NCBI GenBank assembly: GCA_963795075.1
Contig: CAWCFY010000002.1
Location: 164,180 to 228,179 of the forward strand
Direction: 5' to 3'
Origin: an uncultured Actinomycetota bacterium
GTDB lineage: Bacteria; Actinomycetota; Actinomycetes; Propionibacteriales; Nocardioidaceae
Length of the DNA: 64,000 nucleotides
The notes beneath the pieces were generated by a model, which did no database searches, was not told where the DNA came from, and worked only from the letters and a program-made list of their open reading frames with translations. Made by a program: the position numbers and the translations under genes. This document shows positions 1-64,000 of the stretch, piece after piece (positions within the stretch are counted from its first letter, which is position 1; each line of letters begins with the position of its first letter).

Positions 1-515
1 TCGTTGAGCGAGCAGTGCGTACGCCGCCCGGTGGCCGGGTCCTCGAGCACGAACATCCACATGCCCGGCGTGACCACCCCGGCCATCGGGCCGACGGTGC
101 TCCGGTGGTGGCACGGCTCCAGCGAGACCGAGGTGCCCGCCTCGAACAGGGCCACCGCGTCCTCCGGGTCCTCGACCAGGCCCTCCAGCGCGGCGCCGGC
201 CATCAGCCCACCGCGCAGCGGGCCGGAGGCGTGCTCCCAGGTGATCGGCGGGCCCGCGTGCAGGAACTCGCCGCGCTGGAGGCCGAGCACCTCGGCGGCC
301 GGGGCCACGTCGACGAGCGTCGCCGTGGAGCCCAGGAACGCGGCCAGCGCCCGGTCGTTGGCGTCGCGGCGCAGCGGGTCGGCCGCCACCGTGGCCAGGT
401 CGGCCTCGGTGCCGGCCACGGGGGGCTGCCAGTCGACGCGGGTGACCTCGACCGCCTGGGCGGACACCGCGTCGGCGAACAGGCCGGCGCCGACGTTGAC
501 CACGTGGGGGCTCAT
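1..515 (-). CDS. DUF1116 (YlbE/AllG-like) protein, C-terminus beyond window edge
   Basis: Hand translation of the minus strand from ATG at 515, with GGAGG 7 nt upstream: MSPHVVNVGAGLFADAVSAQ...EPCHHRSTVGPMAGVVTPGMW. The frame stays open to position 1, so it is absent from the ORF track. Family call is from memory. Confidence 0.55.
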   Translation of the reverse strand, partial: MSPHVVNVGAGLFADAVSAQAVEVTRVDWQPPVAGTEADLATVAADPLRRDANDRALAAFLGSTATLVDVAPAAEVLGLQRGEFLHAGPPITWEHASGPLRGGLMAGAALEGLVEDPEDAVALFEAGTSVSLEPCHHRSTVGPMAGVVTPGMWMFVLEDPATGRRTHCSLN

Positions 516-1985
516 GACCGGACCTCCGAGCAGCTCGACCGCGCGCCGGGTGGCGGCGGCGTTGGACAGGTGGACCTCGGCTCCCGCCTCGGCGAGCTGG
601 GACACCTGCCGGTCGAGGTCCTGCGGGTCGGCGCCGGTGCCGACGACGGCGACCACGACGGGCTGCCGGACGCGGGCGAGGACCGGGGCGAGCGCGGCCG
701 CCGGGTCGGGCTCGGCGCCGTGGCCGAGCACCACGTCGAGCAGGATCACCGCGGTCCGGTCGTCGGCCGCGGCGCGGGCGAGGTGCTCGAGGCGCAGCGA
801 GGGGTCGATCATCGGGTGCGCCCGCCCCGCGGTCAGCCCGTCGTCACCGAAGTCGACCATCGTGTGCGCGTCGAGGAGGTCGCCGTGGGGGTCGAGCGCC
901 AGCTCGGGCGAGAGCGGGATGTTGCTGCGCACCTCACCCAGGCCGGCGGCGGCAACGAGCATGGCCTCGTCGCACAGCGTGCCGCCGACGAACAGCCCCC
1001 GCAGCCACCGGCCGCCGGCGTGCTCCCGGGGTGCGGAAGGCAGGGTGGTCGGCCACGTCGGGACCGGGCGGCCGAGCCGGGCGAGGACGGACTCCGCAGC
1101 GGCGGTGAGGTCCGGCTGCCCGGGGCCGAGCAGCGCGAGCTCGACCGGGGTGGTCAGCGTGGCCGCGTGGGCCCGCACCACCTCGGCCACGGTGTCGGCG
1201 GGCGGCTTGGAGACGACCACGACGAGCTCCACGGCCGGGTCGGCGTCGAGCCGGTCGAGGGCCACCAGGGTGGCGGCACCGCCGACGTCGGTCGACAGGT
1301 CGCGGCCACCCACCCCCAGGGCCGAGGTGACTCCGACCCCGGCATGGTCGAGCAGGGCCAGCAGCTGCTGGCAGCCGGTGCCGGAGGCGGCGACCAGACC
1401 CACCGGGCCGGGCTGCACGGTGTTGGCGAAGCCGAGCCCCAGCCCGTCGACGACGGCGGTGCCGCAGTCGGGACCCATGACGAGCAGCCCGCGCTCGGCG
1501 GCCACCTGCTTGAGGGCGACCTCCTGCTCGACGGGCACGTTGTCGCTGAAGACCATCACGTCGCAGCCGGCGTCGAGGGCGTCCATCGCCTCGACCATTG
1601 CCGACGCGCCGGGCACCGAGACCAGCACCAGGCCGTCGGACACCCCGCGCAGGGCGGTCGCGGTGGTCCGTGGCGGGGCGACGTCGCGCGTCTCCCCGGC
1701 AGGCGTGCGCACCTCGCGCAGCGCGGCGTCGACGGCCGCGAGACCCGCGTCGAGGGCGCCGGGGTCGTCGAGGCGGAGGGCGACCACGAGGTCGTTGGGG
1801 GTCGCCTCGTCCGGCACCGAGAACCCCATCGAGGTGAGCACCTCGAGGTTGAGCGGCGTGGCCATCGCGACCTGGGCGGCGAGGACGCCCTCGGTCGAGG
1901 CGACGGTCCGGCTGACCTGGAGCAGGGTCACCGAGTCGGCGTACGCCCCGGGGCGGAGCTCGACGTGGGTCGTGGGCTCGCTCAT
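516..1985 (-). CDS. fdrA: FdrA-like (AllF) NDP-forming acyl-CoA-synthetase-type protein
   Basis: Minus-strand ATG at 1985 overlaps (ATGA) the stop of the upstream DUF2877 ORF. Hand translation: MSEPTTHVELRPGAYADSVTLLQVSR...VMVFSDNVPVEQEVALKQVAAERGLLVMGPDCGTAVVDG...ASGTGCQQL. There is no in-frame stop before the DUF1116 ATG at 515. Confidence 0.65.
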
Positions 1986-2673
1986 GCGGCCATCATGCTC
2001 GCCGCGATCTCGGCCGCGGCCCACCGGGCGCCCTCGAGCAGCCCGGAGCCGGTGGAGTGCCCCACTCCGAGGAGGCCGGCCTCGGCGAGCGGCAGGTCCG
2101 GGGTGCCCAGCGCGCGGAGGTACGCCGCGAACTGCGGCAGCACCTCGCCGTGCCGGGCGCAGTCCAGCAGGGTGGCCGACAGCAGCGTCGTGCGGGCGGT
2201 GGCTGCCCGGGTCGCCTCGTCGACGGCCGGGGTCGGCAGGCCGGCTGCCCGGTGCAGCGCCAACCATCCGCAGATCACGTCGTCGCCGCGCGGGGTGAGT
2301 CCGTCACCGGCGCCGAGGAGGTCAGGCACCCGGCGGCCAGGGGATCGGGCCGCCGGGACCCGCGGGCAGGTCCGCCGTGCGGACCCGGGGCACGGTCACG
2401 GAGTGCAAGACGACCCACGACCAACGGGACGCCGGAGAGGTGCAGCACGCCGGCGCGCACCTCGGCCGGTCCGCCGCCCAGCCGGCCCAGGTCGGGGCTG
2501 CGGGTGAGCAGGGCACACGGGACCCGGGTGGCGTGCTGGTCCACGACGCCGACGCACCAGCCGTCGAGGTCGACGTACACCGCGTGGGCCCCCCGGTGCA
2601 CCACCGGGACCGGTCCGTCGGCCGCGTCCGAGAGCCGCGCGTGGACGCGCGGCGGGGCGCTGGCGGGGATCAC
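1982..2673 (-). pseudogene. DUF2877 (YlbF/AllH-like) protein, frame-disrupted
   Basis: Two track ORFs in different frames, 2275..2673 and 1982..2329. The second carries LLGAGDGLTPRGDDVICGWL, a GLTPxGDD motif typical of DUF2877. The frame switch lies somewhere in 2330-2420. Confidence 0.6.
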
Positions 2674-2749
2674 AGCACCCGACGCTAGTCCTGCGGGTTA
2701 CCGTTTGCCGACGTGAGGTTGTGCCAACGATCTCGACAGGGGAGTGCAC

Positions 2750-4060
2750 ATGTTGCCAGCCGTGGCGGGCGCCGGAGGCGTTCAGGGTGCCAGCGCGGCA
2801 CTGGCCCGGGTGGACGCCCTGCACACCGCGCTGACCGAGATCGTGCTCGAGGGCGGCGACCTCGACCGGATCGCCGCCGAGGTGGCCCGGGTGCTGGACC
2901 TCGCGGTCGTGGTCACCTCCACCGACGGGCGCGAGCAGGCGTCGGCGGCGAGCCCCGAGGTCCGCGCCTCGCTGGCGGCCGAGCACCTGCTCGACGAGAC
3001 CGGCCGGATCCGGGTCGAGCGCATCGAGGAGGGCGGCGGCCATCCGCTGGGTCTCGGCGAGGTGCGGTCCCTGCGCGTGGTCGCCGGGGGAGCCGACCTC
3101 GGGCGGCTGGTGTGCCTGCGGGCCACCGCGCCGATCGCGACCGCCGACGTGCACGCCCTCGAGCGTGCGGCAGCGGTGGCCGCGCTGCTGATCACCCGTG
3201 AGCAGGCCGTCACGGCGGTGGAGAACAAGTACCAGGGCGACTTCCTGCGCGACGTGTTCCTCCGCCGGGCCGGTGGTGAGCAGTACGTCGCCGAGCACGC
3301 CGACACCTTCGGCTGGAACCTGCGCCGCCCCGTCGTCGTCGTGGTGGCCGAGCTCGACCCGCCGCTGCCGGAGGAGGAGCCGGTCGCCCGCGAGGTCCGC
3401 CGCGCCTGGCAGGAGCGCTTCTCCGCGGCCTGGGCCCAGGTCGCCCGGTCGCTGGACCCGACGATCCCGAGCGTCGACTTCTCCTCCGAGGTGGTCACCC
3501 TGCTCCCGCTCAGCGACACCGGCGAGCAGCCGGTCGCCGGGCACGCGGTCGTCGAGCGGGTGGTGCGCGAGGTCTCCGGCGACAAGGGCGGTGGCCGGCG
3601 GCCGTTCTCGGTCGGGGTGAGCCGGGCCGCGGGCAGCCTCGACGGCCTGCCGGCGGCGTACGGCCAGGCCCGGCGGGCGGTCGAGGTGGGCCGGTGGGTG
3701 GACGGCGGCGGCTCCCGCGCCTACTTCGACCAGCTGGGCGTGCACCGGCTGATCGCGCTGGTGCCCGACCGCAGCGAGCTGCGCGCCTTCGTCACCGACG
3801 TGCTCGGCCCGCTCGCGGAGGAGACCACCGAGGCGCGGGACCTGCGCGAGACGCTGCAGGTGCTGCTGGACACGAACTTCAACGTCGCCGAGGCGGCCCG
3901 GCTGCAGTTCTTCCACTACAACACGATGCGCTACCGGGTGGGCAAGCTCGAGCGACTCCTCGGCCCGCTGTCCCGGGACCCGCACCTGCGCCTCGACGTG
4001 GCGGTGGCGCTGCGGGTGCTGGAGGTCCTGTCCGGACCGGTGGACTGGTCCAGACCGTGA
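2750..4060 (+). CDS. PucR-family transcriptional regulator
   Basis: Track ORF 2744..4060. ATG at 2750 lies 5 nt after GGGGAG. The C-terminal sequence LLDTNFNVAEAARLQFFHYNTMRYRVGKLERLLG matches the PucR C-terminal HTH. Confidence 0.8.
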   Translation: MLPAVAGAGGVQGASAALARVDALHTALTEIVLEGGDLDRIAAEVARVLDLAVVVTSTDGREQASAASPEVRASLAAEHLLDETGRIRVERIEEGGGHPLGLGEVRSLRVVAGGADLGRLVCLRATAPIATADVHALERAAAVAALLITREQAVTAVENKYQGDFLRDVFLRRAGGEQYVAEHADTFGWNLRRPVVVVVAELDPPLPEEEPVAREVRRAWQERFSAAWAQVARSLDPTIPSVDFSSEVVTLLPLSDTGEQPVAGHAVVERVVREVSGDKGGGRRPFSVGVSRAAGSLDGLPAAYGQARRAVEVGRWVDGGGSRAYFDQLGVHRLIALVPDRSELRAFVTDVLGPLAEETTEARDLRETLQVLLDTNFNVAEAARLQFFHYNTMRYRVGKLERLLGPLSRDPHLRLDVAVALRVLEVLSGPVDWSRP

Positions 4061-4176
4061 CCAGATAGTTGCCATGGCCACCGGCGTTCCTTTGGCACCA
4101 CTCGCCGTCGTCGCGGTCTCATGGGCCTCATTAGGTTGTGGTTCTCTCGGTGACCACCGAGCGAGGAGGCAGTGCC

Positions 4177-5553
4177 ATGGCGTCGTTGTTCAAGTGGGAC
4201 GTGGTCCATCCCGCGCCGGGTGAGGCGGTCGCGCCGCACCAGCGCCTGACCTGGGGCCGGACCGCCGGCCTCGGAGCCCAGCACGTGGTCGCGATGTTCG
4301 GTGCGACCTTCGTGTTCCCGCTGGTGATGGGGCTCGACCCCAACCTGGCGATCATGTTCTCCGGGATCTGCACGATCCTGTTCCTGCTGATCTGCAGCAA
4401 CAAGGTGCCGAGCTACCTCGGCACCAGCGCCTCGTTCGTGGCCAGCGTCGCGGCGATCCGCTCGCAGGGCGGTGACTCCTCCGACGTGACCGGCGCGATC
4501 ATGATCGCCGGCATCGTGCTGCTCCTGGTCGGCGTGCTGGTGCACTTCTCCGGGACCGGCACGATCCACAAGATCCTGCCGCCGGCGGTGACCGGCGCGG
4601 TGGTCATGCTGATCGGCTTCAACCTGGCCCCGGTGGTCGCCGAGATCTACTGGCCCCAGGACCAGTGGGTGGCGCTGCTGACCGCCACCTTCATGATCTG
4701 CGCGGCGGTGCTGTTCCCGGGCTTCTGGTCCCGGATCGCGGTGTTCCTCGCGCTGATCTTCGGCTACGTCGTCTCCTGGCTCTTCGACGGCGTCTTCGGC
4801 CAGATCAACTCGCCCAACTCGCTGAACAACTTCGCCGTCGAGGAGCACGACCGGGTCACCTGGGCCGGGGTGCAGGCCGCCGACTGGATCGGCTTCCCGA
4901 GCGGGACGCTGGCCGACGGCGTCTCGGTGGTGCACGGCCCGAGCTTCTCGCTGACGTTCGTGCTGCTCGTGCTGCCCGGCGTGATCGCGCTCGTCGCCGA
5001 GAACACCGGCCACGTCAAGGCGGTCGCGGAGATGACCGGCGACGACCTCGACCCCTACATGGGCCGCGCGATCGGGGCGGACGGGTTCGCGACCGCGCTC
5101 GCCAGCGCGTTCGGCGGCTCGCCGACCACGACGTACGCCGAGAACATCGGGGTCATGGGCGCGACCCGGGTCTACTCGACCGCGGCCTACTACGTCGCCG
5201 CGGGCGTGGCCATCCTGCTCGGGCTGTGCCCCAAGTTCGGCGCCGTGGTCAGTGCCACCCCCGGTGGCGTTCTGGGTGGGATCACCGTGGTGCTCTACGG
5301 CATGATCGGACTGGTGGGAGCCAAGATCTGGGTGGAGAACCGGGTCGACTTCGGTCGTCCGGTCAACCTGGTGGGGCTGGCCGCCGGCATCATCGCCGGC
5401 ATCGGTGGCGTGACGTTGAAGTTCAGCGACGACTTCGAGCTCAGCGGCATCGCGCTCGGCACGATCCTGGTGATCGCCTACTTCCACCTGGTGGGCTCGG
5501 GCCGACGGTCCGGGGACGAACGCGGCGCCGACGAGGTGACCAAGGCCCTGTGA
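4177..5553 (+). CDS. NCS2/NAT-family nucleobase:cation symporter, UraA/RutG-like
   Basis: Track ORF 4138..5553. ATG at 4177 follows GAGGAGG. The protein is polytopic, with QHVVAMFGATFVFPL and AENTGHVKAV (E-x-x-G-H as in uracil permease, rather than the Q-N-x-G of xanthine permeases). Confidence 0.85.
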   Translation: MASLFKWDVVHPAPGEAVAPHQRLTWGRTAGLGAQHVVAMFGATFVFPLVMGLDPNLAIMFSGICTILFLLICSNKVPSYLGTSASFVASVAAIRSQGGDSSDVTGAIMIAGIVLLLVGVLVHFSGTGTIHKILPPAVTGAVVMLIGFNLAPVVAEIYWPQDQWVALLTATFMICAAVLFPGFWSRIAVFLALIFGYVVSWLFDGVFGQINSPNSLNNFAVEEHDRVTWAGVQAADWIGFPSGTLADGVSVVHGPSFSLTFVLLVLPGVIALVAENTGHVKAVAEMTGDDLDPYMGRAIGADGFATALASAFGGSPTTTYAENIGVMGATRVYSTAAYYVAAGVAILLGLCPKFGAVVSATPGGVLGGITVVLYGMIGLVGAKIWVENRVDFGRPVNLVGLAAGIIAGIGGVTLKFSDDFELSGIALGTILVIAYFHLVGSGRRSGDERGADEVTKAL

Positions 5554-6440
5554 AGCCAGCACCGTTCGACTATCTCCGGCCGGGGTCGCTCGCCGAGGCG
5601 ACGACGGCCCTGGCCGGGGAGCCGAACGCGAAGGTGCTCGCGGGAGGGCAGAGCCTGATCCCGCTGCTGTCGATGCGGCTGGCCGCGCCCACGCTGCTCG
5701 TCGACATCAACGGGCTGCCCGACCTGGCCGGCATCGAGGTCACCGACGCCGGCGTGCGGGTCGGTGCGCTGGCCCGGCACGCCGACGTGCTCGCCTCGGC
5801 CGAGGTACGCCGCGTGCAGCCGCTGGTCTCGCTGGCCCTGGCGCACGTGGCCCACGCCACGATCCGCAACCGGGGCACCACGGTCGGCTCGATCGTGCAC
5901 GCCGACGCGGCCGCGGAGATGCCGGTGGTGCTCACCCTGCTCGGCGGGTCGGTCGACGCCGAGTCGTCGGCCGGTCGACGGACCGTCGCCGCCGCGGACC
6001 TCTTCCTCGGGCCGCTGGAGACCTCGCTGCGCCACGACGAGGTCGCCGTCTCGGCATGGTTCCCGGCCCTCGACCCCGGGGCCGGAGTCGGCTTCGAGGA
6101 GGTCGCGCGCCGGCACGGCGACTACGCCATGTGCGGGGTGGCCGCGGTCGTGCACGTCGAGGACGAGACCGTCACCCGGGCGCACGCCGGGTACGTCTCG
6201 GTCGGCGAGGTCCCGGTCGTCGTCGACCTGACCCCCGCCTTCGCGGACGGCAGCGGTGACCCGGCGTACGTGCGAGCGGGCGAGCTGGCCCTGGACTCGC
6301 TCGACCCGGTCGAGGACCTGCACGCCACCGCGGCGTACCGCGCCCAGCTGGTCCGGGTGCTGACCGCGCGGGTCCTGCGCGCCGCCCACCAGGACGCGCG
6401 CGCACGCGCCGGCGCCGACCCGATCGGGAGGACCGGATGA
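5550..6440 (+). CDS. Molybdenum hydroxylase FAD-binding (medium, CoxM/XdhB-like) subunit
   Basis: GTG at 5550 overlaps the permease stop (GTGA). Translation: VKPAPFDYLRPGSLAEA...LAGGQSLIPLLSMRLAAPTLLVDINGL. Confidence 0.85.
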   Translation: MKPAPFDYLRPGSLAEATTALAGEPNAKVLAGGQSLIPLLSMRLAAPTLLVDINGLPDLAGIEVTDAGVRVGALARHADVLASAEVRRVQPLVSLALAHVAHATIRNRGTTVGSIVHADAAAEMPVVLTLLGGSVDAESSAGRRTVAAADLFLGPLETSLRHDEVAVSAWFPALDPGAGVGFEEVARRHGDYAMCGVAAVVHVEDETVTRAHAGYVSVGEVPVVVDLTPAFADGSGDPAYVRAGELALDSLDPVEDLHATAAYRAQLVRVLTARVLRAAHQDARARAGADPIGRTG

Positions 6441-6937
6441 GCGAGCAGCTGCACGACGTCCGCCTCGTCGTCAACGGAGCCGCCCACGACCTGCGGGTGC
6501 CGGCCCGCCGGCTGCTCTCCGACGCGCTGCGGCACGACCTGCGGCTCACCGGCACCCACGTGGGCTGCGAGCACGGCGTGTGCGGCGCCTGCACGGTGCT
6601 GCTCGACGGTCGGCCCACGCGGTCGTGCCTGGTGCTCGCGGTGTCGGCGCACGGCGCGGAGGTCACCACGGTCGAGGGGCTGACCGAGGCCGACGGCTCG
6701 CTCGGCCCGGTGCAGCAGGCGTTCGCCGAGTGCCACGGCCTGCAGTGCGGGTTCTGCACGCCGGGCTTCCTGACCACGATCACCGCCGGTCTGCGCGACA
6801 ACCCGCAGCCGTCGCGGGCCGAGGCCAAGGAGATGGTGGCCGGCAACCTGTGCCGCTGCACCGGCTACCAGAACATCGTCGCGGCCGTCGAGCGCGCCGC
6901 CGAGATCGCCGGTGGGATCGCCGGTGAGCGCGGATGA
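6437..6937 (+). CDS. Molybdenum hydroxylase (2Fe-2S)-binding small subunit (CoxS-like)
   Basis: ATGA overlap with the upstream gene. Contains CEHGVCGACTV and CGFCTPGF cysteine clusters. Confidence 0.9.
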   Translation: MSEQLHDVRLVVNGAAHDLRVPARRLLSDALRHDLRLTGTHVGCEHGVCGACTVLLDGRPTRSCLVLAVSAHGAEVTTVEGLTEADGSLGPVQQAFAECHGLQCGFCTPGFLTTITAGLRDNPQPSRAEAKEMVAGNLCRCTGYQNIVAAVERAAEIAGGIAGERG

Positions 6938-9360
6938 CCACCAAGCTCTTCGGCACCCCGGTGCAGCGGGTCGAGGACCAGCGGCTCCTGCGCGGCCTGG
7001 GCCGCTACGCCGACGACGTCGCCGTCGGCCCGGGCACGCTGCACGCCGCGGTGCTGCGCTCACCGCACGCCCACGCCCGCATCGTCGACATCGACGTCGG
7101 TGACGTGCTCGACGTCGACGGCGTGCACGCGGTGTGGACCCACGAGGACCTCACCGGCCCGATGGCCGAGCCGCTGCCCCTGCTGATCCCGCACCCGACG
7201 CTGACCCAGGGCCGCACGCAGTACGCGCTGGCGAAGGACGAGGTCAACTACGTCGGCGAGGCGGTCGCCTTCGTCGTCGCGGAGGACCGCTACCTCGCCG
7301 AGGACGCCGTCGACCGGATCCACGTCACCTGGCAGGTGCTCGAGCCGGTCGTGGGTCTCGAGCAGGCCCGGGCCGCCACCCGGCTCGTGCACGACGACGT
7401 GCCCGGCAACGTCGGCGCCCGGATGGAGCAGCACAACGGCGACGCGCCCGCGGCGGTGGCCTCGGCGCCGCACCGGCTCGAGCTCGACCTGACCATCGAG
7501 CGCAGCGCGTCGACGCCGCTGGAGGGGCGCGGCACGGTGGCCCGCTGGGACCCCGACATCAACCGGCTGCAGGTGTGGAGCTCGACGCAGACCTCGACCG
7601 GGGTGCGGGCCGTGGTGGCCACCAAGCTCGGGCTCGACCTCGCGCAGGTCGACGTGATCACGCCCGACGTCGGCGGCGGCTTCGGGGTGAAGATCAACCA
7701 CCCGTGGCCCGAGGAGCTGCTCGTCCCGCTGGCTGCGCGGACGCTCGGCCGGACGGTGAAGTTCACCGAGGACCGGCGCGAGCACTTCATCTCCTCCGCC
7801 CACGAGCGCGGGCAGGTCCACCACGTCGAGGTGGGCTTCGACGACGAGGGCCGGCTGCTCGGCCTCGACGTGCAGTTCTGGCACGACCACGGCGCGTACA
7901 CGCCGTACGGGCTGATCGTGCCGATCATCACCTCGACCCAGCTGCTCGGCCCCTACAAGCCGAAGAGCTACCGGGTCGTCTTCGAGTCGCTCTACACCAA
8001 CACGGTGATGGTCACGCCCTACCGTGGCGCCGGCCGGCCGCAGGGGTGCTACGTGATGGAGCGGACCATGGACGCGATCGCCGCGCACCTCGGCAAGGAC
8101 CGCGCCGACGTCCGCGCGGTCAACTTCATCCAGCCCGAGGAGTTCCCCTACGACCACGGGCTGGTCTTCCAGGACGGCCGCGAGCTGGAGTACGACTCCG
8201 GCGACTACCCGGCGCTGCTGACCAAGATCAAGGACCTCATCGCCTGGGACGAGTTCCCCGCGTTCCAGGCCGAGATGGCCGCCGAGGGACGCCGGGTCGG
8301 ACTCGGCCTCGCCTGCTACGTCGAGGGCACCGGCGTCGGTCCCTACGAGGGGGCGCACGTGCACGTGGAGACCTCGGGCAAGGTCAAGGTGGCCACCGGG
8401 CTGACCACCCAGGGGCAGGGGCACGCCACCGTGCTGGCCCAGCTCGTCGCCGACGAGCTCGGCTGCCGGTTCGAGGACGTCGAGGTGGTCACCGGCGACA
8501 CCCGGCGGATGCCGTACGCCGTCGGGACGTTCGCCTCCCGGGCGGCGGTGATGAGCGGCTCGGCGGTGCACCTGGCGGCCCAGCGCGCCAGGGAGAAGGT
8601 GCTCCAGATCGCCTCCGAGGCGCTGGAGGTCGACCCGGCGGACCTGCAGATCGCCGACGGCGTGGTCTCGGTGAAGGGGGCCCCCGGTGCCTCGATCGAC
8701 CTCGGCACGGTCTCGGTGCTCTCCAACCCGCTGCGCTACGCCTTCGACGAGGCGTCCAAGGCGGCCACCCAGTTCTCCGTCGGCGACCCGGGCAAGCCGC
8801 CGGTGCCCGAGGACGAGGAGCCGGGCCTGGAGGGCCGCGACTTCTACTCCCCGGAGCGGGCGACCTTCGCCGCCGGGATGCACGCGGTGATCGTGGAGAC
8901 CGACCCGGAGACCGCGGAGATCACGATCCTGAAGTACGCCGTGGTCCACGACTGCGGCAACCTGATCAACCCGATGATCGTCGAGGGCCAGATCCACGGC
9001 GGCGTCGCCCAGGGCGTGGGCGGCGCGCTCTACGAGCGGATGGCCTACGACGAGAACGGGCAGCTGCAGAACGCCTCGTTCATGGACTTCTTGATGCCCT
9101 ACGTCACCGAGGTCCCCGACACCATCGACATCGACCACCTCCAGACCCCCTCCCCGCTGAACCCGCTCGGCATCAAGGGCGCCGGGGAGGCCGGGGTGAT
9201 CCCCTCCGCAGCGGTCTTCGCCGCCGCGATCGAGGACGCCGAGGGCATCGCGATCACCGCGATGCCGATCTCGCCCTCCGACCTGTTCACCCTGCGCCAG
9301 TCGTCGCTCGACGCGGGCGCGCAGGGTCCGTCTCGAGACCACCCCGAGGAGACCCGATGA
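6934..9360 (+). CDS. Molybdopterin-binding large subunit, xanthine dehydrogenase family (form-II CoxL-like)
   Basis: 808 aa. Contains GGGFGVK and VTPYRGAGRPQG (the AYRGAGR-type motif, not the AYxCSFR of true CO dehydrogenase). Start is translationally coupled (ATGA). Confidence 0.9.
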   Translation: MTTKLFGTPVQRVEDQRLLRGLGRYADDVAVGPGTLHAAVLRSPHAHARIVDIDVGDVLDVDGVHAVWTHEDLTGPMAEPLPLLIPHPTLTQGRTQYALAKDEVNYVGEAVAFVVAEDRYLAEDAVDRIHVTWQVLEPVVGLEQARAATRLVHDDVPGNVGARMEQHNGDAPAAVASAPHRLELDLTIERSASTPLEGRGTVARWDPDINRLQVWSSTQTSTGVRAVVATKLGLDLAQVDVITPDVGGGFGVKINHPWPEELLVPLAARTLGRTVKFTEDRREHFISSAHERGQVHHVEVGFDDEGRLLGLDVQFWHDHGAYTPYGLIVPIITSTQLLGPYKPKSYRVVFESLYTNTVMVTPYRGAGRPQGCYVMERTMDAIAAHLGKDRADVRAVNFIQPEEFPYDHGLVFQDGRELEYDSGDYPALLTKIKDLIAWDEFPAFQAEMAAEGRRVGLGLACYVEGTGVGPYEGAHVHVETSGKVKVATGLTTQGQGHATVLAQLVADELGCRFEDVEVVTGDTRRMPYAVGTFASRAAVMSGSAVHLAAQRAREKVLQIASEALEVDPADLQIADGVVSVKGAPGASIDLGTVSVLSNPLRYAFDEASKAATQFSVGDPGKPPVPEDEEPGLEGRDFYSPERATFAAGMHAVIVETDPETAEITILKYAVVHDCGNLINPMIVEGQIHGGVAQGVGGALYERMAYDENGQLQNASFMDFLMPYVTEVPDTIDIDHLQTPSPLNPLGIKGAGEAGVIPSAAVFAAAIEDAEGIAITAMPISPSDLFTLRQSSLDAGAQGPSRDHPEETR

Positions 9361-9974
9361 AGATCAGCGGCGAGGCCGTCCTGCACGCCCCGGTCGAGCG
9401 GGTCTGGGACGCGGTGCTCGACCCCACCGTGCTGGTGCGCACGATCCCGGGCTGCGAACGGCTCGAGTCCGCGGGGGAGCACGCCTACTCGATGACGGTC
9501 ACCGCCGGGGTCGCGTCGATCCGGGGCACCTACGCCGGCTCGTGCGTGCTCTCCGACCTGCAGCCGCACGAGTCGCTGCTGATGAAGCTCGAGGGGTCCG
9601 GTGCGCCGGGCACGATCGGGGCCGACGTACGCGTCGGGTTCCGCGACGGCGGCGACGGCACCACCACGCTCAGCTACGACGCCGAGGCCGTCGTCGGCGG
9701 CATGGTCGGCGGCGTCGGCCAGCGGATGCTGACCAGCGTCTCGCGGCGGATGGCGGCGGAGTTCTTCGGCAACATCGACGCGGTGCTCACCGGCACGGCG
9801 GCGCCGCCCGCGGTGGAGGTGTCGGCTGCCGCCTCGGGCGAGGGCCAGGTGTTCACCGCACCCGCGGGTGCCGCGTCCGGGGCGCCGAGCCAGGACTTCT
9901 ACCGCGGGGTGGCCGTGGGGGCCGGTCTGGTGCTGCTGGGCGTCGCCGCCGGCGTGGTGCTCGGCCGCCGGTGA
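9357..9974 (+). CDS. CoxG-like SRPBCC protein with C-terminal TM anchor
   Basis: ATG at 9357 overlaps the large-subunit stop. Translation: MKISGEAVLHAPVERVWDAVLDPTVLVRTIPGCERLE..., with a hydrophobic tail GVAVGAGLVLLGVAAGVVLG. Confidence 0.75.
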   Translation: MKISGEAVLHAPVERVWDAVLDPTVLVRTIPGCERLESAGEHAYSMTVTAGVASIRGTYAGSCVLSDLQPHESLLMKLEGSGAPGTIGADVRVGFRDGGDGTTTLSYDAEAVVGGMVGGVGQRMLTSVSRRMAAEFFGNIDAVLTGTAAPPAVEVSAAASGEGQVFTAPAGAASGAPSQDFYRGVAVGAGLVLLGVAAGVVLGRR

Positions 9975-9981
9975 GCCGGCG

Positions 9982-11384
9982 ATGAGCGACCTGGGCGTCG
10001 ACTCCACGGCGCGCGAGCAGGCGGCCGCCGTGCGCGCCGGGTCGATCTCCGCCCGCGAGCTGCTCGACCTGCACCTGCATCGGATCGCGGAGCGCAACCC
10101 CGAGCTCAACGCGATCGTCTCGCTCGACGAGGAGCGCGCTCGCGACGGCGCCGCCGCGGCCGACGAGGTGCTGGCGTCCGGAGCCGAGGTCGGCGCCGCT
10201 GCACGGCCTGCCGCACGCGTTCAAGGACACCCACGCGGTCGCCGGCTGGCGGACGACGTACGGCTCGCCGCTGTACGCCGACCACGTGCCCGAGACCGAC
10301 GAGCTGCTGGTCGAGCGCATCCGCGCGGGCCGGGGTGGTGGTGATCGGCAAGACCAACGTGCCGGAGTTCGCCGCCGGCTCGCACACGTTCAACCCGGTC
10401 TTCGGCACCACGCTGAACCCGGTCGACCCCACCCGGTCGGCGGGCGGGTCGAGCGGCGGAGCGGCGTGCGCGCTGGCCACCGGGATGGTCCCGCTCGCCG
10501 AGGGGTCGGACATGGGCGGCTCGCTGCGCAACCCGGCGTCGTTCTGCGGGGTCGTGGGCCTGCGTCCCTCCCTGGGCCGGGTGCCGGAGTGGCCGCTGTA
10601 CAACCAGTGGGAGACCACCTCGGTGGGCGGGCCGATGGCCCGCAACGTCGGCGACCTGGCGCTGCTGCTCTCGGTCGTCGCCGGCCCCGACCCCCGCGCG
10701 CCGCAGGCGCTGGGCGACCCGGGGGCGGCGTTCGCACCGCCGGTCGCGGCGTCGCTGGCCGGGGTCCGGGTGGCGCTGTCGGTCGACCTCGGCGGCGCGT
10801 TCGAGGTGGACCACGACGTGGCGGCCGTGGTCGAGTCGTCGGCCTCGCTCTTCGCCGCGGGTGGCGCGTCGGTGGCCCCGGCGTACCCCGACCTGGCCGA
10901 GGCCGACGACACCTTCCGCACCCTGCGGGCCTGGCACCTGCACGCCAAGTTCGCCGACCTGCTGGCCGCGCACCCGGACTCGTTCAAGCAGTCGCTGGCC
11001 GACAACATCCGGGCCGGCGAGCCGCTGACCGGCGCCGACGTCGCCCGCGCCTACGCCCAGCGGACGGCGCTCTCGGAGCGGATGCGGGAGTTCTTCCGCG
11101 ACCACGACGTGCTGGTGCTGCCGGTCTCGCAGGTGCCGCCGTTCCCGGCCGACCAGGAGTTCCCCACCGAGATCAACGGCCGGCCGATGCAGACCTACCT
11201 GGACTGGATGCGGGCGGCGTACCTGATCACCGTCACCGGCTGCCCGGCGATCTCGGTGCCGGCCGGGCACACGCCGGAGGGGCTGCCGGTGGGCATCCAG
11301 ATCGTCGGCCCGCACGGGTCGGAGCGGCGGCTGCTCGAGATCGCGGCGGGCTTCGAGGCGGCGTACACCCCGACCCGCCCCTAG
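9982..11384 (+). pseudogene. Amidase-signature (AS) family amidase, two frame disruptions
   Basis: Three consecutive frames. First: MSDLGVDSTAREQAAAVRAGSISARELLDLHL...AEVG. Second: PLHGLPHAFKDTHAVAGWRTTYGSPLYADHVPETDELLVERIRAG. Third: VVIGKTNVPEF...GGSSGGAACALATGMVPLAEGSDMGGSLRNPASFCG. The switches lie near 10196 and 10330, each consistent with one extra nucleotide. Confidence 0.8.
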
Positions 11385-11393
11385 AGTCGTGGC

Positions 11394-12642
11394 GTGACCG
11401 AGCAGCTCGTCCTCGACGCCCTCGACCAGCGGGTCCTGGGCAGCCTGATGGAGAAGCAGACCACCGTCCCGGACACCTACCCGCTGACGGCGAACGCGCT
11501 CCGGTCGGCCTGCAACCAGACCAGCAGCCGCGACCCGGTCGTCGACCTCGACCTCGACACCGTGGAGCGCACGGCGCGCGCGCTCAAGGACCGGGGGCTG
11601 CTGCGGATCGTGTGGGCGCCCACCGGTCGACGGACGCTGAAGTACCACCAGATCCTCGACGAGCGGCTCGGGCTCGAGCCCGACGAACGTGCCCTGCTCA
11701 CCGTGCTGCTGCTCCGCGGTGAGCAGACCCCGGGCGAGCTGCGCACCCGCACCGAGCGGCTGCACCGCTTCGCCGACCGCGACGAGGTCGAGGCGACGCC
11801 TGCGCCGGCTGGCGGAGCGCGAGGTGCCGCTGGTCCGCGAGCTCGAGCGGCGCCCCGGGCAGCACGACCAGCGCTGGGTCCACCTGCTCGGCCCGGTGCC
11901 GCAGGCCGCCGCGTCCTCCGGGGCCGCGGCCTCGTCTGCGGGGGCGTCGGCGGGGACGGTCGACCGCGAGGCGGTGCTCGCCGGCGGTGCCGAGGAGCGT
12001 GACGCGAAGGTGCGGTCGTCGTACGACGCCGTGGCCACGGCGTACGCCGAGCACCTCGCCGACGAGCTCTCCGAGCTGCCCTTCGAGACCTGGCTGCTGG
12101 ACCGCGTCGCGGCGCACGCGGGCGGCCGGCCGGTGGTCGAGGTCGGGTCGGGCCCCGGGCACGTCACGGCGTACCTGGCCCGGGCAGGCGCCGCGGCCAC
12201 CGGCATCGACCTGTCGCCCGCGATGGTGGGCGAGGCCCGGCGACGTTTCCCCCAGGGGAGGTACGAGGTCGGTGACCTGCGGTCGCTGTCCGACCCGGCC
12301 GACGGCTCGGGCTGGGCCGCCGTGCTCGCCTGGTACTCCCTGACCCACCTGGCGCCCTCCGAGCTGCCCGCCGCGGTCGCCGCCCTCGCCCGGCCGCTGG
12401 CGAGCGACGGGTGGCTCGTCCTCGGCCTGCACGTCGGTGCCGAGGTGCTCCACCTCGACGAGTGGTTCGACCGGCCGGTCGACATCGACGTCGTGCTGCA
12501 CGACCGGGCGTCCGTGGTCGGGCTCGTCGAGTCGACCGGACTCACCGACGTGGAGTGGTACCTCCGCGGTCCCGTCGCCGCGCGCGGCGAGCAGACCGAG
12601 CGGCTCTACGTCGTGGGTCGCAGGCCGAACACGGCACAGTGA
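11394..12642 (+). pseudogene. DUF480 (YceH-like) domain continuous with a class I SAM methyltransferase, one frame disruption
   Basis: N-terminal part: LDQRVLGSLMEKQTTVPDTYPLTANALRSACNQTSSRDPVV...GEQTPGELRTRTERLHRFADRDEVEA. The frame switches near 11799. It continues LRRLAEREVPLVRELERRPGQHDQRWVHLLG, then without a stop into VVEVGSGPGHVTAYLARAGAAATGIDLSPAMV. Confidence 0.65.
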
Positions 12643-12844
12643 CGCTCGTCGCCGAACCCTCCGTCACCGGTCCGGACGAGGGGCCGCGCGGGTCGGAGCG
12701 GCGGCTGGTCGCGGCGGGGTTCCAGGGCATCTAGTCCACGCGCCGGTGTCCGCTTGCGAGACCTTCCTGCGGCCGCGCGTGCCGCAATAGCCTGCTGGAG
12801 CGCCGGCAGCGTCGCCGGTCCCTACGGAGAGGTCGGGTCTCATC

Positions 12845-13279
12845 ATGCTCACGGTCGACGAGTCCATCGTGATCAACAAGCCGCGCCAGGAGGTGTGGGA
12901 GTTCATGTCCGACCCGGACAACATCCCGGTCTACAACAGCAACATCGTCGAGTACGAGCTGATCTCCGGGGAGAAGTTCGAGCAGGGCCGGAAGTGCCGC
13001 GGGGTGGTCAAGGTGGCCGGCAGACGCCTCGAGCTGACCGACGAGCTCGTGGAGGTGGAGCCCGGACACCGCAACAGGATCGTCTCCGAGGACGCCACCA
13101 TCCCCTACGCACTGACCGTCACCTACGAGGACGAAGGGGACGGCACCCGGGTCACCTGGCACCAGGAGAGCGAGTCGCTCAAGGGGGTCTTCAAGTTCGC
13201 CGACCCGGTCGTGATGAAGCTCTACTCCCGGGACGTGCGCTCCAACCTGGAGAAGGCCAAGACGATCCTGGAGTCCTGA
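12845..13279 (+). CDS. SRPBCC-family (polyketide cyclase/dehydrase-like) protein
   Basis: 144-aa track ORF: VINKPRQEVWEFMSDPDNIPVYNSNIVEYE. GC3-rich codons. Confidence 0.7.
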   Translation: MLTVDESIVINKPRQEVWEFMSDPDNIPVYNSNIVEYELISGEKFEQGRKCRGVVKVAGRRLELTDELVEVEPGHRNRIVSEDATIPYALTVTYEDEGDGTRVTWHQESESLKGVFKFADPVVMKLYSRDVRSNLEKAKTILES

Positions 13280-13311
13280 CCACCCGACACCCGGCTCCGT
13301 AGGCTGGCCCG

Positions 13312-13626
13312 GTGAGCGAGCCTCCGGAGACCACCGAGGACGGGCGGTACCTCGTCATCGACGGCCGCCGGTGGCGGGCCACCGACCCCGCCATCCCGCA
13401 GGCGCGCCGCGAGGAGCTCACCCGGGCGCTGATGGCGTGGCGCCGCGAGGTGCGCCGCACCATCAGCGGCACCGAGGAGGAGGCTCGTCGAGCCGCGAGC
13501 CGAGGGTGGCGAGCGCCGCGAACGGTCGCGCCGGGGAGCAGGCAGCAACCCAACGCTGGTGGGAGCGCCGTCGAGAACGACGGCGCGGCGGAGCGCCGAG
13601 GGGACCGACCCGCGGAGCGGGTCTGA
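13312..13626 (+). CDS. Small conserved actinobacterial hypothetical protein
   Basis: Translation: MSEPPETTEDGRYLVIDGRRWRATDPAIPQARREELTRALMAWRREV. The C-terminal third overlaps a diverged copy of the 62-nt repeat (13546-13578) and may be frame-disturbed. Confidence 0.4.
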   Translation: MSEPPETTEDGRYLVIDGRRWRATDPAIPQARREELTRALMAWRREVRRTISGTEEEARRAASRGWRAPRTVAPGSRQQPNAGGSAVENDGAAERRGDRPAERV

Positions 13627-13656
13627 AGGCGCTCGCCAGGGCCTGCTCGATCGCCT

Positions 13657-15075
13657 TCGAAAATTCTTTCCACGGATCTCGCATACTGAGCAAAACCGCA
13701 GGTCAGAGGCGGTTGCCTGTCAGTGCTCGGTGCTTGAATTCACCCATGAGCAGCAGCCGGAACGACGACCACCAGCAGCACCCGGTGGCCGAGTTCGCGC
13801 GCCGGCTGACCGGTCGTCTCGACGGTCTGGCGGGAGTGCCGCTGCTCTCGATGAGCCCGGAGGAGAAGCGCGCTGCGCTGGTCGAGCTGGCCCGTGGTGA
13901 GGCCCAGCTGCAGGCGCTGGAGCTGCGGCTGCTGGCCGACGCCGAGCAGAGCGAGGCCACCGTGCACACCGGCGCCCCGACCGCCGCCGACTGGGTCGCG
14001 GTCGAGACCCGGCAGGTACGCCGCGACGCCCGCTCGGACCTGCGCCACGCCCAACGCCTCGAGCACCACGACGTCCTCTCCACCGCCATGGCCGAGGGCG
14101 GGTGAACGTCGCCCAGTCCCGCGCGATCGTCGCCGCCCTGGACCGGCTGCCCCGCACCGGCACCTACGCCGTGACCGCCGAGCAGCGCCTGGCTGCCGAG
14201 AGGCACCTGGTCGACCTGGCCGCGCACCACGACGCCAAGGAGCTGCGCATCCTCGGCAGGCGGGTCTTCGAGGTCATCGCCCCCGACGTGGCCGAGCAGT
14301 TCGAAGGCCGCGCCCTGGAGCGCGAGGAGGCCCAGGCCCTGCGGCGGACCACGCTGAGCCTGTGGGAGGACGACGAGGGCACCTGCCACGGCCGGTTCCG
14401 CATCCCGGCGCTGCACGGGCAGATGCTGACCAAGATGATCCTCGCCCTGGCCTCACCCAGCCGCCCCCGCTGGTTGAGCCCGTCGAAACCCCCCGACGGC
14501 GCCGCCGAAGGCACGGTCCCCATGGACCGGGACTCCGGGATCGATCCCGACCTGCCCACCCCGGTCCGCCACGGCATCGCCCTGACCCAGCTGCTGGAGT
14601 CCATCACCGCCAAGGACCTGCCGAAGACCGGGGGCTGTGGCGCCACCGTCGTGGTCACCATGCGCCTCGACCAGCTGCTCGCCGATCTCGAGACCGCGGG
14701 GGTGTGCACCCTGGACACCGGCGGCCGCATCTCCGCCGGCGAAGCCCGCCGCCTGGCCTGCCGCGCCGGGATCATCCCTATGGTCCTGGGCGGTCGCAGC
14801 CAACCCCTCGACGTCGGCCGCCGACGCCGCCTGCACACCGAAGCCATGCGCCTGGCGATGACCGTCCGCGACGGCGGCTGCACCACCCGCGGCTGCCAAG
14901 CAGCACCCGGCATGTGCCACGCCCACCACGACCATCCGTGGGGCAAGGACGGCAGGACCAACGTCGCCAGACCGGCCGGCTCCTGTGCCCGCACCACCAC
15001 CGCCGCGTTCACGACCCCACCTACGACACCCGCCACCACCCCGACGGCACCATCACCTTCCACCGACGCGAGTGA
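13657..15075 (+). repeat. Left copy of a 1.4-kb inverted repeat (leader plus DUF222/HNH gene)
   Basis: About 90 nt of leader (tcgaaaattctttccacggatctcgcatactgagcaaaaccgcaggtcagag...) plus the ORF are near-identical to the reverse complement of 29258..30660. Confidence 0.85.
13746..15075 (+). pseudogene. DUF222/HNH endonuclease (REP13E12-type), copy A, frame-disrupted
   Basis: Begins MSSSRNDDHQQHPVAEFARRLTGRL. A 1-nt deletion relative to copy B lies near 14100, and a 2-nt insertion relative to copy B near 14968. The HNH core CHAHHDHPWGKDGRTNV...GRLLCPHHHRRVHDPTYDTRHHPDGTITFHRRE is present. Confidence 0.8.
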
Positions 15076-15132
15076 CGAGTCGCTTTGCGATGGCACCGCG
15101 GCCGATCGCTGGATCCAGACAAGTCCGGACGG

Positions 15133-15640
15133 TCATTCCGCCCAGATAGGGCGCCCTTCACGTCGCTCCGCTTGCCCGCACGGCATTCGGGCACCTGACC
15201 GGGTGTGCGGCCATTGCAGCAGACCTATGGCGCCCTCGACGCTCGCGATTGGCAGGACCTCCAGGCAGCCCTCAGTCACGCCCTGACCGAGCTCGCGGGC
15301 TTCAGCAGAAGAACGAGCTGCCGGCTCCTCAGTCAGCACTCGAACCCTCCTGGGATCGCCCGTACGTCCACTTGAAGCGCAGCCTTGTACCGGGACTGCT
15401 CGAGACCCTCCTCGAGAACCCCCGAGGTCCAGGTCCTCCCGGTGTGGGTGTCGGCAGCGTCGAGCAGCAGACCGACAACGTCGACGTCCTCACCGAGCCA
15501 GGTCGCCGACATGCGCTCGCAGCGTCGGTGCTTGCGCAGCGGCGAAGCCCCAAGCCAACGACCTGATCTGAGCCGTGGGGCGGGCGGACGCCCCGGTGAT
15601 AAATCCACATCTGGTGCTCGAGCTTGCCCAAGGTGGACTG
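15133..15640 (-). pseudogene. Degraded ORF of unknown function
   Basis: Three minus-strand frames each carry GC3-rich stretches: LGKLEHQMWIYHRG..., MSATWLGEDVDVVGLLLDAADTHTGRTWTSGVLEEGLEQSRYKAALQVDVRAIPGGFEC, and LTEEPAARSSAEARELGQGVTEGCLEVLPIASVEGAIGLLQWPHT. No family recognised. Confidence 0.25.
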
Positions 15641-15686
15641 CGAGTCCAGTGCGTGAGGTCGTTCCCGGACCCGGATAATCAGGGCC

Positions 15687-16289
15687 GTGAACGATCCGTC
15701 CTACGACGTGATACCGGCCAACGAGGCGGCCTGGGCCGACGTGGCGGCGGTGTTCGGGGTTCGCGGCCCCGCCGCGCGTTGCTGGTGCCAGCGCTACAAG
15801 CTCGCCCCAGGCGAGGCCTTTGCCTCCTGTCCACCGGAATCCCGCGCGGACCGGTTGCGCGAGCAGACCGACGCGGGCCATCCGGGGTCTGATGCCACGA
15901 GCGGCCTGGTTGCCTACGCGGACGGTGAGCCTGTGGGTTGGTGCGCCGTCGAGCCGCGGACGGCCTATCAAGGACTGGTCCGCAACGCCAGCATGGCGGC
16001 TTGGACCGGACGCGAGGAGGACCGCGCGGATGCCGGTGTCTGGGCGGTCACGTGTGTGCTGGTGAGGGCCGGCCACCGACGGCGCCGCGTCAGCCGCGCG
16101 CTGGTGCGGGCCGCGGTGGTGCACGCCCGGGATGCCGGAGCGCGGGTGTTGGAGGGATACCCGATGGCCACCGGCTCGGCTCTCAACGAGGAGTTGCATC
16201 CCGGGGTGCTGAGCGCCTTCCTGGGCGCGGGCTTTGTCGAAGTACACCGGCCGTCAGCTCGGCGGGCAGTCGTAGCGATCCAGCTCTGA
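15687..16289 (+). CDS. GNAT-family N-acetyltransferase
   Basis: 200-aa track ORF: GLVAYADGEPVGWCAVEPR...VLVRAGHRRRRVSRALVRAAVVHARDAGARVLEGYP. Confidence 0.8.
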   Translation: MNDPSYDVIPANEAAWADVAAVFGVRGPAARCWCQRYKLAPGEAFASCPPESRADRLREQTDAGHPGSDATSGLVAYADGEPVGWCAVEPRTAYQGLVRNASMAAWTGREEDRADAGVWAVTCVLVRAGHRRRRVSRALVRAAVVHARDAGARVLEGYPMATGSALNEELHPGVLSAFLGAGFVEVHRPSARRAVVAIQL

Positions 16290-16559
16290 CCGCCCTTCGC
16301 TGAGGGTCGGCACAGCCGTCCCCCTCGGACCCTGGTTGGCCTGTCGACGTACGACGATGGCGCCGGAGACGGATCCCGTACCGGTCACGCTCCGCAACCA
16401 CAGCTGCGATGCGAGGTGACTGAACCTGCGGCTGCTTGGGCGACGAAGGGGAAGTTCAGGGTGGGTCGTCGCGGGCGGTGCGGCGAATCAACTCGGCCAC
16501 TACGTGGATGACCGGTTAACGGGCATGCTAGGGCTCACTCACGATCCCAGGGAGGGACC

Positions 16560-17201
16560 ATGGCCAAGGCGAAGACGAAGTCCAGCGGGAAGTCGAAGCC
16601 CGTCGCGAAGGAGAAGTCGTCCAAGAAGCAGAAGTCCGTCGTCAAGGCCAAGGCCGCCGAGGTGGACAAGCGAATCAGGAAGCTCGAGGTTCGGCTCGAA
16701 GAATCGGTCGCGGTCGCGGAGTCTGCGGCGAAGCAGATGCAGAAGGCCGCCAAGCAGCTAGCAAAGAAGGCACAGCAGGTCGCCGAGCTGCCGGGCAAGA
16801 TTGCCCACGACGTACTCCCGTCCGGAGACGCTGCTGAGAAGTCGAACACAGCCGCGAATCCAACCAAAACGTCACCGGCTCGCACGTCGACCTTCCAGGC
16901 CCCGACGAAGGCCAAGCCGGCCCCGACGCCGTCCCTGGAGTCCCCTACCAGCAAGTCGGCGGCAAAGCAGGCCCCTGCCACGACACGAAAGACGACCAAG
17001 AAGTCGGCTTCGAAGTCGGCCACCGCGGCGAGATCCTCCGCCACGACCTCGGCGTCCAGCCGGACCGCAACGTCGGCGAGTACGTCATCGGGCGATCTGT
17101 CGTCCAAGACCCGTCAGGAGCTGCTGGTGCTCGCACGCTCTCGCGACGTCACCGGCCGCAACGCGATGACCAAGGCGGAGCTGATCGCCGAACTCAGCTG
17201 A
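16560..17201 (+). CDS. Lys/Ala/Ser/Thr-rich protein with C-terminal Rho_N (HeH/SAP-like) domain
   Basis: ATG follows CAGGGAGGGACC. The N-terminus is MAKAKTKSSGKSKPVAKEKSSKKQKSVVKAKAAE, followed by a long low-complexity S/T/A/K tract. The C-terminal sequence KTRQELLVLARSRDVTGRNAMTKAELIAEL resembles the Rho termination factor N-terminal motif. Confidence 0.7.
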   Translation: MAKAKTKSSGKSKPVAKEKSSKKQKSVVKAKAAEVDKRIRKLEVRLEESVAVAESAAKQMQKAAKQLAKKAQQVAELPGKIAHDVLPSGDAAEKSNTAANPTKTSPARTSTFQAPTKAKPAPTPSLESPTSKSAAKQAPATTRKTTKKSASKSATAARSSATTSASSRTATSASTSSGDLSSKTRQELLVLARSRDVTGRNAMTKAELIAELS

Positions 17202-17608
17202 CTGGGTCCCACCCGGCGGGGCCGGGCTTGGCGCAAGTACGCCGGCGTCGCCGTCGGGTGCGTCAGTGTCAACGCGCTCCACCCGTCGGTCAGGAACCGC
17301 GGGACGTCAGGGCGCACGCACCACCGCTGTCGTGGTCTCTGGCCCTCGTCGGGGCTGCGATCAGCGCTGCGCCTGTATGCCGTCGCAGGCAGGCTTCGAG
17401 GTGACCGCGAGGCGCAGCGCTCGGACCACGGCCGAACAGGTCACGGTCACCGAACGGTGATCCTCATGCGGGACGGTTTCGAGGAGCCTGACGAGATGCT
17501 GCCCAGCGTGTGGAAGGACGCCAGGTCCTGCGGCACGACGTGCCGATGAGTTCGGATGACGGCAACGGTCGACACGGCATTCCCACACTTCTCGAGAACG
17601 GAGTGAAC

Positions 17609-17815
17609 ATGTCAGAAGGCCGCACCAGCACCAGCACCAGCGATCGCGGGCCCGAGTTCGATGGCGTCAAGATCGGCCGTCCTGCGACCGGCGGACTGAT
17701 CGACGCTGGCTACACATCACTCGCGGACCTTCCCGAAGACCTGGCAGATCTCCGCGACCTGCACGGTGTCGGCCCACGAGCGATCGGCCTGTTGCAGGAG
17801 GCACGCGGTCGATAG
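17609..17815 (+). CDS. Small helix-hairpin-helix-like protein
   Basis: ATG at 17609 follows GGAG. Translation: MSEGRTSTSTSDRGPEFDGVKIGRPATGGLIDAGYTSLADLPEDLADLRDLHGVGPRAIGLLQEARGR. Confidence 0.5.
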   Translation: MSEGRTSTSTSDRGPEFDGVKIGRPATGGLIDAGYTSLADLPEDLADLRDLHGVGPRAIGLLQEARGR

Positions 17816-17825
17816 CGTGCTGCCT

Positions 17826-17997
17826 CGGCGGGCATCCGACGCGGCCAAGGCCAACGTCACCACCGGACGGCTGCTCTGCCCCCTTGGGTTGAGCTCGTCG
17901 AAACCATCACGCGCCGCGTCCCGACCCGACCCGACCTACGACATCCGACACCCGACACCACGCCGACGGCACCATCACCTTCCACCGCAGCGAGTAG
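17826..17997 (+). pseudogene. 3' fragment of a third DUF222/HNH gene, interrupted by a partial 62-nt-repeat copy
   Basis: Nucleotide alignment by eye to copy A shows catccg...caacgtcaccaccggacggctgctctgcccc, then an insert, then cgacctacgacatccgacacc...gacggcaccatcaccttccaccgcagcgagtag. The insert at 17885-17916 is tgggttgagctcgtcgaaaccatcacgcgccg. Confidence 0.6.
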
Positions 17998-18046
17998 GCG
18001 GCTGCGCCTGTTTCGCCCGAACCCCGGACGGGGTGATCATGGCGGG

Positions 18047-18478
18047 ATGGACGACGCACGGGGAGCGGGAGACGCGGCCGCGGACACCGGGCCCTTCTTC
18101 CACGGCACCAAGGCCGACCTCAAGCCGGGAGACCTGCTCCGGCCCGGGTACAGCTCCAACTTCGGCAAGCGCGTGACGGCGAACTTCATCTACCTCACCG
18201 CGACCCTCGACGCGGCCACGTGGGGAGCCGAGCTGGCGACGGGGGACGGGGCCGGGAGGATCTACCGGGTGGAGCCGACGGGCCCGTTCGAGGACGACCC
18301 CAACCTCACCGACCAGAAGTTCCCCGGCAACCCGACGCGGTCCTACCGCACCCGCGACCCGCTGCGCGTCGTCGACGAGGTGCTGGACTGGGAGCCACAC
18401 CCTCCCGAGGTGCTCCAGCACATGCGGGACCGCGTGGCCGAGCTCGCCCGGCAGGGCATCGAGGCGATCAACGAGTGA
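18047..18478 (+). CDS. arr: NAD+--rifampin ADP-ribosyltransferase
   Basis: 143 aa: GPFFHGTKADLKPGDLLRPGYSSNFGKRVTANFIYLTATLDAATWGAELATGDGAGRIYRVEPTGPFEDDPNLTDQKFPGNPTRSYRTRDPLRVV. It matches Arr as I remember it. Confidence 0.85.
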   Translation: MDDARGAGDAAADTGPFFHGTKADLKPGDLLRPGYSSNFGKRVTANFIYLTATLDAATWGAELATGDGAGRIYRVEPTGPFEDDPNLTDQKFPGNPTRSYRTRDPLRVVDEVLDWEPHPPEVLQHMRDRVAELARQGIEAINE

Positions 18479-18502
18479 GTCTGACCACCCCATCGTCCAC
18501 CT

Positions 18503-18520
18503 CCGTCCGCTGCCGGACGG
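18503..18520. terminator. Short GC hairpin between convergent arr and racemase genes
   Basis: CCGTCCG-ctgc-CGGACGG, a 7-bp stem with no clear U-tract. Confidence 0.3.
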
Positions 18521-18637
18521 CGGACCGGCCCCAGGTCTGCCACGGCTCGCTCGCAGCACCTGGCAACGATCGCGCTGACTTCTCTGTGTGCGTAGCGGCC
18601 GGGTACGGCGTCGACGCCGCGCCACCTGGGACGCGTG

Positions 18638-19736
18638 TCAGGCGGGCATGTGAAGGGGCGCGCCGGACGGCGCTGCTTGCTCCACGACGGTCACGAAGGT
18701 CGAGGTCATGGCACGCAGCAGCGCGCCGTATCCCACGCCGAAGGTGAGCTCGTCGCCGACGACGGCTCCGTGGTCGCCGAGGTCGACCACCAGGTGGTCG
18801 CTGCTCGCACCCAGCACGGCGACGCCTTCCGGCGCGACCAGCCCGGCCGGCTCGACGTCCTGACGACCGACCGCGAGGATGCCCTGCCGGACCAGTACGC
18901 CACCCGGTCGTACAGACGGCAGGCCGAAGGCTGTCTCGGCGAGGGCGCCCCAGGGGACGGCCGGTTTGGTGCGCACCTCGACCAGCTCGGCGACCAGGGA
19001 CATCGCGTCGGTGCGCAGGCCGGCCACGGGATGCCGGGACAGGGGGTCGAGCCCCAGCAGGATGGCCTCGCCGAGACGCAGCTCGTCGATCCGGCCGGTG
19101 TCGCCCGTAGTCCAGGGCCCAGCCCAGGTTGGCGGAGTTGCCGCCGGAGACCACGGACAGGGGCGCTTCGACGGCCTCCTCGACCTCGTCGGCGAGGACG
19201 GAGAGCAGGTGCATGTTGGTCTCGTCGGGCACCACACCGCTCTGACAGGCCAAGTTGGTGCCGATGCCGGCGAGCTCCAGGCCCTCCAGGTCGCGGACGA
19301 CGAGTGCGAGCGGCACGAGGTCGGCCGGCAGCACCCCCTCCCGAAGGTCGCCGAGCTCGACCATCAGCACGACAGCGTGTGTCGTACCCAGTCGAGCCGC
19401 GGCTCGGGAGAGGGCCTCGAGCACCGATCTCTCGGTGTTCAAGCTCATCGACGCATGTCGTACGACAGCGTCGACCTGACTGATCATGGGGAGGCGAATC
19501 AGCGTGCGCGGGGCGGGTACGCCGGCGATCTCCAGCCGCTCCAGGTTCTCCACCCGCGAGTCGCCCAGCGCACTCGCGCCTCCACGCACCATGGCGGCGC
19601 CGATGCCCGGCGACCCGAGCGCGGCCTTCGTCACGCCCGTGACTCGGATGCTCTGAGGAGCGAGGCGGTCCACCAGCGTCCGGGTGTTGGTCTCGACCGC
19701 TTCGAGATCGACCTCGAGGCGGGGGGCGTCGCTCAT
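18638..19736 (-). pseudogene. Alanine/ornithine racemase-family PLP enzyme, one frame disruption
   Basis: N-terminal part: MSDAPRLEVDLEAVETNTRTLVDRLAPQSIRVTGVTKAALGSPGIG...SGGNSANLGWALDYG. The frame switches near 19104 and continues DTGRIDELRLGEAILLG...DHLVVDLGDHGAVVGDELTFGVGYGALLRAMTS. Confidence 0.75.
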
Positions 19737-20867
19737 CGTGTGGACGTGACGCGCGTGCTCCTGAGCGCTGGGAAGGCGTCGAGGACCATGGCGACCAGCT
19801 GGTCGAGCGGGCGCGTCAGCGGGTCCGTCGCAGGCAGCCCGAGGTCGAGCTCGATCTCGTCGATCGCCCGGCCGATCGCGGCGTCTCCGTCCATGCCCTC
19901 GTGGTTGACGGTGATGCCGATGACCCGGGTCTCGGCGAAGCTCTCGATGAGGGCGACCTCGCTGGCCACGCTCGGCATCGCCACCATCGGGAAGTCACCG
20001 AGCACGCGCCGTTCGGGGGCGTGCTGGACGATGACGCCGGCCGGTCGGCTGCCTCGCAGGATGTGGGCCGAGGTCAGGTACGCGGGGTGGCTCAACGCGC
20101 CCTGCCCCTCGACGACGATCACGTCCGGGTGCTCGCCCTCGAACGCTGCGACGACCTCAGCCTCCACCTCGCCGGAGCAGAACTGGGGGACGAGCGCGTC
20201 CAGCGCCACGCCGTACCGGCCGCCCTGCATGATCGTGGTCTGGCCGGTGCCGACGAGCACGGCCCGGACACCGTGCTCGTTGAGCGCGCCGGACGAGCAG
20301 GGTGGCGGTGGTGCGCTTGCCGATGGACCCGTCGGTGCCGAGGACCGCGATGCGCGGGCAGGTGACCTCGGTGATGCGACCGGAGAACAGCCGGAGGTCC
20401 TTCTTCTCCCGCGGGCGACGAACGTCGGTGATGGTCACGTCGCGCAGGAGAGCCGCCGCCACGAACTCGGCGTCGTCGTTGAGGAACTCGTGGAGCCCGT
20501 TGACCACGTGCATGCCCTGCGCGATGCCGTCGAGCAGGACCACCCGCTGCTCGGCAGACAGCAGCCCGTCGGCCGGTGCCAGCCCGCAGATGAGGTAGTC
20601 CGGCACGTGGCCCGCGTGCGCGACGGCCTCGGCCAGGTTCGCCAGCACCGGGATGCCGTTGGGGAGGTCGTCGAGGAACTCCCCGGCGTCGGCACCGGCG
20701 GCGTGGCTGTCGACGACGCTGATGACGTCGTACTTTTCGGAGTGCCGGACCAGCCCATTGGCGGTCTTGCCGTCCTGTTCGCCGAACTGGCCCTCGCAGT
20801 AGACGACGGCAGTGCTGCCCGCGGGGAGCGACGGCGAGGAAGAGTGGACAGGCGACGACACGGGCAA
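19733..20867 (-). pseudogene. DUF1611-family protein (DgcN-like), one frame disruption
   Basis: TTG or GTG start at 20867/20861 after AGGAG. Translation: AVVYCEGQFGEQDGKTANGLVRHSEKYDVISVVDS...IAVLGTDGSIGKRTTATLLV. The frame switches near 20290 and continues LVGTGQTTIMQGGRYGVALDALV...VVEGQGALSHPAY. Confidence 0.7.
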
Positions 20868-21061
20868 TGCTGCTCCTCTGAAAGGCTCAGAGGAGGCGAC
20901 GGGATCGTCACCGGACCAGTGGACCGGCAGAGAACGAGGCGTCCGCCCTGAGGGCCCGGCAGATGTGCCGGAAACCATCACACTACCAGTGGCTTCGCCG
21001 GTCTGGCGCCATGACGTGGTCCCGCCAGGGGGACACCCGGTCCGGGCCCGACCGGCGTCGG

Positions 21062-21716
21062 TCAGGTCGTCGCGACGTACACGGTGGCGGTCGACTCGCC
21101 CCGCGTCAGCGGGTTCGGGAAGGTGATCACTTCGGCGGCCGTGCTCGCGAAGACCTCGTCCAGCGCTGCCTGGAAGTCGGCGTCCGGAGGATCGTCCGAC
21201 CACAGCGCGAACACCCCGCTCGGAGCCAGGTGTCGGCGTAGGTCGCGCAGGCCGTCGGCGGTGTAGAACGCCGCGTGGCTGGGGTGGAGCACGTGTCGCG
21301 GGGTGTGGTCGATGTCCAGCAGGATCGCGTCGAAGCGCTCGGGGACCGCGTCGTCGAAGGATCTCGTCGCCGCGCACCAGCGCGAAGAAGTCACCCTCGA
21401 CCAGTCGGGTGCGCCCGTCCGCGTTGAGGACGGCGGCGTCCGGGAGCAGGCCCTCCCGGTGCCAGCGGATCACGGCCCCGAGCGCGTCGACGACGGTGAG
21501 GGTGCGCACCCGGTCGTCGTCCAGCGCCGTGACCGCGGTGTAGCCGAGGCCGAGGCCGCCGACCAGGACGTCGAGGTCCGCGCCCGGGGTGGCAGCCAGA
21601 CCCATGGTGGCCAGGGCCCGCTCGGCCACGGTGAACAGGCTCGACATCAGGAACTCGTCGTCGAGCTTCACCTCGTAGAGCTCGACCTCGAGCTGCGGGT
21701 CGACCCGGCGCCGCAA
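21062..21716 (-). pseudogene. Spermidine-synthase-like class I methyltransferase-fold protein, one frame disruption, start unclear
   Basis: N-terminal part: LEVELYEVKLDDEFLMSSLFTVAERALATMGL...DVLVGGLGLGYTA...VEGDFFALVRGDEI. The frame switches near 21360 and continues FDDAVPERFDAILLDIDHTPRHVLHPSHAAFYT. Coding-like sequence (GHTISRRFEELAAEETRLGLIT) continues upstream of 21716 without an ATG, GTG or TTG. Confidence 0.6.
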
Positions 21717-21888
21717 CGTGATCAGGCCCAGCCGGGTCTCCTCGGCGGCGAGCTCCTCGAACCGTCTGCTGATGGTGTGCCCCTCGCTGCCGCTCGACGT
21801 GCCCCGCGCGTTGCGTGGGGCCTGACCCGAGGGTAGGCCAGCCGGGCGCGACGAGCCGCCGTGGCCGGAGGTGCGTGCCCCGTCGAGC

Positions 21889-22611
21889 TCAGCCGTCGAA
21901 TTGGGCGTCGACGGCGTCGGCGAACGCGGCCATCGAGGGGAACTCCAGGTCGTAGTGCCACTCCTCGGCGGGCTCCGGGGTGGCCCCCCAGCCCGGCCGG
22001 TCGTGGCGCCGGTTGATCCACACCGAGCGCAGCCCCCGCTGCCGGGCCTGCACGTGGTCGTGGAACAGGCTCTGCGCCACGTGCACCGCGCGGGTGGCGT
22101 CCACGCCCCACTCGTCCAGCGTGCGCTCCAGCACGCGGAAGTGTGGGTCCGCGGGCTTGTAGGCGCCCACGTCCTCGGCGGTGATCACCGCCGCGAACTC
22201 ACCGCGCAGCCGCTCGTTGCTGGCGGCGAACCCGTCGCGGTGGATGTTGGACACGATGACGAGCCGGTAGTGGCGGGCCAGCCGGGCCAGGGCGTCGGTG
22301 GAGTCGGGGAACGCCGGCCAGTCCGGCACGGACCCGCCGAGCCGCTGGGCCCACGCGTCGTCGACGGGCCGGTCGAGCTCGCGGCCCACCCGCCGGAACG
22401 CCGCGGCCAGCACCTCCGGGTAGAGCGCGCCGGGGCGCTTGCGGGCGACGGTCGCCTCGTGACCGGCGTACGTCGTCAGCAGCTCCTCGTCGCTCGCGTC
22501 GAGCCCCACCTCGTCGGCCCACGGGCGGAGCACGGCGGCGATGCCGGCCTCCCAGTCGATCAGCGTGCCGTAGCAGTCGAAGCTCAGCACCTCGACAGCG
22601 GTGAGGTCCAT
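21889..22611 (-). CDS. HAD-superfamily hydrolase, haloacid dehalogenase type II-like
   Basis: 240 aa, with the FDCYGTLIDWE nucleophile motif. Confidence 0.8.
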   Translation of the reverse strand: MDLTAVEVLSFDCYGTLIDWEAGIAAVLRPWADEVGLDASDEELLTTYAGHEATVARKRPGALYPEVLAAAFRRVGRELDRPVDDAWAQRLGGSVPDWPAFPDSTDALARLARHYRLVIVSNIHRDGFAASNERLRGEFAAVITAEDVGAYKPADPHFRVLERTLDEWGVDATRAVHVAQSLFHDHVQARQRGLRSVWINRRHDRPGWGATPEPAEEWHYDLEFPSMAAFADAVDAQFDG

Positions 22612-22633
22612 CGCGCGCTCCTCCGTGTTGTCG

Positions 22634-24055
22634 TCAGGACACCGCGGCCCTGTCTGGCGCGGTCCGCTTCTGGCTCGGCCCGCCGGGGACGGCGAGGCTG
22701 ACCACCACGAGCGTGACCAGTGTGACCGGCAGCGAGACGATGATCGCGTTGAGGTCGAACGGGCGGCCCAGCTGCTCCCAGGTGACGGTCACGACCGTGG
22801 CCACCACCATCGAGGAGATCGCGCCCCACTTGCTGGCCCGGCTCCAGAAGAAGATGGCCAGCACGGGCGGCGCGATGGCCACGCCGTAGACGGTGTAGGA
22901 GTACATCTGCAGCTCGAGCACGGTGGGGAAGAACCGGCCGAGGATGTACGCCACGGCGCCGATGCCGAGGATCGCGAGCCGGTGCACCTTCAGCCGCTGG
23001 GAGTCGCCCATCTTGACGCCGAACATCCGCTGCACCGCGTCGTACACGACGTTGCCGGCGCCGGAGAGCAGGAACGACGAGCCGGTGGTGATGATGAACG
23101 CCAGCGCACCGGCGAGGAGCAGGCCGCCGATGACGGTGGGCAGGTAGCCCTCGGAGGCCAGCGAGAGGACCGCGCTGTCCGGGGCGATGTCCGGCAGCAG
23201 GATCACCGCGGCCGAGCCCAGCAGCGCCACCGGCACGGTGACCAGGAAGCTGGTCAGGAAGAAGCCCGCGGTGGCCTTGCGGGCCTCGTCCTCGTCACGC
23301 GAGGCACCGAGCCGCTGGTACATGTTCTGGTCGGCCAGGATCAGCATGAACAGCGGCAGGAAGAAGCCGAGCAGCTGCAGCGGCGAGAGGCCTCCGCTGA
23401 TCGAGGTCGAGGTCTCGGGCAGCTTCGACCAGTACTCGCCCACGCCGCCGAGGTCGCCGCCCAGCACCAGCGGCAGTGCGACCGCCAGGCCCATCACGAT
23501 CACCAGCGCGGAGAGGAAGTCGGTCCAGGCGACCGACTTCAGGCCGCCGCCGACGGCCAGGAACGTGACCAGCAGCGTGACGACCACGGCCCCCTGGCCG
23601 GGGGACAGCGGGGTGATCACGCTGAGGATGCGGCCGCCGCCGGTGAACTGGTAGGCGACGATGCCGGTGTAGGCGAGGATCGTGATCACGGCCGCGATCA
23701 GGCGCACCGTGACGCCGTACCGGCTCTCGAGCAGCTCGGGCACCGTGTAGGTCGACTGCTGCCGGATCCGCTTGGCCACGAAGTAGAGCACGATGATGCC
23801 GACCGGCGTGCCGGCCATGAAGAAGATCGAGGCGAGCGGGCCGTAGGTGTAGGCGAAGCTGGCGCCGCCGATGATCGTGCCGGAGCCCACCCAGGTGGCG
23901 AGCAGGGTGCCGATCATGACGGGGCGGGGCAGGTTGCGGCCCGCGAAGACGAAGTCGTCCCCGGTCGCCACCTGCCGGGAACGGCTGAACCACAGCCCGA
24001 CGCCGACCATCACGGCGAGGTAGACGACGAGGATCGTCACATGAGTTGTCTGCAC
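22634..24055 (-). CDS. Sodium:solute symporter (SSS) family transporter
   Basis: 473 aa, polytopic, hydrophobic throughout, with SSS-like organisation. Confidence 0.85.
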   Translation of the reverse strand: MQTTHVTILVVYLAVMVGVGLWFSRSRQVATGDDFVFAGRNLPRPVMIGTLLATWVGSGTIIGGASFAYTYGPLASIFFMAGTPVGIIVLYFVAKRIRQQSTYTVPELLESRYGVTVRLIAAVITILAYTGIVAYQFTGGGRILSVITPLSPGQGAVVVTLLVTFLAVGGGLKSVAWTDFLSALVIVMGLAVALPLVLGGDLGGVGEYWSKLPETSTSISGGLSPLQLLGFFLPLFMLILADQNMYQRLGASRDEDEARKATAGFFLTSFLVTVPVALLGSAAVILLPDIAPDSAVLSLASEGYLPTVIGGLLLAGALAFIITTGSSFLLSGAGNVVYDAVQRMFGVKMGDSQRLKVHRLAILGIGAVAYILGRFFPTVLELQMYSYTVYGVAIAPPVLAIFFWSRASKWGAISSMVVATVVTVTWEQLGRPFDLNAIIVSLPVTLVTLVVVSLAVPGGPSQKRTAPDRAAVS

Positions 24056-24138
24056 GTGGGGTTCCCTACTCAGCTCGGCTCCGCCGGGCGCTCGAGCCCG
24101 GCCTCGAACCGTCCATGAAACCCGAGTCGTCCACAGAG

Positions 24139-24154
24139 TGCAACGGTTGTTGCA
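24139..24154. promoter_or_regulatory. Palindrome TGCAAC-N4-GTTGCA upstream of the symporter operon (candidate RpiR operator)
   Basis: TGCAACGGTTGTTGCA, 84 nt upstream of the symporter ATG. The same arms recur at 25053..25068. Confidence 0.35.
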
Positions 24155-24172
24155 GAACTGTGTTGTCGCCCC

Positions 24173-25069
24173 TCAGCCCCCGTCGGGGAACAGCCCGAAG
24201 CGGGTCCACAACGACTCCGCCCGGTCGCTGGCGGTGCGGGCCCGCTCCTCGTCCAGCGCGATCAGGCTGGCCAGGACCGCGTGCACGACCGTCACCGGCC
24301 CGGTCAGGGAGGGGAACATGCTGGCCCCCTCGCTGGGGACCAGCACCAGCTCGTCGGCGAGGTCCAGCATGTCGCCGGAGGTGTGGTCGGTGACCAGGAC
24401 GACCCGTACGCCGAGGTCTGCGGCAACGCGGGCGGCGTTCATGATCTCGGTGGGGGAGCGCCACAGCCGGAAGACGACGAGGCAGTCGCCCTCGGCCAGG
24501 CGGGAGACGGCGTTGAGCAGCGCGGTGCCGCCCTCACGCTGCAGCCGGACGTCGTACCCGACGGTCTGGGCGATGTGGGCCAGCTGCAGTCCGGGGGCGG
24601 CGAAGCTGCCCGAGCCCAGCACCACCGTGGTCTGTGCCTCGTGGATGAGCCGGGCGACGCTCTCGACCTGCTCCGGGTCGAGCATCTGGGAGAGGGCCTG
24701 GAGGTTGCGCAGGTCGCCCCGGACGGCGGCCCAGGCCGGAGACTCCGCGCCGGCGGCGTGCTCGCTGAGCACCTCGGACGCCGAGAGGCTGGACAGGTAG
24801 CGCGACCGGGCCTCGGCGCGCAGGGCCGGCCAGCCGGTGAAGCCGAGCAGCTGCGCCGCGCGCACCACGGTGGCGACGTTGACCCCGGCCAGGTCGGCCG
24901 CGTCCGAGGTGCTGGCGTAGGACATCTGGTCGGCGTGCGCGGAGAGCGCCCGCAGCACCTTGAGCGCGCCCTGGCTGGGGTCCCGGTCGCCGAGGCGCTG
25001 GCGCAGCCAGTCCTGCAGCCCGGGCTCGTGCGTGGTGGTCACGCCAGCATTGTGCAACAGATGTTGCAT
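24173..25069 (-). CDS. MurR/RpiR-family regulator (HTH plus SIS domain)
   Basis: 298 aa: GALKVLRALSAHADQMSYASTSDAADLAGVNVATVVRAAQLLGFTGW, followed by a SIS-like half. Confidence 0.85.
   Translation of the reverse strand: MQHLLHNAGVTTTHEPGLQDWLRQRLGDRDPSQGALKVLRALSAHADQMSYASTSDAADLAGVNVATVVRAAQLLGFTGWPALRAEARSRYLSSLSASEVLSEHAAGAESPAWAAVRGDLRNLQALSQMLDPEQVESVARLIHEAQTTVVLGSGSFAAPGLQLAHIAQTVGYDVRLQREGGTALLNAVSRLAEGDCLVVFRLWRSPTEIMNAARVAADLGVRVVLVTDHTSGDMLDLADELVLVPSEGASMFPSLTGPVTVVHAVLASLIALDEERARTASDRAESLWTRFGLFPDGG
25053..25068. promoter_or_regulatory. Second TGCAAC-N4-GTTGCA palindrome, overlapping the first codons of the RpiR gene
   Basis: TGCAACAGATGTTGCA. It lies in the divergent RpiR/amidohydrolase region. 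Confidence 0.35.
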
Positions 25070-25128
25070 CTACCGACAGAGGTGGGGCAGGATCGCGAGA
25101 CAAGCAACCGAGCAGAAGAGGTGGGTGC

Positions 25129-26364
25129 ATGACCGCGGACGTCCTCGTCCTGCGCAACGGCCGAGTGTGCGACGTCGAGTCGCAGGAGGTGCTGTCCGGC
25201 CACGACGTCGTCGTCTCCCAGGGCCGGATCGAGGCGGTGGGGACCCAGCTGTCCGCCCCGTCCGGTGCCGTGGAGATCGACCTCGACGGCCGCTACGTCA
25301 CCCCGGGGCTGATCGACGCCCACGTCCACGTCACCGCGGCCAGCGCCGACCTCGGGCAGCAGGCCGAGGACTCGCCGTACTACGTGGCGGCGCAGACCTC
25401 GGCGCACCTGCGCGGGATGCTGCACCGCGGGTTCACCACGGTCCGCGACGTCGGTGGTGCCGACTTCGGGATCGCCCGCGCCGTGCGCGAGGGCCTCTGG
25501 GCGGGACCGAAGGTGTTCTTCGGCGGCAAGGCGCTCTCGCCCACCGGGGGCCACGCCGACATGCGCGGTCCCGGCCGGCAGGTGCTCGACAACCACGTCT
25601 GCTGCGCCGGCATCGGCGTCGTGTGCGACGGCGTGGACGGCGTACGGCGGGCCGCGCGGGACCAGCTGCGGACCGGGGCCGACCACATCAAGGTGATGCT
25701 CTCCGGTGGGGTGGCCTCGCCGACCGACCGGATCGACTCGCTGCAGTTCTCCGTCGACGAGATCGCCGCCGTGGTCGAGGAGGCCACCAACGCCAACCGC
25801 TACGTGACCGGCCACGCCTACACCGCCGCCGCCGTCAACCGGGGACTCCAGCTCGGGGTGCGCTGCATCGAGCACGGCAACCTGATCGACGACGAGAGCG
25901 TGCGCCTGTTCGTGGAGAAGGACGCCTACCTGGTGCCCACCCTGGTGACCTACGAGTTCCTGCGCTCCGAGGGCGCGGCCGCGGGCCTGCCGGCGGAGAG
26001 CCAGGAGAAGGTCGGCATCGTCCTCGACGCCGGCCTCGAGGCCCTGGAGCGAGCGTGGCGGGGTGGCGTCAACATCGCGTTCGGCACCGACCTGCTCGGC
26101 AGCATGCAGGTGCACCAGAGCGAGGAGTTCCGCATCCGCGGACGGGTCCAGCCCGCCGCCGAGGTGCTGCGCTCGGCCACCGTCGTGGCCGCCGACCTGC
26201 TCGGGCTCACCGGCCGGGCCGGCGTCGTCGCCGAGGGGGCGACCGCGGACCTGCTGGTCGTCGACGGCAACCCGCTCGAGGACGCCGAGGTGCTGGCCTC
26301 GCCGGACAAGACGCTCCGTGCGGTGGTCCAGGACGGCCGGATGGTCCTCGACCGGCTGGCCTGA
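25129..26364 (+). CDS. Metal-dependent amidohydrolase-superfamily protein
   Basis: 411 aa, with the PGLIDAHVHV HxH motif. Confidence 0.8.
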   Translation: MTADVLVLRNGRVCDVESQEVLSGHDVVVSQGRIEAVGTQLSAPSGAVEIDLDGRYVTPGLIDAHVHVTAASADLGQQAEDSPYYVAAQTSAHLRGMLHRGFTTVRDVGGADFGIARAVREGLWAGPKVFFGGKALSPTGGHADMRGPGRQVLDNHVCCAGIGVVCDGVDGVRRAARDQLRTGADHIKVMLSGGVASPTDRIDSLQFSVDEIAAVVEEATNANRYVTGHAYTAAAVNRGLQLGVRCIEHGNLIDDESVRLFVEKDAYLVPTLVTYEFLRSEGAAAGLPAESQEKVGIVLDAGLEALERAWRGGVNIAFGTDLLGSMQVHQSEEFRIRGRVQPAAEVLRSATVVAADLLGLTGRAGVVAEGATADLLVVDGNPLEDAEVLASPDKTLRAVVQDGRMVLDRLA

Positions 26365-26365
26365 C

Positions 26366-27577
26366 ATGGCGCTCGTCCTCCGCGACACCCACCTGTGGGA
26401 CGGCCTGTCGTCCGACGTACGCCGCTGCGACGTGGTGTGCCGCGACGGCCGGGTCGCGGAGATCACCGACCCCGGCGCGGCGCGTGCCGGCGACGAGGAC
26501 GTCGCCCTCGACCTGGACGGGGCCACCGTCGTCCCCGGTCTCGTCGACGCGCACGTGCACCTGGTGTGGTCGGGCGGGTCCGACCCGGTCGGCCTGGTCG
26601 ACCGCGAGGGCGAGCAGCTCACCCTCCTCCGCGCGGCCGGGCACGCCCGGGACCAGCTGCGCGCCGGCGTCACCACGGTGCGCGACCTCGGCAGCAACTG
26701 GGACGTGGCCATCCACGTCGCGCGGGCGATCGACCGGGGCGCCATCGAGGGCCCGACCGTGATCGCCGCCGGTCGGACGATCATCATGACCGGCGGCCAC
26801 GACCCGTTCTGGGGGGTCCCGTGCGACGGGACCGACGCGGTGGTGCGCGGCGTACGCGGACAGGTCGCCCAGGGGGCCGAGGTCATCAAGACCGCCGCGA
26901 CCGGCGGGGTGTACGGCCAGGCCGAGGGGGAGGAGGTCGGCGCGAGCGAGCTGAGCTACGACGAGCTCGACGCGCTGACCAGCGAGGCCCACCGGCGGGG
27001 GCGGAAGGTCGCCGCGCACGCGCTCGGCAGCGAGGGGATCCGCAACGCGGTGGCCGCCGGGGTGGACACCGTCGAGCACGGCGTCTTCCTGACCGAGGAC
27101 ATCGTCGAGTGGATGGCCCGCCAGGGCACGGTGCTCTGCCCCACGGTCGCGGTCTACCGCCGGATGGCGGCCGGGCACGCGCCGGACTACGCGGTCGCGA
27201 AGGCGCTCGACGTGGTGGCGGCGCACCGGACGAGCGTGACGATGGCGCTGGACGCGGGGATCCCCGTGATCGCGGGCACCGACGCCGGCGCACCCGGGAT
27301 GCCGCACCCCAGCCTCGTCGACGAGATCGAGGCACTGGTCGACTGCGGGATGTCCGTGCTCGACGCGCTCAAGGCGGCCACGTCGCGCGCCGCGGATGCG
27401 TTGGGACGGCCGACCGTCGGGCGGGTCGAGCCCGGCAGCCCCGCCGACCTGCTCATCGTGGATGGCGACCCGCTGAGCGACCCCGGAGTGCTGCGCTCGG
27501 TGGTCGGCGTGGTCCGGCACGAACAACTGGTGCACGAAACCCGACGGGCCCCGGTCCTCGACCGGGTGCCGGGATGA
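26366..27577 (+). CDS. Metal-dependent amidohydrolase-superfamily protein (paralogue)
   Basis: ATG at 26366 lies 2 nt after the upstream stop. Contains PGLVDAHVHLVWSGG. Confidence 0.8.
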   Translation: MALVLRDTHLWDGLSSDVRRCDVVCRDGRVAEITDPGAARAGDEDVALDLDGATVVPGLVDAHVHLVWSGGSDPVGLVDREGEQLTLLRAAGHARDQLRAGVTTVRDLGSNWDVAIHVARAIDRGAIEGPTVIAAGRTIIMTGGHDPFWGVPCDGTDAVVRGVRGQVAQGAEVIKTAATGGVYGQAEGEEVGASELSYDELDALTSEAHRRGRKVAAHALGSEGIRNAVAAGVDTVEHGVFLTEDIVEWMARQGTVLCPTVAVYRRMAAGHAPDYAVAKALDVVAAHRTSVTMALDAGIPVIAGTDAGAPGMPHPSLVDEIEALVDCGMSVLDALKAATSRAADALGRPTVGRVEPGSPADLLIVDGDPLSDPGVLRSVVGVVRHEQLVHETRRAPVLDRVPG

Positions 27578-27587
27578 GGAGGACGAC

Positions 27588-28509
27588 GTGGCAGTGACGA
27601 CCCTCGACGCAGAAGCGATCCGGGACGCGGTCCCGATGCCCGACGCCATCGAGGCGGTCCGGCAGGGCTTCCTGGACCTCGCCGCCGGCCACTTCGAGAT
27701 GCCGACCCGGACCGCGTTGAGCGACGGTCAGTTCCTCGACATGGCCGTGCACCACCGTCCGTCGGGCACGGCGATGTTCAAGACGCTGAGCCTCAACTTC
27801 GACGGACGCGATCCCGCGATCGTCGGCACCGTCGTCTGGAGCGACCTGGCGCGGGCCGACCAGCTCGTCGCCGACGCGGGGGCGGTCACCACCCTGCGCA
27901 CCGGCGCGGTCACGGGGGTGGCCACCGACCTGATGGCCTCGCCGGACGCGCGCCGGCTGGTCGTCTTCGGCACGGGTGCCCAGGCCCCCGACCAGGTGCG
28001 CGCCGTGCTCGCCGTACGGCCCGTCGAGCACGTCACCCTGGTGGGCCGCGACGCCGCGCGAGCGGAGCGGCTGGCCGACCGGGTGCGCACCGAGTTCGGC
28101 GAGGTGGAGGTCGAGACAGCCCTGGACGCGGAGAAGCCGTTGGCGCAGGCGGACGTGGTCTGCTGCGCGACGACCGCCCAGGAGCCGCTCTTCGCGCTGG
28201 ACGCGCTGCCCGAGCAGGTGCACGTCAACGCCATCGGCGCCTTCCGGCCGACGATGCGCGAGCTCCCCGACGAGCTGCTCGCGGGCGGCCTCGTGGTCGT
28301 CGACGAGCGGGAGGCGATCCTGGAGGAGTCCGGCGAGATCCTGCACGCGATCGACGCCGGCCTGGTGCGTCGCCGACGACCTGGTCGAGCTCGGAGCCGC
28401 ACTCACCGACGGCGTCACCCGGACCCCGCGCACCTCGTTCAAGTCCGTCGGCGTGGCGGTCCAGGACTGGGCCGTGGCCCGGCTGCTGGCGGCCCGCTGC
28501 CTCGGCTGA
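27588..28509 (+). pseudogene. Ornithine cyclodeaminase/mu-crystallin family protein, one frame disruption
   Basis: Contains VTTLRTGAVTGVATDLMA and VVFGTGAQAPDQV. The frame switches near 28368 and the C-terminus continues ADDLVELGAALTDGVTRTPRTSFKSVGVAVQDWAVARLLAARCLG. Confidence 0.75.
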
Positions 28510-28552
28510 CGCCCTGTCGTCGGTCGCGCCCCGCAGATGCTGGTCGAGCAGA

Positions 28553-28829
28553 GTCGAGACCCCGTACGCCGAACAGCAGCCGCAACCCAACGCTGGTTGA
28601 GCTTGTCGAAACCATCCCGCGCCGGTCGAGCAGGCGACCTGTCCTGCCGGTCAGCAGCGCTGCCAGCTGTTCCGCTGGTCGAGCCACCGCGCCGGTCGAG
28701 CGAGTCGAGCCCGTCGAACAGCTGCCGTAACGCGCTGGTCCTGAGCCCAGTCGAAGGCGAGCGGTCAGTCGAGACCCCGTACGCCGAACAGCAGCCGCAA
28801 CCCAACGCTGGTTGAGCTTGTCGAAACCA
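28553..28829 (+). repeat. Two identical forward copies of a 62-nt repeat (28553-28614, 28768-28829)
   Basis: Both copies read gtcgagaccccgtacgccgaacagcagccgcaacccaacgctggttgagcttgtcgaaacca. The spacer contains sub-motifs (gccggtcgagc, ctgagcccagtcgaagg) also seen in the 30.7-31.25 kb array. Confidence 0.85.
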
Positions 28830-28880
28830 CTGGCCGTCGTGGCACCCGCGCCGCGTGACGAGCCGTACGTCTCGTGCTCG

Positions 28881-29207
28881 TCACCTCGTGAACGCGCTGG
28901 CGTACGAGGTCTCTCCGACTGCGATCGAGTACTCGCTGTAGTACTCCGCGATCCCGTTGCGCTGGGCCGTCCGGTGGCGCGGGTGGTCGCGCCAGGCCTG
29001 GTGGCTGGCCGGGTCGGCGAAGGTGACGATCGTGGCGCGCTCTCCGTCCTCGGCCACGAACAGCTTCGTCTCCACGAACCCGGGCATCGCGCGGGCGAGC
29101 TCGGTGACCTCGGCGAGCTCCGCGCCGTAGGCGTCCAGGGACTCGGGACGCAGCCGGTTGCGAAAGACGGTGACTACTTGGCCGACGCGGGGCCGAGCGG
29201 GTTCCAT
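28881..29207 (-). CDS. Antibiotic-biosynthesis-monooxygenase (ABM) domain protein
   Basis: ATG at 29207. Translation: MEPARPRVGQVVTVFRNRLRPESLDAYGAELAEVTELARAMPGFVETKLFVAEDGERATIVTFADPASHQAWRDHPRH. Confidence 0.75.
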   Translation of the reverse strand: MEPARPRVGQVVTVFRNRLRPESLDAYGAELAEVTELARAMPGFVETKLFVAEDGERATIVTFADPASHQAWRDHPRHRTAQRNGIAEYYSEYSIAVGETSYASAFTR

Positions 29208-29257
29208 GCGGGCAGGTTGCCACGAGTGTTCGACGCCCGCCAGCGGAGATGTTCGGC

Positions 29258-30569
29258 CTATTCGCGTCGGTGGAAGGTGATGGTGCCGTCGGGGTGGTGG
29301 CGGGTGTCGTACGTCGGGTCGTGGACCCGTCGGTGATGGTGCGGACACAACAACCGGCCGGTGGCGACGTTGGTCTTGCCGTCCTTGCCCCAGGGATGGT
29401 CGTGGTGGGCGTGGCACATGCCCGGGGGCTGCTTGGCAGCCTCTGGTGGTGCAGCCGCCGTCGCGGACGGTCATGGCCAGTCGCATGGCTTCGGTGTGGA
29501 GTCGGCGTCGGCGGCCGACGTCGAGGGGCTGGCTGCGCCCGCCGAGGACCATGGGGATGATCCCGGCCCGGCAGGCGAGCCGGCGGGCTTCGCCGGCGGA
29601 GATGCGGGCGCCGGTGTCCAGGGTGCAGACCCCCGCGGTCTCGAGGTCGGCCAGCAGCTGGTCGAGGCGCATGGTGACCACGACGGTGGCGCCGCAGCCG
29701 CCGGTCTTCGGCAGGTCATCAGCGGAGATGGTCTCCAGCAGCTGGGTCAGCGCGATGCCGTGGCGGACCGGGGTGGGCAGGTCGGGGTCGATGCCGGAGT
29801 CGCGGTCCATCACCACGGTGCCCTCGGCGGCGCGCTCGGGTGGTGGCCCGGCTGGGTGAGGCCAGGGCGAGGATCATCTTGGTCAGCATCTGCCCGTGCA
29901 GCGCCGGGATGCGGAAGCGGCCGTGGCAGGTGCCTTCGTCGTCCTCCCACAGCGACAAGCGTGGTCCGCCGCAGGGCCTGGGCTTCTTCGCGCTCCAGGG
30001 CGCGGCCTTCGAACTGCTCGGCCACGTCGGGGGCGATGACCTCGAAGACCCGCCGGCCGAGGATGCGCAGCTCCTTGGCGTCGTGGTGCGCGGCGAGGTC
30101 GACCAGATGCTTCTCCGCGGCCAGGCGCTGCTCGGCGGTGACCGCGAAGGCCCCGGTGCGCGGCAGCCGGTCCAGGGCCGCGACGATCGCGCGGGACTGA
30201 GCCACGTTGACCGCCACCGCGGCCATGGCGGTGGAGAGGACGTCGTGGTGCTCGAGGCGTTGGGCGTGGCGCAGGTCCGAGCGGGCGTCGCGGCGTACCT
30301 GCCGGGTCTCGACCGCCACCCAGTCGGCCGCGGTCGGGGCGCCGGTGTGCACGGTGGCCTCGCTCTGCTCGGCGTCGGCGAGCAGCCGCAGCTCCATCGC
30401 CTGCAGCTGGGCGCCTGCCGCGGGCGAGCTCGACCAGCGCGGCCCGCTTCTCCTCCGGGCTCATCGAGAGCAGCGGCACTCCCGCCAGACCGTCGAGACG
30501 GCCGGTGAGCCGGCGCGCGAACTCGGCCACCGGGTGCTGCTGGTGGTCGTCGTTCCGGCTGCTGCTCAT
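29258..30569 (-). pseudogene. DUF222/HNH endonuclease (REP13E12-type), copy B, several frame disruptions
   Basis: Same N-terminus as copy A (MSSSRNDDHQQHPVAEF). One-nucleotide insertions relative to copy A lie near 30420, 29945, 29850 and 29422. It ends FHRRE-TAG at 29258. Confidence 0.8.
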
Positions 30570-30660
30570 GGGTGAATTCAAGCACCGACCACTGACAGGC
30601 AACCGGCTCTGACCTGCGGTTTTGCTCAGCTATGCGAGATCCGTGGAAAGAATCTTTCGA
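29258..30660 (-). repeat. Right copy of the 1.4-kb inverted repeat
   Basis: Its reverse complement aligns with 13657..15075, including the leader. Confidence 0.85.
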
Positions 30661-30731
30661 CGGGTTTCCGAGCGAGCTCGAGCAGCCCCCATGGACCCGG
30701 CGGGCAGGTCGTCGTCGCGGCCTCGGTCGAG

Positions 30732-31251
30732 TGGTTTCGACAGGCTCAACCAGCGTGGGTGTGCGGCTGCTTCTCGGCGTACGGGGTCTCGACTGATCGC
30801 TCGCTTCGCTCCCTGCTCGACCGGCGTTGCGGCGTACGGCGGCGGTGGTTTCGACAGGCTCAACCAGCGTGGGCTGCGGCTGCTTCTCGGCGTACGGGGT
30901 CTCGACTGGGCTCGACCAACATCCGGGGTGGTTTCGACAGGCTCAACCAGCGTGGGGTGCGGCTGCTTCTCGGCGTACGGGGTCTCGACTGATCGCTCCC
31001 TTCGACTGGGCTCAGGACAAGCGCTTCGCTCCCTCGGCTCGGACCAACGTGCTCGACCAACATCCGGGGTGGTTTCGACAGGCTCAACCAGCGTGGGGTG
31101 CGGCTGCTTTTCGGCGTACGGGGTCTCGACTGATCGCCGCTCGTCCTTCGACAGGCTCAGGACAAGCGCTGCTCGACCAGCTCGACTACGTTCGTTTCGA
31201 CAAGCTCAACCACCGGGGGGTGAGGCTGCTGTTCGGCGTACGGGTCTCGAC
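30732..31251 (-). repeat. Array of five reverse-orientation copies of the 62-nt repeat
   Basis: Copies lie at 30732-30793, 30846-30906, 30929-30989, 31070-31130 and about 31192-31251 (the last is diverged). Core sequence: tggtttcgacaggctcaaccagcgtgg..gcggctgcttctcggcgtacggggtctcgac. Spacers are 22-80 nt and share motifs with each other. Confidence 0.85.
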
Positions 31252-31370
31252 TGGGCTCGACCGACAACTGCGGTGGGTCCGACCGGGGACCGGGTGGCCT
31301 AGTCGCCCTTTGACGCGTCAAGGGGGGAGGAGTTGGGTGGAGGTTCCACACCCACGCCTGAGGAGGCAGC

Positions 31371-31754
31371 ATGTCCGGCAAGGTGGTGCACTTCGAGATC
31401 CCGTTCGACGACAGTGAGCGGGCGCAGACCTTCTATCGTGACGCGTTCGGCTGGGAGGTGATGACCATCCCTGAGATGGACTACACGATGGTGATGACCG
31501 GCCCGACCGATCCGGAGAAGGGGCCGACGGACGCCGGGTTCATCAACGGCGGCATGTTCCAGCGCAGCAACGACTTCCCCGGCAAGGGGCCCACGGTCGT
31601 GATCGACGTGCCCAGCGTCGACGACGCGCTGAAGGGCGTCGAGGCGGCCGGTGGGAAGACGGCGGGGGAGAAGATGAAGGTCGGCGACATGGGCTTCGCC
31701 GGCTACTTCACCGACACCGAGGGCAACCTGATCGGGTTGTGGGAGAGCGCCTGA
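31371..31754 (+). CDS. VOC/glyoxalase-family protein
   Basis: 127 aa: MSGKVVHFEIPFDDSERAQTFYRDAFGWEV...GYFTDTEGNLIGLWE. Confidence 0.8.
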   Translation: MSGKVVHFEIPFDDSERAQTFYRDAFGWEVMTIPEMDYTMVMTGPTDPEKGPTDAGFINGGMFQRSNDFPGKGPTVVIDVPSVDDALKGVEAAGGKTAGEKMKVGDMGFAGYFTDTEGNLIGLWESA

Positions 31755-31766
31755 GGCCTCGCCCGG

Positions 31767-32915
31767 TCAGGCGGTGATCGCCGCGCCCTCGTCGCCTCGG
31801 TGGGCACCGCCGAGCAACCTGTCCCGCAGCTCCACGAGCTCGGAGACCGCGTCGAGGAAGCGGTGCGTGCTGTCACCGACCTGGAGGTCGTCGAAGTAGT
31901 GGTGGCGCATGGCGAGCCTGCCCAGGTGGTGCTCGTCGTGCTCGAGCCGTGACGCGAGCAGCCCGGTCAGGTCCGCGACGTTGGACTCGTCGACGACGTC
32001 GGCGCAGCGGCTGACCGGGACCTCCTGGCGCAGCCGGTCGGCGTCGTGGTGCCGGTCGGTGAGGAAGATCGGCCTGTCGGTGCGCAGGTAGAGCCAGTCG
32101 AGGCCCACCGAGGAGACGTCGGTGACGATGGCGTCGCAGTCGGGCATCACCGCGAGGATGTCGCCGACGAGGATCGACCGGTGGCCGGCGTCCGGCTCGT
32201 GTGCGGCGGCCTCGGCCACCAGAGCGACGATCTCGCGGTGGTTGTCCTGGACGGCGGGGGTGAGGCTGGTGGTCACCTTGGGGTGCGGCTTGTAGACCAG
32301 GCGTACGCCGGGCACGGCCAGGACCGCCCGCACGATCGCCGGGCCGAGCGTGTCCACCGAGGTGTAGTCGTTGTACTGCGCGTCGCCCTCCCAGGTCGGC
32401 GCGTAGAGGACCGTACGCCGCGCGCTCGGCTCCAGCAGCGGCGCCGGTCGCAGGTCGAGCTGGGGGCGCCCGGTGCGCACCAGCCGGGCGGTGTCGAACT
32501 CCAGCAACCCGGCCGCGTGGCGCTGCACGGCGGCCTCGCCGGCCACGAACACCCGGTCGTAGGCCTTGGCGTTGTTGCTGGCCATGCTCTGCTTGTCGCT
32601 CTCGCCGTGGTTGATGTGCACGTGCAGCATCCGGCCGTCGACGAGCGACTGGAAGTTGAGCATCGAGTTGTTGCAGTAGAGCACCACCTTCGCGTCGAGC
32701 CGGTCGTAGAGCGCGGTCAGCTCGGGGAACGTCTGGGCGGTGAAGATCGGCAGGCTCGTCCGCTCGGCCAGCACGGTCGCCGACGCGGGGTCGCGGACCA
32801 CGATCGCGACGGGGTGTCGTTCGTGCAGGGTGCCGAGCACGTCGAGCCACTGGACCAGCTGATAGGTCCGGGTCGGGTCGTCGCCGAAGTGGGCGAGCAC
32901 GTGCACGGGGTTCAC
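31767..32915 (-). CDS. CDP-glycerol glycerophosphotransferase (TagB/TagF)-like protein
   Basis: 382 aa: VLYAPTWEGDAQYNDYTSV...VTDVSSVGLDWLYLRTDRPIFL. Family call is from memory. Confidence 0.6.
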   Translation of the reverse strand: MNPVHVLAHFGDDPTRTYQLVQWLDVLGTLHERHPVAIVVRDPASATVLAERTSLPIFTAQTFPELTALYDRLDAKVVLYCNNSMLNFQSLVDGRMLHVHINHGESDKQSMASNNAKAYDRVFVAGEAAVQRHAAGLLEFDTARLVRTGRPQLDLRPAPLLEPSARRTVLYAPTWEGDAQYNDYTSVDTLGPAIVRAVLAVPGVRLVYKPHPKVTTSLTPAVQDNHREIVALVAEAAAHEPDAGHRSILVGDILAVMPDCDAIVTDVSSVGLDWLYLRTDRPIFLTDRHHDADRLRQEVPVSRCADVVDESNVADLTGLLASRLEHDEHHLGRLAMRHHYFDDLQVGDSTHRFLDAVSELVELRDRLLGGAHRGDEGAAITA

Positions 32916-33008
32916 GAACAGATTCTAGTTCCCCGGGCGCACTCCCGGAGTCCCGATCACGAGCTGGTCCGCGAGCAGGGTGCGGCGCGCCCCACGGTCG
33001 GGGACCGA

Positions 33009-34329
33009 TCAGGGACGCAGCGTGACCGGCAGCCGCTCGTACCCCCGCAGGATGCGCGTACGCCGACGCGCTGCTCCGGGCTCCAGACGCAGGTCGGGGT
33101 AGCGCTCGAACAGGGTGCGCAGACCCACCTCGCCCTCCATCCGGGCCAGTGCGGCGCCCAGGCAGTAGTGCCGTCCCGACGAGAAGGAGACGTGCTCGCG
33201 TGCGTTCTCCCGGGTGACGTCGAAGGTGTCCGGGTCGGCGAAGACCGCGGGGTCCCGGTTGGCGCCGGCCAGCAGCCCGACCATCATCGAGCCGCGGGGG
33301 ATGCGGGTGCCCTCGATCTCGGTGTCCGCCGTGGCGATCCGACCGGTCAGCAGCACCGGCGGGTCGACCCGCAGCACCTCGTCGACCGCGTTGGGCCACA
33401 GGTCCGGCCCCTCCTCCAGCAGCCGGAGCTGCTTCGGGTCGTCCGCGAGCAGGGCGATCCCGTTGCCCAGCAGGTTGACCGTCGTCTCGAACCCGGCGGC
33501 GAGCACGAGGCCCGCGGTGGAGCGCAGCTCGGCGTCGGTGAGGCCGACCCCGTCCTCCTGCGCGGACACCAGCTGGCTGAGCAGGTCCTCACCGGGCTCG
33601 CGGCGCAGGCCGTCGAGATGATGCGCGAGCCAGCGGTCGAAGTCGCGCAGGGCAGCCTCGACCCGCCGGAACTCCCGCCAGGACAGGCCGAGGTCGAGGC
33701 TGGGGGCTGCCGCAGCCCCGAAGCGGAGCACCAGGTCGCGGTCGCGCTCGGGCACGCCGAGGATCTCGGCGATCACGGTGACCGGGAGCAGGCTGCAGTA
33801 CGTCGCCACCAGGTCGCCGGGCTCGCTCGGGTCGATCCGGTCGAGGAGGTCCTCGGCGATGCGACTGCGTCCGGTCGCGGAGCCGCTCCACCGCCCGGGC
33901 GCTGAAGACCCGCGACACCAGCTTGCGGTAGCGGGTGTGGTCGGGCGGGTCGGTGACCAGCAGCGACGGCGGCGTCAGCGGGCCCAACGGGGCATCGCTC
34001 ATCGACCACTGCTGGAGGCGGGCCAGCCGGCTCCCGCCGTCGGCGATCGCGAACCCGGAACCGGCCGCCGGGTCGGAGAGCATCGCCCGGATCGCCGCGT
34101 TGTCGGCACTGACCGCGGCGTACTTCCCCCGGTAGAAGGAGCCGTGTCGGCGCAGCTCCTCGATGACGCCCCGCAGCTTCTCGAACCCGTCGTCCTGCGA
34201 GGCCACGAACATCCGGCCGTGCACGTCCCCCTGCCGGGCCGCCCGCCGGAGCAGGGCGTCGGGGAGGGCGTGCCCCAGCGACCACCGCACGGTCGCACGG
34301 GCCGCGGAGGCGGGGTTGGGTGTCGTCAC
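33009..34329 (-). pseudogene. Cytochrome P450, one frame disruption
   Basis: The N-terminal ORF 33589..34329 contains LLVTDPPDHTRYRKLVSRVFSARAVERLRDRT. The frame switches near 33861. The C-terminal ORF carries AGFETTVNLL and the heme loop FSSGRHYCLGAALARME. Confidence 0.8.
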
Positions 34330-34430
34330 TGCGGGGCCTTTCGCGAAGGAGCGTCACCCGGCAGGACCGGGCGTAGGGAGGCGTGGACGTGGGTCGACCA
34401 TACCGTGAGTATGTACAACGCGCGATCGCG

Positions 34431-34904
34431 CTACAGGTCACGCTCGTAGGCCAGCATCAGGGCTCCGTCCGCTCCCTCCGTACGCCGGAACCCGGCCGCC
34501 TCGTAGAGCCGCTGGGCGAGCAGGTCCTCCTCGGTGGTGATCAGGAACGCGTAGTCCGCCCCGGCCGCGGTGGCGGCCTGAAGCACCTCGGTGATCAGCT
34601 CCCGGCCGAAGCCGTGGCCGCGCCGGCCGGGGATGACGTACAGCTCCGAGAGGTACGCCTCCGGAGCCCGGCTCCACACCGAGGGCTGCAGGCGGAGCAC
34701 CGCGACCCCGACGGGGTCCGCCGAGACGGGGTCGCGGGCCAGCAGCACGGTCACCTGGTCGGCGTCGAGCAGCTCGGCCAGCCGGTCGGCCAGCTCCTCG
34801 GGCGAGGGCGTCGGCTCGTCGTACTCGGTGTTGAAGTCGTGGAGCAGCTGCGCGGCTGCCGCCCGGTCCCGGCCGTCGCCGCCGCCCGTCACCCGCTGTG
34901 CCAT
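34431..34904 (-). CDS. GNAT-family N-acetyltransferase
   Basis: 157 aa: YLSELYVIPGRRGHGFGRELITEVLQAA. Confidence 0.75.
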   Translation of the reverse strand: MAQRVTGGGDGRDRAAAAQLLHDFNTEYDEPTPSPEELADRLAELLDADQVTVLLARDPVSADPVGVAVLRLQPSVWSRAPEAYLSELYVIPGRRGHGFGRELITEVLQAATAAGADYAFLITTEEDLLAQRLYEAAGFRRTEGADGALMLAYERDL

Positions 34905-35054
34905 GGGTCCAGTCTGCGCCCGTCACCGAGCACGTCCACCCCGGTGGTCCGTCACCTCGCCGCGGTCCCGCATCCGTGGTGCGTACGGCGCTCAGGCACT
35001 AGCGTGCAGCCAGACCGCACCGGTCGACGGACGGTCGAGCGGGAGGGTGTTGCG

Positions 35055-36323
35055 ATGCAGGCACGTCACGAGGAAGCGCACGCGGACGCAGGGCTGCGCC
35101 TGCTCCTGGCCGACTCCCTGCCGGAGGAGGCCGTGGCCGAGCTCCGGTCGCGTGGCCACGAGTGCGTGGTCGAGCCGGGACTCGGTGCCGACGACCTGCC
35201 CGAGCACATCTGCGGGTACGACGTGCTCGTGGTGCGCAGCACCAAGGTGACCGAGGAGGTCTTCGCCCGCGCCGACCGGCTCGCCCTGGTCATCCGCGCC
35301 GGCGCCGGCACCAACACGATCGCCACCGACGCCGCGGCCGCTCGCGGGGTGCTGGTGGCCAACGTGCCCGGCCGCAACTCCGCCGCGGTGGCCGAGCTGA
35401 CGCTGGGGCTGCTGCTCGCCGTCGACCGCCGGATCGCCGACAACGTCGCCGACCTGCGCGCGGGGCGGTGGGAGAAGAAGACCTACAGCCAGGCGGGTGG
35501 TCTGCTCGGCTCGACGATCGCGATCCTGGGGCTGGGTGCGATCGGGCTGGGCGTGGCCGAGCGCGCCGCCGCGTTCGGCATGCGCGTGCGGGCGCTGGAC
35601 AAGCCGCGCTCCCCGGAGACCGAGGCCCGGGTGACCGAGCTGGGCATCGAGCTGTGCGCGACCCTGCCCGAGCTGCTGGCGTCGGCCGACGTGGTCTCCC
35701 TGCACGTGCCGGCCACCTCGGAGACGCGACACCTCGTGGACGCAGAGTTCCTCGCGCAGCTGCGCCCCGGCGCGATCCTGCTGAACACCTGCCGCGGGGA
35801 CACCGTCGACGAGACGGCCCTGCTGGCGGCGCTCGACTCGGGTGCCGTCCGCGCCGGCCTCGACGTGTACGCCGACGAGCCCGCCGGTGGACGGGCCGAC
35901 TGGGACTCCGCACTGGCCCGACACCCCCGGGTCGTCGGCACGCACCACATCGGGGCCTCGACCGAGCAGGCGCAACGGGCCACCGCGGCGGGGGTGATCG
36001 AGATCGTCGACGCGTTCGTCGAGGGGGAGGTCCGCAACTGCGTGAACCTCGCCCCCACCCGCCTCGGGTCGGCCACGCTCACCGTGCGTCACCTCGACCG
36101 CCCCGGTGTGCTGGCCGGCGTGCTCGACCTGTTGAGTGTGGCGAGGCTCAACGTCGAGCACATGGAGAACCGGATCTTCCGGGGAGGGGAGGCAGCGGTG
36201 GCCTCGATCGACCTGGCCGGCGCGCTGCCGCCCGGCCTGCTCGACGAGATCGGCGCGCTGCCGCACGTGCTCGGCGCGTCCGTGGCCCCGTTCGCCGGCC
36301 CGGCCGGCGGAGCGACCAGATGA
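35055..36323 (+). CDS. D-3-phosphoglycerate dehydrogenase-like 2-hydroxyacid dehydrogenase with ACT-like tail
   Basis: ATG at 35055 follows GGGAGGG. Contains ILGLGAIGLGVAERAAAFGMRV and the tail TVRHLDRPGVLAGVLDLLSVARLNVEHMEN. Confidence 0.8.
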   Translation: MQARHEEAHADAGLRLLLADSLPEEAVAELRSRGHECVVEPGLGADDLPEHICGYDVLVVRSTKVTEEVFARADRLALVIRAGAGTNTIATDAAAARGVLVANVPGRNSAAVAELTLGLLLAVDRRIADNVADLRAGRWEKKTYSQAGGLLGSTIAILGLGAIGLGVAERAAAFGMRVRALDKPRSPETEARVTELGIELCATLPELLASADVVSLHVPATSETRHLVDAEFLAQLRPGAILLNTCRGDTVDETALLAALDSGAVRAGLDVYADEPAGGRADWDSALARHPRVVGTHHIGASTEQAQRATAAGVIEIVDAFVEGEVRNCVNLAPTRLGSATLTVRHLDRPGVLAGVLDLLSVARLNVEHMENRIFRGGEAAVASIDLAGALPPGLLDEIGALPHVLGASVAPFAGPAGGATR

Positions 36324-36345
36324 CGTGGTCGCCGGTGGACGCCGC

Positions 36346-37416
36346 GTGACGGGCGTCGTCCGGCCCCTCCGGGCCCGGGTCGTGCGGGAGGAGTACGCCG
36401 CCCAGCACGTGTCCCACATGTCCGACGCGCGCCCGGCGGGCCTCCTGGCCGCGACCCCCGCGCCGCTGCGGGAGGTCGACCCCGCGGACTACCACGACGC
36501 CGCAGCGGGTCTCTACGTCTACCGGTTGCGCCGGGAGGAGCAGGAGCACGTCGGCGTGGTGGGCGCGGTGCTGTCCGCGGCGTTCGTCGACGGCCGGGTG
36601 CGCGGCCACGAGGCGGTGCAGCCCGACCGGGTGCAGGGTCTGGTGGACCACTGGGCGTCCGCGGCGACCCAGTCCGAGCTGGTCGCGCTGCTCCACCGTT
36701 CCGGGCCGGCCGCGCACGACGTGGTCGCGCGGACCCAGCTCGACCCGCCGCTGATCCACTTCACCGGGCCCGACGGGTGGGAGCAGACCGTGTGGCGGGT
36801 GGCCGACGAGGCGAGCCGGGTGCTCGCCGCCGAGCTGGGCGAAGGGGTCCACTACATCGCCGACGGGCACCACCGCGTCGCAGCCAACCTGAGCGTGTGG
36901 CGAGGGGCCGGCCGACCCGCGGAGTCGACGTTGATGTGCGTGATCTACCCGTTCGGCGGGCTGCAGATGCTGGCCTTCCACCGCAGGATCACCGGACCCG
37001 CCGACACCGACCGGCTGCACGCGGTGCTGGCGGAGCGGTTCGAGGTGCGGGCGATCGCGGGGCCCGACGAGGCGACCGGCTGCTTCGCGGCGTACGTCTC
37101 GGGGCGCTGGTACGACGTCGTCCACCCGGGCGACCGACCACCAGGCGTGGCCGGCCTCGACATCTCCATCCTCGACGCCGACGTGCTCGCGCCCGTGCTG
37201 GGCCACGGACCCGCGGCCGGACGGCTGGAGATCACCTCTGCCCTGACGCCCCTCGAGGAGCTCGCCGCCGCCTGCGACGCGGACGGCGGCGTGTTGTTCG
37301 CGCTGCGGCCTCCGTCGCTCGAGCAGCTGACCGAGATCGCCGACCGCGGCGAGGTGATGCCGCCGAAGACGACGTACTTCGACCCCAAGCCCTACGCCGG
37401 GATCTTCGTCTCCTGA
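36346..37416 (+). CDS. DUF1015-family protein
   Basis: Contains YIADGHHRVAA and PPKTTYFDPKPYAGIFV. The GTG start is chosen in frame and is uncertain. Confidence 0.7.
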   Translation: MTGVVRPLRARVVREEYAAQHVSHMSDARPAGLLAATPAPLREVDPADYHDAAAGLYVYRLRREEQEHVGVVGAVLSAAFVDGRVRGHEAVQPDRVQGLVDHWASAATQSELVALLHRSGPAAHDVVARTQLDPPLIHFTGPDGWEQTVWRVADEASRVLAAELGEGVHYIADGHHRVAANLSVWRGAGRPAESTLMCVIYPFGGLQMLAFHRRITGPADTDRLHAVLAERFEVRAIAGPDEATGCFAAYVSGRWYDVVHPGDRPPGVAGLDISILDADVLAPVLGHGPAAGRLEITSALTPLEELAAACDADGGVLFALRPPSLEQLTEIADRGEVMPPKTTYFDPKPYAGIFVS

Positions 37417-37426
37417 CCGAGGGACC

Positions 37427-38029
37427 TCACGCGTCCTGACCCGCCCCGCCCACCTCGGCCGAGAGCAGCAGCAGCCGGTTGAGCAGGTCCGCCGCCCGCG
37501 CCACCTCCGCACGCTCGCCGCTCACCAGCAGGTCGAGCAGCAGTCCTCGCGCGGCGCCGAGCGCGAGCCGTGCGTGGGTCGCTGCCTGCGCCTCGGGCAG
37601 GCCGATCGCCCGGCACAGGTCGGTGACCGACGGCAGCCACGCGGCGATCAGCTCCTCACGCAGGACCGCCGCGTGCGCCTTGCCCTGCATGGCGTGCGCG
37701 GAGAGCTCGAAGAACAGCGGCCCGTAGCGCAGCGTCGCCTCGACGGTCTCCTCCCAGTAGGCGGCAGCGGCCTCGAGCGGCGGCAGGTCGGTGGCGTACG
37801 TCGCGGTCATCACCGCGCGCTGGCGTGCCTCCACCTCTCGCGTGACCTCGGCGAGCAACCCCTCCCGCGAGCCGAAGTGGTAGATCAGCATCCGGTGGCT
37901 GGTCCCGATCGCCTCGGCGATCGCGCGCAGGCTGGTGTCCCCGATGCCGTGCCGCCCGAAGTGGTCGATCGCGGCGTCGAGCAGGCGCGTCCGCGGCGAT
38001 GACCCCGCGGCTGCGGGCGGTCCGCTCAC
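37427..38029 (-). CDS. TetR-family transcriptional regulator
   Basis: Contains RTRLLDAAIDHFGRHGIGDTSLRAIAEAIGTSHRMLIYHFGSREGLL. The GTG start overlaps (GTGA) the stop of the upstream SRPBCC gene. Confidence 0.8.
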   Translation of the reverse strand: MSGPPAAAGSSPRTRLLDAAIDHFGRHGIGDTSLRAIAEAIGTSHRMLIYHFGSREGLLAEVTREVEARQRAVMTATYATDLPPLEAAAAYWEETVEATLRYGPLFFELSAHAMQGKAHAAVLREELIAAWLPSVTDLCRAIGLPEAQAATHARLALGAARGLLLDLLVSGERAEVARAADLLNRLLLLSAEVGGAGQDA

Positions 38030-38457
38030 GCGGTGGCGTGCGTGACGCGCCGGTCCAGGCTCTCGCCCTCGAGCTCGATGTAGCGCTGGGTCAGCCGCCC
38101 CCAGACCAGGGCGGCGACGGCGCCCATCGGGCCGGTCTGCTCGATGCCGAGCGTGAGCGTCGACCCGGTCGTGTCGGCGGTGACCGTGTGGGTGGCGATC
38201 GTGACCATCCCCGGACCGCGTGCGGTCCAGGTGAAGCCGTGGTCGTCGTCGACCTCGGTCACCTCCCACAGGGCCGTGGGGAGCTTGGGCTGGCGGAGGC
38301 GGGCCCGGGTGCCCGGGCGGAGCGGCCCGTCGTCGAGGAGCTCGACGCTGTCGACGGTCGGTGTCCACTCAGGCCAGCGGGCGACGTCGACGAGCACCTC
38401 GAAGACGGCCGCGGGCGGCGCGTCGATGTGGCGGGTGGTGGTGAAGGATCGGTTCAT
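38026..38457 (-). CDS. SRPBCC-family protein
   Basis: Translation: MNRSFTTTRHIDAPPAAVFEVLVDVARWPEWTPTVDSVELL. Confidence 0.7.
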   Translation of the reverse strand: MNRSFTTTRHIDAPPAAVFEVLVDVARWPEWTPTVDSVELLDDGPLRPGTRARLRQPKLPTALWEVTEVDDDHGFTWTARGPGMVTIATHTVTADTTGSTLTLGIEQTGPMGAVAALVWGRLTQRYIELEGESLDRRVTHATA

Positions 38458-38473
38458 GTACCAGATGGTACAT
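38456..38473. promoter_or_regulatory. Perfect 18-bp palindrome ATGTACCAGATGGTACAT at the 5' end of the SRPBCC-TetR operon
   Basis: The 8-2-8 inverted repeat was read directly. It overlaps the SRPBCC start codon and is a candidate TetR operator. Confidence 0.4.
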
Positions 38474-38534
38474 CGCTGCCAGCGGACCCTCAAGAGGTTT
38501 CGCGGACGCTGCCGGACGGTGGCCCGGTCGTAGG

Positions 38535-38960
38535 GTGCCGAGGGTGGCGGCACTCGAGGCGGACCTGCCCTTCGTGGACGAGCACACGATCACGAGCACG
38601 GCCTCGCCCGACGAGGTGTGGGTCGCGCTGCGCTCGTATGTCGACGCGCTGCTCCGCTCCGCCGAGCGGAACCCGCTCGGTCGGGTGCTCGGGACCGAGC
38701 CCCGATCCGGCTTCGAAGTGGTCCGCGCCGTCGAGCCCGAGCGCCTCGACCTGGCCGGCCGACACCGGTTCTCGCGCTACCGGCTGAGCTTCACGCTCGA
38801 CGCAGTACCGGAAGGCCGGACGCTGCTGCACGCCAGGACGTACGCCACCTTCCCCGGAGTGCGTGGTCGGGCCTACCGCGCCCTGGTGATCGGCACCGGT
38901 GCGCACGCGCTGGTGACCCGCCGGATGCTGCGGCAGGTGCGCCGCGGCCTCCCGCAGTGA
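38535..38960 (+). CDS. Hypothetical protein (SRPBCC-like?)
   Basis: 141-aa track ORF: TITSTASPDEVWVALRSYVDALL. Divergent from the TetR operon. Confidence 0.4.
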   Translation: MPRVAALEADLPFVDEHTITSTASPDEVWVALRSYVDALLRSAERNPLGRVLGTEPRSGFEVVRAVEPERLDLAGRHRFSRYRLSFTLDAVPEGRTLLHARTYATFPGVRGRAYRALVIGTGAHALVTRRMLRQVRRGLPQ

Positions 38961-38970
38961 TACTGGCTCC

Positions 38971-39276
38971 ATGAGCAGCGGAGCGGGCATGGAGTTCGAG
39001 TTCGCGGGCCCGGTGGTCGAGTGGCGGGGTCCGGCGCCGTTCTACTTCGTGCGCATCCCGGAGGAGGAGTGCGAGGACATCAAGCTCGCCGCCCAGGGCG
39101 TGGAGTACTGGGGCCAGGTGCCGGTCGTGGTCCGCGTCGGCGAGGTCGAGTTCACCACCGCGCTGTTCCCCAAGGACGGTGTTTACCTGCTCCCGCTGAA
39201 GGACGCCGTACGCCGCTCCGCCGGGATCGAGCCGGACTCGGTGGTGAGCGTGGGGCTCGACGTGGGCCGTCGGTGA
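38971..39276 (+). CDS. DUF1905-family protein
   Basis: Translation: EFEFAGPVVEWRGPAPFYFVRIPEEECEDIKLAAQGVEYWGQVPVVVRVGEVEFTTALFPKDGVYLLPLK. Confidence 0.6.
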   Translation: MSSGAGMEFEFAGPVVEWRGPAPFYFVRIPEEECEDIKLAAQGVEYWGQVPVVVRVGEVEFTTALFPKDGVYLLPLKDAVRRSAGIEPDSVVSVGLDVGRR

Positions 39277-39295
39277 GCGCTGGGTGGATCACCGG

Positions 39296-39985
39296 ATGAG
39301 CACCGAGGAGGGCGAGACCGAGGACGCCACGGTGCCGTGGGCGATGCAGGTCGTCGTCCGGGTCGAGCGCGACCCCGCGCCGCAGCACACCGCTGTTCTG
39401 ACCGCGACGGGCTCCGCGGTCGCGCTGGCGCTGGCGGCGTTCACCGGGGACGAGGCCGACGCCGAGGTCCGGGCGCGCACCGAGCGCTGGCGCTCCGGGC
39501 CGATCCGCAAGGTCGTACGCCGGGCGCGCGGCGCGGGCTGGACGCGGCAGCTCGCCGTGCCGGGCGTCTTCGTGCACGAGTCCGGTGGCGTGGCGGTGGC
39601 GGTGCACGTCCCGGGCCCGGTCGACCAGGTGCACCCGGAGATCTCCCGGCTCCAGGTCGGTGGGCTGACCCTCGAGGACGACGGGCCGACCGGTGGCGAG
39701 GCGGAGGTGGTGCTCGTGCTCAACCCGCACGTGGCCGTCACCACCGGCAAGGCCGCCGCCCAGGTCGGCCACGCGGCCCAGCTCGTCCTCGAGTCGCTGC
39801 CCCCGCAGGTCGCCGCGTCGTGGGTTGCCGCGGGGGCGTTGGTGCAGGTGCGGACCGCCTCCGAGCAGGACTGGGATCGCCTGGTGGCCGGCGCACCTGT
39901 GGTAGTCACCGACGGTGGGTTCACCGAGGTCGCTCCCGGCACGGTCACGGTGGTCGCCACCCACCCGTGGCGTGCCGAACCCTGA
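39296..39985 (+). CDS. PTH2-like (aminoacyl/peptidyl-tRNA hydrolase fold) protein
   Basis: Contains the VTTGKAAAQVGHAAQL motif. The N-terminal half was not recognised. Confidence 0.45.
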   Translation: MSTEEGETEDATVPWAMQVVVRVERDPAPQHTAVLTATGSAVALALAAFTGDEADAEVRARTERWRSGPIRKVVRRARGAGWTRQLAVPGVFVHESGGVAVAVHVPGPVDQVHPEISRLQVGGLTLEDDGPTGGEAEVVLVLNPHVAVTTGKAAAQVGHAAQLVLESLPPQVAASWVAAGALVQVRTASEQDWDRLVAGAPVVVTDGGFTEVAPGTVTVVATHPWRAEP

Positions 39986-40000
39986 GCGGCCCGGGCCGGT

Positions 40001-41122
40001 TCACCGTGTGGGGAAGTGCTGGACGATGGCGTCGTCGACGAGGTTGTGCAGCAGCTTGACCTCGACACCGCGGCTGGTGACGTCGTCGTCGCGGACCTCG
40101 GCGCTGGTGACCACGACGAGGTCGCGATCGGGGACGACCTCGACCAGCTGGCCGCCGAACCCCTCGGCATGAAACGAGTCGCTGCCCTCGACCTCGCCGG
40201 TCCACCACTGGTAGCCGTAACCGGCACCGGTCACGTCGGTGGCGACCTGTGGCTTGGTTGCCTCGGCGACCCAGCGGGAGGAGACGACCTGCTCGTCCCC
40301 CCAGCGCCCCTGCGCGAGGAAGAGCCGGCCGAGCTTCATCAGGTCACGTGGCCGGAGCTTGAGCCCGGCCCAGCCGGTGTTGACTCCTTGGGGGTCCACC
40401 AGCCAGGCGAACCCGGCGGCTGCGTGGGCCGCGAGCTGCTCGCGTCGGGGCGGTGCCGAGTACACGGTCTCGAGGGCGGGTCGGGTGTCGATGCCCAGCG
40501 GCGCGAACAACCGTGTCCGGGCGTACTCCATCGGCGACATCCCGGCTGCCTCCGTGACGATCGCGGCCAGCACGTGGGAGGCGCCGTTGGAGTAGACGAA
40601 CGGCCCGCCCGGCGGCGACTCCGGCGAGGTCACGATCGCGCGGACCCAGTCACGCGACGCCATGAAGTCGGGCACCGGCAGGTACTCCCCGGTCGGGAGG
40701 CCCGACGTCATCGTGAGGAGCTGGCGCAGCGTGGTGCCGGCCACCGCGGGCGGCATCGTGTCGGCGTACGCGGGGAGCAGCCGGCTCAGCGGCTCCTCGA
40801 CGCCGGCGATCAGCCCCTCGTCGATGGCGATGCCGACCAGGGTCGACACCACGCTCTTGGCGACCGACTGCACGTCCCAGTACGCGTCGGGACCACTGTC
40901 GTAGTACTGCTCGAGGACGATCCGCCCCCGGTGGGAGACCAGGATCGCCCGTACCTGGTCGAAGTCGGAGATCACCTCGGCCTGGTGGGTGAGCTCGTCG
41001 AGCAGGTCGGCCCGGGCCGGCGTCGCAGCCGTCGGCTCGGTCGGTTCGCCGGCGCAGGCACTCGCGACCAGGAGGGCGGCTACGCACAGCAGCACCACGC
41101 GCGCGGGTCTGGACTGCTTCAT
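40001..41122 (-). CDS. Serine hydrolase, beta-lactamase/PBP4-like family, lipoprotein
   Basis: Lipobox LLVASAC and SxxK motif (QSVAKSVVSTLVG). Confidence 0.8.
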   Translation of the reverse strand: MKQSRPARVVLLCVAALLVASACAGEPTEPTAATPARADLLDELTHQAEVISDFDQVRAILVSHRGRIVLEQYYDSGPDAYWDVQSVAKSVVSTLVGIAIDEGLIAGVEEPLSRLLPAYADTMPPAVAGTTLRQLLTMTSGLPTGEYLPVPDFMASRDWVRAIVTSPESPPGGPFVYSNGASHVLAAIVTEAAGMSPMEYARTRLFAPLGIDTRPALETVYSAPPRREQLAAHAAAGFAWLVDPQGVNTGWAGLKLRPRDLMKLGRLFLAQGRWGDEQVVSSRWVAEATKPQVATDVTGAGYGYQWWTGEVEGSDSFHAEGFGGQLVEVVPDRDLVVVTSAEVRDDDVTSRGVEVKLLHNLVDDAIVQHFPTR

Positions 41123-41190
41123 CGCGGAGCCGATCGGCCTTCAGCCGGCCCCGGTACGGCGGTCACGCGCCGCGACGGAAGGCCCGGTGG

Positions 41191-42003
41191 TCATGGTCCG
41201 AACAACCCCTCGACGTCGGGCAGCTCTTGGAACCGCGAGAACGCGCCCTGCTCGGCGATCTCGTGGGCGGACGCCAGGAAACCGTCCCAGGCGGTCCGTG
41301 CGAGGGTGCCGCCCACACTCACCCGGCGCACCCCCAGCTCCGCCGCCTCCGCGACGGTGGTGAAGGGGGCGTTGATGAGCAGGTTCACCGGGGTGGGGGC
41401 GACGGCGGAGACGATCGCGGAGACGTGGTCGAGGTCGTCGATGCGGGGCGCGTAGACGCAGTCGGCACCGGCCTCGGCGTACGCCTGCAGCCGGCGGATG
41501 GTCTCGTCGATGTCCGGTCGCCCGCAGACGAAGCCTTCCGAGCGGCCGGTCAGCACGATCCCGGTGCCGCTGTCGTCGATCGCCTGACGGGCTGCGCTGA
41601 CCCGCTCCACGGCCAGGCCGAACTCGAAGAGCGGGTCGGCCGCGTCTCCCGTGCAGTCCTCGATGGAGAGGCCGGCGATGCCGGTCTGCGTGGCGAGGGC
41701 GACGTTGGTGGCCACGCCGCCCGGGTCGACGGCGAAGCCGCCCTGGAAGTCGGCGTTCACGGGCACGTCGACCGCCTCGGCGATCACGCGCAGGTGGTCG
41801 AGCGTCTGGTCGAGGGTCACCTGGGTGTCCGCACGACCCGACGTCCAGGCCAGGCCGGCACTGGTCGTCGCCAGCGCCGGGAAACCGAGCCGTTCCAGGA
41901 TGCGCGCAGTCCCCGCGTCCCACGGGTTCGGCATCACGAAGATCCCGGAGTCGTGCAGGCGGCGGAACGTCTCGATCCGCTTCTGGGCAACGGTCATGGC
42001 CAC
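41191..42003 (-). CDS. Isocitrate lyase/PEP mutase-family protein
   Basis: Translation: FRRLHDSGIFVMPNPWDAGTARILERLGFPALATTSAG...GLSIEDC. Confidence 0.8.
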   Translation of the reverse strand: MAMTVAQKRIETFRRLHDSGIFVMPNPWDAGTARILERLGFPALATTSAGLAWTSGRADTQVTLDQTLDHLRVIAEAVDVPVNADFQGGFAVDPGGVATNVALATQTGIAGLSIEDCTGDAADPLFEFGLAVERVSAARQAIDDSGTGIVLTGRSEGFVCGRPDIDETIRRLQAYAEAGADCVYAPRIDDLDHVSAIVSAVAPTPVNLLINAPFTTVAEAAELGVRRVSVGGTLARTAWDGFLASAHEIAEQGAFSRFQELPDVEGLFGP

Positions 42004-42154
42004 CTCGAGGCTCGGCCCTCAGTCTAGGCCCGGTGGCACCGGAAAGCGCCGGTCCGACGCTGGAGGATCAGTTGGCAGGATCTGGCCACGACCAGGTGCC
42101 CGCTGGGCACAATCTGCCGTGGTTCGGCCCCGCCTCGCACGCTTGAATCGACGC

Positions 42155-44242
42155 ATGAGCCCGCGCGCCTCCCGCACGATCCGGATCGGCATCGACACGG
42201 GCGGCACCTTCACCGACGTGGTGGCCTTCGACGAGGTCTCCGGGGACGTCGTCACCACCAAGACCCCCTCGACGCCCGCCAACCCGGCCGACGGGTTCCT
42301 GGCCGGCATCGACAAGGTGCTCGAGCTGCTCGGGGCCGACGCCGGGGCGATCGACGCGGTCAGTCACGGCACCACGGTGGCCACCAACCAGCTGCTCGAG
42401 GGCAAGGTCGACCGGCTCGGGTTCGTCACCACGGCCGGCTACGAGTCGATGCTGGAGATCGCCCGCCAGTCGGTGCCCGACGGCTACGGCAACTCCTATT
42501 TCTGGGTGAAGCCCAGCCGCATCGTCCCGCGCGACCTCGTGCGGGGCGTCGGGGGGCGGCTGGACTTCACCGGGGCGGAGGTGCGCCCCTTCGACGAGGA
42601 GTCCGCCCGCGCCACCGCCCGGTGGTTCCGGGCGCAGGGCGTGACCACGCTCGGCGTCTGCTTCCTGCACGCCTACGCCAACCCCGAGCACGAGGAGCGG
42701 ATGCGCGCGGTGCTCGCCGAGGAGCACCCGGACGCCGTGGTCTCGCTGAGCAGCGAGGTGCTGCGCGAGTACCGCGAGTACGAGCGGGCGATGACCACGC
42801 TGGTCGACGCCGCCGTCAAGCCGCGGCTCTCGGCGTACGTCACCAACATCAAGACCCGCCTCGACGCCCTCGACCGGCGCGAGATCCCGTTCTACGTGAT
42901 GAAGTCCAACGGCGGCGTGCTCTCCGCCGACGAGGTCGTGCACCAGCCGATCACCACCGTGCTCTCCGGCCCCGCCGCCGGGGCGCTGGGGGCGGCGCTG
43001 ATCGCCCAGGTCGCCGGGTTCGACCGGGTGCTCACCAGTGACGGCGGCGGGACGTCGACCGACGTCTCGGTGGTCATCGACGGCGAGCCCACGCTGACCA
43101 CCGAGGGCACCGTCGGCGCGTTCCCCTCCAAGATCCCGATGATCGACGTGGTCACCGTCGGCGCCGGCGGCGGCTCGATCGCGTGGCTCTCGCCCGAGGG
43201 CACCCTCAAGGTCGGTCCGCACTCGGCCGGCGCCGACCCGGGCCCGCTCTGCTACGGCAAGGGCGGCACCGACGTCACCATCACCGACGCGCACGTCGTC
43301 CTCGGCCGGATCCCGCCGCACCTGCTGGGTGGGGAGATCCCGCTCGACGTCGACGCGGCCCGCGCCGGCGTCGAGACGCTGGCCGAGCAGCTCGGGCTCA
43401 GCCCGGAGGCCTGCGCCAGCGGCGTCCTGGAGATCTCCGCGTGGAACCAGGCCAACGCGCTGCGCCAGGTCACCGTCAAGCGCGGGCTCGACGTGCGCGA
43501 CTTCACCCTGACCACCTTCGGCGGCTCGGGCTCGCTGCTGCTGTGCCGGCTGATGGACGTGCTCGGTGTGCGCACGGTGCTGGTGCCGCCCAACCCCGGC
43601 AACGTCTCCGCCTTCGGCCTGCTGACCGTGGACGTGAAGAACGACTACGTGCGCACGCAGGTCGCCCTCGCCGAGGCGTTGTCGCCCGACGACGTGGGTG
43701 GCATCTACGCCGAGCTCACCGACCAGGCCCGGCGCGCGCTGGTCCAGGAGGGCTTCGCCGACGAGGAGCACCAGTTCGTGCGCACGGCCGACCTGCGCTA
43801 CTTCGGGCAGGCCTACGAGGTGCGGGTCGGCGTACCCGACGGTGCGGTCGACCGGGACGTGCTCACCGGGGTCGCCGACCGCTTCCACGCCGAGCACCGC
43901 GCGCTGTACGGCTACGACTTCGCCCACGACGACAGCCAGCAGGTGGAGTGGGTCAACCTGCGCGTCTCCGGCATCGGCCCGATCCAGCGGCCCGAGATCC
44001 AGCGGCACCCGCGCGCGGAGTCGCCGGCCGTCACGCCCACCGGTCACCGGAAGGTCTGCTTCGACCCCGCCGACGGGTACGCCGAGACGCCGGTGCTGTG
44101 GCGAGCCGACCTCGCGCCCGGCACCGTGCTGACCGGACCCGCCGTCGTCGAGGAGTTCGGCTCCACGGTGCCGCTGCACCCGGGCTTCACGGCGCGAGTC
44201 GACGAGTACCTCAACCTGATCGTCACCAGGAGCCAGCAGTGA
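42155..44242 (+). CDS. hyuA: Hydantoinase/oxoprolinase A subunit
   Basis: ATG at 42155. Translation: RIGIDTGGTFTDVVAFD...TSDGGGTSTDVS. Confidence 0.85.
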   Translation: MSPRASRTIRIGIDTGGTFTDVVAFDEVSGDVVTTKTPSTPANPADGFLAGIDKVLELLGADAGAIDAVSHGTTVATNQLLEGKVDRLGFVTTAGYESMLEIARQSVPDGYGNSYFWVKPSRIVPRDLVRGVGGRLDFTGAEVRPFDEESARATARWFRAQGVTTLGVCFLHAYANPEHEERMRAVLAEEHPDAVVSLSSEVLREYREYERAMTTLVDAAVKPRLSAYVTNIKTRLDALDRREIPFYVMKSNGGVLSADEVVHQPITTVLSGPAAGALGAALIAQVAGFDRVLTSDGGGTSTDVSVVIDGEPTLTTEGTVGAFPSKIPMIDVVTVGAGGGSIAWLSPEGTLKVGPHSAGADPGPLCYGKGGTDVTITDAHVVLGRIPPHLLGGEIPLDVDAARAGVETLAEQLGLSPEACASGVLEISAWNQANALRQVTVKRGLDVRDFTLTTFGGSGSLLLCRLMDVLGVRTVLVPPNPGNVSAFGLLTVDVKNDYVRTQVALAEALSPDDVGGIYAELTDQARRALVQEGFADEEHQFVRTADLRYFGQAYEVRVGVPDGAVDRDVLTGVADRFHAEHRALYGYDFAHDDSQQVEWVNLRVSGIGPIQRPEIQRHPRAESPAVTPTGHRKVCFDPADGYAETPVLWRADLAPGTVLTGPAVVEEFGSTVPLHPGFTARVDEYLNLIVTRSQQ

Positions 44243-46195
44243 CCACGACCGGCCACGACCCGACCGCCGGCGAGAGCCGCCGCGCGCCCACGCAGTTCCC
44301 GTTCGGGATGCTCACCGACGACGCGGGCGCGAGCGCCGACCCGGTGCTCGTCGAGATCGTGCAGGGCTCGCTGGCCTCGGTGGAGATGGAGGTCGAGACC
44401 GCGATCGGGCGCACCTCGCGCAGCCCGATGATCCGCGACGCCCACGACTTCCGCGCCGGCATCCACGACCGGCTGCTGCGCAAGCTCACCGGTCGCTCGT
44501 ACTCGGCGCTGGTGCACCCGGTCGCCCGCGACTTCCCGCTGGCGGAGATGGCCGAGGGCGACGTGTTCTTCCACAACGACGTCTACCGCTCCGAGGGCGG
44601 GATCGGTCACCTGCCCGACCTGTGCGTCACCGTGCCGGTCTTCGCCGGTCCCGACGACGACCGGCAGGTGGTCGCGTTCGTGCAGGCGTTCGGCCATCAC
44701 GACGACATCGGGGGAGCGGTCCCGGGATCGATGCCCTCGCACGCGACCAGCGTCTTCGAGGAGGGCCTGATGGTCCCCCCGATCCGGCTGTGGGACGCGG
44801 GCGTGCCCAACAAGGCGGCGCTGGCGATCATGACCCGCAACTCGCGGATGCCGGAGAGCCTGGCCGCCGACCTCGACGCCGAGTGCTCGGCCTGCCTGAT
44901 GGGGGCGCGCCGCCTCGGCGAGCTGTTCGACCGCTACGGCGTGGAGACCGTCGAGTCCTGCTTCGACGCGATCATCGACCGGACCACCACGACGTACCGC
45001 CGCGAGATCCTCTCCCAGATCCCCGTCGGGCAGTGGGTGTGGGAGGACTACGCCGAGCACGACGGCGTCGACGAGCCGCAGCTGCACGCCCAGCGGATCA
45101 CCCTGACCCGCACGCCCGCCGACGATCCCGACGGCGAGCGGCTCGTCCTCGACTTCGCCGGCACCAGCGCCCAGGCGAAGGGGCCGATCAACCACTGCGG
45201 CGACTACAGCGACGGCGTGTTCCTGAAGAAGTGGCTCGCGCCGATCCTGCGCAACCTCGCCGAGAGCCCCGAGCGGATGGCCGAGCTCGACGTCAACGAG
45301 GGCATCGTGCCGCTGATCGACCTGCGCTTCCCGCCGCCCGGCACGTTGCTGACGCCGGTCTTCCCGGCGCCCACCAACGCGCGGACCTTCGTGATCCTCC
45401 GGCTGCTCGGCGTGCTCGCCGGGGTTGTCGCCAAGGCCGTGGACGGGCGGATGCCGGCCGACCAGGAGACCATCCGCTACACCGGGGTGTACGGCGAGGA
45501 CCGCGAGGGCCGCCCCTACCTGATGCGTGAGGTGCTCGGCGGCGGCTCCGGCGGGCGCTACTACGCCGACGGCGAGGACACCATCCACGTGGTCCCCGAC
45601 TCGCGCAACCTGCCCAGCGAGTTCACCGAGTCGCGTTTCCCCTTCCTGGTCGAGAGCCTCGGGCTGGCGATGGACTCCGGAGGGGCTGGCAAGTTCCGCG
45701 GCGGCCTCGGCTACGAGAAGCACATCCGGATGCTCGAGGACGGCCACTTCATGTCGATCGCGGACCGGTCGATCCTGGCCTGCTGGGGGGTCAAGGGCGG
45801 GCTGGCCGGGTCGCCCTTCGAGGTGGTCATCGACCCGGACGGACCGCACGAGCGGGTCGTCGACGCCCTCGCGGACGACGAGCCCGTGCAGGCCGGTGAG
45901 GTGATCCGGATCCGCACCACCGGCGGCGGCGGGCTGGGGCAACCCGCTCGAGCGGGATCCGGCGCTCGTCGTGCGCGACGTGGTCTGGCGCAAGGTCTCC
46001 CCGGAGGCGGCGCTGACCTACTACGGCGTGGTGCTCACCGGCTCGCTCGACGACGACTCGCTCGGCTTCGACGCCGACGCGACGGCGGCCGAGCGGGAGT
46101 CGCGACCCGCGGCCTCCGCGGCGTTCTTCGACCGCGGTCCCGGCTACGCCCGGCTGGCCGGGGGAGCGGCGTACGCCGACGTGGACCTGGTGTGA
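44239..46195 (+). pseudogene. hyuB: Hydantoinase B/oxoprolinase subunit, one frame disruption near the 3' end
   Basis: GTGA start overlap. Contains DPVLVEIVQGSLASVEMEVETAIGRTSRSPMIRDAHDFRAG. The frame switches near 45932 and the C-terminus continues WGNPLERDPALVVRDVVWRKVSPEAALTYYGVVL. Confidence 0.8.
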
Positions 46196-46208
46196 GCGGG
46201 CCGGGCAG

Positions 46209-46952
46209 GTGGGTGTGAGCACGCGGGTCGCGGTCGTCGGCGGGCACGGCAAGACCGGTCGTGCGGTGGCCGACGCACTGGTGGCCCACGGCGCCGACGT
46301 GGTCACCACCGGGCGCTCCGAGCACGACGGTCCGGTGGTCCGGCTGGCGGCCGCGTTGCGCGGGTGCGACGCGGCGTACCTGATCGCGCCCAACCTGCAC
46401 CCCGACGAGCCGGCGTACGTCGCGCACGCTCTCGAGGCCGCCCGCCTCGCCGGGATCACCCGCGTCGTCCACCACTCGGTGGCCTCGCCCTACGCGCCGA
46501 CGATGCCGCACCACCTGGGCAAGGCGATCGCCGAGGACCTCGTGCGGCGCAGCGGGCTCACCTGGACGATCCTCCAGCCCGGGCCCTACCTGCAGAACCT
46601 CGACCTGACCACGACCGTGCGGCTGCCCTACCGGGCCGACGCGGTCTTCGGGTTCGTCGACCTCGCCGACGTCGGGGAGGCCGCCGCGGTGGTGCTGCTC
46701 CAGGGCGGCCACGCCGGGGCGACGTACGAGCTGGCGACGCGGAGCGCGACCGTGGCCGAGCTGGCCGCGGAGGCGGGCGTCGACGTGGTCGTCGACCGCG
46801 ACCGGGACGACCACGGGCTCACGGACCGCGAACGGGACTGGTTGGCGGCGATGTTCGCCCACTACGACGCCTACGGACTCCCGGTCGGGACGCTGCCGTT
46901 GCGCGCGCTGCTGGGACGGCCGGCGCCCTCGGTCACTAGGTTCGAGCCATGA
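46209..46952 (+). CDS. NmrA-like/SDR-type NAD(P)-binding protein
   Basis: Contains VAVVGGHGKTGRAVADAL. Confidence 0.7.
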   Translation: MGVSTRVAVVGGHGKTGRAVADALVAHGADVVTTGRSEHDGPVVRLAAALRGCDAAYLIAPNLHPDEPAYVAHALEAARLAGITRVVHHSVASPYAPTMPHHLGKAIAEDLVRRSGLTWTILQPGPYLQNLDLTTTVRLPYRADAVFGFVDLADVGEAAAVVLLQGGHAGATYELATRSATVAELAAEAGVDVVVDRDRDDHGLTDRERDWLAAMFAHYDAYGLPVGTLPLRALLGRPAPSVTRFEP

Positions 46953-47917
46953 GGGTCCTGCTCGCGCTCGGTGGCAACGCCATGACCAACGCCGAGGGAC
47001 GCGCCCGCCCCGAGGACCAGATCGCGGCCGCGCGGGTCGCCGCCGACTCGGTGGCCGACCTGATCGCCCGCGGCGACGAGGTCGTGGTCACCCACGGCAA
47101 CGGCCCCCAGGTGGGCAACCTGCTGGTCAAGAACGAGCTCGCCGCGGCCGTCGTACCCCCGGTGCCGCTGGACTGGTGCGGCGCGCAGACCCAGGCCACG
47201 CTCGGCTTCGTGCTGATGAACGCCCTCGACGCGGCCCTGCGCGAGCGCGGCGTCGACCGGCGTACGGCGACCGTGGTCACCCGCACCCGGGTCAGCGCCG
47301 ACGACCCCGGCTTCACCCGGCCGACCAAGCCGATCGGGCGCTACCTCTCCGCCGACGAGGCCGGGCTGCTCGTCGAGCACGGCGAGACCTGGGAGGACCG
47401 CGGCGAGAAGGGGTGGCGCCGCGTCGTCGCGTCACCCGAGCCACGGGAGATCCTCGACGCCGCCGCCATCGAGGCGCTGGTCGGCAGTGGGTTCACGGTG
47501 ATCGCCAACGGTGGCGGCGGGATCCCGGTCGTCGTCGAGGACGACGGCAGCCTGCGCGGCGTCGAGGCGGTCATCGACAAGGACCTCGGTGCCGGGCTGC
47601 TGGCGCGCTCCGTGGCCGCCGACGTGCTGGTGATCGCCACCGACGTGCCGCAGGCCGTGCTCCGCTTCGGCACGCCCGACGCCACCCCGGTCGGCCGGGT
47701 GAGTGTCTCCGAGCTGCGCGCCCTCGCCGCGGAGGGCCACTTCGCGAGCGGCTCGATGGGCCCGAAGGTCGACGCCGCCTGCCGGTTCGTCGAGCAGGGC
47801 GGCAGCCGCTCGGTGATCACCAGTCTCGACCACATCCTTCAGGCGGTGTCCGGCGAGGCCGGCACCGTCGTCGTACCCGACACCCACCCGTCCGACCCCA
47901 CCCGAGGAGAGCAGTGA
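46949..47917 (+). CDS. arcC: Carbamate kinase
   Basis: Translation: [12 protein letters not shown]...[15 protein letters not shown]...[13 protein letters not shown] overlap with the upstream gene. Confidence 0.9.
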
Positions 47918-47918
47918 C

Positions 47919-49022
47919 ATGCCCGACGCCATCGAAGTACGCAAGGTCCCGATCCACTCGGTCGCCGACGCCAGCGAGCTGGCCAAGCTCATCGACGACG
48001 GGGTGATGCACGCCGACCGGGTGATCGCGATCATCGGCAAGACCGAGGGCAACGGCGGGGTGAACGACTACACCCGGATCATCTCCGACCGCGCGTTCCG
48101 CGAGGTGCTGGTGGACAAGGGCGCCCCCGCCGACCAGGTCAAGCAGATCCCGATCGTCTGGTCCGGCGGCACCGACGGCGTGATCAGCCCGCACGCGACG
48201 ATCTTCGCGACCGTCCCGCCCGAGGACGTGACGCCGAGCGACGAGCCGCGGCTGACCGTCGGCTTCGCGATGAGCGAGGTGCTGCTGCCCGAGGACATCG
48301 GCCGGGTGGCGATGGTGGAGAAGGTCGCCGACGCCACCCGGGTGGCGATGGAGCGCGCCGGGATCACCGACCCCGCCGAGGTGCACTACGTGCAGACCAA
48401 GACCCCGCTGCTGACCGTGCACACCATCCGCGACGCGAAGTCGCGCGGCAAGACGGTGTGGACCGAGCACACCCACGAGTCGATGGACCTCTCCAACGGC
48501 ACCACCGCGCTCGGCATCGCGGTGGCGCTCGGCGAGATCGAGATGCCCAGCGACGCCGACGTGATGCACGACCGCTCGCTGTACTCCGCGGTGGCCTCCT
48601 GCTCCTCGGGCGTCGAGCTCGACCAGGCGCAGGTCGTCGTGGTCGGCAACGCGCCCGGGGTCGGCGGCCGCTACCGGATCGGTCACTCGGTGATGAAGGA
48701 CGCGCTCGACGCCGACGGCATCTGGGCCGCGATCAAGGACGCCGGGCTCGACCTGCCCGAGCGGCCCCACCCCTCCGACCTCGACGGCCGGCTCGTCAAC
48801 GTGTTCCTCAAGTGCGAGGTCTCCCAGGACGGCGTCGTACGCGGGCGACGCAACGCGATGCTCGACGACTCCGATGTGCACTGGCACCGGCAGATCAAGG
48901 CCGCGGTCGGTGGGGTCACGGCGTCGGTGACCGGGGACCCGGCGGTGTTCGTGTCGGTCTCCGCGGCGCACCAGGGACCGGACGGCGGCGGCCCGGTGGC
49001 CGCGATCGTCGACCTCGGCTGA
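47919..49022 (+). CDS. Ring-opening amidohydrolase (barbiturase/cyanuric acid amidohydrolase family)
   Basis: 367 aa: [16 protein letters not shown]...[14 protein letters not shown]...VQTKTPLLT...ASCSSGVEL, with a threefold internal layout as in AtzD/barbiturase. The start lies 1 nt after the arcC stop. Confidence 0.8.
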
Positions 49023-49088
49023 GGCCGGCCGCTGCGGGCTCCGGAGCCTGTCGGTGCGGGGTCCTAGGTTCGCGACCGGAGGTACGAC

Positions 49089-49505
49089 ATGCGAACACTG
49101 GTGGCAACTCATCGGACGAACGGCACTGCCGACGGAGACTACGACTTCTGCATCGAGGGGGAAGTGGTCTACATGCAACCGCCCTGCGCCTCGGACGCGC
49201 GCGACCCGGACGGGCCGTGCGGCTGCGGCCGCGGGTTCAGCGGGATGAACTCCCATCGAGCCACGACGACGGCGCTCGTGGTGGAGAGCCCGCTGTCCGA
49301 GGACGACGTGCGGGTGGCGCTGCGGGCGAGCCTGGAGGCGGGGGGCTGGATCGACCCGGATGTCCATACCGATGCGGAGGTCGAGCCGATCCTCGACGAG
49401 GTGCTCGGCGAGGTGAAGACCGTGGCCGAGCACTTCGCGCCGGGCAGCGTGGTGCGTCGGAGGCTGAGCCAGTACGCCGAGCGGTTCCCGTCACCCTCGC
49501 GCTGA
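49089..49505 (+). CDS. Conserved hypothetical protein
   Basis: 138-aa track ORF with GC3-rich codons and the Cys pattern CASDARDPDGPCGCGRGF. Confidence 0.45.
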   Translation: MRTLVATHRTNGTADGDYDFCIEGEVVYMQPPCASDARDPDGPCGCGRGFSGMNSHRATTTALVVESPLSEDDVRVALRASLEAGGWIDPDVHTDAEVEPILDEVLGEVKTVAEHFAPGSVVRRRLSQYAERFPSPSR

Positions 49506-49586
49506 TCCCAGGGGCGAGGGTCGATCAGGCCGCTGCCGGGTCGCCGCCTGCTGGCCGTCGACCTCGGCTGGGGCCGACGACTCGGG

Positions 49587-50087
49587 TCACTTGACGATGG
49601 CGTCGACCGTCTTCTTCAACGCGCCCGGCTGCGACGGGCGGGTAGGGGCCTTCGGTCGGCGCTCCGCCATCTCGGCGCCGATCTCCTGCAGGACCTTGCG
49701 TCCCAGGCCCTCGCGGACCTTGGGGAACCACTCCTGCTCCTCCTCCTCGATGTGGTGCTCCACGTTCTCGATGAGGACGGTGGTCTTGGCGTCGAAGCGT
49801 TCGTGGTCGGGCTTCATCGCGGCGAGCTCGACGACCAGGACGTCGGCGACGTGGTGCTCCTCGTAGGACTCCAGGACGTCGTCCTCCACCTCGGGGAGCA
49901 GCTCACGAACGCGGGGGTACATCACCTCGTTCTCGAGATAGGTGTGCACGGTCAGCAGCTCGATGATCCGGTCGACGATCTGGCCCTTGGTCTTGGTCGC
50001 ATTCGGACCCGCCTTGCGGAAGTCCGAGAAAGCCTTGCGGATCTGCTTGTGGTCGTCCTTGAGCATGACGATGGCGTCGTTCGACAT
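49587..50087 (-). CDS. Hemerythrin-domain protein
   Basis: ATG at 50087 follows GGAGCC. Translation: MSNDAIVMLKDDHKQIRKAF...HHIEEEEQEWFP. Confidence 0.8.
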   Translation of the reverse strand: MSNDAIVMLKDDHKQIRKAFSDFRKAGPNATKTKGQIVDRIIELLTVHTYLENEVMYPRVRELLPEVEDDVLESYEEHHVADVLVVELAAMKPDHERFDAKTTVLIENVEHHIEEEEQEWFPKVREGLGRKVLQEIGAEMAERRPKAPTRPSQPGALKKTVDAIVK

Positions 50088-50226
50088 GGGGGCTCCTGGC
50101 ACGGGGTCGGGGCGGGGCGGGGTCCTGCGTGTACCCCGGCACCGGGCGTTGATGCCCTGGGCGTCGCGCGGTGCAGCGAGGGGCAGTGCCGGGACCCGTC
50201 TGGGCGAACGGACAGCGCCCACGCGA

Positions 50227-51405
50227 TCAGTCGTCCAACCACTCCCGGATCGCGGCGCCGTGCTGGTCCAGCGTCGGGGGAGCGAGGTGCTCGGCCCGTC
50301 CGCCGGAGTGCGGGTTGTCGTCGTACCGCAGCGGTGAGCCGGGCAGGTTGAGCGTGCCCTGCGTGGGGTGCTCGACCTCGAGCAGCAGCCCCTGCGAGCG
50401 GACCTGGTCCCAGCCGTAGACGTCGTCGAGCGTGCGGACCTTGCCCGAGGGCACGCCGGCCTCGGCGAGCTGGGCCAGCCAGTGCTCGGCGGTGTCGGTG
50501 GCGAAGTGCGCCTCCAGGAGTGCGATCAGCTCGTCGCGGTGCTGCACGCGCAGCTGGTTGGTGGCGAAGCGCGGGTCCGTGGGTTCGAGGTCCAGTGCCT
50601 TGCACAGCGACAGCCAGAGGCCCTCGGAGCCGCAGGCGATCTGGATCGGCGCGGTCCCGGTCTCGAAGAGGCCGTACGGCGCGATCGCCGGGTGGTGGTC
50701 ACCGGCCAGACCGGGCACCTCGCCGCCCACCGTCCAGCGGGTCCCCTGGAAGGCGTGCACGCCGACCACGCCGGCGAGCAGCGACGTACGCACGACACGT
50801 CCGCGGCCGGTCACTGCACGCTCGTGCAGCGCCGCCAGCACGCCGAAGGCGCCGTTCATCCCGGCGAGCAGGTCGGCGATCGGCACCCCGACCTTGGTCG
50901 CCTGCTCGGTGCCGGTGATCGACATCAGCCCGCCCTCGCCCTGCGCGATCTGGTCGTACCCGGCGCGGGTCGCCTCGGGCCCGTCGTGGCCGAAGCCGGT
51001 GATCGACATGATCACCAGTCTCGGGTTGAGCTCGTGCAGGCGCTCGACGGAGAAGCCGAGGCGGTCCAGCACCCCGACCCGGTAGTTCTCCAGCAGCACG
51101 TCGGCCCGCACCACCAGCCGCGCCAGCACGTCCCGGTCCGCGGCGTCCTTGAGGTCGAGGACGATCGACTCCTTGTTGCGGTTGGCCGAGAGGTAGTACG
51201 TCGACTCCCGCTCGTCCCCCTCGCCGACGAAGGGAGGGCCCCAGCCGCGGGTGTCGTCCCCGGCGGGCGGCTCCACCTTGATCACCCGGGCCCCCTGGTC
51301 GCCGAGCATCATCGCCGCGTGCGGACCCGCCAGAGCACGGGTCAGGTCGAGCACGAGCAGGTCGGCGAGGGGCCCGTCGGCGGTCTCGGGTGTGGACGAC
51401 GTCAT
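50227..51405 (-). CDS. Family III CoA-transferase (CaiB/BaiF)
   Basis: Translation: LADLLVLDLTRALAGPHAAMMLGDQGARVIKVEPPAGDDTRGWGPP. Confidence 0.85.
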   Translation of the reverse strand: MTSSTPETADGPLADLLVLDLTRALAGPHAAMMLGDQGARVIKVEPPAGDDTRGWGPPFVGEGDERESTYYLSANRNKESIVLDLKDAADRDVLARLVVRADVLLENYRVGVLDRLGFSVERLHELNPRLVIMSITGFGHDGPEATRAGYDQIAQGEGGLMSITGTEQATKVGVPIADLLAGMNGAFGVLAALHERAVTGRGRVVRTSLLAGVVGVHAFQGTRWTVGGEVPGLAGDHHPAIAPYGLFETGTAPIQIACGSEGLWLSLCKALDLEPTDPRFATNQLRVQHRDELIALLEAHFATDTAEHWLAQLAEAGVPSGKVRTLDDVYGWDQVRSQGLLLEVEHPTQGTLNLPGSPLRYDDNPHSGGRAEHLAPPTLDQHGAAIREWLDD

Positions 51406-51469
51406 GCCCCGACTCAACCACCGTGGGTCGGGGTCGCGGAACCGCGGGTGGTGACATCGCCGCGTCGGT

Positions 51470-51907
51470 GTGCTGAGAATGAGGAGCATGAGTGCACTCA
51501 CCGCCATCGTGCCGAAGATCGTCGCCCCCTCCGCCGACGAGGCTCTCGCGTTCTACTCCCGGGCCTTCGGGCTCGAGGTCACCCAGCGCTACACGCACGG
51601 GGACACCGTCGTGTTCGCAGAGGCCAGTGCTGGCGACGTACGCCTGCAGGTCAAGGACGCCGACGCCACCGACCCGGCCGGCCCGACCGCCTCGCTCGTC
51701 CTCACCGTCGAGACCGACGACGCGGCCACGCTCGCCAAGCACGCCGTCGAGGCCGGCGCCGAGGTGGTCTTCGAGGTCGCCGCCCAGGGCTACGGGATGG
51801 TCCAGGGCCGCGTGCGCGACCCGTACGGCGTGCAGTGGATCGTCTCCCAGACCGTCGAGGACCTCACCCCCGAGCAGGTGCAGGAGCGGATCGACGCGAT
51901 GACCTGA
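51470..51907 (+). CDS. VOC/glyoxalase-family (PhnB-like) protein
   Basis: Translation: PKIVAPSADEALAFYSRAFGLEV...GRVRDPYGVQWIV. The start is ambiguous (51470, 51479 or 51488). Confidence 0.7.
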   Translation: MLRMRSMSALTAIVPKIVAPSADEALAFYSRAFGLEVTQRYTHGDTVVFAEASAGDVRLQVKDADATDPAGPTASLVLTVETDDAATLAKHAVEAGAEVVFEVAAQGYGMVQGRVRDPYGVQWIVSQTVEDLTPEQVQERIDAMT

Positions 51908-51990
51908 CCTGCGTCGCCGCGGGTGACCCGGATCGCGACGGCCCCGATTTGGAGGACGCCCGCGGCGTCCCGTAACGTTGTCGTCAGCGA

Positions 51991-52067
51991 CGCGGGGTGG
52001 AGCAGTTCGGTAGCTCGCTGGGCTCATAACCCAGAGGTCGCAGGTTCAAATCCTGCCCCCGCTACCA
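51991..52067 (+). tRNA. Initiator tRNA-Met (anticodon CAT)
   Basis: CGCGGGGTGGAGCAGTTCGGTAGCTCGCTGGGCTCATAACCCAGAGGTCGCAGGTTCAAATCCTGCCCCCGCTACCA. It has the C1 x U72 mismatch, three G:C pairs at the base of the anticodon stem, and an encoded CCA. Confidence 0.9.
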
Positions 52068-52071
52068 AATC

Positions 52072-52113
52072 AAGTGGCCCCTGACCTGCGGAAACGCAGA
52101 CCAGGGGCCACTT
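52072..52113 (+). terminator. Hairpin downstream of the tRNA
   Basis: AAGTGGCCCCTG...CAGGGGCCACTT arms around a cctgcg-gaaa-cgcag inner stem. The T-rich tail is weak. Confidence 0.45.
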
Positions 52114-52386
52114 GGCATTTGACGCATCTTCACGTGTGTCGCTGTTTGTGACCCAGAAACCCGTGCGTCAGTGCCCCGAAGAGGATTCCCTCGCTGAGTC
52201 CCAGGAGGCCCAGAGTGATCCCGTCGGCCCAACGCGGAGTCGGCGGTGCGGCTTCATTCGCGGCGGAAAGGGGCACCTGCCGACGCCACCTATCCAGGTT
52301 GCGTACACGGCGGTTGGACGCGCGTGAGGCACGGAGTTCGGGAACAGCGGCAGTTGGGCCGCTCGAGATGGCGGGAGGAGCCGAGG

Positions 52387-52926
52387 TCAGCAGAAGAAGT
52401 CGCCGGGGATCCGGGTGGCGACCAAGTAGTGCACCCAGGGTGCGAGCCATGCGGCCGCTACCCATGGCCATCCACGTCGGGTCGCGGTAGTGCCTAGTGC
52501 GCCGGCGAGACAGGCCGCCGCGGCTGCCAGAGCGGGAAGCAGCACGGCGTTGAGGCTGTCCGGGGCGCAAAGCGGCATGAGCAGCCACACCGTCGAGACC
52601 TCGAACCCACCCCCCTCCTCAGACCCCGTGGACACCAGGGCGTAGGTGCTGAGAAGGGCCGGCAGCCATAGGCCGGCCCACCCCAAGAGTGACCAGGCGA
52701 TGGAGAGGGCGCGAGGGGCCTCAGGCCACAGGTAGCGGCGAGCGGCGTGCGTTACGAAGGGAAGGGACAGGGAGGCGAAGAATCCGAGGAACGGCAAGGT
52801 GTAGGCGATGAAGACCAACACGGCGATGCCGCAAGGCACCCCCGTCTGGGCAAGGCGTGCCGGCGGGTTCCGCAATGCGAAGAAGGTCATAGGTGCATCG
52901 AACCGCGATGCCGACCGCCAGCGCAT
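52387..52926 (-). CDS. Polytopic membrane protein, unknown function
   Basis: 179-aa track ORF with several hydrophobic helices (GIAVLVFIAYTLPFLGFFASL, LLGWAGLWLPALL). The start is uncertain. Confidence 0.45.
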   Translation of the reverse strand: MRWRSASRFDAPMTFFALRNPPARLAQTGVPCGIAVLVFIAYTLPFLGFFASLSLPFVTHAARRYLWPEAPRALSIAWSLLGWAGLWLPALLSTYALVSTGSEEGGGFEVSTVWLLMPLCAPDSLNAVLLPALAAAAACLAGALGTTATRRGWPWVAAAWLAPWVHYLVATRIPGDFFC

Positions 52927-53289
52927 CCGCTCTCGTACTCAGCCCGCAGGGGAGTGCCTTACAAGCCCCGTCCCTGTCGCGGCTATCAGACGTGGCGTCC
53001 CTCGCGCGGCGGTGTGACGCGCCCAAACTGCGCGAGTGGATCAAGCTGCGTGCGTCGCGTATGGCGTGTCCGTCAGGGTAGATCCCATTCCCCGAGAAGC
53101 GATGGACCGTGAGGTCGGGTGTCAACCAAACTCCGGGGGCATCCGTCCGTATTCTCGGTGACCTTGGTCTCGGCTCTCCGCTCGATGCTCGACCACAATC
53201 AGTGCTCGATCGCCGGAGTCATCGTCCGCGCCAAGTGCATGGCCTGTGCCGACGGTCCGCGCCGGGTCCTGCGCAGCGGATCCGAAAGG

Positions 53290-54207
53290 CTACTCGCGGA
53301 ACGTGATCGACTCGACCATGCGTCTGAGCGCATCGACGTCGGCATGGGTGGCGTCGGGTGGCGTCTCGGCGGTGAAGATGAACCGCTCATCGGCGACCTG
53401 GACGATCCACAACCGGATGATGTCGCCAGGCTGGTCGGCCCACACGGTCTCGTAGTGAGAGGCACCGAGGTCCCCGCCCGAGTACAACTTGAAGGCGTCG
53501 TCGTGGCAGGGGGTGAGGTCGGCTTCGGGGCGGACGGTGATCGTCAGGCTCACCGCGTCCACTCCGCCGAGCATGGTCACTGCCGGGGTGCTGACGTCGA
53601 CCCTGGGCAGCTCGGCGATCGCCGCCGCGATCCCTCTGATCGTGCGCGTGGACCTGGGGTCGGATGTGTCGCGACATGGGTTTCCCGCAACTACGACGCC
53701 ACCAGTGACGTGCTGGACAGAGAGCCGTCCGAGCCCGCCGGAAGCCCTGGTGGGGGTGAACTCGGGACGGATGGGTGACGGCCTGATCCGTTCGTTCGCC
53801 GGCTTGGTGACCTTCCACCCCTCGGGAACGTCCATGTCGAAGACGAGCAGCAGCCCACCCCGGTCGAGCTCCCTCGGAAGATTGCGCAGCCTCACTCTGT
53901 ACCGGCCGTCGTCGAGGACCGCCGAGTCGCCGTACCGCTTCGGCAGTGGCAGCTCGAGCGCTTCGGAAGGTACGGGAGTGGTGGTCTCGGACGGTGTCGG
54001 CTCCGAGGCCGGCTTCGGGGCGGACTGGTCCTCACGGCCGGTCAGCTGGGCGCCTCCAGCGATCACGGCGACCACGGCAGCGGCGCACGCTGCGACAGTG
54101 AACGCCGCGGCGCGCCGGTTGCGACGCTTGGCGGTCTCGCGCAACGAGTCAAGGGAGGGCGGGCGGACCTCGTCACCCAGGTCACGAAGCAGGTTGAGAT
54201 CAGGCAT
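53290..54207 (-). CDS. Putative anti-sigma factor, single TM, unrecognised extracytoplasmic domain
   Basis: ATG at 54207 overlaps the sigma gene stop by 8 nt. Translation: MPDLNLLRDLGDEV...RRNRRAAAFTVAACAAAVVAVIAGGAQL, then about 230 aa of unknown fold. Confidence 0.5.
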   Translation of the reverse strand: MPDLNLLRDLGDEVRPPSLDSLRETAKRRNRRAAAFTVAACAAAVVAVIAGGAQLTGREDQSAPKPASEPTPSETTTPVPSEALELPLPKRYGDSAVLDDGRYRVRLRNLPRELDRGGLLLVFDMDVPEGWKVTKPANERIRPSPIRPEFTPTRASGGLGRLSVQHVTGGVVVAGNPCRDTSDPRSTRTIRGIAAAIAELPRVDVSTPAVTMLGGVDAVSLTITVRPEADLTPCHDDAFKLYSGGDLGASHYETVWADQPGDIIRLWIVQVADERFIFTAETPPDATHADVDALRRMVESITFRE

Positions 54208-54691
54208 GACGTGACTCCTCCTCGTCGAGCATCTCGGCCAGCTGGCCGCGAGCCCTGCTGAGCCGGGACTTGACCGTTCCTTCGGGGATGCCGAGCTCGT
54301 CGGCGATCTGGGCTGTGCCGAGGTCGGCCAGGTGGTGCAGGACCATGACTTGGCGCTGATTGGGATCGAGCTGCGCCAGCGCGGTGACGATCGCGACGTG
54401 CTCGGGGCCGACCTCAACCGGTGCTTGCGGGCCGGGTACGGCAGCTTGGTACCTGCGCACAACCGATGCGTGCCGCCAACCCGCGCGCAACCGGTTCAGC
54501 GCCACCCGGCGCAACCAGGCATCGGTGTTCGCGACCCCGTCCAGCTCGCGGCCCTTGCGAAGCGCCGCGACGAACGCCTCCTGGACGGCGTCCTCGGCGT
54601 CGGCCAGGTCGCCGCAGATGGCGTAGACCTGCACGACCAGCCGCCGATACGACGCGGCGTAGAGGGTGTCCAGATCACTGATGCCGGTCAT
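54200..54691 (-). CDS. ECF-type RNA polymerase sigma-70 factor
   Basis: ATG at 54691 follows GGAGGGAG. Contains DAEDAVQEAFVAAL (region 2) and LGTAQIADELGIPEGTVKSRLSRARGQL (region 4). Confidence 0.85.
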   Translation of the reverse strand: MTGISDLDTLYAASYRRLVVQVYAICGDLADAEDAVQEAFVAALRKGRELDGVANTDAWLRRVALNRLRAGWRHASVVRRYQAAVPGPQAPVEVGPEHVAIVTALAQLDPNQRQVMVLHHLADLGTAQIADELGIPEGTVKSRLSRARGQLAEMLDEEESRHA

Positions 54692-55132
54692 GCCACCTCT
54701 CCCTCCTGGTGCCACGTTCTCGCACTCAAGGAGCCTGAGAGCCCAGCTCGGTTCCCGATTGACATGACATTGACCCAGGGCCGGGAAAGTGCGCCTCCTG
54801 GTACAGACCAGATGGATCGCTCGTCGGGGGCTCGGGGCGACGAAACCGGTCGAGGCGTTCCGGAAGCCAGGACACGCATGCGAGGCCCTGGCCCGCCGAT
54901 GTACGCCGGGCTGCGGGTCGTCCGACGGGCTCAACCCCTTGGTCGACAACGCCCGCATGCAGCGAGACCGCCATGAGCACATGCACCCGGGTGATCATCG
55001 CCGTGCGAGGATCGATCCTGATCGAGCGATGCACTCGTGGCCGCTGCGTCTAACTGGGTGGAGTGACGCTGCTTGAGTCGGTTCAGCCGTCGGTTGAAGG
55101 CGGGCAGCAACGAGCGGTGATAAGGTGTCCTT

Positions 55133-55606
55133 ATGACGCTCGTCGCTGAGTACCGCGCGGCGCGACATCACGAGGATGTCGCAAGGCTTCGGCGTGTGCT
55201 CGCGCTGAGGGCGATGATCGCGGCCGGGATGAGCCAGCGGGAGATCGCGATGGCGCTCGGGATCAGTCAGCCGGCGGTGAGTCAGCAACTCAGGGCGGCC
55301 TCGGTTCTGTCAACTGTTCATCCGGAGAAGCTGATCGAGGCGGCGGCTCCGGTGCTCCTGCGTCTCGCCGAGGATGCGGGCTACGGGAGGCTCGCGGTGT
55401 TCGGCTCGGTGGCGCGGGGGCAGGCAGGGCAAGACTCTGACATCGATCTGCTGGTCGAAGCGCCAGAGGGGACGTCTTCGTTCGGCTTCGTCAAGTTCAA
55501 GCAACTGATCGAGCAGGTGCTCGGTCGGCAGATCGACCTGGTCGACTACGGCGGTTTGAAGCCGAGGCTGGATGACGACGTCAGTCGCGAAGCAGTGCCG
55601 CTCTGA
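55133..55606 (+). CDS. HTH-fused nucleotidyltransferase (MNT/MntA-type antitoxin)
   Basis: N-terminal HTH GMSQREIAMALGISQPAVSQQL, then the NTase motif FGSVARGQAGQDSDIDLLV. Confidence 0.8.
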   Translation: MTLVAEYRAARHHEDVARLRRVLALRAMIAAGMSQREIAMALGISQPAVSQQLRAASVLSTVHPEKLIEAAAPVLLRLAEDAGYGRLAVFGSVARGQAGQDSDIDLLVEAPEGTSSFGFVKFKQLIEQVLGRQIDLVDYGGLKPRLDDDVSREAVPL

Positions 55607-55965
55607 TGGACGTCAAGGCGGCCAAGGAACTGCTCCACATTCGTGCTTGGCTGATACGCGTCGACCAGGTCGTGCAGCGCGGCAAGGAGGCATACCTGGT
55701 TGAGGCCCTGCTCCAGGAGGCGGGGGACTCGCTCATGATGAAGCTCGGTGAGGCAGCGAACCGGTTGTCCCGGCTCGAGGTTCTTGCACCCGATGGCGTC
55801 GAGTGGGCACTCGCCGTCGCGAACCGGAACTTCATCATCCATCAGTACGACGAGATCAATCGCGAGCTCACTTGGCTCACCCTCTCCCGGGACTTGCCGG
55901 CGTGGAGGGTTTCGCTGGAAGGCCTCGTCAGCGATGCAGAGACGGAGCTCGACGAAGCGGGGTGA
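55606..55965 (+). CDS. HEPN/DUF86 (HepT-type toxin)
   Basis: The ATG overlaps the MNT stop (TGATG). Contains the RNFIIHQY (R-x4-H) HEPN motif. Confidence 0.8.
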   Translation: MDVKAAKELLHIRAWLIRVDQVVQRGKEAYLVEALLQEAGDSLMMKLGEAANRLSRLEVLAPDGVEWALAVANRNFIIHQYDEINRELTWLTLSRDLPAWRVSLEGLVSDAETELDEAG

Positions 55966-56171
55966 GGCTGCGGTGAGCGAGGGCGCTCGAGATCCTAGTC
56001 GTGTCGCGTTTAGGCCCCGAAAACTGGAACAAGAGTCGCCGCGACGGGTCACATGGCGGCAAGAATTGGGGGCCTTGCGTCACCGCCGTACGTAGCGTTT
56101 GCGCAGGTCAGCGCACGAATGCGCACACGCCAGCAAATGGTCGACGACTCGCGCACGCTCGCGCCGGATGA

Positions 56172-56255
56172 CCAGAGGTCGCAGGTTCAAATCCTGCCCC
56201 CGCTACCAAACCAAGTGGCCCCTGACCTGCGGAAACGCAGGCCAGGGGCCACTTG
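56172..56255 (+). repeat. Duplicated tRNA-Met 3' half plus terminator hairpin (attR-like)
   Basis: ccagaggtcgcaggttcaaatcctgcccccgctaccaaaccaagtggcccctgacctgcggaaacgcaggccaggggccacttg. There is no 5' half, so it is not a functional tRNA. Confidence 0.85.
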
Positions 56256-56666
56256 TCATGTGATCCATGCTGCGCTGTGTCGAGGATCGGGGCGCGTTCG
56301 CATGCTCGAAGCGGGCTCGGATCGACGTCCTTGTCACACCATGGTTGCGCGCCCGCGGATCTGCCAACGCTCCTGTGACAACGTGCCCGAGCGGCCAACC
56401 CGTCAGCGCCCCCGGGCATCGTGCGTTGCAGCCGTCCGGTGTGTCGCGTTGAGCGCGGCTACGGTTCGGCTGAACCGCCGCGGCGAGGGCGGTGCAGGAG
56501 TCCCCAATGTCACCGATCCCCGCCGTCTCTGGCAGCTAGCCGGTGGCCCCGAATGCGAGTGCGCACCGATCGGAGCGAGAGCGGTGCTCGGGAGGCGCGA
56601 CGCCACACGGTGGTCGCCTTCGAGAGACGACCCCACCGCTACCTCGGCTTCGCGCCGACTCGGGCC

Positions 56667-58016
56667 TCACGATGTCGGCGAGGCGAGCTGCACGCGCACG
56701 CTGGTCTGCCCGTCGGCGTGCTGGGCCCGGACCGTGCCGCCGTGGGCACGCACGATCTCCCGCACGATGGCCAGCCCGAGACCGTCGGGCGCCGTGCCCG
56801 CCCCAGGGTCGCTTGCGAACCCTGGGCCACGGTCGGTGACCGTGAGTTCCGCGCCGTCGTCGGTGGGGTGGATCTCCACCTCGACGTCGCCGTCGCCGTG
56901 ACGCAGTGCGTTGTCGATGAGATTCGACAGCACCCGGTCGAGGCGGGTGGCGTCGCCCTGGACCTGCACCGGTCGCGGCGCTGTGACCCCGATGGCTCGT
57001 GCTCCGGCGGCCATCGTGAACCTGTTCACGGCCTGCCGTGCCAGGGCGACGAGGTCGACGGGACGGGACTCGATCGCCAACCCGGCTTCGTCGGAGCCGG
57101 CCCGTTCGAAGAGGTTCTCGGTCAGAACGATCAGCCGGCGCACCTCGTCGTCGATCGAGTGCAGGGCTCGAGTCAGCTCCTCCGGCGGCCGAGGTCGGGC
57201 CAGTGCCAGCTCGACCTCGGTCAGCATCAGCGCAAGCGGTGTTCGGAGGTCGTGGCTGGCTTCGGCGACGAACTGACGTTCACGCTGCAGGCCGTCGTCG
57301 AGACGCTCGATCATGGCGTTGAGGGTGAGCGCGAGCCGCCGCAGCTCGTCGTCCGCAGCGGGCAGGGGGAGCCGCTCGCCTGCGGTGCGCGCGGAGATGG
57401 TGGCGGCGCGGGCGCGCATCCGCTCGATGGGTCGCAGCCCCGCCCCCGCGACCAGGTAGCCGAGCCCGCCCGCGACAGCCAAGGCGAGGGGGCCAGCGAT
57501 CAGCAGCTGGGTGCGCAGGGCCGCGAGCGCGTCGTCCGCGTCCTCCCGCGACGTCCCTACCGCGAGGAAGCCCTCGCCGACGGGCCTGACCAGCAGGACG
57601 AACCGCTCGCGCTCCGGCTCCCGCCGATCCGAGGTGGCGGCGTCGTCGTCGAAGACGGTCACGGTGCCCTCGCTCCACCCGGACCAAGTGCTCCTGGACG
57701 CTGAGTCATCGGGGCTGCGGACGAGGGGGTCCGCGACGAGCCTCGAGGATGCCCGGACATCGCCCCGCGCGGTGAGCACCTGGGCGTGTACCTCCCCGCC
57801 GAGAGCCGCGACCGCAGCTGAGCGGTCCGGGTCTGACATGGCCCCGAGTCGGTCAGCCTCGGCGCTGACCGTGTCCCGCAGCCGGTCGTCGAGCGCGTCG
57901 CTCACCCGCACCTGGACGAAGACACCCAGGAGAGTCAGCGCAACGCCGGTCGCGGCGAGGAAGGCGAGCGCCACGCGGATGCGCAGCGGCCACCGGGCCG
58001 GATGCCAGCGCCTCAT
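56667..58016 (-). CDS. Sensor histidine kinase (HAMP-HisKA-HATPase), CusS/CopS-like context
   Basis: Contains the FVAEASHDLRTPLA H-box and an N-terminal TM. ATGA overlap with the response regulator. Confidence 0.85.
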   Translation of the reverse strand: MRRWHPARWPLRIRVALAFLAATGVALTLLGVFVQVRVSDALDDRLRDTVSAEADRLGAMSDPDRSAAVAALGGEVHAQVLTARGDVRASSRLVADPLVRSPDDSASRSTWSGWSEGTVTVFDDDAATSDRREPERERFVLLVRPVGEGFLAVGTSREDADDALAALRTQLLIAGPLALAVAGGLGYLVAGAGLRPIERMRARAATISARTAGERLPLPAADDELRRLALTLNAMIERLDDGLQRERQFVAEASHDLRTPLALMLTEVELALARPRPPEELTRALHSIDDEVRRLIVLTENLFERAGSDEAGLAIESRPVDLVALARQAVNRFTMAAGARAIGVTAPRPVQVQGDATRLDRVLSNLIDNALRHGDGDVEVEIHPTDDGAELTVTDRGPGFASDPGAGTAPDGLGLAIVREIVRAHGGTVRAQHADGQTSVRVQLASPTS

Positions 58017-58687
58017 GAGGGTTCCGTAGTGAGCCGGTAACCCACCCCGCGGACCGTCCGCAGCGTGTCCCTGCCGAAGGGCCGGTCGATCTTCGCTCGC
58101 AGGTAGCGCACGTAGACGTCGACGACGTTGGAGGCGACGTCGTTGTCACCCCATGCCAGACCGAGCAGTTGCTGGCGTGTCAGGACCTGGTCGGGTCGGC
58201 GCATGAGGCTCTCGAGCAGGGCGAACTCCCTGGTCGAGAGGGACACCTCGGCCTCCCCGCGCCAGACCCGTCGCGCCGCGACGTCCAGGTGCAGGTCGCC
58301 GACTTCGAGCTCGGCCGGCCGCGTCACCGGCCCACGTCGGGCGAGGGCGCGCATGCGGGCCAGCAGCTCCTGGAACGCGAACGGCTTGGCCAGGTAGTCA
58401 TCGGCACCACTGTCCAGCCCCGTGATGCGGTCGCCGATCGAGGTGCGCGCGGTCAGCATCAGGACCGGGGTCCATACCCGCTCGGCACGCAGCCTTCTGC
58501 ATACGGAGAACCCGTCGAGGTCCGGCAGCATCACGTCGAGCAGGATCACGTCGTACTCACCGCCGCGTGCCGAGCTGAGCGCCTGGGTCCCGGTGCCCAC
58601 GGAGTCGACCACGTCGCCGCGCTCGGTGAGCCCGCGGGCCACCAGCGCGGCGAGCTTGTCCTCGTCCTCGACCAGCAGTACCCGCAC
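58013..58687 (-). CDS. OmpR-family response regulator
   Basis: Translation: MRVLLVEDEDKLA...DVILLDVMLPDLDG...VRGVGYRL. Confidence 0.9.
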   Translation of the reverse strand: MRVLLVEDEDKLAALVARGLTERGDVVDSVGTGTQALSSARGGEYDVILLDVMLPDLDGFSVCRRLRAERVWTPVLMLTARTSIGDRITGLDSGADDYLAKPFAFQELLARMRALARRGPVTRPAELEVGDLHLDVAARRVWRGEAEVSLSTREFALLESLMRRPDQVLTRQQLLGLAWGDNDVASNVVDVYVRYLRAKIDRPFGRDTLRTVRGVGYRLTTEPS

Positions 58688-58766
58688 ACGCCCATGCTAG
58701 GGACGCAGATGAGTGCGGCATGAGAGCCTCATCGGCTCCTCATCTGCCCGACTTAGCGTCGATGCC

Positions 58767-59123
58767 ATGAACCCGAACCCGAACCCGAACCCGAACAACC
58801 GCAGGCGCATCGCCATCGTCATCGGCGGCGCGGCCGTAGTCACCGCCGCGACGATGGGCACGGCCGGCGCCCTCTCCGGTGACGACGATGCCCAGGACCA
58901 GCCCATCCCCGCTTCCGCACTGGTGCAGGCCGAACAGGCCGCGCTCGCGGAGACCGGCGGCGGCAAGGTCACCGAGACCGAGGTCGACGACGAGGAGAGC
59001 AAGTACGAGGTCGAGGTGACCCTCGAGGACGGCACCCAGGTCGACGTCCAGCTCGACGACGGCTTCCGGGTCGTCGGCACCGAGACCGACGGAGCGGACG
59101 ACACGTCCGGCTCCGCCGATTGA
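58767..59123 (+). CDS. PepSY-domain protein with NPNPNPNPN N-terminus
   Basis: Begins MNPNPNPNPNNRRRIAIVIGGAAVVTAA (TM), followed by GKVTETEVDDEESKYEVEVTLEDGTQVDVQLDDGFRVV. Confidence 0.7.
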   Translation: MNPNPNPNPNNRRRIAIVIGGAAVVTAATMGTAGALSGDDDAQDQPIPASALVQAEQAALAETGGGKVTETEVDDEESKYEVEVTLEDGTQVDVQLDDGFRVVGTETDGADDTSGSAD

Positions 59124-59137
59124 CCCGAGGTCATCCG

Positions 59138-59962
59138 ATGTTCCGCCGTGCTGCCGCCGCCCTCTGCTGCCTGTTGGCACTCGCAGGCTGCGGCGCCACT
59201 GACCCCGCGAAGTCGTCGACTGACGAGCCCAGCGTCGCCACGAGGACCGAGGGGGCCGCGTCGGTCCTCCCCCAGTCCGACGAGTCGGTCGACCTCGACC
59301 CGGCCGCGTTCAGCCCTGACGTCACGAACCCGTGGTTCCCGCTCGAGCCAGGAACCCGCTGGACCTATCGCGAGACCACCGAGGACGGCGAGGTTGTCGA
59401 GGTGGTCGTGACCGCCACGACGGTCACCCGCCAGCTCGCCAACGGCGTCACCGCCCGGGTCGTCCGCGACACCGTCACCCTCGACGGCAAGATCATCGAG
59501 GACACGCTCGACTGGTACGCCCAGCACGCGGACGGCACCGTCTGGTACCTCGGTGAGGACACCGCCGAGTTCGAGAACGGCAAGATCACCACGCGCAAGG
59601 GATCGTTCGAGGTCGGGGTCGACGGCGCCCAGGCCGGAGTCATCATGGCCGCCTCACCCGAGGTGGGCATGACCTACCGGCAGGAGTACTACGAGGGCGA
59701 GGCCGAGGACAACGGCGAGGTCCTCGCGCTGGACCGCAAGGCCCGCGTCCGCGCCGGCGAGTACGACGACCTGGTGATGACCGCCGACACCTCGACGATC
59801 GAACCCAACGTGCTGGAGCACAAGTACTACGCCAGCGGTGTCGGGCTGGTGCTCACCGTCGACAAGGCAGCCGGCGGCCGCGAGGAGCTCCTGTCGATCA
59901 CGCAGCTCCCGCCGGATCAGGCGCGCCGCGCCGGAGTGGCTCCGCTGGGACAGGACTACTGA
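59138..59962 (+). CDS. Lipoprotein, unknown function
   Basis: Begins MFRRAAAALCCLLALAGC (lipobox). Family not recognised. Confidence 0.55.
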   Translation: MFRRAAAALCCLLALAGCGATDPAKSSTDEPSVATRTEGAASVLPQSDESVDLDPAAFSPDVTNPWFPLEPGTRWTYRETTEDGEVVEVVVTATTVTRQLANGVTARVVRDTVTLDGKIIEDTLDWYAQHADGTVWYLGEDTAEFENGKITTRKGSFEVGVDGAQAGVIMAASPEVGMTYRQEYYEGEAEDNGEVLALDRKARVRAGEYDDLVMTADTSTIEPNVLEHKYYASGVGLVLTVDKAAGGREELLSITQLPPDQARRAGVAPLGQDY

Positions 59963-60097
59963 CCGAGGTCACGCACCTCGCCGGATGGAGATCTGCGACG
60001 AGCGTCCGCGGCCAGCAGAGCAAGCGGAACCGGCTCGGGCCCCGGCACAGCTGCCAGGGCCCCGAGCCGCATCCGGTTGCGCCACAGCAGAGACGGT

Positions 60098-60676
60098 CTA
60101 CGGCGCGAGGAGGTCCTGCATCGTGTCGATCTCGGACATCTGCGTCTCCTCGATGGTCTCGGCCAGGTCGATGGCGTCGGGGTACTCGCCGTCTGCCTGC
60201 TGCTCCTGCGCCATCTCGATCGCGCCCTCGTGGTGCTCGATCATCGCCGTCAGGAACATCTCGTCGAAGGCCGACCCGGACGCAGACTCCAGCTCGTCCA
60301 TCTCGTCGGACGACATCATGCCGGACATGCCGTCCATGCCGTCATGCCCCATGCCGCCCATGTCGGTGTCGGGAACCTCCTCGCCCCACACCTCGAGCCA
60401 CGAGCTCATCTGCTCGATCTCCGGCTCCTGCGCGGCGCTGATGTCGGCGGCGAGGTCCCTCACCTCCTGGCTCTCTGCGTTGGCGACGGCCATCTCCGAC
60501 ATCTGCACGGCCTGGGCGTGGTGGGGGATCATCTGGGTCGCGAAGGACACGTCCTGGTCGTTGTGATCTGCGGCGGCTGCGCTGTCGCTGTCGTCGTCGC
60601 CACCACCGCAAGCGCTCAGCGCCAGCCCCAACGCCACTACCGTGGCGAGGAGCTTCATGGTCCTGGTCTTGTGCAT
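60098..60676 (-). CDS. DUF305-family lipoprotein (copper-island associated)
   Basis: ATG follows AAGGAG. Contains lipobox LALSAC, FATQMIPHHAQAV and FLTAMIEHHEGAIEMA, plus a Met/His/Asp-rich loop MGGMGHDGMDGMSGMM. Confidence 0.8.
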   Translation of the reverse strand: MHKTRTMKLLATVVALGLALSACGGGDDDSDSAAAADHNDQDVSFATQMIPHHAQAVQMSEMAVANAESQEVRDLAADISAAQEPEIEQMSSWLEVWGEEVPDTDMGGMGHDGMDGMSGMMSSDEMDELESASGSAFDEMFLTAMIEHHEGAIEMAQEQQADGEYPDAIDLAETIEETQMSEIDTMQDLLAP

Positions 60677-60748
60677 GTCTCTCTCCTTCAGGTCTGTGTT
60701 CGGGCAGGTTGGAGCCCCCGGACACGCGGGGCGTCCGGGGGATGCTCC

Positions 60749-61279
60749 TCAGCACCGCCAGATGGAGAGTTCCGCCCTCAGCGGGGGGCTCAGGCTGCGC
60801 GCGGTCACCCGCAGCGAGGTCGGACGCGGGTCGAGGGCGTGCCGCGACCAGGTCCACGCATGGTGGAACCCGGAAGACCGCCGGAGCCACAACACGCCGA
60901 ACGCCAGCACGGTGAGGCACAGCCCGAGCAAGCCAGCGCCACCGGACGGCCCTGGTGTCCCTTCAGCCTCTGAGGCCGAGGGAGCGTGTAGACGGTCGTC
61001 GGACGTGGCGGCGGCGCCTTGAAGGTGTTCCGAGGCAGGCATGGGGGCACCGTGCGAGTTCGCTTGGTGCATCGCCGTGGAGGCCTCGCTGGAGTGCACG
61101 CCGTGCGCGCCGAGTCCGTGCATCGCGAACAGGCCCGCCAGCACCGCGAATGCCAGCCACCACACCTTGCCGAGCGCGAGGCGAGGCCGCACCTCCGTGC
61201 GGCAGCGCCGCGCCAGCGGGAAAGGCCCGTCCGATCGACCCAGCCCACCCGCACGCCATCGTGACGTTTTCCCGGTCAT
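60749..61279 (-). CDS. Membrane protein with FAMHGLGAHG motif (DUF6153-like?)
   Basis: Contains WWLAFAVLAGLFAMHGLGAHGVH and a second TM LLGLCLTVLAFGVLWL. The start is uncertain and the family call is tentative. Confidence 0.4.
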   Translation of the reverse strand: MTGKTSRWRAGGLGRSDGPFPLARRCRTEVRPRLALGKVWWLAFAVLAGLFAMHGLGAHGVHSSEASTAMHQANSHGAPMPASEHLQGAAATSDDRLHAPSASEAEGTPGPSGGAGLLGLCLTVLAFGVLWLRRSSGFHHAWTWSRHALDPRPTSLRVTARSLSPPLRAELSIWRC

Positions 61280-61477
61280 CACCGGCCATGCTAGAGGTGG
61301 CCTCCACAGCTGCCACCCGGGTCTGGCCCTCGCTCCGAAGTCGCGCAATCGGAGAACCAGTACGGCGTCCTCGCCGCGAAGCGAAGGCCCACCTCGAGCG
61401 CCTGTACAGAGCCTTCGCTCTGACCCCAGTACGGACCGTGTGTCCCGGGTTCGGCGTGCTTCGGCGGCTCTTGCTTC

Positions 61478-61496
61478 GTACCCCCTACGGGTATAC
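61478..61496. promoter_or_regulatory. CsoR-type box 1 (TACCC-N5-GGGTA)
   Basis: GTACCCCCTACGGGTATAC, in the divergent region upstream of the ATPase. Confidence 0.4.
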
Positions 61497-61503
61497 CGTG
61501 CTT

Positions 61504-61520
61504 ATACCCCCAGGGGGTAT
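61504..61520. promoter_or_regulatory. CsoR-type box 2, perfect palindrome ATACCCCC-A-GGGGGTAT
   Basis: 8-1-8 inverted repeat, 20 nt upstream of the ATPase ATG. It resembles the GC-rich TACCC...GGGTA operators described for CsoR regulators. Confidence 0.6.
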
Positions 61521-61539
61521 CTGAGAGGAGGGACCAGCA

Positions 61540-63708
61540 ATGCCACATGAGAATGACTTCCCCGCAGCTGACATGACCGCCGATCACGGCGCGGCTCACT
61601 GCCACACGGACCCCGGTGCCGAGCACCCTGCCGGACACGGGGCCACCCACGAGGGCGGCCACCAGGGACACGGTGGTCACGGTGACCACGTGGCCATGTT
61701 CCGGCGTCTCTTCTGGGGATCGCTGGTCCTGGCGATCCCGGCGGTGCTGCTCTCGGGGATGTTCGCCGACCTGGTGGGTTACCCCCTTCCCGACGTTCCC
61801 GGGCTCGAGTGGGTCTCCCCGGTGCTGGGCACCGTGCTGTACGGCTGGTTCGGTCGGCCGTTCCTCACCGGAGCGGTCTCGGAGATCCGCGCGCGTCGAC
61901 CCGGGATGATGCTGTTGGTGGCGCTGGCGATCACGGTCGCCTTCACCGCCTCCTGGGGCGCCACCCTCGGACTGCTGGCCCACCACCTCGACTTCTGGTG
62001 GGAGCTGGCGCTGCTGGTGACGATCATGCTCCTTGGCCACTGGGTAGAGATGCGGTCGCTGGCCCGCACCACCTCGGCCCTGGACTCCCTGGCCGCGCTG
62101 CTGCCCGACGAGGCGGAGCGGCTGGAGGGGGACCAGGTCGTCGTCGTCGACCCCGCCGCGCTGGTCGTGGGTGACGTCGTCATCGTCCGTCCCGGAGGAA
62201 GCGTTCCCGCCGACGGACGTGTGGTGGACGGCACGGCGTCGATGGACGAGGCGATGATCACCGGCGAGTCCAAGCCGGTACGTCGCAGCGTCGGCGACGA
62301 CGTCGTCGCCGGCACGGTCGCCACCGACTCGGGCCTGCGCGTCGAGGTCACCGCGACCGGTGACGAGACCGCGCTGGCCGGCATCCAGAAGCTGGTCGCC
62401 GATGCCCAGGCCTCCGGTTCGCGGGCGCAGCGCCTCGCCGATATCGCCGCCGGCTGGTTGTTCTGGTTCGCGCTCGGGTCTGCCCTGATCACCGCCGCCG
62501 TGTGGACCCTGATCGGGGTCCCCGGCGAAGGAGTCATCCGGACGATCACCGTCCTGGTCATCGCCTGCCCACATGCCCTGGGCCTGGCGATCCCGCTGGT
62601 CATCTCGATCTCCACCGAGCGGGCAGCCCGCGGGGGAGTGCTGGTCAAGGACCGGCTGCAGATGGAAGCCATGCGCAGCGTCGACAGCGTGCTCTTCGAC
62701 AAGACGGGCACCCTGACCAAGGGTCAGCCCACCGTCACGGCCGTCGAGACCAGCGACTCGTGGGACCTCGGCTCGGAGGCGCTGCTGAGCCTGGCCGCGG
62801 CGGCCGAGTCCGACTCTGAGCACCCGCTCGCGCGTGCCATCGTCCGCGCCGCGCGACAGCGAGACCTCAGCGTGGCCACCGCCAGCGACTTCAGCTCCTC
62901 GCCGGCGGTCGGCGTCTCCGCCACGGTCGACGGCAAGCGAGTCCAGGTCGGCGGCCCGGCCCTGCTCGAGGAGGTGGACGGTCGGGAGCTCGCCATCGCC
63001 GACGCCTGGCGCGACGAGGGTGCCATCATCCTGCACGTCGTCGTCGAAGGCGCCGTCGCCGGAGCTCTTCGTCTGGCCGACGCGATCCGAGCCGAGTCCC
63101 GCGCCGCCGTGGCCGCCCTGCACGCGCGCGGGGTGGAGGTGGTGATGATCACCGGCGACGCCGAGGCCGTGGCGGCTTCGGTCGCAGGCGAGCTCGGGAT
63201 CGACCGGTACTACGCCGGCGTCCGCCCCGAGGACAAGTCGTCCAAGGTCGCCGCCCTGCAGGCCGAGGGACGCCGGGTGGCGATGGTCGGCGACGGCGTC
63301 AACGACGCACCTGCGCTGGCGCAGGCCGACGTCGGCATCGCGATCGGAGCGGGCACCGACGTGGCGATCGGGTCGGCCGGCATCATCCTGGCCTCCGACG
63401 ACCCGCGCTCGGTGATCTCGGTCATCGACCTGTCGAAGGCGACGTACCGCAAGAGCCTGCAGAACCTTGCCTGGGGTGCGGGGTACAACCTCGCCGCGGT
63501 GCCGCTGGCCGCCGGCGTGCTGGCGCCCATCGGGTTCCTGCTGCCGATGTCGGTCGGGGCGGTGCTGATGTCCGCGTCCACCGTCGTCGTGGCCCTCAAC
63601 GCCCAGCTGCTTCGCCGCCTCGACCTCAGCCCGGAGGCCGCGGCGCCGATCGTCGAGTCAGACGCGTCGGACGCCCAGACCCTCGATCGAATCGAGGTGC
63701 GGGCATGA
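61540..63708 (+). CDS. P1B-type heavy-metal ATPase, CopB-like (CPH motif, His-rich N-terminus)
   Basis: 722 aa. Contains the His-rich N-terminus HGAAHCHTDPGAEHPAGHGATHEGGHQGHGGHGDH, ACPHALGLA (CPH), DKTGTLT and GDGVNDAP. There is no CxxC HMA domain. Confidence 0.9.
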   Translation: MPHENDFPAADMTADHGAAHCHTDPGAEHPAGHGATHEGGHQGHGGHGDHVAMFRRLFWGSLVLAIPAVLLSGMFADLVGYPLPDVPGLEWVSPVLGTVLYGWFGRPFLTGAVSEIRARRPGMMLLVALAITVAFTASWGATLGLLAHHLDFWWELALLVTIMLLGHWVEMRSLARTTSALDSLAALLPDEAERLEGDQVVVVDPAALVVGDVVIVRPGGSVPADGRVVDGTASMDEAMITGESKPVRRSVGDDVVAGTVATDSGLRVEVTATGDETALAGIQKLVADAQASGSRAQRLADIAAGWLFWFALGSALITAAVWTLIGVPGEGVIRTITVLVIACPHALGLAIPLVISISTERAARGGVLVKDRLQMEAMRSVDSVLFDKTGTLTKGQPTVTAVETSDSWDLGSEALLSLAAAAESDSEHPLARAIVRAARQRDLSVATASDFSSSPAVGVSATVDGKRVQVGGPALLEEVDGRELAIADAWRDEGAIILHVVVEGAVAGALRLADAIRAESRAAVAALHARGVEVVMITGDAEAVAASVAGELGIDRYYAGVRPEDKSSKVAALQAEGRRVAMVGDGVNDAPALAQADVGIAIGAGTDVAIGSAGIILASDDPRSVISVIDLSKATYRKSLQNLAWGAGYNLAAVPLAAGVLAPIGFLLPMSVGAVLMSASTVVVALNAQLLRRLDLSPEAAAPIVESDASDAQTLDRIEVRA

Positions 63709-64000
63709 GCGCCACCACGCAACCCACCATCGAACCCGTCGCGGAGGTCACCGCCGGCTCGACGGCCCCCGGCTACCTGACCCAGCGAGCCGACTACCAG
63801 CGGCGACTGCGCCGCATCGAGGGCCAGGTACGCGGCATCACCCGGATGGTGGACGAGGAGGCCTACTGCATCGACATCCTCACCCAGGTCTCCGCCGCCA
63901 CCAAGGCTCTCGAGGCGGTCGCGCTGGGCCTGCTGGAGGAGCACCTGACGCACTGCGTCGCCGACGCCAGCCGAGCGGGCGGCGCCGCAGCCGACGCCAG
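63705..64000 (+). CDS. csoR: CsoR/RcnR-family metal-sensing repressor, 3' end beyond window
   Basis: ATGA overlap with the ATPase. Translation: YQRRLRRIEGQVRGITRMVDEEAYCIDILTQVSAATKALEAVALGLLEEHLTHC. Confidence 0.85.
   Translation, partial: MSATTQPTIEPVAEVTAGSTAPGYLTQRADYQRRLRRIEGQVRGITRMVDEEAYCIDILTQVSAATKALEAVALGLLEEHLTHCVADASRAGGAAADA

Follow-up and report, generated by a model that had tools for sequence, protein, structure and literature searches.

Bases 1-11,384 and the region at 42.1-51.5 kb of the analyzed DNA are likely to belong together as the halves of a single gene cluster, conserved in actinobacteria, that serves the oxidative breakdown of pyrimidines via the barbiturate route, and the products of the FAD/2Fe-2S/Mo operon at 5550-9360 likely constitute the uracil/thymine dehydrogenase (EC 1.17.99.4), each with a probability of roughly 0.75. 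The former assignment is inferred from gene linkage and homology without activity, induction or growth data, the latter from gene linkage and family chemistry, with no enzyme activity measured. The window, i.e., the whole stretch that was analyzed, comprises 64,000 nt (GCA_963795075.1, contig CAWCFY010000002.1, positions 164,180 to 228,179, forward strand), and all coordinates given here are window positions. The oxidative pyrimidine pathway has been characterized in a strain of the R. erythropolis group (PMC3961730, PMC3758960), and the oxidation of uracil is the only described biological source of barbiturate (PMC3758960). The purified uracil/thymine dehydrogenase is reported to have a Mo/FAD/FeS subunit composition (Soong 2001, 2002), and no gene assignment for uracil dehydrogenase was found in the literature searched. 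The features of both halves are as follows:

1..515, reverse strand: AllG (DUF1116), AllFGH-type carbamoyltransferase subunit (Pfam PF06545 AllG, E = 1.3e-12)
519..1985, reverse strand: AllF (FdrA) subunit (NCBIfam FdrA subfamily, 397 bits, below the cutoff of 433; Pfam Ligase_CoA)
1982..2673, reverse strand: AllH (DUF2877) subunit (Pfam PF11392 AllH, E = 1.6e-17, on the C-terminal frame)
2744..4060, forward strand: PucR-family transcriptional regulator, divergent from allHFG (Pfam GGDEF_2 and HTH_30)
4138..5553, forward strand: NCS2 nucleobase permease with uracil-type binding site (Pfam Xan_ur_permease)
5550..6440, forward strand: FAD-binding medium subunit of the Mo hydroxylase (Pfam FAD_binding_5 and CO_deh_flav_C)
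6437..6937, forward strand: 2x[2Fe-2S] small subunit (Pfam Fer2 and Fer2_2)
6934..9360, forward strand: molybdopterin large subunit (MoL), proposed catalytic subunit of uracil/thymine dehydrogenase (Pfam Ald_Xan_dh_C, MoCoBD_1 and MoCoBD_2; PYRGAGR loop)
9357..9974, forward strand: CoxG-like SRPBCC protein with hydrophobic C-terminal tail (Pfam COXG, 80 bits)
9982..11384, forward strand: amidase-signature (AS) amidase (Pfam Amidase, 272 bits, on the C-terminal 349 aa)
42155..44242, forward strand: HyuA-type subunit of an ATP-dependent lactamase/oxoprolinase-family enzyme (Pfam Hydant_A_N, Hydantoinase_A and Hydant_A_C)
44239..46195, forward strand: HyuB-type subunit (Pfam Hydantoinase_B, 437 bits)
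46209..46952, forward strand: NmrA-like NAD(P)-binding protein (Pfam NAD_binding_10 and NmrA)
46949..47917, forward strand: carbamate kinase, coupled to barbiturase (NCBIfam NF009007, 316 bits, cutoff 266; arcC, 351 bits)
47919..49022, forward strand: barbiturase, converting barbiturate to ureidomalonate (679 bits against R. erythropolis barbiturase 5hwe)
50227..51507, reverse strand: family III CoA-transferase, candidate malonate CoA-transferase (Pfam CoA_transf_3, 387 bits)

The original prediction had described the PucR regulator, a coupled operon (permease, FAD, 2Fe-2S and Mo subunits, CoxG, amidase), the motifs PYRGAGR and AENTGH, a divergent FdrA/DUF1116/DUF2877 trio and a barbiturase-family gene at 47.9 kb, and all of these elements were confirmed in place. 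Within the operon, permease and FAD subunit genes share a GTGA overlap, the FAD/2Fe-2S, 2Fe-2S/Mo and Mo/CoxG junctions are ATGA overlaps, and a gap of 7 nt separates CoxG from the amidase; AllH and AllF likewise overlap by ATGA. Only the N-terminal ~170 of ~467 AllG residues lie inside the window, the remainder being located beyond its left edge, and full-length orthologs (462-475 aa) are found at this position in loci L081, L082, L084-L086 and L088. AllF is 89% identical to its counterpart in L084. PucR orthologs with 65-91% identity are found at the same position in L081, L082, L084, L085 and L086, and PucR probably regulates the pyrimidine cluster, although no induction data are available. 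CoxG, whose C-terminal sequence ends in VAVGAGLVLLGVAAGVVLGRR, is conserved after the Mo subunit in every context examined and is, by inference, a likely membrane or quinone coupling partner of the Mo enzyme.

The Mo subunit carries the motif VTPYRGAGRPQG at residue 363 (PYRGAGR loop), and the Glu of its IKGAGEAG motif corresponds in the alignment to that of IKGMGESA in quinoline oxidoreductase. Among characterized proteins it is closest to quinoline 2-oxidoreductase and 6-hydroxypseudooxynicotine dehydrogenase (~430 bits each), and it falls under the cutoff of all substrate-specific NCBIfam equivalogs, with XdhA, XdhB and PucD scoring far below. This distance from every curated equivalog, together with that from XDH (~150 bits), favors the original claim that this operon holds the so far unassigned genes of uracil/thymine dehydrogenase. 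For the permease, the NCBIfam model RutG gave the best score (331 bits), followed by UraA (252 bits) and pbuX (150 bits), and the only PDB match is UraA. AENTGH aligns with AEHVGH of the solved UraA, positions which we take to be Glu241/His245, and ENIGVMGATR aligns with ENIGVMAITR (Glu290). The alignment shows that equivalents of the UraA uracil-binding residues Glu241, His245 and Glu290 are present, while transport itself is inferred.

The product of 47919-49022 scores 679 bits against 5hwe versus 324 bits against the best cyanuric acid hydrolase, and is about 83-85% identical to the characterized Rhodococcus enzyme and 83% to the R. qingshengii protein. Judged by identity to a characterized enzyme, it is very likely a true barbiturase. 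Linkage was surveyed in a set of 80 loci containing a barbiturase at 86-95% identity, and 77 of these have carbamate kinase directly upstream of the barbiturase. The NmrA-like gene occurs in 42/80 and the CoA-transferase in 50/80 loci, the latter accompanied in ~18 by a fused AccD/AccA-like carboxyltransferase; the closest NCBIfam models of the CoA-transferase, succinate-glutarate and oxalate CoA-transferases, all remained under cutoff.

Linkage of the Mo operon with barbiturase is retained in three families and two gene orders. In 8/80 loci the genes FeS-MoL-CoxG-amidase-HyuA-HyuB-(NmrA)-carbamate kinase-barbiturase form a single run on one strand, with MoL and amidase 79-88% and 74-84% identical to the window proteins, respectively. 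HyuA of the window is 84-86% identical to orthologs sitting directly after the amidase in other genomes. N. donggukensis and Pseudonocardia acidicola have the whole cluster, about 15 genes including AllG, AllF, AllH, PucR and permease, in one contiguous piece. Six further MoL contexts have the same upstream half, three of them with a barbiturase on the same contig at a distance of 13-15 kb, and AllFGH lies upstream in all nine MoL contexts, window included. In the window and its closest relative (MoL 96% identical) the halves are parted by ~30 kb of unrelated genes, and the 38 kb separation in the window is regarded as a derived state.

In the R. erythropolis group, the genes for barbiturase, amidase, permease, FAD, FeS and MoL subunits, CoxG-like protein, HyuA, HyuB and NmrA are also found together, but in an order differing from that of the window. 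Barbiturase, amidase, permease, the three enzyme subunits and the CoxG-like gene lie in a single operon there, which also includes the NmrA-like gene. The Rhodococcus Mo subunit is 63% identical to the window MoL (992 bits), with 55% for the FAD and 67% for the 2Fe-2S subunit, and the Rhodococcus cluster contains a 61% identical CoA-transferase. The amidase coupled to the Rhodococcus barbiturase is just 41% identical to the window amidase, the Rhodococcus operon additionally holds a class III aminotransferase, and AllFGH and carbamate kinase are both absent within ~32 kb around the Rhodococcus barbiturase. Co-occurrence with barbiturase genes, as seen in the eight single-run loci, the contiguous clusters and the Rhodococcus order, is therefore positive, and the claimed dehydrogenase function is supported by comparative inference, without any measured activity.

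In the proposed pathway, the permease would import uracil or thymine, as inferred from the conserved UraA binding residues, and the FAD/2x[2Fe-2S]/Mo-cofactor enzyme would hydroxylate C6 of uracil to form barbiturate, with electrons predicted to pass from Mo via FeS and FAD probably to a membrane quinone with the help of CoxG. Barbiturase would then open barbiturate to ureidomalonate, a well-supported step given its identity to the characterized enzyme. For the fate of ureidomalonate two options are inferred. The amidase may hydrolyze it to urea and malonate, the route described for Rhodococcus. Alternatively, in the Nocardioides-type cluster, the AllFGH-type carbamoyltransferase may cleave ureidomalonate phosphorolytically to malonamate and carbamoyl phosphate, whereupon carbamate kinase would make ATP and the amidase would hydrolyze malonamate. 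Malonate may finally be activated by the CoA-transferase, an inference resting on the presence of its gene in the barbiturase loci.

AllFGH has been characterized as an oxamate carbamoyltransferase whose genes share an operon with carbamate kinase in E. coli (PMC11326118). DUF1116 and DUF2877 are currently named AllG and AllH in Pfam, as oxamate carbamoyltransferase subunits. Since AllFGH is an oxamate carbamoyltransferase, carbamate kinase adjoins barbiturase in nearly all loci, and the Rhodococcus cluster has neither of them, ureidomalonate may be cleaved phosphorolytically with a gain of ATP in the Nocardioides-type cluster, a possibility that rests on inference only. The treatment of FdrA/DUF1116/DUF2877 as uncharacterized bystanders in the original prediction thus did not hold, and carbamate kinase, HyuAB and the CoA-transferase, which alter the likely chemistry after barbiturase, had been missed. 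Its assignment of the amidase as ureidomalonase is not settled: no close characterized relative was found, and by homology and linkage the enzyme is merely a candidate for a ureidomalonase or malonamidase. HyuA, HyuB and the NmrA-like protein are core members in both lineages without a step in the proposed route; therefore, either steps are missing from this pathway scheme or the cluster acts on more substrates than assumed here.

It appears unlikely, but is conceivable, that the Mo enzyme hydroxylates a different N-heterocycle of the same catabolic island (4/6-hydroxypyrimidine, isocytosine, 5-substituted uracils, barbiturate itself, or a HyuAB substrate or product) and that something else oxidizes uracil to barbiturate. 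No close characterized relative fixes its substrate, the unexplained HyuAB and NmrA indicate that the functions of the cluster go beyond the three textbook steps, and the Rhodococcus aminotransferase points in the same direction. However, barbiturase requires a supply of barbiturate, for which uracil oxidation is the sole described biological source (PMC3758960), the two cluster types (Nocardioides-type and Rhodococcus) share no other conserved oxidoreductase in the loci compared, and the permease encoded in the same operon has the residues with which UraA binds uracil. A purine/ureide module is very improbable. In such a module the Mo enzyme would hydroxylate xanthine or another purine, AllFGH together with carbamate kinase would break down allantoin-derived oxalurate as they do in E. 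coli, and the proximity of barbiturase would be incidental. PucR regulators and AllFGH classically have purine/ureide functions, which counts against the pyrimidine reading, and the NCS2 permease as well as the experimentally established AllFGH activity and its operon with carbamate kinase (PMC11326118) would fit such a module. Yet XDH and the XdhA, XdhB and PucD models are remote, the permease is closer to RutG/UraA than to pbuX and has E/H/E instead of xanthine-type residues, no uricase, allantoinase, allantoicase or ureidoglycolate dehydrogenase gene adjoins AllFGH in any of the nine contexts, and barbiturase linkage is conserved across families and gene orders.

The third alternative, an aerobic (form II or "group 5") carbon-monoxide dehydrogenase as the databases label the Mo enzyme, can be all but excluded. 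In its favor, the Mo subunit passes NCBIfam NF040766 ("CODH_aero_grp5", aerobic CO dehydrogenase large subunit; 1496 bits, cutoff 950), almost every homolog is so named, and M-S-L gene order and CoxG are present. However, the active-site loop is PYRGAGR instead of AYXCSFR (PMC4053681, PMC13203968), so that the copper-carrying Cys of true CODH is missing, and the curated form-I model TIGR02416 is not reached (448 bits, cutoff 991). No coxD/E/F-type genes occur in the operon or the linked loci compared; what the operon does contain is an amidase gene and a nucleobase permease gene, and its linkage is to barbiturase. Whether form II enzymes play a part in CO oxidation is in any case doubtful (PMC13203968).

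The module might still be a decaying remnant in this strain, with amidase, AllH and HyuB as real pseudogenes in a cluster broken apart and without function here, even if it works elsewhere. As assembled, the amidase is not an intact ORF: single-base insertions at ~10194 and ~10325, placed by comparison with loci L016, L021, L050 and L075, shift the frame twice, with the catalytic-Lys motif lying within the shifted stretch and third-position GC tracking the shifts. Removing both extra bases yields a 466-aa protein that exceeds the NCBIfam NF005686 cutoff of 465 bits (468 bits). AllH is broken by a +1 insertion at ~2410 (placed against L084), HyuB by one at ~45931, and a +1 base at ~522 removes the AllF stop codon, so that AllF reads through into AllG as one frame. 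The original prediction had missed the breaks in amidase, AllH and the AllF/AllG junction as well as the truncation of AllG at the window edge. These five breaks in pathway genes, the ~30 kb of unrelated genes between the halves with an inverted DUF222 repeat, and a cluster amidase that is truncated or uncalled also in L086, L087 and L088 would speak for a remnant, which is nevertheless unlikely. All five localized breaks are +1 insertions in G/C-rich sequence, without stop codons or deletions, and in the shifted frames neither protein similarity nor third-position GC (up to 0.98-1.00) is diminished. Moreover, unrelated genes are frame-broken too (P450, OCD-like gene, DUF1611 gene, both DUF222 copies), and the closest relative, which has the same split, possesses intact amidase, AllH, AllF and AllG. 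The preserved frames, the breaks in unrelated genes and the intact relative therefore suggest insertion-biased assembly errors as the likely cause. If the breaks were real, the pathway of this strain would be defective. If the preferred reading is true, the operon, whose Mo enzyme is labelled as carbon-monoxide dehydrogenase in databases, would give genes to uracil/thymine dehydrogenase.

The window, with a GC content of approximately 72% and of actinobacterial character, has its nearest relatives in Nocardioides. A gene map was built from the GC phase at third codon positions, from translation and from Pfam/NCBIfam scans, and contains the following genes:

515 to past the left edge of the window, minus strand: AllG (DUF1116), by Pfam
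1985 to ~519, minus strand: AllF (FdrA), by Pfam/NCBIfam
2673-1982, minus strand: AllH (DUF2877), by Pfam
2744-4060, plus strand: PucR-family regulator
4138-5553, plus strand: NCS2 permease
5550-6440, plus strand: FAD subunit
6437-6937, plus strand: 2Fe-2S (FeS) subunit
6934-9360, plus strand: Mo subunit
9357-9974, plus strand: CoxG
9982-11384, plus strand: amidase-signature (AS) amidase, frame-broken as assembled
47919-49022, plus strand: barbiturase, 679 bits against 5hwe

From sequence alone it had been predicted that the PucR gene is followed by a coupled operon with GTGA/ATGA start-stop overlaps, that the Mo subunit carries a form-II-type motif and that a barbiturase-family gene is located at 47.9 kb. 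All three claims held: the junctions were confirmed in the sequence, the motif is present as VTPYRGAGRPQG at residue 363, and the gene at 47.9 kb is a true barbiturase according to its scores against PDB entries. The further proposal that the operon encodes a uracil dehydrogenase is supported by the comparative evidence. The finding is stronger and richer than originally stated.

For this comparison, 80 genomic loci with a barbiturase 86-95% identical to that of the window were fetched with 10 kb flanks and searched with the window proteins. A carbamate kinase gene was located directly upstream of the barbiturase gene in 77 of them; the other three (L013, L051, and L070) lack a match of full length, since the sequence retrieved for them extended hardly or not at all beyond the barbiturase on its upstream side. 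HyuB, an NmrA-like protein and a family III CoA-transferase were each encoded in 42-50 of the 80 loci (≥50% query coverage). The co-occurrence of the Mo operon with barbiturase genes, which had been suggested as a check of the original prediction, was positive, since orthologues of the operon run into the barbiturase in 8 of the 80 loci, as the same-strand series FeS-Mo subunit-CoxG-amidase-HyuA-HyuB-(NmrA)-carbamate kinase-barbiturase. These loci belong to N. psychrotolerans, N. donggukensis, N. terrigena, N. nematodiphilus, Pseudonocardia spirodelae, P. acidicola, and two MAGs, and their Mo subunits are 79-88% identical to that of the window; for HyuA, the identity to orthologues is 84-86%. 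Searching outward from orthologues of the Mo subunit revealed a single contiguous cluster in N. donggukensis and P. acidicola, with the order AllG←AllF←AllH and, divergently, PucR→permease→FAD→FeS→Mo subunit→CoxG→amidase→HyuA→HyuB→NmrA-like→carbamate kinase→barbiturase(→CoA-transferase). Six additional contexts of the Mo subunit exactly repeat the upstream half, and comparison of record coordinates (loci L087/L023, L088/L027, and L089/L043) places a barbiturase 13-15 kb downstream on the same contig in three of them.

In the window, the Mo subunit gene ends at 9360 and the barbiturase gene starts at 47919, and the stretch from 11.4 to 41.2 kb between the two halves consists of a mix of unrelated genes, including an inverted DUF222 repeat. 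The closest relative (L084, with a 96% identical Mo subunit) shows the same break point 3′ of the amidase. Since the halves are contiguous or near each other in other genomes, their separation in the window is interpreted as derived. The arms of the inverted repeat (13686-15071 and 29262-30629) are approximately 1.4 kb long and 90-98% complementary, comprise two DUF222/HNH-type genes and enclose, within the separating stretch, some 14 kb with unrelated genes; the repeat might be tied to a rearrangement or to an invertible segment. An Arr-type rifampin ADP-ribosyltransferase gene is found at 18047-18478 on the plus strand (Pfam Arr-ms, 167 bits). Between barbiturase and CoA-transferase, the window encodes a DUF7715 protein (49089-49505, plus strand) and a hemerythrin-domain protein (49587-50222, minus strand), neither of which was found beside the barbiturase in the 80 related loci.

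The strain used to characterise the enzymes of the pathway was R. erythropolis JCM 3132, identical to CCM2595 (PMC3961730, PMC3758960). In the R. erythropolis group, a UPRTase gene is adjacent to an operon with the order barbiturase→amidase→class III aminotransferase→NCS2 permease→FAD (300 aa)→FeS (214 aa)→Mo subunit (840 aa)→CoxG-like→HyuA→HyuB→NmrA-like, and genes for a CoA-transferase, a fused AccD/AccA-like carboxyltransferase, two PucR regulators, a second permease and XdhC are located upstream. Hence, a Mo subunit 63% identical to that of the window (992 bits) is encoded, together with FAD and FeS genes, in the barbiturase operon of a group in which the activity is known. The remaining identities to the window proteins are 67% for the FeS subunit, 55% for the FAD subunit, 63-67% for the permeases (which share the AENxGH and ENIG motifs), 61% for the CoA-transferase, 83% for the barbiturase and 41% for the amidase. 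That the same genes recur in a different order in three actinobacterial families strongly indicates functional coupling. A search of the window for the accessory genes encoding carboxyltransferase, CDA-fold deaminase, UPRTase, XdhC, and class III aminotransferase yielded none.

All domains expected of the three subunits, namely FAD_binding_5 and CO_deh_flav_C, Fer2/Fer2_2, and Ald_Xan_dh_C/MoCoBD_1/MoCoBD_2, scored above the Pfam gathering thresholds. In Mo subunits of the xanthine oxidase family a conserved glutamate acts as the catalytic base. This residue is kept near the C-terminus of the window protein, where IKGAGEAG is matched in the alignment by IKGMGESA (quinoline oxidoreductase) and AKGLGEIG (7dqx). 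Barbiturase needs barbiturate, the source of which has been described only as oxidation of uracil (PMC3758960), and enzymes of this family hydroxylate a ring carbon beside a nitrogen. Taken together with the linkage of the Mo operon to barbiturase, this leads us to infer that the operon likely encodes uracil/thymine dehydrogenase (EC 1.17.99.4), the activity that oxidises uracil to barbiturate, or thymine to 5-methylbarbiturate, with an acceptor; the probability is put at roughly 0.75; the inference rests on linkage and homology, and no enzyme activity data support it. The oxidative pyrimidine route has been described since the 1950s. The dehydrogenase known from R. erythropolis JCM 3132 and from soil isolates of that decade matches the window enzyme in the expected ring-carbon hydroxylation to barbiturate and in the clustering with barbiturase. 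However, no gene assigned to it was found in the searchable literature, which rules out a comparison by sequence, and the activity of the Mo protein is inferred.

Other readings of the Mo subunit have to be weighed against this one. The subunit scored below all substrate-specific NCBIfam equivalog cutoffs. For a xanthine dehydrogenase, the XdhA/XdhB/PucD models gave 409, 383, 277, and 271 bits against cutoffs of 780, 916, 850, and 784, respectively. Tight clustering with xanthine hydroxylases would have refuted the original prediction and was not seen, with xanthine dehydrogenases in the PDB reaching only about 150 bits. The best characterised relatives, both matched over the full length, are quinoline 2-oxidoreductase (Qor; 1t3q, 436 bits) and 6-hydroxypseudooxynicotine dehydrogenase (7dqx, 431 bits). 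These are Mo hydroxylases of N-heterocycles and share with the window enzyme the three-subunit architecture, the domain set, the glutamate of IKGAGE and a related xYRGxG loop. Nevertheless, this relation is only moderate compared to the 992 bits of the Rhodococcus orthologue, the loops differ (PYRGAGR versus AYRGVGF and AYRAPGR), and the gene context with a pyrimidine permease and barbiturase is another one.

A CO dehydrogenase is the reading suggested by the database names. With form I CoxMSL of Oligotropha and Mycobacterium (1n5w, 8uem), the window enzyme shares the M-S-L order, the CoxG partner, the family and the name. In contrast, its loop, VTPYRGAGR, lacks the AYXCSFR motif that defines form I (PMC4053681, PMC13203968) and with it the Cu-binding cysteine, the score against TIGR02416 is 447.6 bits versus a cutoff of 991, coxDEF genes are absent, and the setting is a nucleobase cluster. 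A canonical form II CoxL, the role of which is unclear in any case (PMC4053681, PMC13203968), does not fit either: the loop has P in place of A and is thus not AYRGAGR, with PYRGAGR having been called atypical for form II (PMC4053681), and the gene order is M-S-L, not the coxS-L-M used as criterion (PMC13203968). The only model passed is NF040766 ('CODH_aero_grp5'), an 'exception' model, and therefore nearly all homologues are named aerobic CO dehydrogenase. In the NCBI and JGI records, proteins of the PYRGAGR clade (homologues P0002-P0120 and P0241-P0360) carry the name 'aerobic carbon-monoxide dehydrogenase large subunit' via NF040766, and some are named xanthine or caffeine dehydrogenase. 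The naming of this clade as CO dehydrogenase is probably a systematic misannotation. Uracil/thymine dehydrogenase consequently remains the preferred reading of the Mo operon.

The permease and the barbiturase were examined in the same manner. The AENTGH and ENIGVMGATR motifs of the permease align with AEHVGH and ENIGVMAITR of UraA, which we take to be the uracil-binding Glu241/His245 (TM8) and Glu290 (signature motif of TM10), so that equivalents of these residues are kept within the same NCS2 fold family. UraA is the sole PDB match, and NCBIfam ranks RutG (331 bits) above UraA (252 bits) and both well above the xanthine permease (150 bits). Unlike UraA and RutG themselves, the window permease falls below the respective equivalog cutoffs (477 and 759 bits), which places it in a separate actinobacterial subfamily. 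For the barbiturase, the 679 bits against the R. erythropolis barbiturase structure 5hwe compare with at most 324 bits against cyanuric acid hydrolases. As it also passes the NCBIfam AtzD 'cyanuric acid amidohydrolase' equivalog (470 bits, cutoff 360), a PGAP-style name would be wrong.

It could be objected that the amidase, and several other genes, are broken in the window. As assembled, the N-terminus, the stretch with the catalytic lysine and the remaining 349 residues of the amidase are in three separate frames, and third-position GC tracks these shifts. Alignment to four orthologous genes revealed two single-base insertions at ~10194 and ~10325. With both extra bases removed, the gene encodes a 466-aa amidase passing NCBIfam NF005686, and the orthologues are intact at ~465-474 aa. 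The amidase domain and the motifs FKDT, GGSSGG, and GSDMGGS are present, and the lysine motif is in frame only without these two bases. Additional +1 insertions were found in AllH (~2410), at the AllF/AllG junction (~522, merging both frames) and in HyuB (~45931). Genes outside the pathway, namely those for a P450, an ornithine-cyclodeaminase-like protein, DUF1611 and both DUF222 copies, are likewise frame-broken. Besides the five insertions, breaks are located at ~20.3 kb (minus strand), ~28.4 kb (plus strand), and ~33.9 kb (minus strand), giving at least seven or eight breaks in the 64 kb. All five breaks localised against orthologues are single-base insertions in G/C-rich sequence, with the coding signal preserved across each, and all pathway genes are intact in the closest relative. 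The insertions and the preserved signal argue for assembly errors and not for pathway decay; an insertion-biased, unpolished assembly is thus the likely explanation rather than pseudogenes, although read-level evidence is not available. A DUF480 gene (11385-12002) and a SAM-methyltransferase domain (11689-12642) overlap in two frames of the window; at the site equivalent to 11385-12642, the closest relative has one 280-aa DUF480 gene, and the overlap is presumably another frame break or a fusion. The cluster amidase is also truncated (314 and 368 aa) or uncalled in three other genomes (L086, 13539-14483; L087, 11083-12809; L088, 11429-12535), one of them complete (CP059163). This amidase may be dispensable or error-prone.

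With regard to the steps following barbiturase, DUF1116 and DUF2877 now bear the Pfam names AllG and AllH. The AllF, AllG, and AllH families (AllFGH) are all co-encoded in the window according to Pfam, with intact genes in all other contexts examined, and AllFGH flanks the Mo operon in all nine contexts, the window included. In E. coli, AllFGH is the oxamate carbamoyltransferase, converting oxalurate and phosphate to oxamate and carbamoyl phosphate, and shares an operon with a catabolic carbamate kinase (PMC11326118). Both systems combine subunits of the same three Pfam families with a carbamate kinase in one cluster and a presumed N-acylurea substrate. They differ in that the window has the order allH-allF-allG, in that the carbamate kinase is located beside barbiturase and not beside allH, and in that FdrA is below the NCBIfam subfamily cutoff, taken as a proxy for orthology to the E. 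coli enzyme (397 bits in the window and 389 in the closest relative versus 433). Moreover, no allantoin genes were found next to AllFGH in any context examined. Ureidomalonate, the product of barbiturase, equals oxalurate plus one methylene group.

Within approximately 32 kb around the Rhodococcus barbiturase, AllFGH and carbamate kinase are both missing, and an amidase is fused to the 3′ end of barbiturase instead. From this co-variation, the pathway may be inferred to exist in two variants. In the hydrolytic one of Rhodococcus, ureidomalonate would yield urea and malonate, in line with the published route. A phosphorolytic, ATP-yielding Nocardioides type is the bolder reading, in which we place less confidence than doubt; it is an inference, and the substrates of AllFGH and the amidase are untested. 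In such a variant, an AllFGH-like 'malonamate carbamoyltransferase' would split ureidomalonate with phosphate into malonamate and carbamoyl phosphate, the carbamate kinase would turn the latter into ATP, and the AS amidase would hydrolyse malonamate in the role of a malonamidase. The pattern of a ring-opening amidohydrolase with carbamoyltransferase and carbamate kinase has a precedent in nucleobase catabolism (PMC4016543), and the low identity of the amidases of the two types (41%) fits a change of substrate. The sequence did not identify the amidase: only generic matches were obtained from PDB and NCBIfam, and the relation to malonamidase E2 (only 86 bits, far down the ranking), allophanate hydrolase, and AtzE is distant in each case. 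To our knowledge, there is no ureidomalonase sequence for comparison, and no gene has been reported for this third enzyme of the pathway.

The CoA-transferase is nearest to the dicarboxylate CoA-transferases of NCBIfam. In about 18 barbiturase loci, as well as in Rhodococcus, a fused AccD/AccA-like carboxyltransferase (~500 aa) is encoded, in the former between CoA-transferase and carbamate kinase; it may be a malonyl-CoA decarboxylase, and both proteins fit a route from malonate via malonyl-CoA to acetyl-CoA. The loci bearing this gene include L029, L032, L035, L061, L062, L064, L066, L072-L074, and L078, as well as L083 (4340-5851). Eight barbiturase loci additionally carry a small CDA-fold deaminase, possibly a cytosine deaminase, which is absent from the window, as is the AccD/AccA-like protein. 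HyuA/HyuB are members of the ATP-dependent lactamase family, with caprolactamase as nearest model, far below its cutoff. In both types, the conserved core of the cluster includes these two proteins and the NmrA-like protein (42155-46952 in the window; contiguous clusters L081 and L082; loci L090 and L091); none of the three has a place among the three steps of the textbook pathway. A role of HyuAB in opening the 5-methylbarbiturate ring derived from thymine, or in a dihydropyrimidine side route, is conceivable.

As far as the literature searched shows, the first gene of the pathway, that of uracil/thymine dehydrogenase, and the third are unassigned; the phosphorolytic branch would be a plausible new addition. 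Since the conserved candidate operon is present in the genetically tractable Rhodococcus strain used for the enzymology (PMC3961730), the gene assignment is directly testable. If true, it would provide the first substrate for the 'form II-like CoxL' clade now named CO dehydrogenase, a naming for which inflated estimates of environmental CO oxidisers have been raised as a concern (PMC13203968). That carbamate kinase is paired so tightly with barbiturase, and that AllFGH co-varies with this pair, points to an unrecognised harvest of ATP from the ureido group of pyrimidines. If this is true, the oxidative pyrimidine pathway would have a variant that conserves energy, and the recently discovered AllFGH enzyme class would gain a second substrate of physiological relevance.

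Follow-up and report, generated by a model that had tools for sequence, protein, structure and literature searches.

A carbamate kinase gene (arcC) and a barbiturase gene (bar) form a conserved pair within an apparent uracil-breakdown cluster of actinobacteria; such an arrangement points to a route, so far undescribed, that takes the pyrimidine ring apart with a gain of ATP. We consider it evenly poised whether the pair is part of a cluster that degrades pyrimidines (uracil) oxidatively, cleaving ureidomalonate by phosphorolysis and recovering ATP through the arcC product; thymine and cytosine would probably be catabolised by the cluster as well. The pair was found in a window of 64,000 nucleotides, the whole stretch of DNA analysed here, from an uncultured Actinomycetota bacterium, a soil Nocardioides (GCA_963795075.1, CAWCFY010000002.1:164180-228179). 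The relevant genes are:

3..521, minus strand: AllG (YlbE/DUF1116), N-terminal part, truncated at the window edge (translation)
522..1985, minus strand: AllF (FdrA) subunit, 72% identical to AllF of N. donggukensis
1982..2673, minus strand: AllH (YlbF/DUF2877), subunit of the FdrA trio, in two frames split near 2300-2330 (PF11392)
2744..4060, plus strand: PucR-family regulator, divergent from the trio (PF17853, PF13556)
4138..5553, plus strand: NCS2 permease of the pyrimidine/uracil type (PF00860)
5550..9360, plus strand: three-subunit molybdenum hydroxylase, candidate uracil/thymine dehydrogenase (Pfam domains), consisting of the next three genes
5550..6440, plus strand: CoxM-like FAD subunit
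6437..6937, plus strand: CoxS-like 2Fe-2S subunit
6934..9360, plus strand: CoxL-like Mo subunit
9357..9974, plus strand: CoxG/SRPBCC accessory protein, conserved in position (PF06240)
9982..11384, plus strand: amidase-signature amidase, candidate malonamate amidase or alternatively ureidomalonase (PF01425)
41191..42003, minus strand: PEP-mutase/isocitrate-lyase superfamily protein, divergent from HyuA, of uncertain membership in the system (PF13714, 235 bits)
42155..44242, plus strand: HyuA, hydantoinase/oxoprolinase A subunit of an ATP-dependent lactamase-type enzyme (PF05378, PF01968, PF19278)
44239..~46195, plus strand: HyuB subunit (PF02538, 434 bits)
46209..46952, plus strand: NmrA-like NAD(P)H-binding protein (PF13460, PF05368)
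46949..47917, plus strand: arcC, carbamate kinase, 322 aa, intact (TIGR00746, PRK12352, match to 1E19, motifs)
47919..49022, plus strand: bar, barbiturase (EC 3.5.2.1) orthologue, 367 aa, intact (similarity to 5HWE, specificity signature)
49089..49505, plus strand: DUF7715 protein, 66 nt downstream of bar (PF24831)
50227..51507, minus strand: family III CoA-transferase, candidate malonate CoA-transferase (PF02515, 387 bits)

The kinase and the barbiturase

The open reading frame of arcC ends in a TGA stop at 47915-47917, and a single base (C, 47918) separates it from the ATG of bar; both positions agree with those given by a previous, sequence-only reading of the window. A Shine-Dalgarno-like run (GAGGAG) lies within the 3' end of arcC, ahead of bar. 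Further upstream, the start of arcC overlaps the NmrA-like gene in an ATGA, and HyuA and HyuB overlap in a GTGA. A scan of the plus strand from 42155 to 49022 returned no terminator-like site, such a scan being weak evidence in high-GC DNA.

The product of arcC is a genuine carbamate kinase. In profile searches it scores 316 bits against PRK12352 (exceeding the cut-off of 266) and 351 bits against TIGR00746 (slightly below the cut-off of 358); the match to the carbamate kinase of Pyrococcus furiosus (1E19) reaches 275 bits, and the catalytic motifs, including GSMGPK, are intact.

The product of bar matches the ring-opening amidohydrolase family (PF09663/TIGR02714) and was tested for membership in the barbiturases, Group VI of the AtzD/Bar Toblerone-fold family. 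It scores 676 bits (84% identity) against the barbiturase structure of Rhodococcus erythropolis (5HWE) and at most 324 bits against the cyanuric acid hydrolases TrzD (324 bits), Moorella CAH, AtzD and Azorhizobium CAH. The barbiturase signature consists of Asn, His, Lys, Val and Ser (or Ala) at AtzD positions 195, 321, 325, 345 and 346, respectively (Peat et al. 2013, PMC3758960). All five specificity residues are found in Bar (Asn193, His323, Lys327, Val347 and Ser348), the first within DLSNG and the next two within HWHRQIK, and the site of Asn193 is occupied by Arg in every cyanuric acid hydrolase structure compared. The Ser-Lys dyads and the metal-binding loop, including HQGPDGGG, are likewise conserved, their residue positions being identical to those of 5HWE. 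Judged by its sequence, 47919..49022 is a barbiturase orthologue rather than an enzyme of the AtzD or TrzD type, a choice that the sequence-only reading had left to active-site residues and phylogeny.

The cluster in other actinobacteria

The arcC gene is located immediately upstream of bar, on the same strand, in all 77 species-level actinobacterial loci (GTDB species representatives with more than 1.2 kb of DNA upstream of bar), with a median gap of 23 nt and a maximum of 122 nt. The adjacency spans Nocardioidaceae, Intrasporangiaceae, Pseudonocardia, Cryptosporangium and Jatrophihabitans, and the chromosomal settings vary, with purH/purN/sucCD as neighbours in Intrasporangiaceae and UvrD-like helicases in Nocardioides. 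The pair also stays one unit across rearrangements, for example in loci L088, L105 and L126-L128.

In the window, no transcarbamylase adjoins arcC, and the AllHFG trio lies 45 kb off on the minus strand, extending past the left end. In Nocardioides donggukensis (L084) and Pseudonocardia acidicola (L085), arcC and the trio are part of one contiguous cluster of ~20 kb with the order AllHFG / PucR-permease-CoxMSL-CoxG-amidase-HyuAB-NmrA-arcC-bar, which also includes the CoA-transferase; in L088 they are at most about 16 kb apart. In Embleya the set is inverted, with a nitrilase-superfamily amidase at the position of the amidase-signature enzyme. Embleya and four metagenome contigs (L105, L126-L128) hold the trio, arcC and bar close by, together with most of the set in rearranged order, and in L126-L128 an AllHFG-amidase unit adjoins bar-arcC. 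The trio is found within the 10-kb flank in none of the 67 bar-centred loci with full upstream DNA, and Nonomuraea harbors bar with arcC and the trio absent within 41 kb. The 45-kb separation in the window is specific to its lineage, about 31 kb of accessory DNA having split the cluster.

These comparisons bear on several claims of the sequence-only reading. Its pairing of arcC with the ring-opening amidohydrolase proves conserved in relatives, its boundary of the trio at 2673 is correct, and its amidase at 9982 is a real gene. That the kinase sits 45 kb from its usual partners is true of this genome, but relatives hold the same genes contiguously. The trio, amidase, kinase and ring-opening enzyme, which it suggested might form one system, do belong to one cluster, as seen in N. 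donggukensis and P. acidicola; it overlooked the permease, CoxMSL, HyuAB, the NmrA-like protein, the CoA-transferase and the carboxyltransferase.

Complete trios with PF27530/PF00549, PF06545 and PF11392 are found in L083-L085, and in the 96%-identical relative L083 a complete AllG (PF06545) is followed by an unrelated, non-kinase gene. In the window, the stop of AllH overlaps the start of AllF, and AllF runs into AllG without a stop codon, one extra base near 522 relative to L083 abolishing the boundary. The AllF orthologue scores 378 bits against the FdrA model NF004760, and between the actinobacterial AllF, AllG and AllH and their E. coli counterparts identity is only 34-51%. A kinase of the trio's own was sought directly after AllG: arcC occupies this place in none of the 56 actinobacterial-type trio loci. 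The permease or CoxM is found upstream in 21 of 24 trio loci.

The remaining genes recur to varying degrees. PucR has the same position in L083-L085, L088 and many metagenome loci. The permease orthologue scores highest against RutG (352 bits), followed by uracil permease (253 bits) and xanthine permease (151 bits). The Mo subunit of the hydroxylase carries the motif PYRGAGR instead of the AYRCSFR of CO dehydrogenase and is 63% identical to the CoxL-like subunit of the Rhodococcus bar cluster; the hydroxylase is located directly upstream of an amidase-HyuAB-arcC-bar run in 8 loci. The reading frame of the amidase gene seems to shift twice, near 10198 and 10325 (three pieces by tblastn), and its product reaches only 84 bits against malonamidase E2, being nearer to GatA and AtzE-type enzymes. 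HyuA, whose nearest named family is caprolactamase alpha (513 bits, under the model cut-off), recurs near arcC-bar and also occurs in the Rhodococcus bar cluster. HyuB has an apparent +1 frameshift near 45930, an extra G in GGCGGCGGCGGG that is an indel relative to L002 (94% identical). An NmrA-like homologue follows HyuB in 40 of the 67 loci with full 10 kb upstream. Because arcC-type and Rhodococcus-type clusters alike contain HyuAB and the NmrA-like protein, a link of these proteins to carbamoyl phosphate is improbable. Of 80 loci, 50 encode the CoA-transferase no more than 10 kb from bar, and 18 of these 50 also contain an AccD/AccA-type carboxyltransferase, mostly between the CoA-transferase and arcC. 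Distant homologues of the PEP-mutase-type protein (37-40% identity) are located inside the cluster in four loci (L001, L011, L013, L027). The DUF7715 gene does not recur in the neighbourhood clustering and is probably outside the system. CodA-like and CDA-like deaminases recur near arcC-bar loci. Should the apparent frameshifts in HyuB, the amidase, AllH and the AllF/AllG junction be genuine, this strain would be losing the pathway.

A proposed pathway and its known counterparts

In the proposed pathway, uracil would be imported by the RutG/uracil-type permease and converted into barbiturate by the CoxMSL-type molybdenum hydroxylase, for which uracil is the presumed substrate. The barbiturase (47919..49022) would open the ring to ureidomalonate (3-oxo-3-ureidopropanoate), and AllH-AllF-AllG, the homologue of the E. 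coli oxamate carbamoyltransferase, may then convert ureidomalonate and phosphate into carbamoyl phosphate and malonamate. The carbamate kinase (46949..47917), working in the presumed catabolic direction, would use carbamoyl phosphate and ADP to form ATP, NH3 and CO2, while malonamate would be hydrolysed to malonate and NH3 by the amidase, a candidate for this substrate. The family III CoA-transferase would yield malonyl-CoA and, where present, the AccD/AccA-type carboxyltransferase would lead on to acetyl-CoA. The net gain would be one ATP per ring by substrate-level phosphorylation, and both ureido nitrogens would be freed without urea; therefore no urease would be needed. The pyrimidine-type score of the permease is consistent with such a substrate, and the CoA-transferase and carboxyltransferase are consistent with a route that ends in malonate. 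Counting against the scheme are the distance of the amidase from malonamidase E2, the absence of the trio from the 10-kb flanks of the bar-centred loci, the low identity of the trio to its E. coli counterpart and the lack of any step for HyuAB or the NmrA-like protein.

Phosphorolysis of ureidomalonate by the trio is suggested by gene context and by chemical analogy, ureidomalonate being oxalurate plus one CH2. A close counterpart is the anaerobic allantoin branch of E. coli (AllFGH oxamate carbamoyltransferase and AllK; Kim and Kim 2022, 2024; PMC9843812, PMC11326118), which combines the same three-subunit family (FdrA, DUF1116, DUF2877) with a carbamate kinase and follows the logic proposed here, phosphorolysis of an acyl-urea followed by ATP formation. 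The E. coli genes run allF-allG-allH-allK, adjoining allD (PMC11326118, PMC9843812), allC and allE, and the kinase stays with the trio. In the actinobacterial cluster, by contrast, the order is H-F-G, the kinase is detached and joined to the barbiturase, and the trio adjoins PucR, the uracil-type permease and the CoxMSL molybdenum hydroxylase. The E. coli substrate is oxalurate, the only one with which AllFGH was assayed there (PMC11326118), whereas ureidomalonate is the substrate proposed here. A further context for the trio other than allantoin is provided by comammox Nitrospira and ammonia-oxidising archaea, where AllFGHK lies beside triuret and biuret genes (PMC12625717); there the kinase is kept with the trio (allFGHK), a cyanuric acid hydrolase gene (atzD) was not found in the genomes, and barbiturase receives no mention in the paper.

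The arginine and agmatine deiminase pathways likewise rely on ureido phosphorolysis, with a carbamate kinase taking ATP from carbamoyl phosphate, but their transcarbamylases have the ornithine-transcarbamylase fold, and no such enzyme is encoded in the window. The established oxidative pyrimidine pathway is that of Rhodococcus erythropolis JCM 3132, consisting of uracil/thymine dehydrogenase, barbiturase and ureidomalonase (Soong et al. 2001, 2002), whose barbiturase is orthologous to Bar (84%). The Rhodococcus bar locus, represented by that of Rhodococcus qingshengii with 99% identity between its bar and 5HWE, also encodes PucR regulators, a CoxMSL-type hydroxylase, HyuA, a carboxyltransferase and a family III CoA-transferase. 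It has the order upp-bar-amidase, however, and contains neither a carbamate kinase (arcC) nor AllFGH within 10 kb. As summarised in PMC3758960, which cites Soong 2001, R. erythropolis forms urea and malonate via ureidomalonase, whereas the present cluster has an additional carbamoyl-phosphate module. Our literature search found no published description of an ATP-yielding, phosphorolytic pyrimidine pathway, consistent with the statement of the sequence-only reading that it knew of none.

Competing explanations and implications

A hydrolytic route as in Rhodococcus is unlikely in our estimate. Here the cluster amidase would be the ureidomalonase, yielding urea and malonate, and AllHFG and the kinase would process another ureide of the same island; this could be the N-carbamoyl product of ATP-dependent ring opening by HyuAB, or purine-derived oxalurate. 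Common regulation would then be the sole reason for the kinase to stand beside bar. Going by the summary of Soong 2001 in PMC3758960, biochemistry has demonstrated no route other than that through ureidomalonase. The arcC-type clusters, too, hold an amidase-signature amidase related to AtzE/GatA-type enzymes, so that a purely hydrolytic route is possible, and in Jatrophihabitans this amidase directly follows bar. HyuAB is moreover a second ring-opening enzyme without an assigned substrate, and the recurrent deaminases also count in favour. To our knowledge, no gene has as yet been assigned to ureidomalonase. The arcC-type amidases share 55-81% identity among themselves but are not orthologous to the bar-adjacent amidase of Rhodococcus, to which they are only 38-43% identical (about 41% for that of the window), compared with cross-lineage identities of 63% for CoxL and 84% for bar. 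The linkage of arcC to bar (77 of 77 loci) is far tighter than that to HyuAB or the trio, and the Rhodococcus cluster has HyuAB yet lacks arcC. The amidase comes after AllG in L126-L129, the place that an enzyme acting on the product of the trio should take, and the clusters of the window and of L083-L085 contain no allantoin or ureidoglycolate genes.

Alternatively, the kinase might consume ATP and trap ureido-derived carbamate as carbamoyl phosphate for the synthesis of arginine or pyrimidines, which we regard as quite improbable. Carbamate kinase can catalyse its reaction both ways, with an anabolic role in some archaea, and the salvage gene upp adjoins bar in Rhodococcus, hinting at a link between degradation and synthesis. 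The equilibrium nevertheless disfavours the making of carbamoyl phosphate, genes for ornithine and aspartate transcarbamylase are absent from the window, and the ATP-yielding direction suits a catabolic operon whose carbamoyl-phosphate-forming trio comes without its own kinase.

It is highly implausible that arcC encodes a general catabolic kinase, for example of the arginine deiminase pathway, that is merely syntenic with bar. Four Nocardioides loci (L004, L011, L040, L056) do carry arcD and arcA homologues at a distance of 3-5 kb upstream from arcC, but these are only 4 of 80 loci and no arcB was seen in them, and a search of the window for arginine deiminase genes found neither arcA nor arcB. 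The short gaps, and an adjacency that is invariant across several families, different chromosomal settings and inversions, likewise speak against this explanation.

Finally, catabolism of s-triazines, the other ring system considered by the sequence-only reading, with an AtzD/TrzD-type cyanuric acid hydrolase and a kinase handling a product derived from carboxybiuret, can be virtually discounted: many database entries name close homologues cyanuric acid amidohydrolase and the NCBIfam equivalog of that name, NF052395, gives 471 bits (cut-off 360 exceeded), which we regard as an over-reach of the model, but Bar has the barbiturase signature instead of the Arg195/Thr321/Arg325/Gly345/Gly346 of AtzD, its barbiturase score is double that of any cyanuric acid hydrolase structure, cyanuric acid is not a substrate of barbiturase (PMC4051656), and genes for biuret hydrolase (BiuH), AtzE/G/H and allophanate hydrolase (AtzF) are absent from the window and the 80 loci. 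We therefore rejected this reading on the barbiturase-type residues and the lack of a biuret/allophanate context. The cyanuric acid pathway (AtzD/TrzD, then AtzE-G-H-F or BiuH) does share with the present cluster the Toblerone-fold ring-opening family and an AtzE-related amidase-signature amidase, and ureidomalonate is the carbon isostere of its intermediate 1-carboxybiuret.

With regard to the preferred, phosphorolytic pathway, it is quite possible, if not quite probable, that FdrA/AllFGH proteins are general acyl-urea phosphorylases, one of which many soil actinomycetes use on ureidomalonate. If the pathway is correct, the orphan uracil/thymine dehydrogenase would be assigned to the CoxMSL proteins described as 'form II CO dehydrogenase-like', a malonamate-type amidase activity would be assigned to the amidase-signature enzyme of the cluster, and the ATP-dependent HyuAB would have a new pyrimidine-related substrate, yet to be found. 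The oxidative pyrimidine pathway would then gain ATP by substrate-level phosphorylation and release all ring nitrogen without urea or urease.

The carbamate kinase and barbiturase genes

The window has a G+C content of 72%, and its best protein matches are from Nocardioides and Marmoricola, mainly soil metagenome bins. Its right part holds a pair of adjacent genes:

46949..47917, plus strand: arcC, encoding a carbamate kinase, with a TGA stop at 47915-47917
47919..49022, plus strand: bar, a 367-aa ORF of barbiturase type, with its ATG at 47919

These ORF coordinates bear out the sequence-only reading, which had placed the arcC stop at 47917 and the bar ATG at 47919, a single base apart. A GAGGAG run lies within the 3' end of arcC. 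Upstream, the gene for an NmrA-like protein (46209..46952) overlaps the start of arcC as ATGA, and HyuA (42155..44242) overlaps HyuB (44239..~46195) as GTGA. A simple scan of the plus strand from HyuA to the end of bar, which is weak in DNA of such G+C, found no terminator-like site. Given this tight packing and the empty scan, the pair is the distal end of an apparent hyuA-hyuB-nmrA-arcC-bar operon. A gene for a hemerythrin-domain protein (49587-50222, minus strand) lies between bar and the CoA-transferase gene; its product scores 97 bits on the PA2171 "ribosome-binding persister protein" model, under the cut-off of 190.

Unlike several other genes of the cluster, arcC and bar are both intact. 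In profile searches the arcC product scores 351 bits with TIGR00746 and 316 bits with PRK12352, the latter above the model's cut-off; it scores 275 bits against the Pyrococcus furiosus carbamate kinase and retains further motifs (26 residues, letters not shown) together with GSMGPK. The bar product is a member of the ring-opening amidohydrolase family and matches the crystallized barbiturase of Rhodococcus erythropolis (5HWE) with 676 bits and 84% identity, as against 324 bits at best for cyanuric acid hydrolase structures. The barbiturase signature at AtzD positions 195/321/325/345/346 is Asn, His, Lys, Val and Ser/Ala (Peat et al. 2013, PMC3758960), and in the alignment the bar product carries Asn193, His323, Lys327, Val347 and Ser348; the first position is Arg in all four aligned cyanuric acid hydrolase sequences. 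A glutamine proposed as the discriminating residue (Cho 2014) was dropped, as 5HWE and the window protein both align with Asn there, matching Peat 2013. Clustering at 50% identity leaves a single representative of the whole barbiturase group in the library, the nearest other full-length proteins sharing 45-47% identity. By similarity to 5HWE and by its signature residues, the classification called for by the sequence-only reading, the bar product is thus predicted to be a barbiturase, and its identification as a cyanuric acid hydrolase, with the s-triazine reading that follows, is rejected.

A search with each GTDB species represented by a single genome yields more than 540 relatives, the best 80 of which were retained as loci. 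These include Nocardioides, Marmoricola, Pseudonocardia, Terrabacter, Knoellia, Janibacter, Intrasporangium, Phycicoccus, Pedococcus, Humibacillus, Oryzobacter, Cryptosporangium and Jatrophihabitans. Among these best 80, an arcC homologue is found directly upstream of bar on the same strand in every locus whose upstream DNA exceeds 1.2 kb (77 of 77), with a gap of at most 122 nt (median 23); the adjacency, whose loss in relatives had been named as grounds for abandoning the sequence-only reading, is therefore kept. The chromosomal flanks vary by family (purH/purN/sucCD in Intrasporangiaceae, UvrD-like helicases in Nocardioides), so the pairing is more than inherited synteny. Four Nocardioides loci (L004, L011, L040 and L056) carry homologues of arcA (arginine deiminase) and arcD (arginine/ornithine antiporter) ~3-5 kb upstream of arcC, with no arcB seen in these four loci; here the kinase may serve two pathways.

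In one database protein (P0461), encoded on a single metagenome contig, arcC and bar form one ORF in which the C-terminus of the kinase passes cleanly into bar via a 7-residue linker. A second such ORF (9014-11095 of locus L048) was discarded as a natural fusion: its junction is Arg-rich and off-frame, and it is probably a frameshift artefact. A genuine fusion would strongly support joint working of both enzymes.

The FdrA trio and the wider cluster

The left end of the window holds two divergent groups of genes:

window left end, minus strand: AllH-AllF-AllG trio (AllF = FdrA, AllG = DUF1116, AllH = DUF2877), divergent from the genes below
2744..4060, plus strand: PucR regulator
4138..5553, plus strand: NCS2 permease
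5550..6440, plus strand: CoxM
6437..6937, plus strand: CoxS
6934..9360, plus strand: CoxL
9357..9974, plus strand: CoxG
9982..11384, plus strand: amidase

Compared with close relatives, the sequence carries single-base indels at ~522, ~2300-2330, ~10198, ~10325 and ~45930, the last an extra G within a G-rich run. As a result AllH is broken, AllF is fused to AllG, the amidase lies in three frames (split twice) and the C-terminus of HyuB is shifted; further genes of the window also look truncated. We suspect long-read assembly errors, though the indels may instead mark real pseudogenes. No sequencing run shares more than 25% of the window's words, and all runs that share them are of soil DNA.

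The arrangement in relatives was traced by anchoring on CoxL homologues. In Nocardioides donggukensis and Pseudonocardia acidicola the genes form a single contiguous cluster, AllG<-AllF<-AllH followed by PucR-permease-CoxM-CoxS-CoxL-CoxG-amidase-HyuA-HyuB-NmrA-arcC-bar(-CoA-transferase). In Embleya (Streptomycetaceae) the PucR-permease-CoxMSL-CoxG block and AllHFG are inverted and lie downstream of HyuAB...NmrA-CoA-transferase-carboxyltransferase-arcC-bar; metagenome contigs L126-L128 read CoxMSL-permease-PucR | AllH-AllF-AllG-amidase and next bar<-arcC<-carboxyltransferase<-CoA-transferase<-HyuB, and another metagenome contig (L105) shows a further variant. In Embleya a nitrilase-superfamily amidase (27051-27950 of locus L088) follows CoxG in the position of the amidase-signature enzyme, which looks like a non-orthologous replacement of the amidase step.

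The kinase had been described as lying 45 kb from its usual partners. This holds for the window and equally for a 96% identical relative (L083), in which the cluster is split in the same way; as the genes are contiguous in N. donggukensis and P. acidicola and grouped elsewhere, the separation is a local split. The separating stretch (11400-42000, ~31 kb) consists of mixed accessory genes unrelated to the cluster. Among them are two DUF222 genes, a GNAT gene, Arr, genes for an RpiR regulator and an SSF transporter, a HAD hydrolase gene, two amidohydrolase genes, an ornithine cyclodeaminase-like gene and a bleomycin-resistance-like gene, together with a P450 fragment and genes for a 2-hydroxyacid dehydrogenase, a DUF1015 protein and a member of the beta-lactamase family. 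Arr is a rifampin ADP-ribosyltransferase (18047-18478, PF12120, 167 bits).

The corresponding E. coli genes are arranged as allD | allF-allG-allH-allK (PMC11326118, PMC9843812). An AllG-centred scan of metagenome contigs (matches 65-86% identical) finds no arcC after AllG in any of the 56 loci that extend 1.5 kb or more downstream; wherever arcC is present in these loci it adjoins bar, and the permease or CoxM lies upstream of the trio in 21 of the 24 loci with enough upstream DNA. The genes downstream of AllG are likewise unrelated in L083, N. donggukensis and P. acidicola. With no kinase of its own, the trio would need the one joined to the barbiturase.

Recurrent neighbours of the pair were identified by clustering all ORFs of the best 80 of the more than 540 loci, together with targeted tblastn. 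Among these 80, HyuB is found in 50, HyuA in 39, the NmrA-like gene in 43, a family III CoA-transferase in 50 and a fused AccD/AccA-type carboxyltransferase in 18; a CoxL-type molybdenum subunit, CoxG and an amidase-signature amidase lie directly upstream of HyuA in 8 to 12. The most compact form (L080) is HyuA-HyuB-NmrA-CoA-transferase-carboxyltransferase-arcC-bar on one strand. Deaminases resembling CDA and CodA also recur: a CodA-like amidohydrolase (cytosine/creatinine deaminase type) lies directly upstream of HyuA in L012, L022, L027, L029 and L033, and beside HyuB in Embleya (9468-10910 of L088), where an NCS1 permease and another PucR regulator accompany it. Cytosine may enter the pathway through this enzyme, or its presence may point to HyuAB acting on a substrate of hydantoin type.

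Substrate, proposed route and the Rhodococcus-type cluster

In profile searches the permease orthologue scores highest with the RutG and uracil permease models, and lower with that of xanthine permease. CoxL matches NCBIfam NF040766 ("aerobic carbon-monoxide dehydrogenase large subunit", 1517 bits) and carries PYRGAGR in place of the CO dehydrogenase motif AYRCSFR; it always occurs with genes for the uracil-type permease and the barbiturase. This hydroxylase is a candidate enzyme for the orphan activity uracil/thymine dehydrogenase. None of the examined clusters contains allantoin, ureidoglycolate, biuret or allophanate genes. Permease type, hydroxylase motif, the missing allantoin- and biuret-type genes and the barbiturase together point to uracil as the substrate, perhaps also thymine and cytosine.

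The barbiturase product ureidomalonate (H2N-CO-NH-CO-CH2-COO-) is oxalurate plus one CH2. AllFGH, with phosphate, cleaves oxalurate to carbamoyl phosphate and oxamate (PMC11326118). By analogy, the barbiturase would yield ureidomalonate, the trio with phosphate would cleave it to carbamoyl phosphate and malonamate, the arcC product would form ATP from carbamoyl phosphate, the amidase would hydrolyse malonamate, and the CoA-transferase and carboxyltransferase would use up the malonate. With malonate as the end product of barbiturate breakdown the presence of the last two makes sense, and they fit a conversion via malonyl-CoA to acetyl-CoA. Gene identities and linkage are observed, and from these we infer all steps after the barbiturase; this phosphorolytic route is the best-supported reading, and we put its probability at about one half. 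The sequence-only reading is thus borne out in part: the grouping of trio, kinase and amidase, and the pyrimidine side of the ring catabolism proposed for them, are well supported; the s-triazine side falls with the barbiturase signature. The amidase itself was rejected as an orthologue of malonamidase E2 (84 bits against MAE2, with GatA and AtzE-type enzymes higher).

Rhodococcus qingshengii, whose bar product is 99% identical to 5HWE, offers a different arrangement. The strand opposite to bar carries, upstream of it, upp (adjoining bar), then PucR, the CoA-transferase and the carboxyltransferase; the bar strand reads bar, amidase, aminotransferase, a 479-aa protein, CoxM, CoxS, CoxL, a 223-aa protein and HyuA, with no AA_kinase gene within 10 kb of bar. 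Soong and colleagues reportedly described upp beside Rhodococcus bar in 2002, as in this locus. The class III aminotransferase (12754-13977 of L089) is absent from Nocardioides-type clusters. That HyuAB forms carbamoyl phosphate, from which arcC recycles the ATP, is weakened by HyuA in this cluster without arcC; HyuAB and the NmrA-like protein therefore probably lie outside the carbamoyl phosphate module.

Identity between the Rhodococcus and Nocardioides genes is 84% for bar and 63% for CoxL. The amidases of clusters with arcC, 55-81% identical among themselves wherever located, share only 38-43% identity with the Rhodococcus amidase, however. Nonomuraea has a gene with the barbiturase signature and neither arcC nor the trio in 41 kb. 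Across these few genomes, arcC and the trio occur jointly or are jointly absent, and the amidase differs between the types. Rhodococcus-type hydrolysis to urea and malonate might also be kept in the clusters with arcC, the trio and kinase acting on another ureide; we regard this main rival as unlikely and prefer the phosphorolytic cleavage of ureidomalonate.

Annotation and significance

Knowledge of the oxidative pyrimidine pathway dates back to the 1950s, and to our knowledge barbiturase is its only enzyme tied to a gene. The cluster is widespread among soil actinomycetes, with over 540 relatives in species-representative genomes, and offers candidate genes for every step. We infer that the system combines this pathway with the AllFGH/AllK module, the phosphorolytic step being a good and testable proposition. 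In a search that left subscription journals largely outside, we found no literature joining barbiturase and carbamate kinase, none linking ureidomalonate or malonamate with carbamoyl phosphate, and, in the only five papers since 2019 to mention barbiturase, no treatment of its gene context; the system is therefore provisionally undescribed. In nitrifiers AllFGHK lies beside triuret and biuret genes (PMC12625717), outside allantoin catabolism as here but not with barbiturase.

We note that the bar product passes the NCBIfam NF052395 "cyanuric acid amidohydrolase" equivalog model (471 bits, cut-off 360), and many near-identical database proteins (among P0001-P0120) bear this name. As these barbiturases pass this model and are often so named, metagenome surveys may overstate the potential for s-triazine degradation. 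The hydroxylase likewise receives the label "aerobic CO dehydrogenase large subunit"; its CoxL-type subunit lacks AYRCSFR.

If our reading is true, this branch of the pathway conserves energy via carbamoyl phosphate and avoids urea, and with it the nickel-dependent urease. It would also give AllFGH, an enzyme family characterised only in 2024 (PMC11326118), a second physiological substrate.
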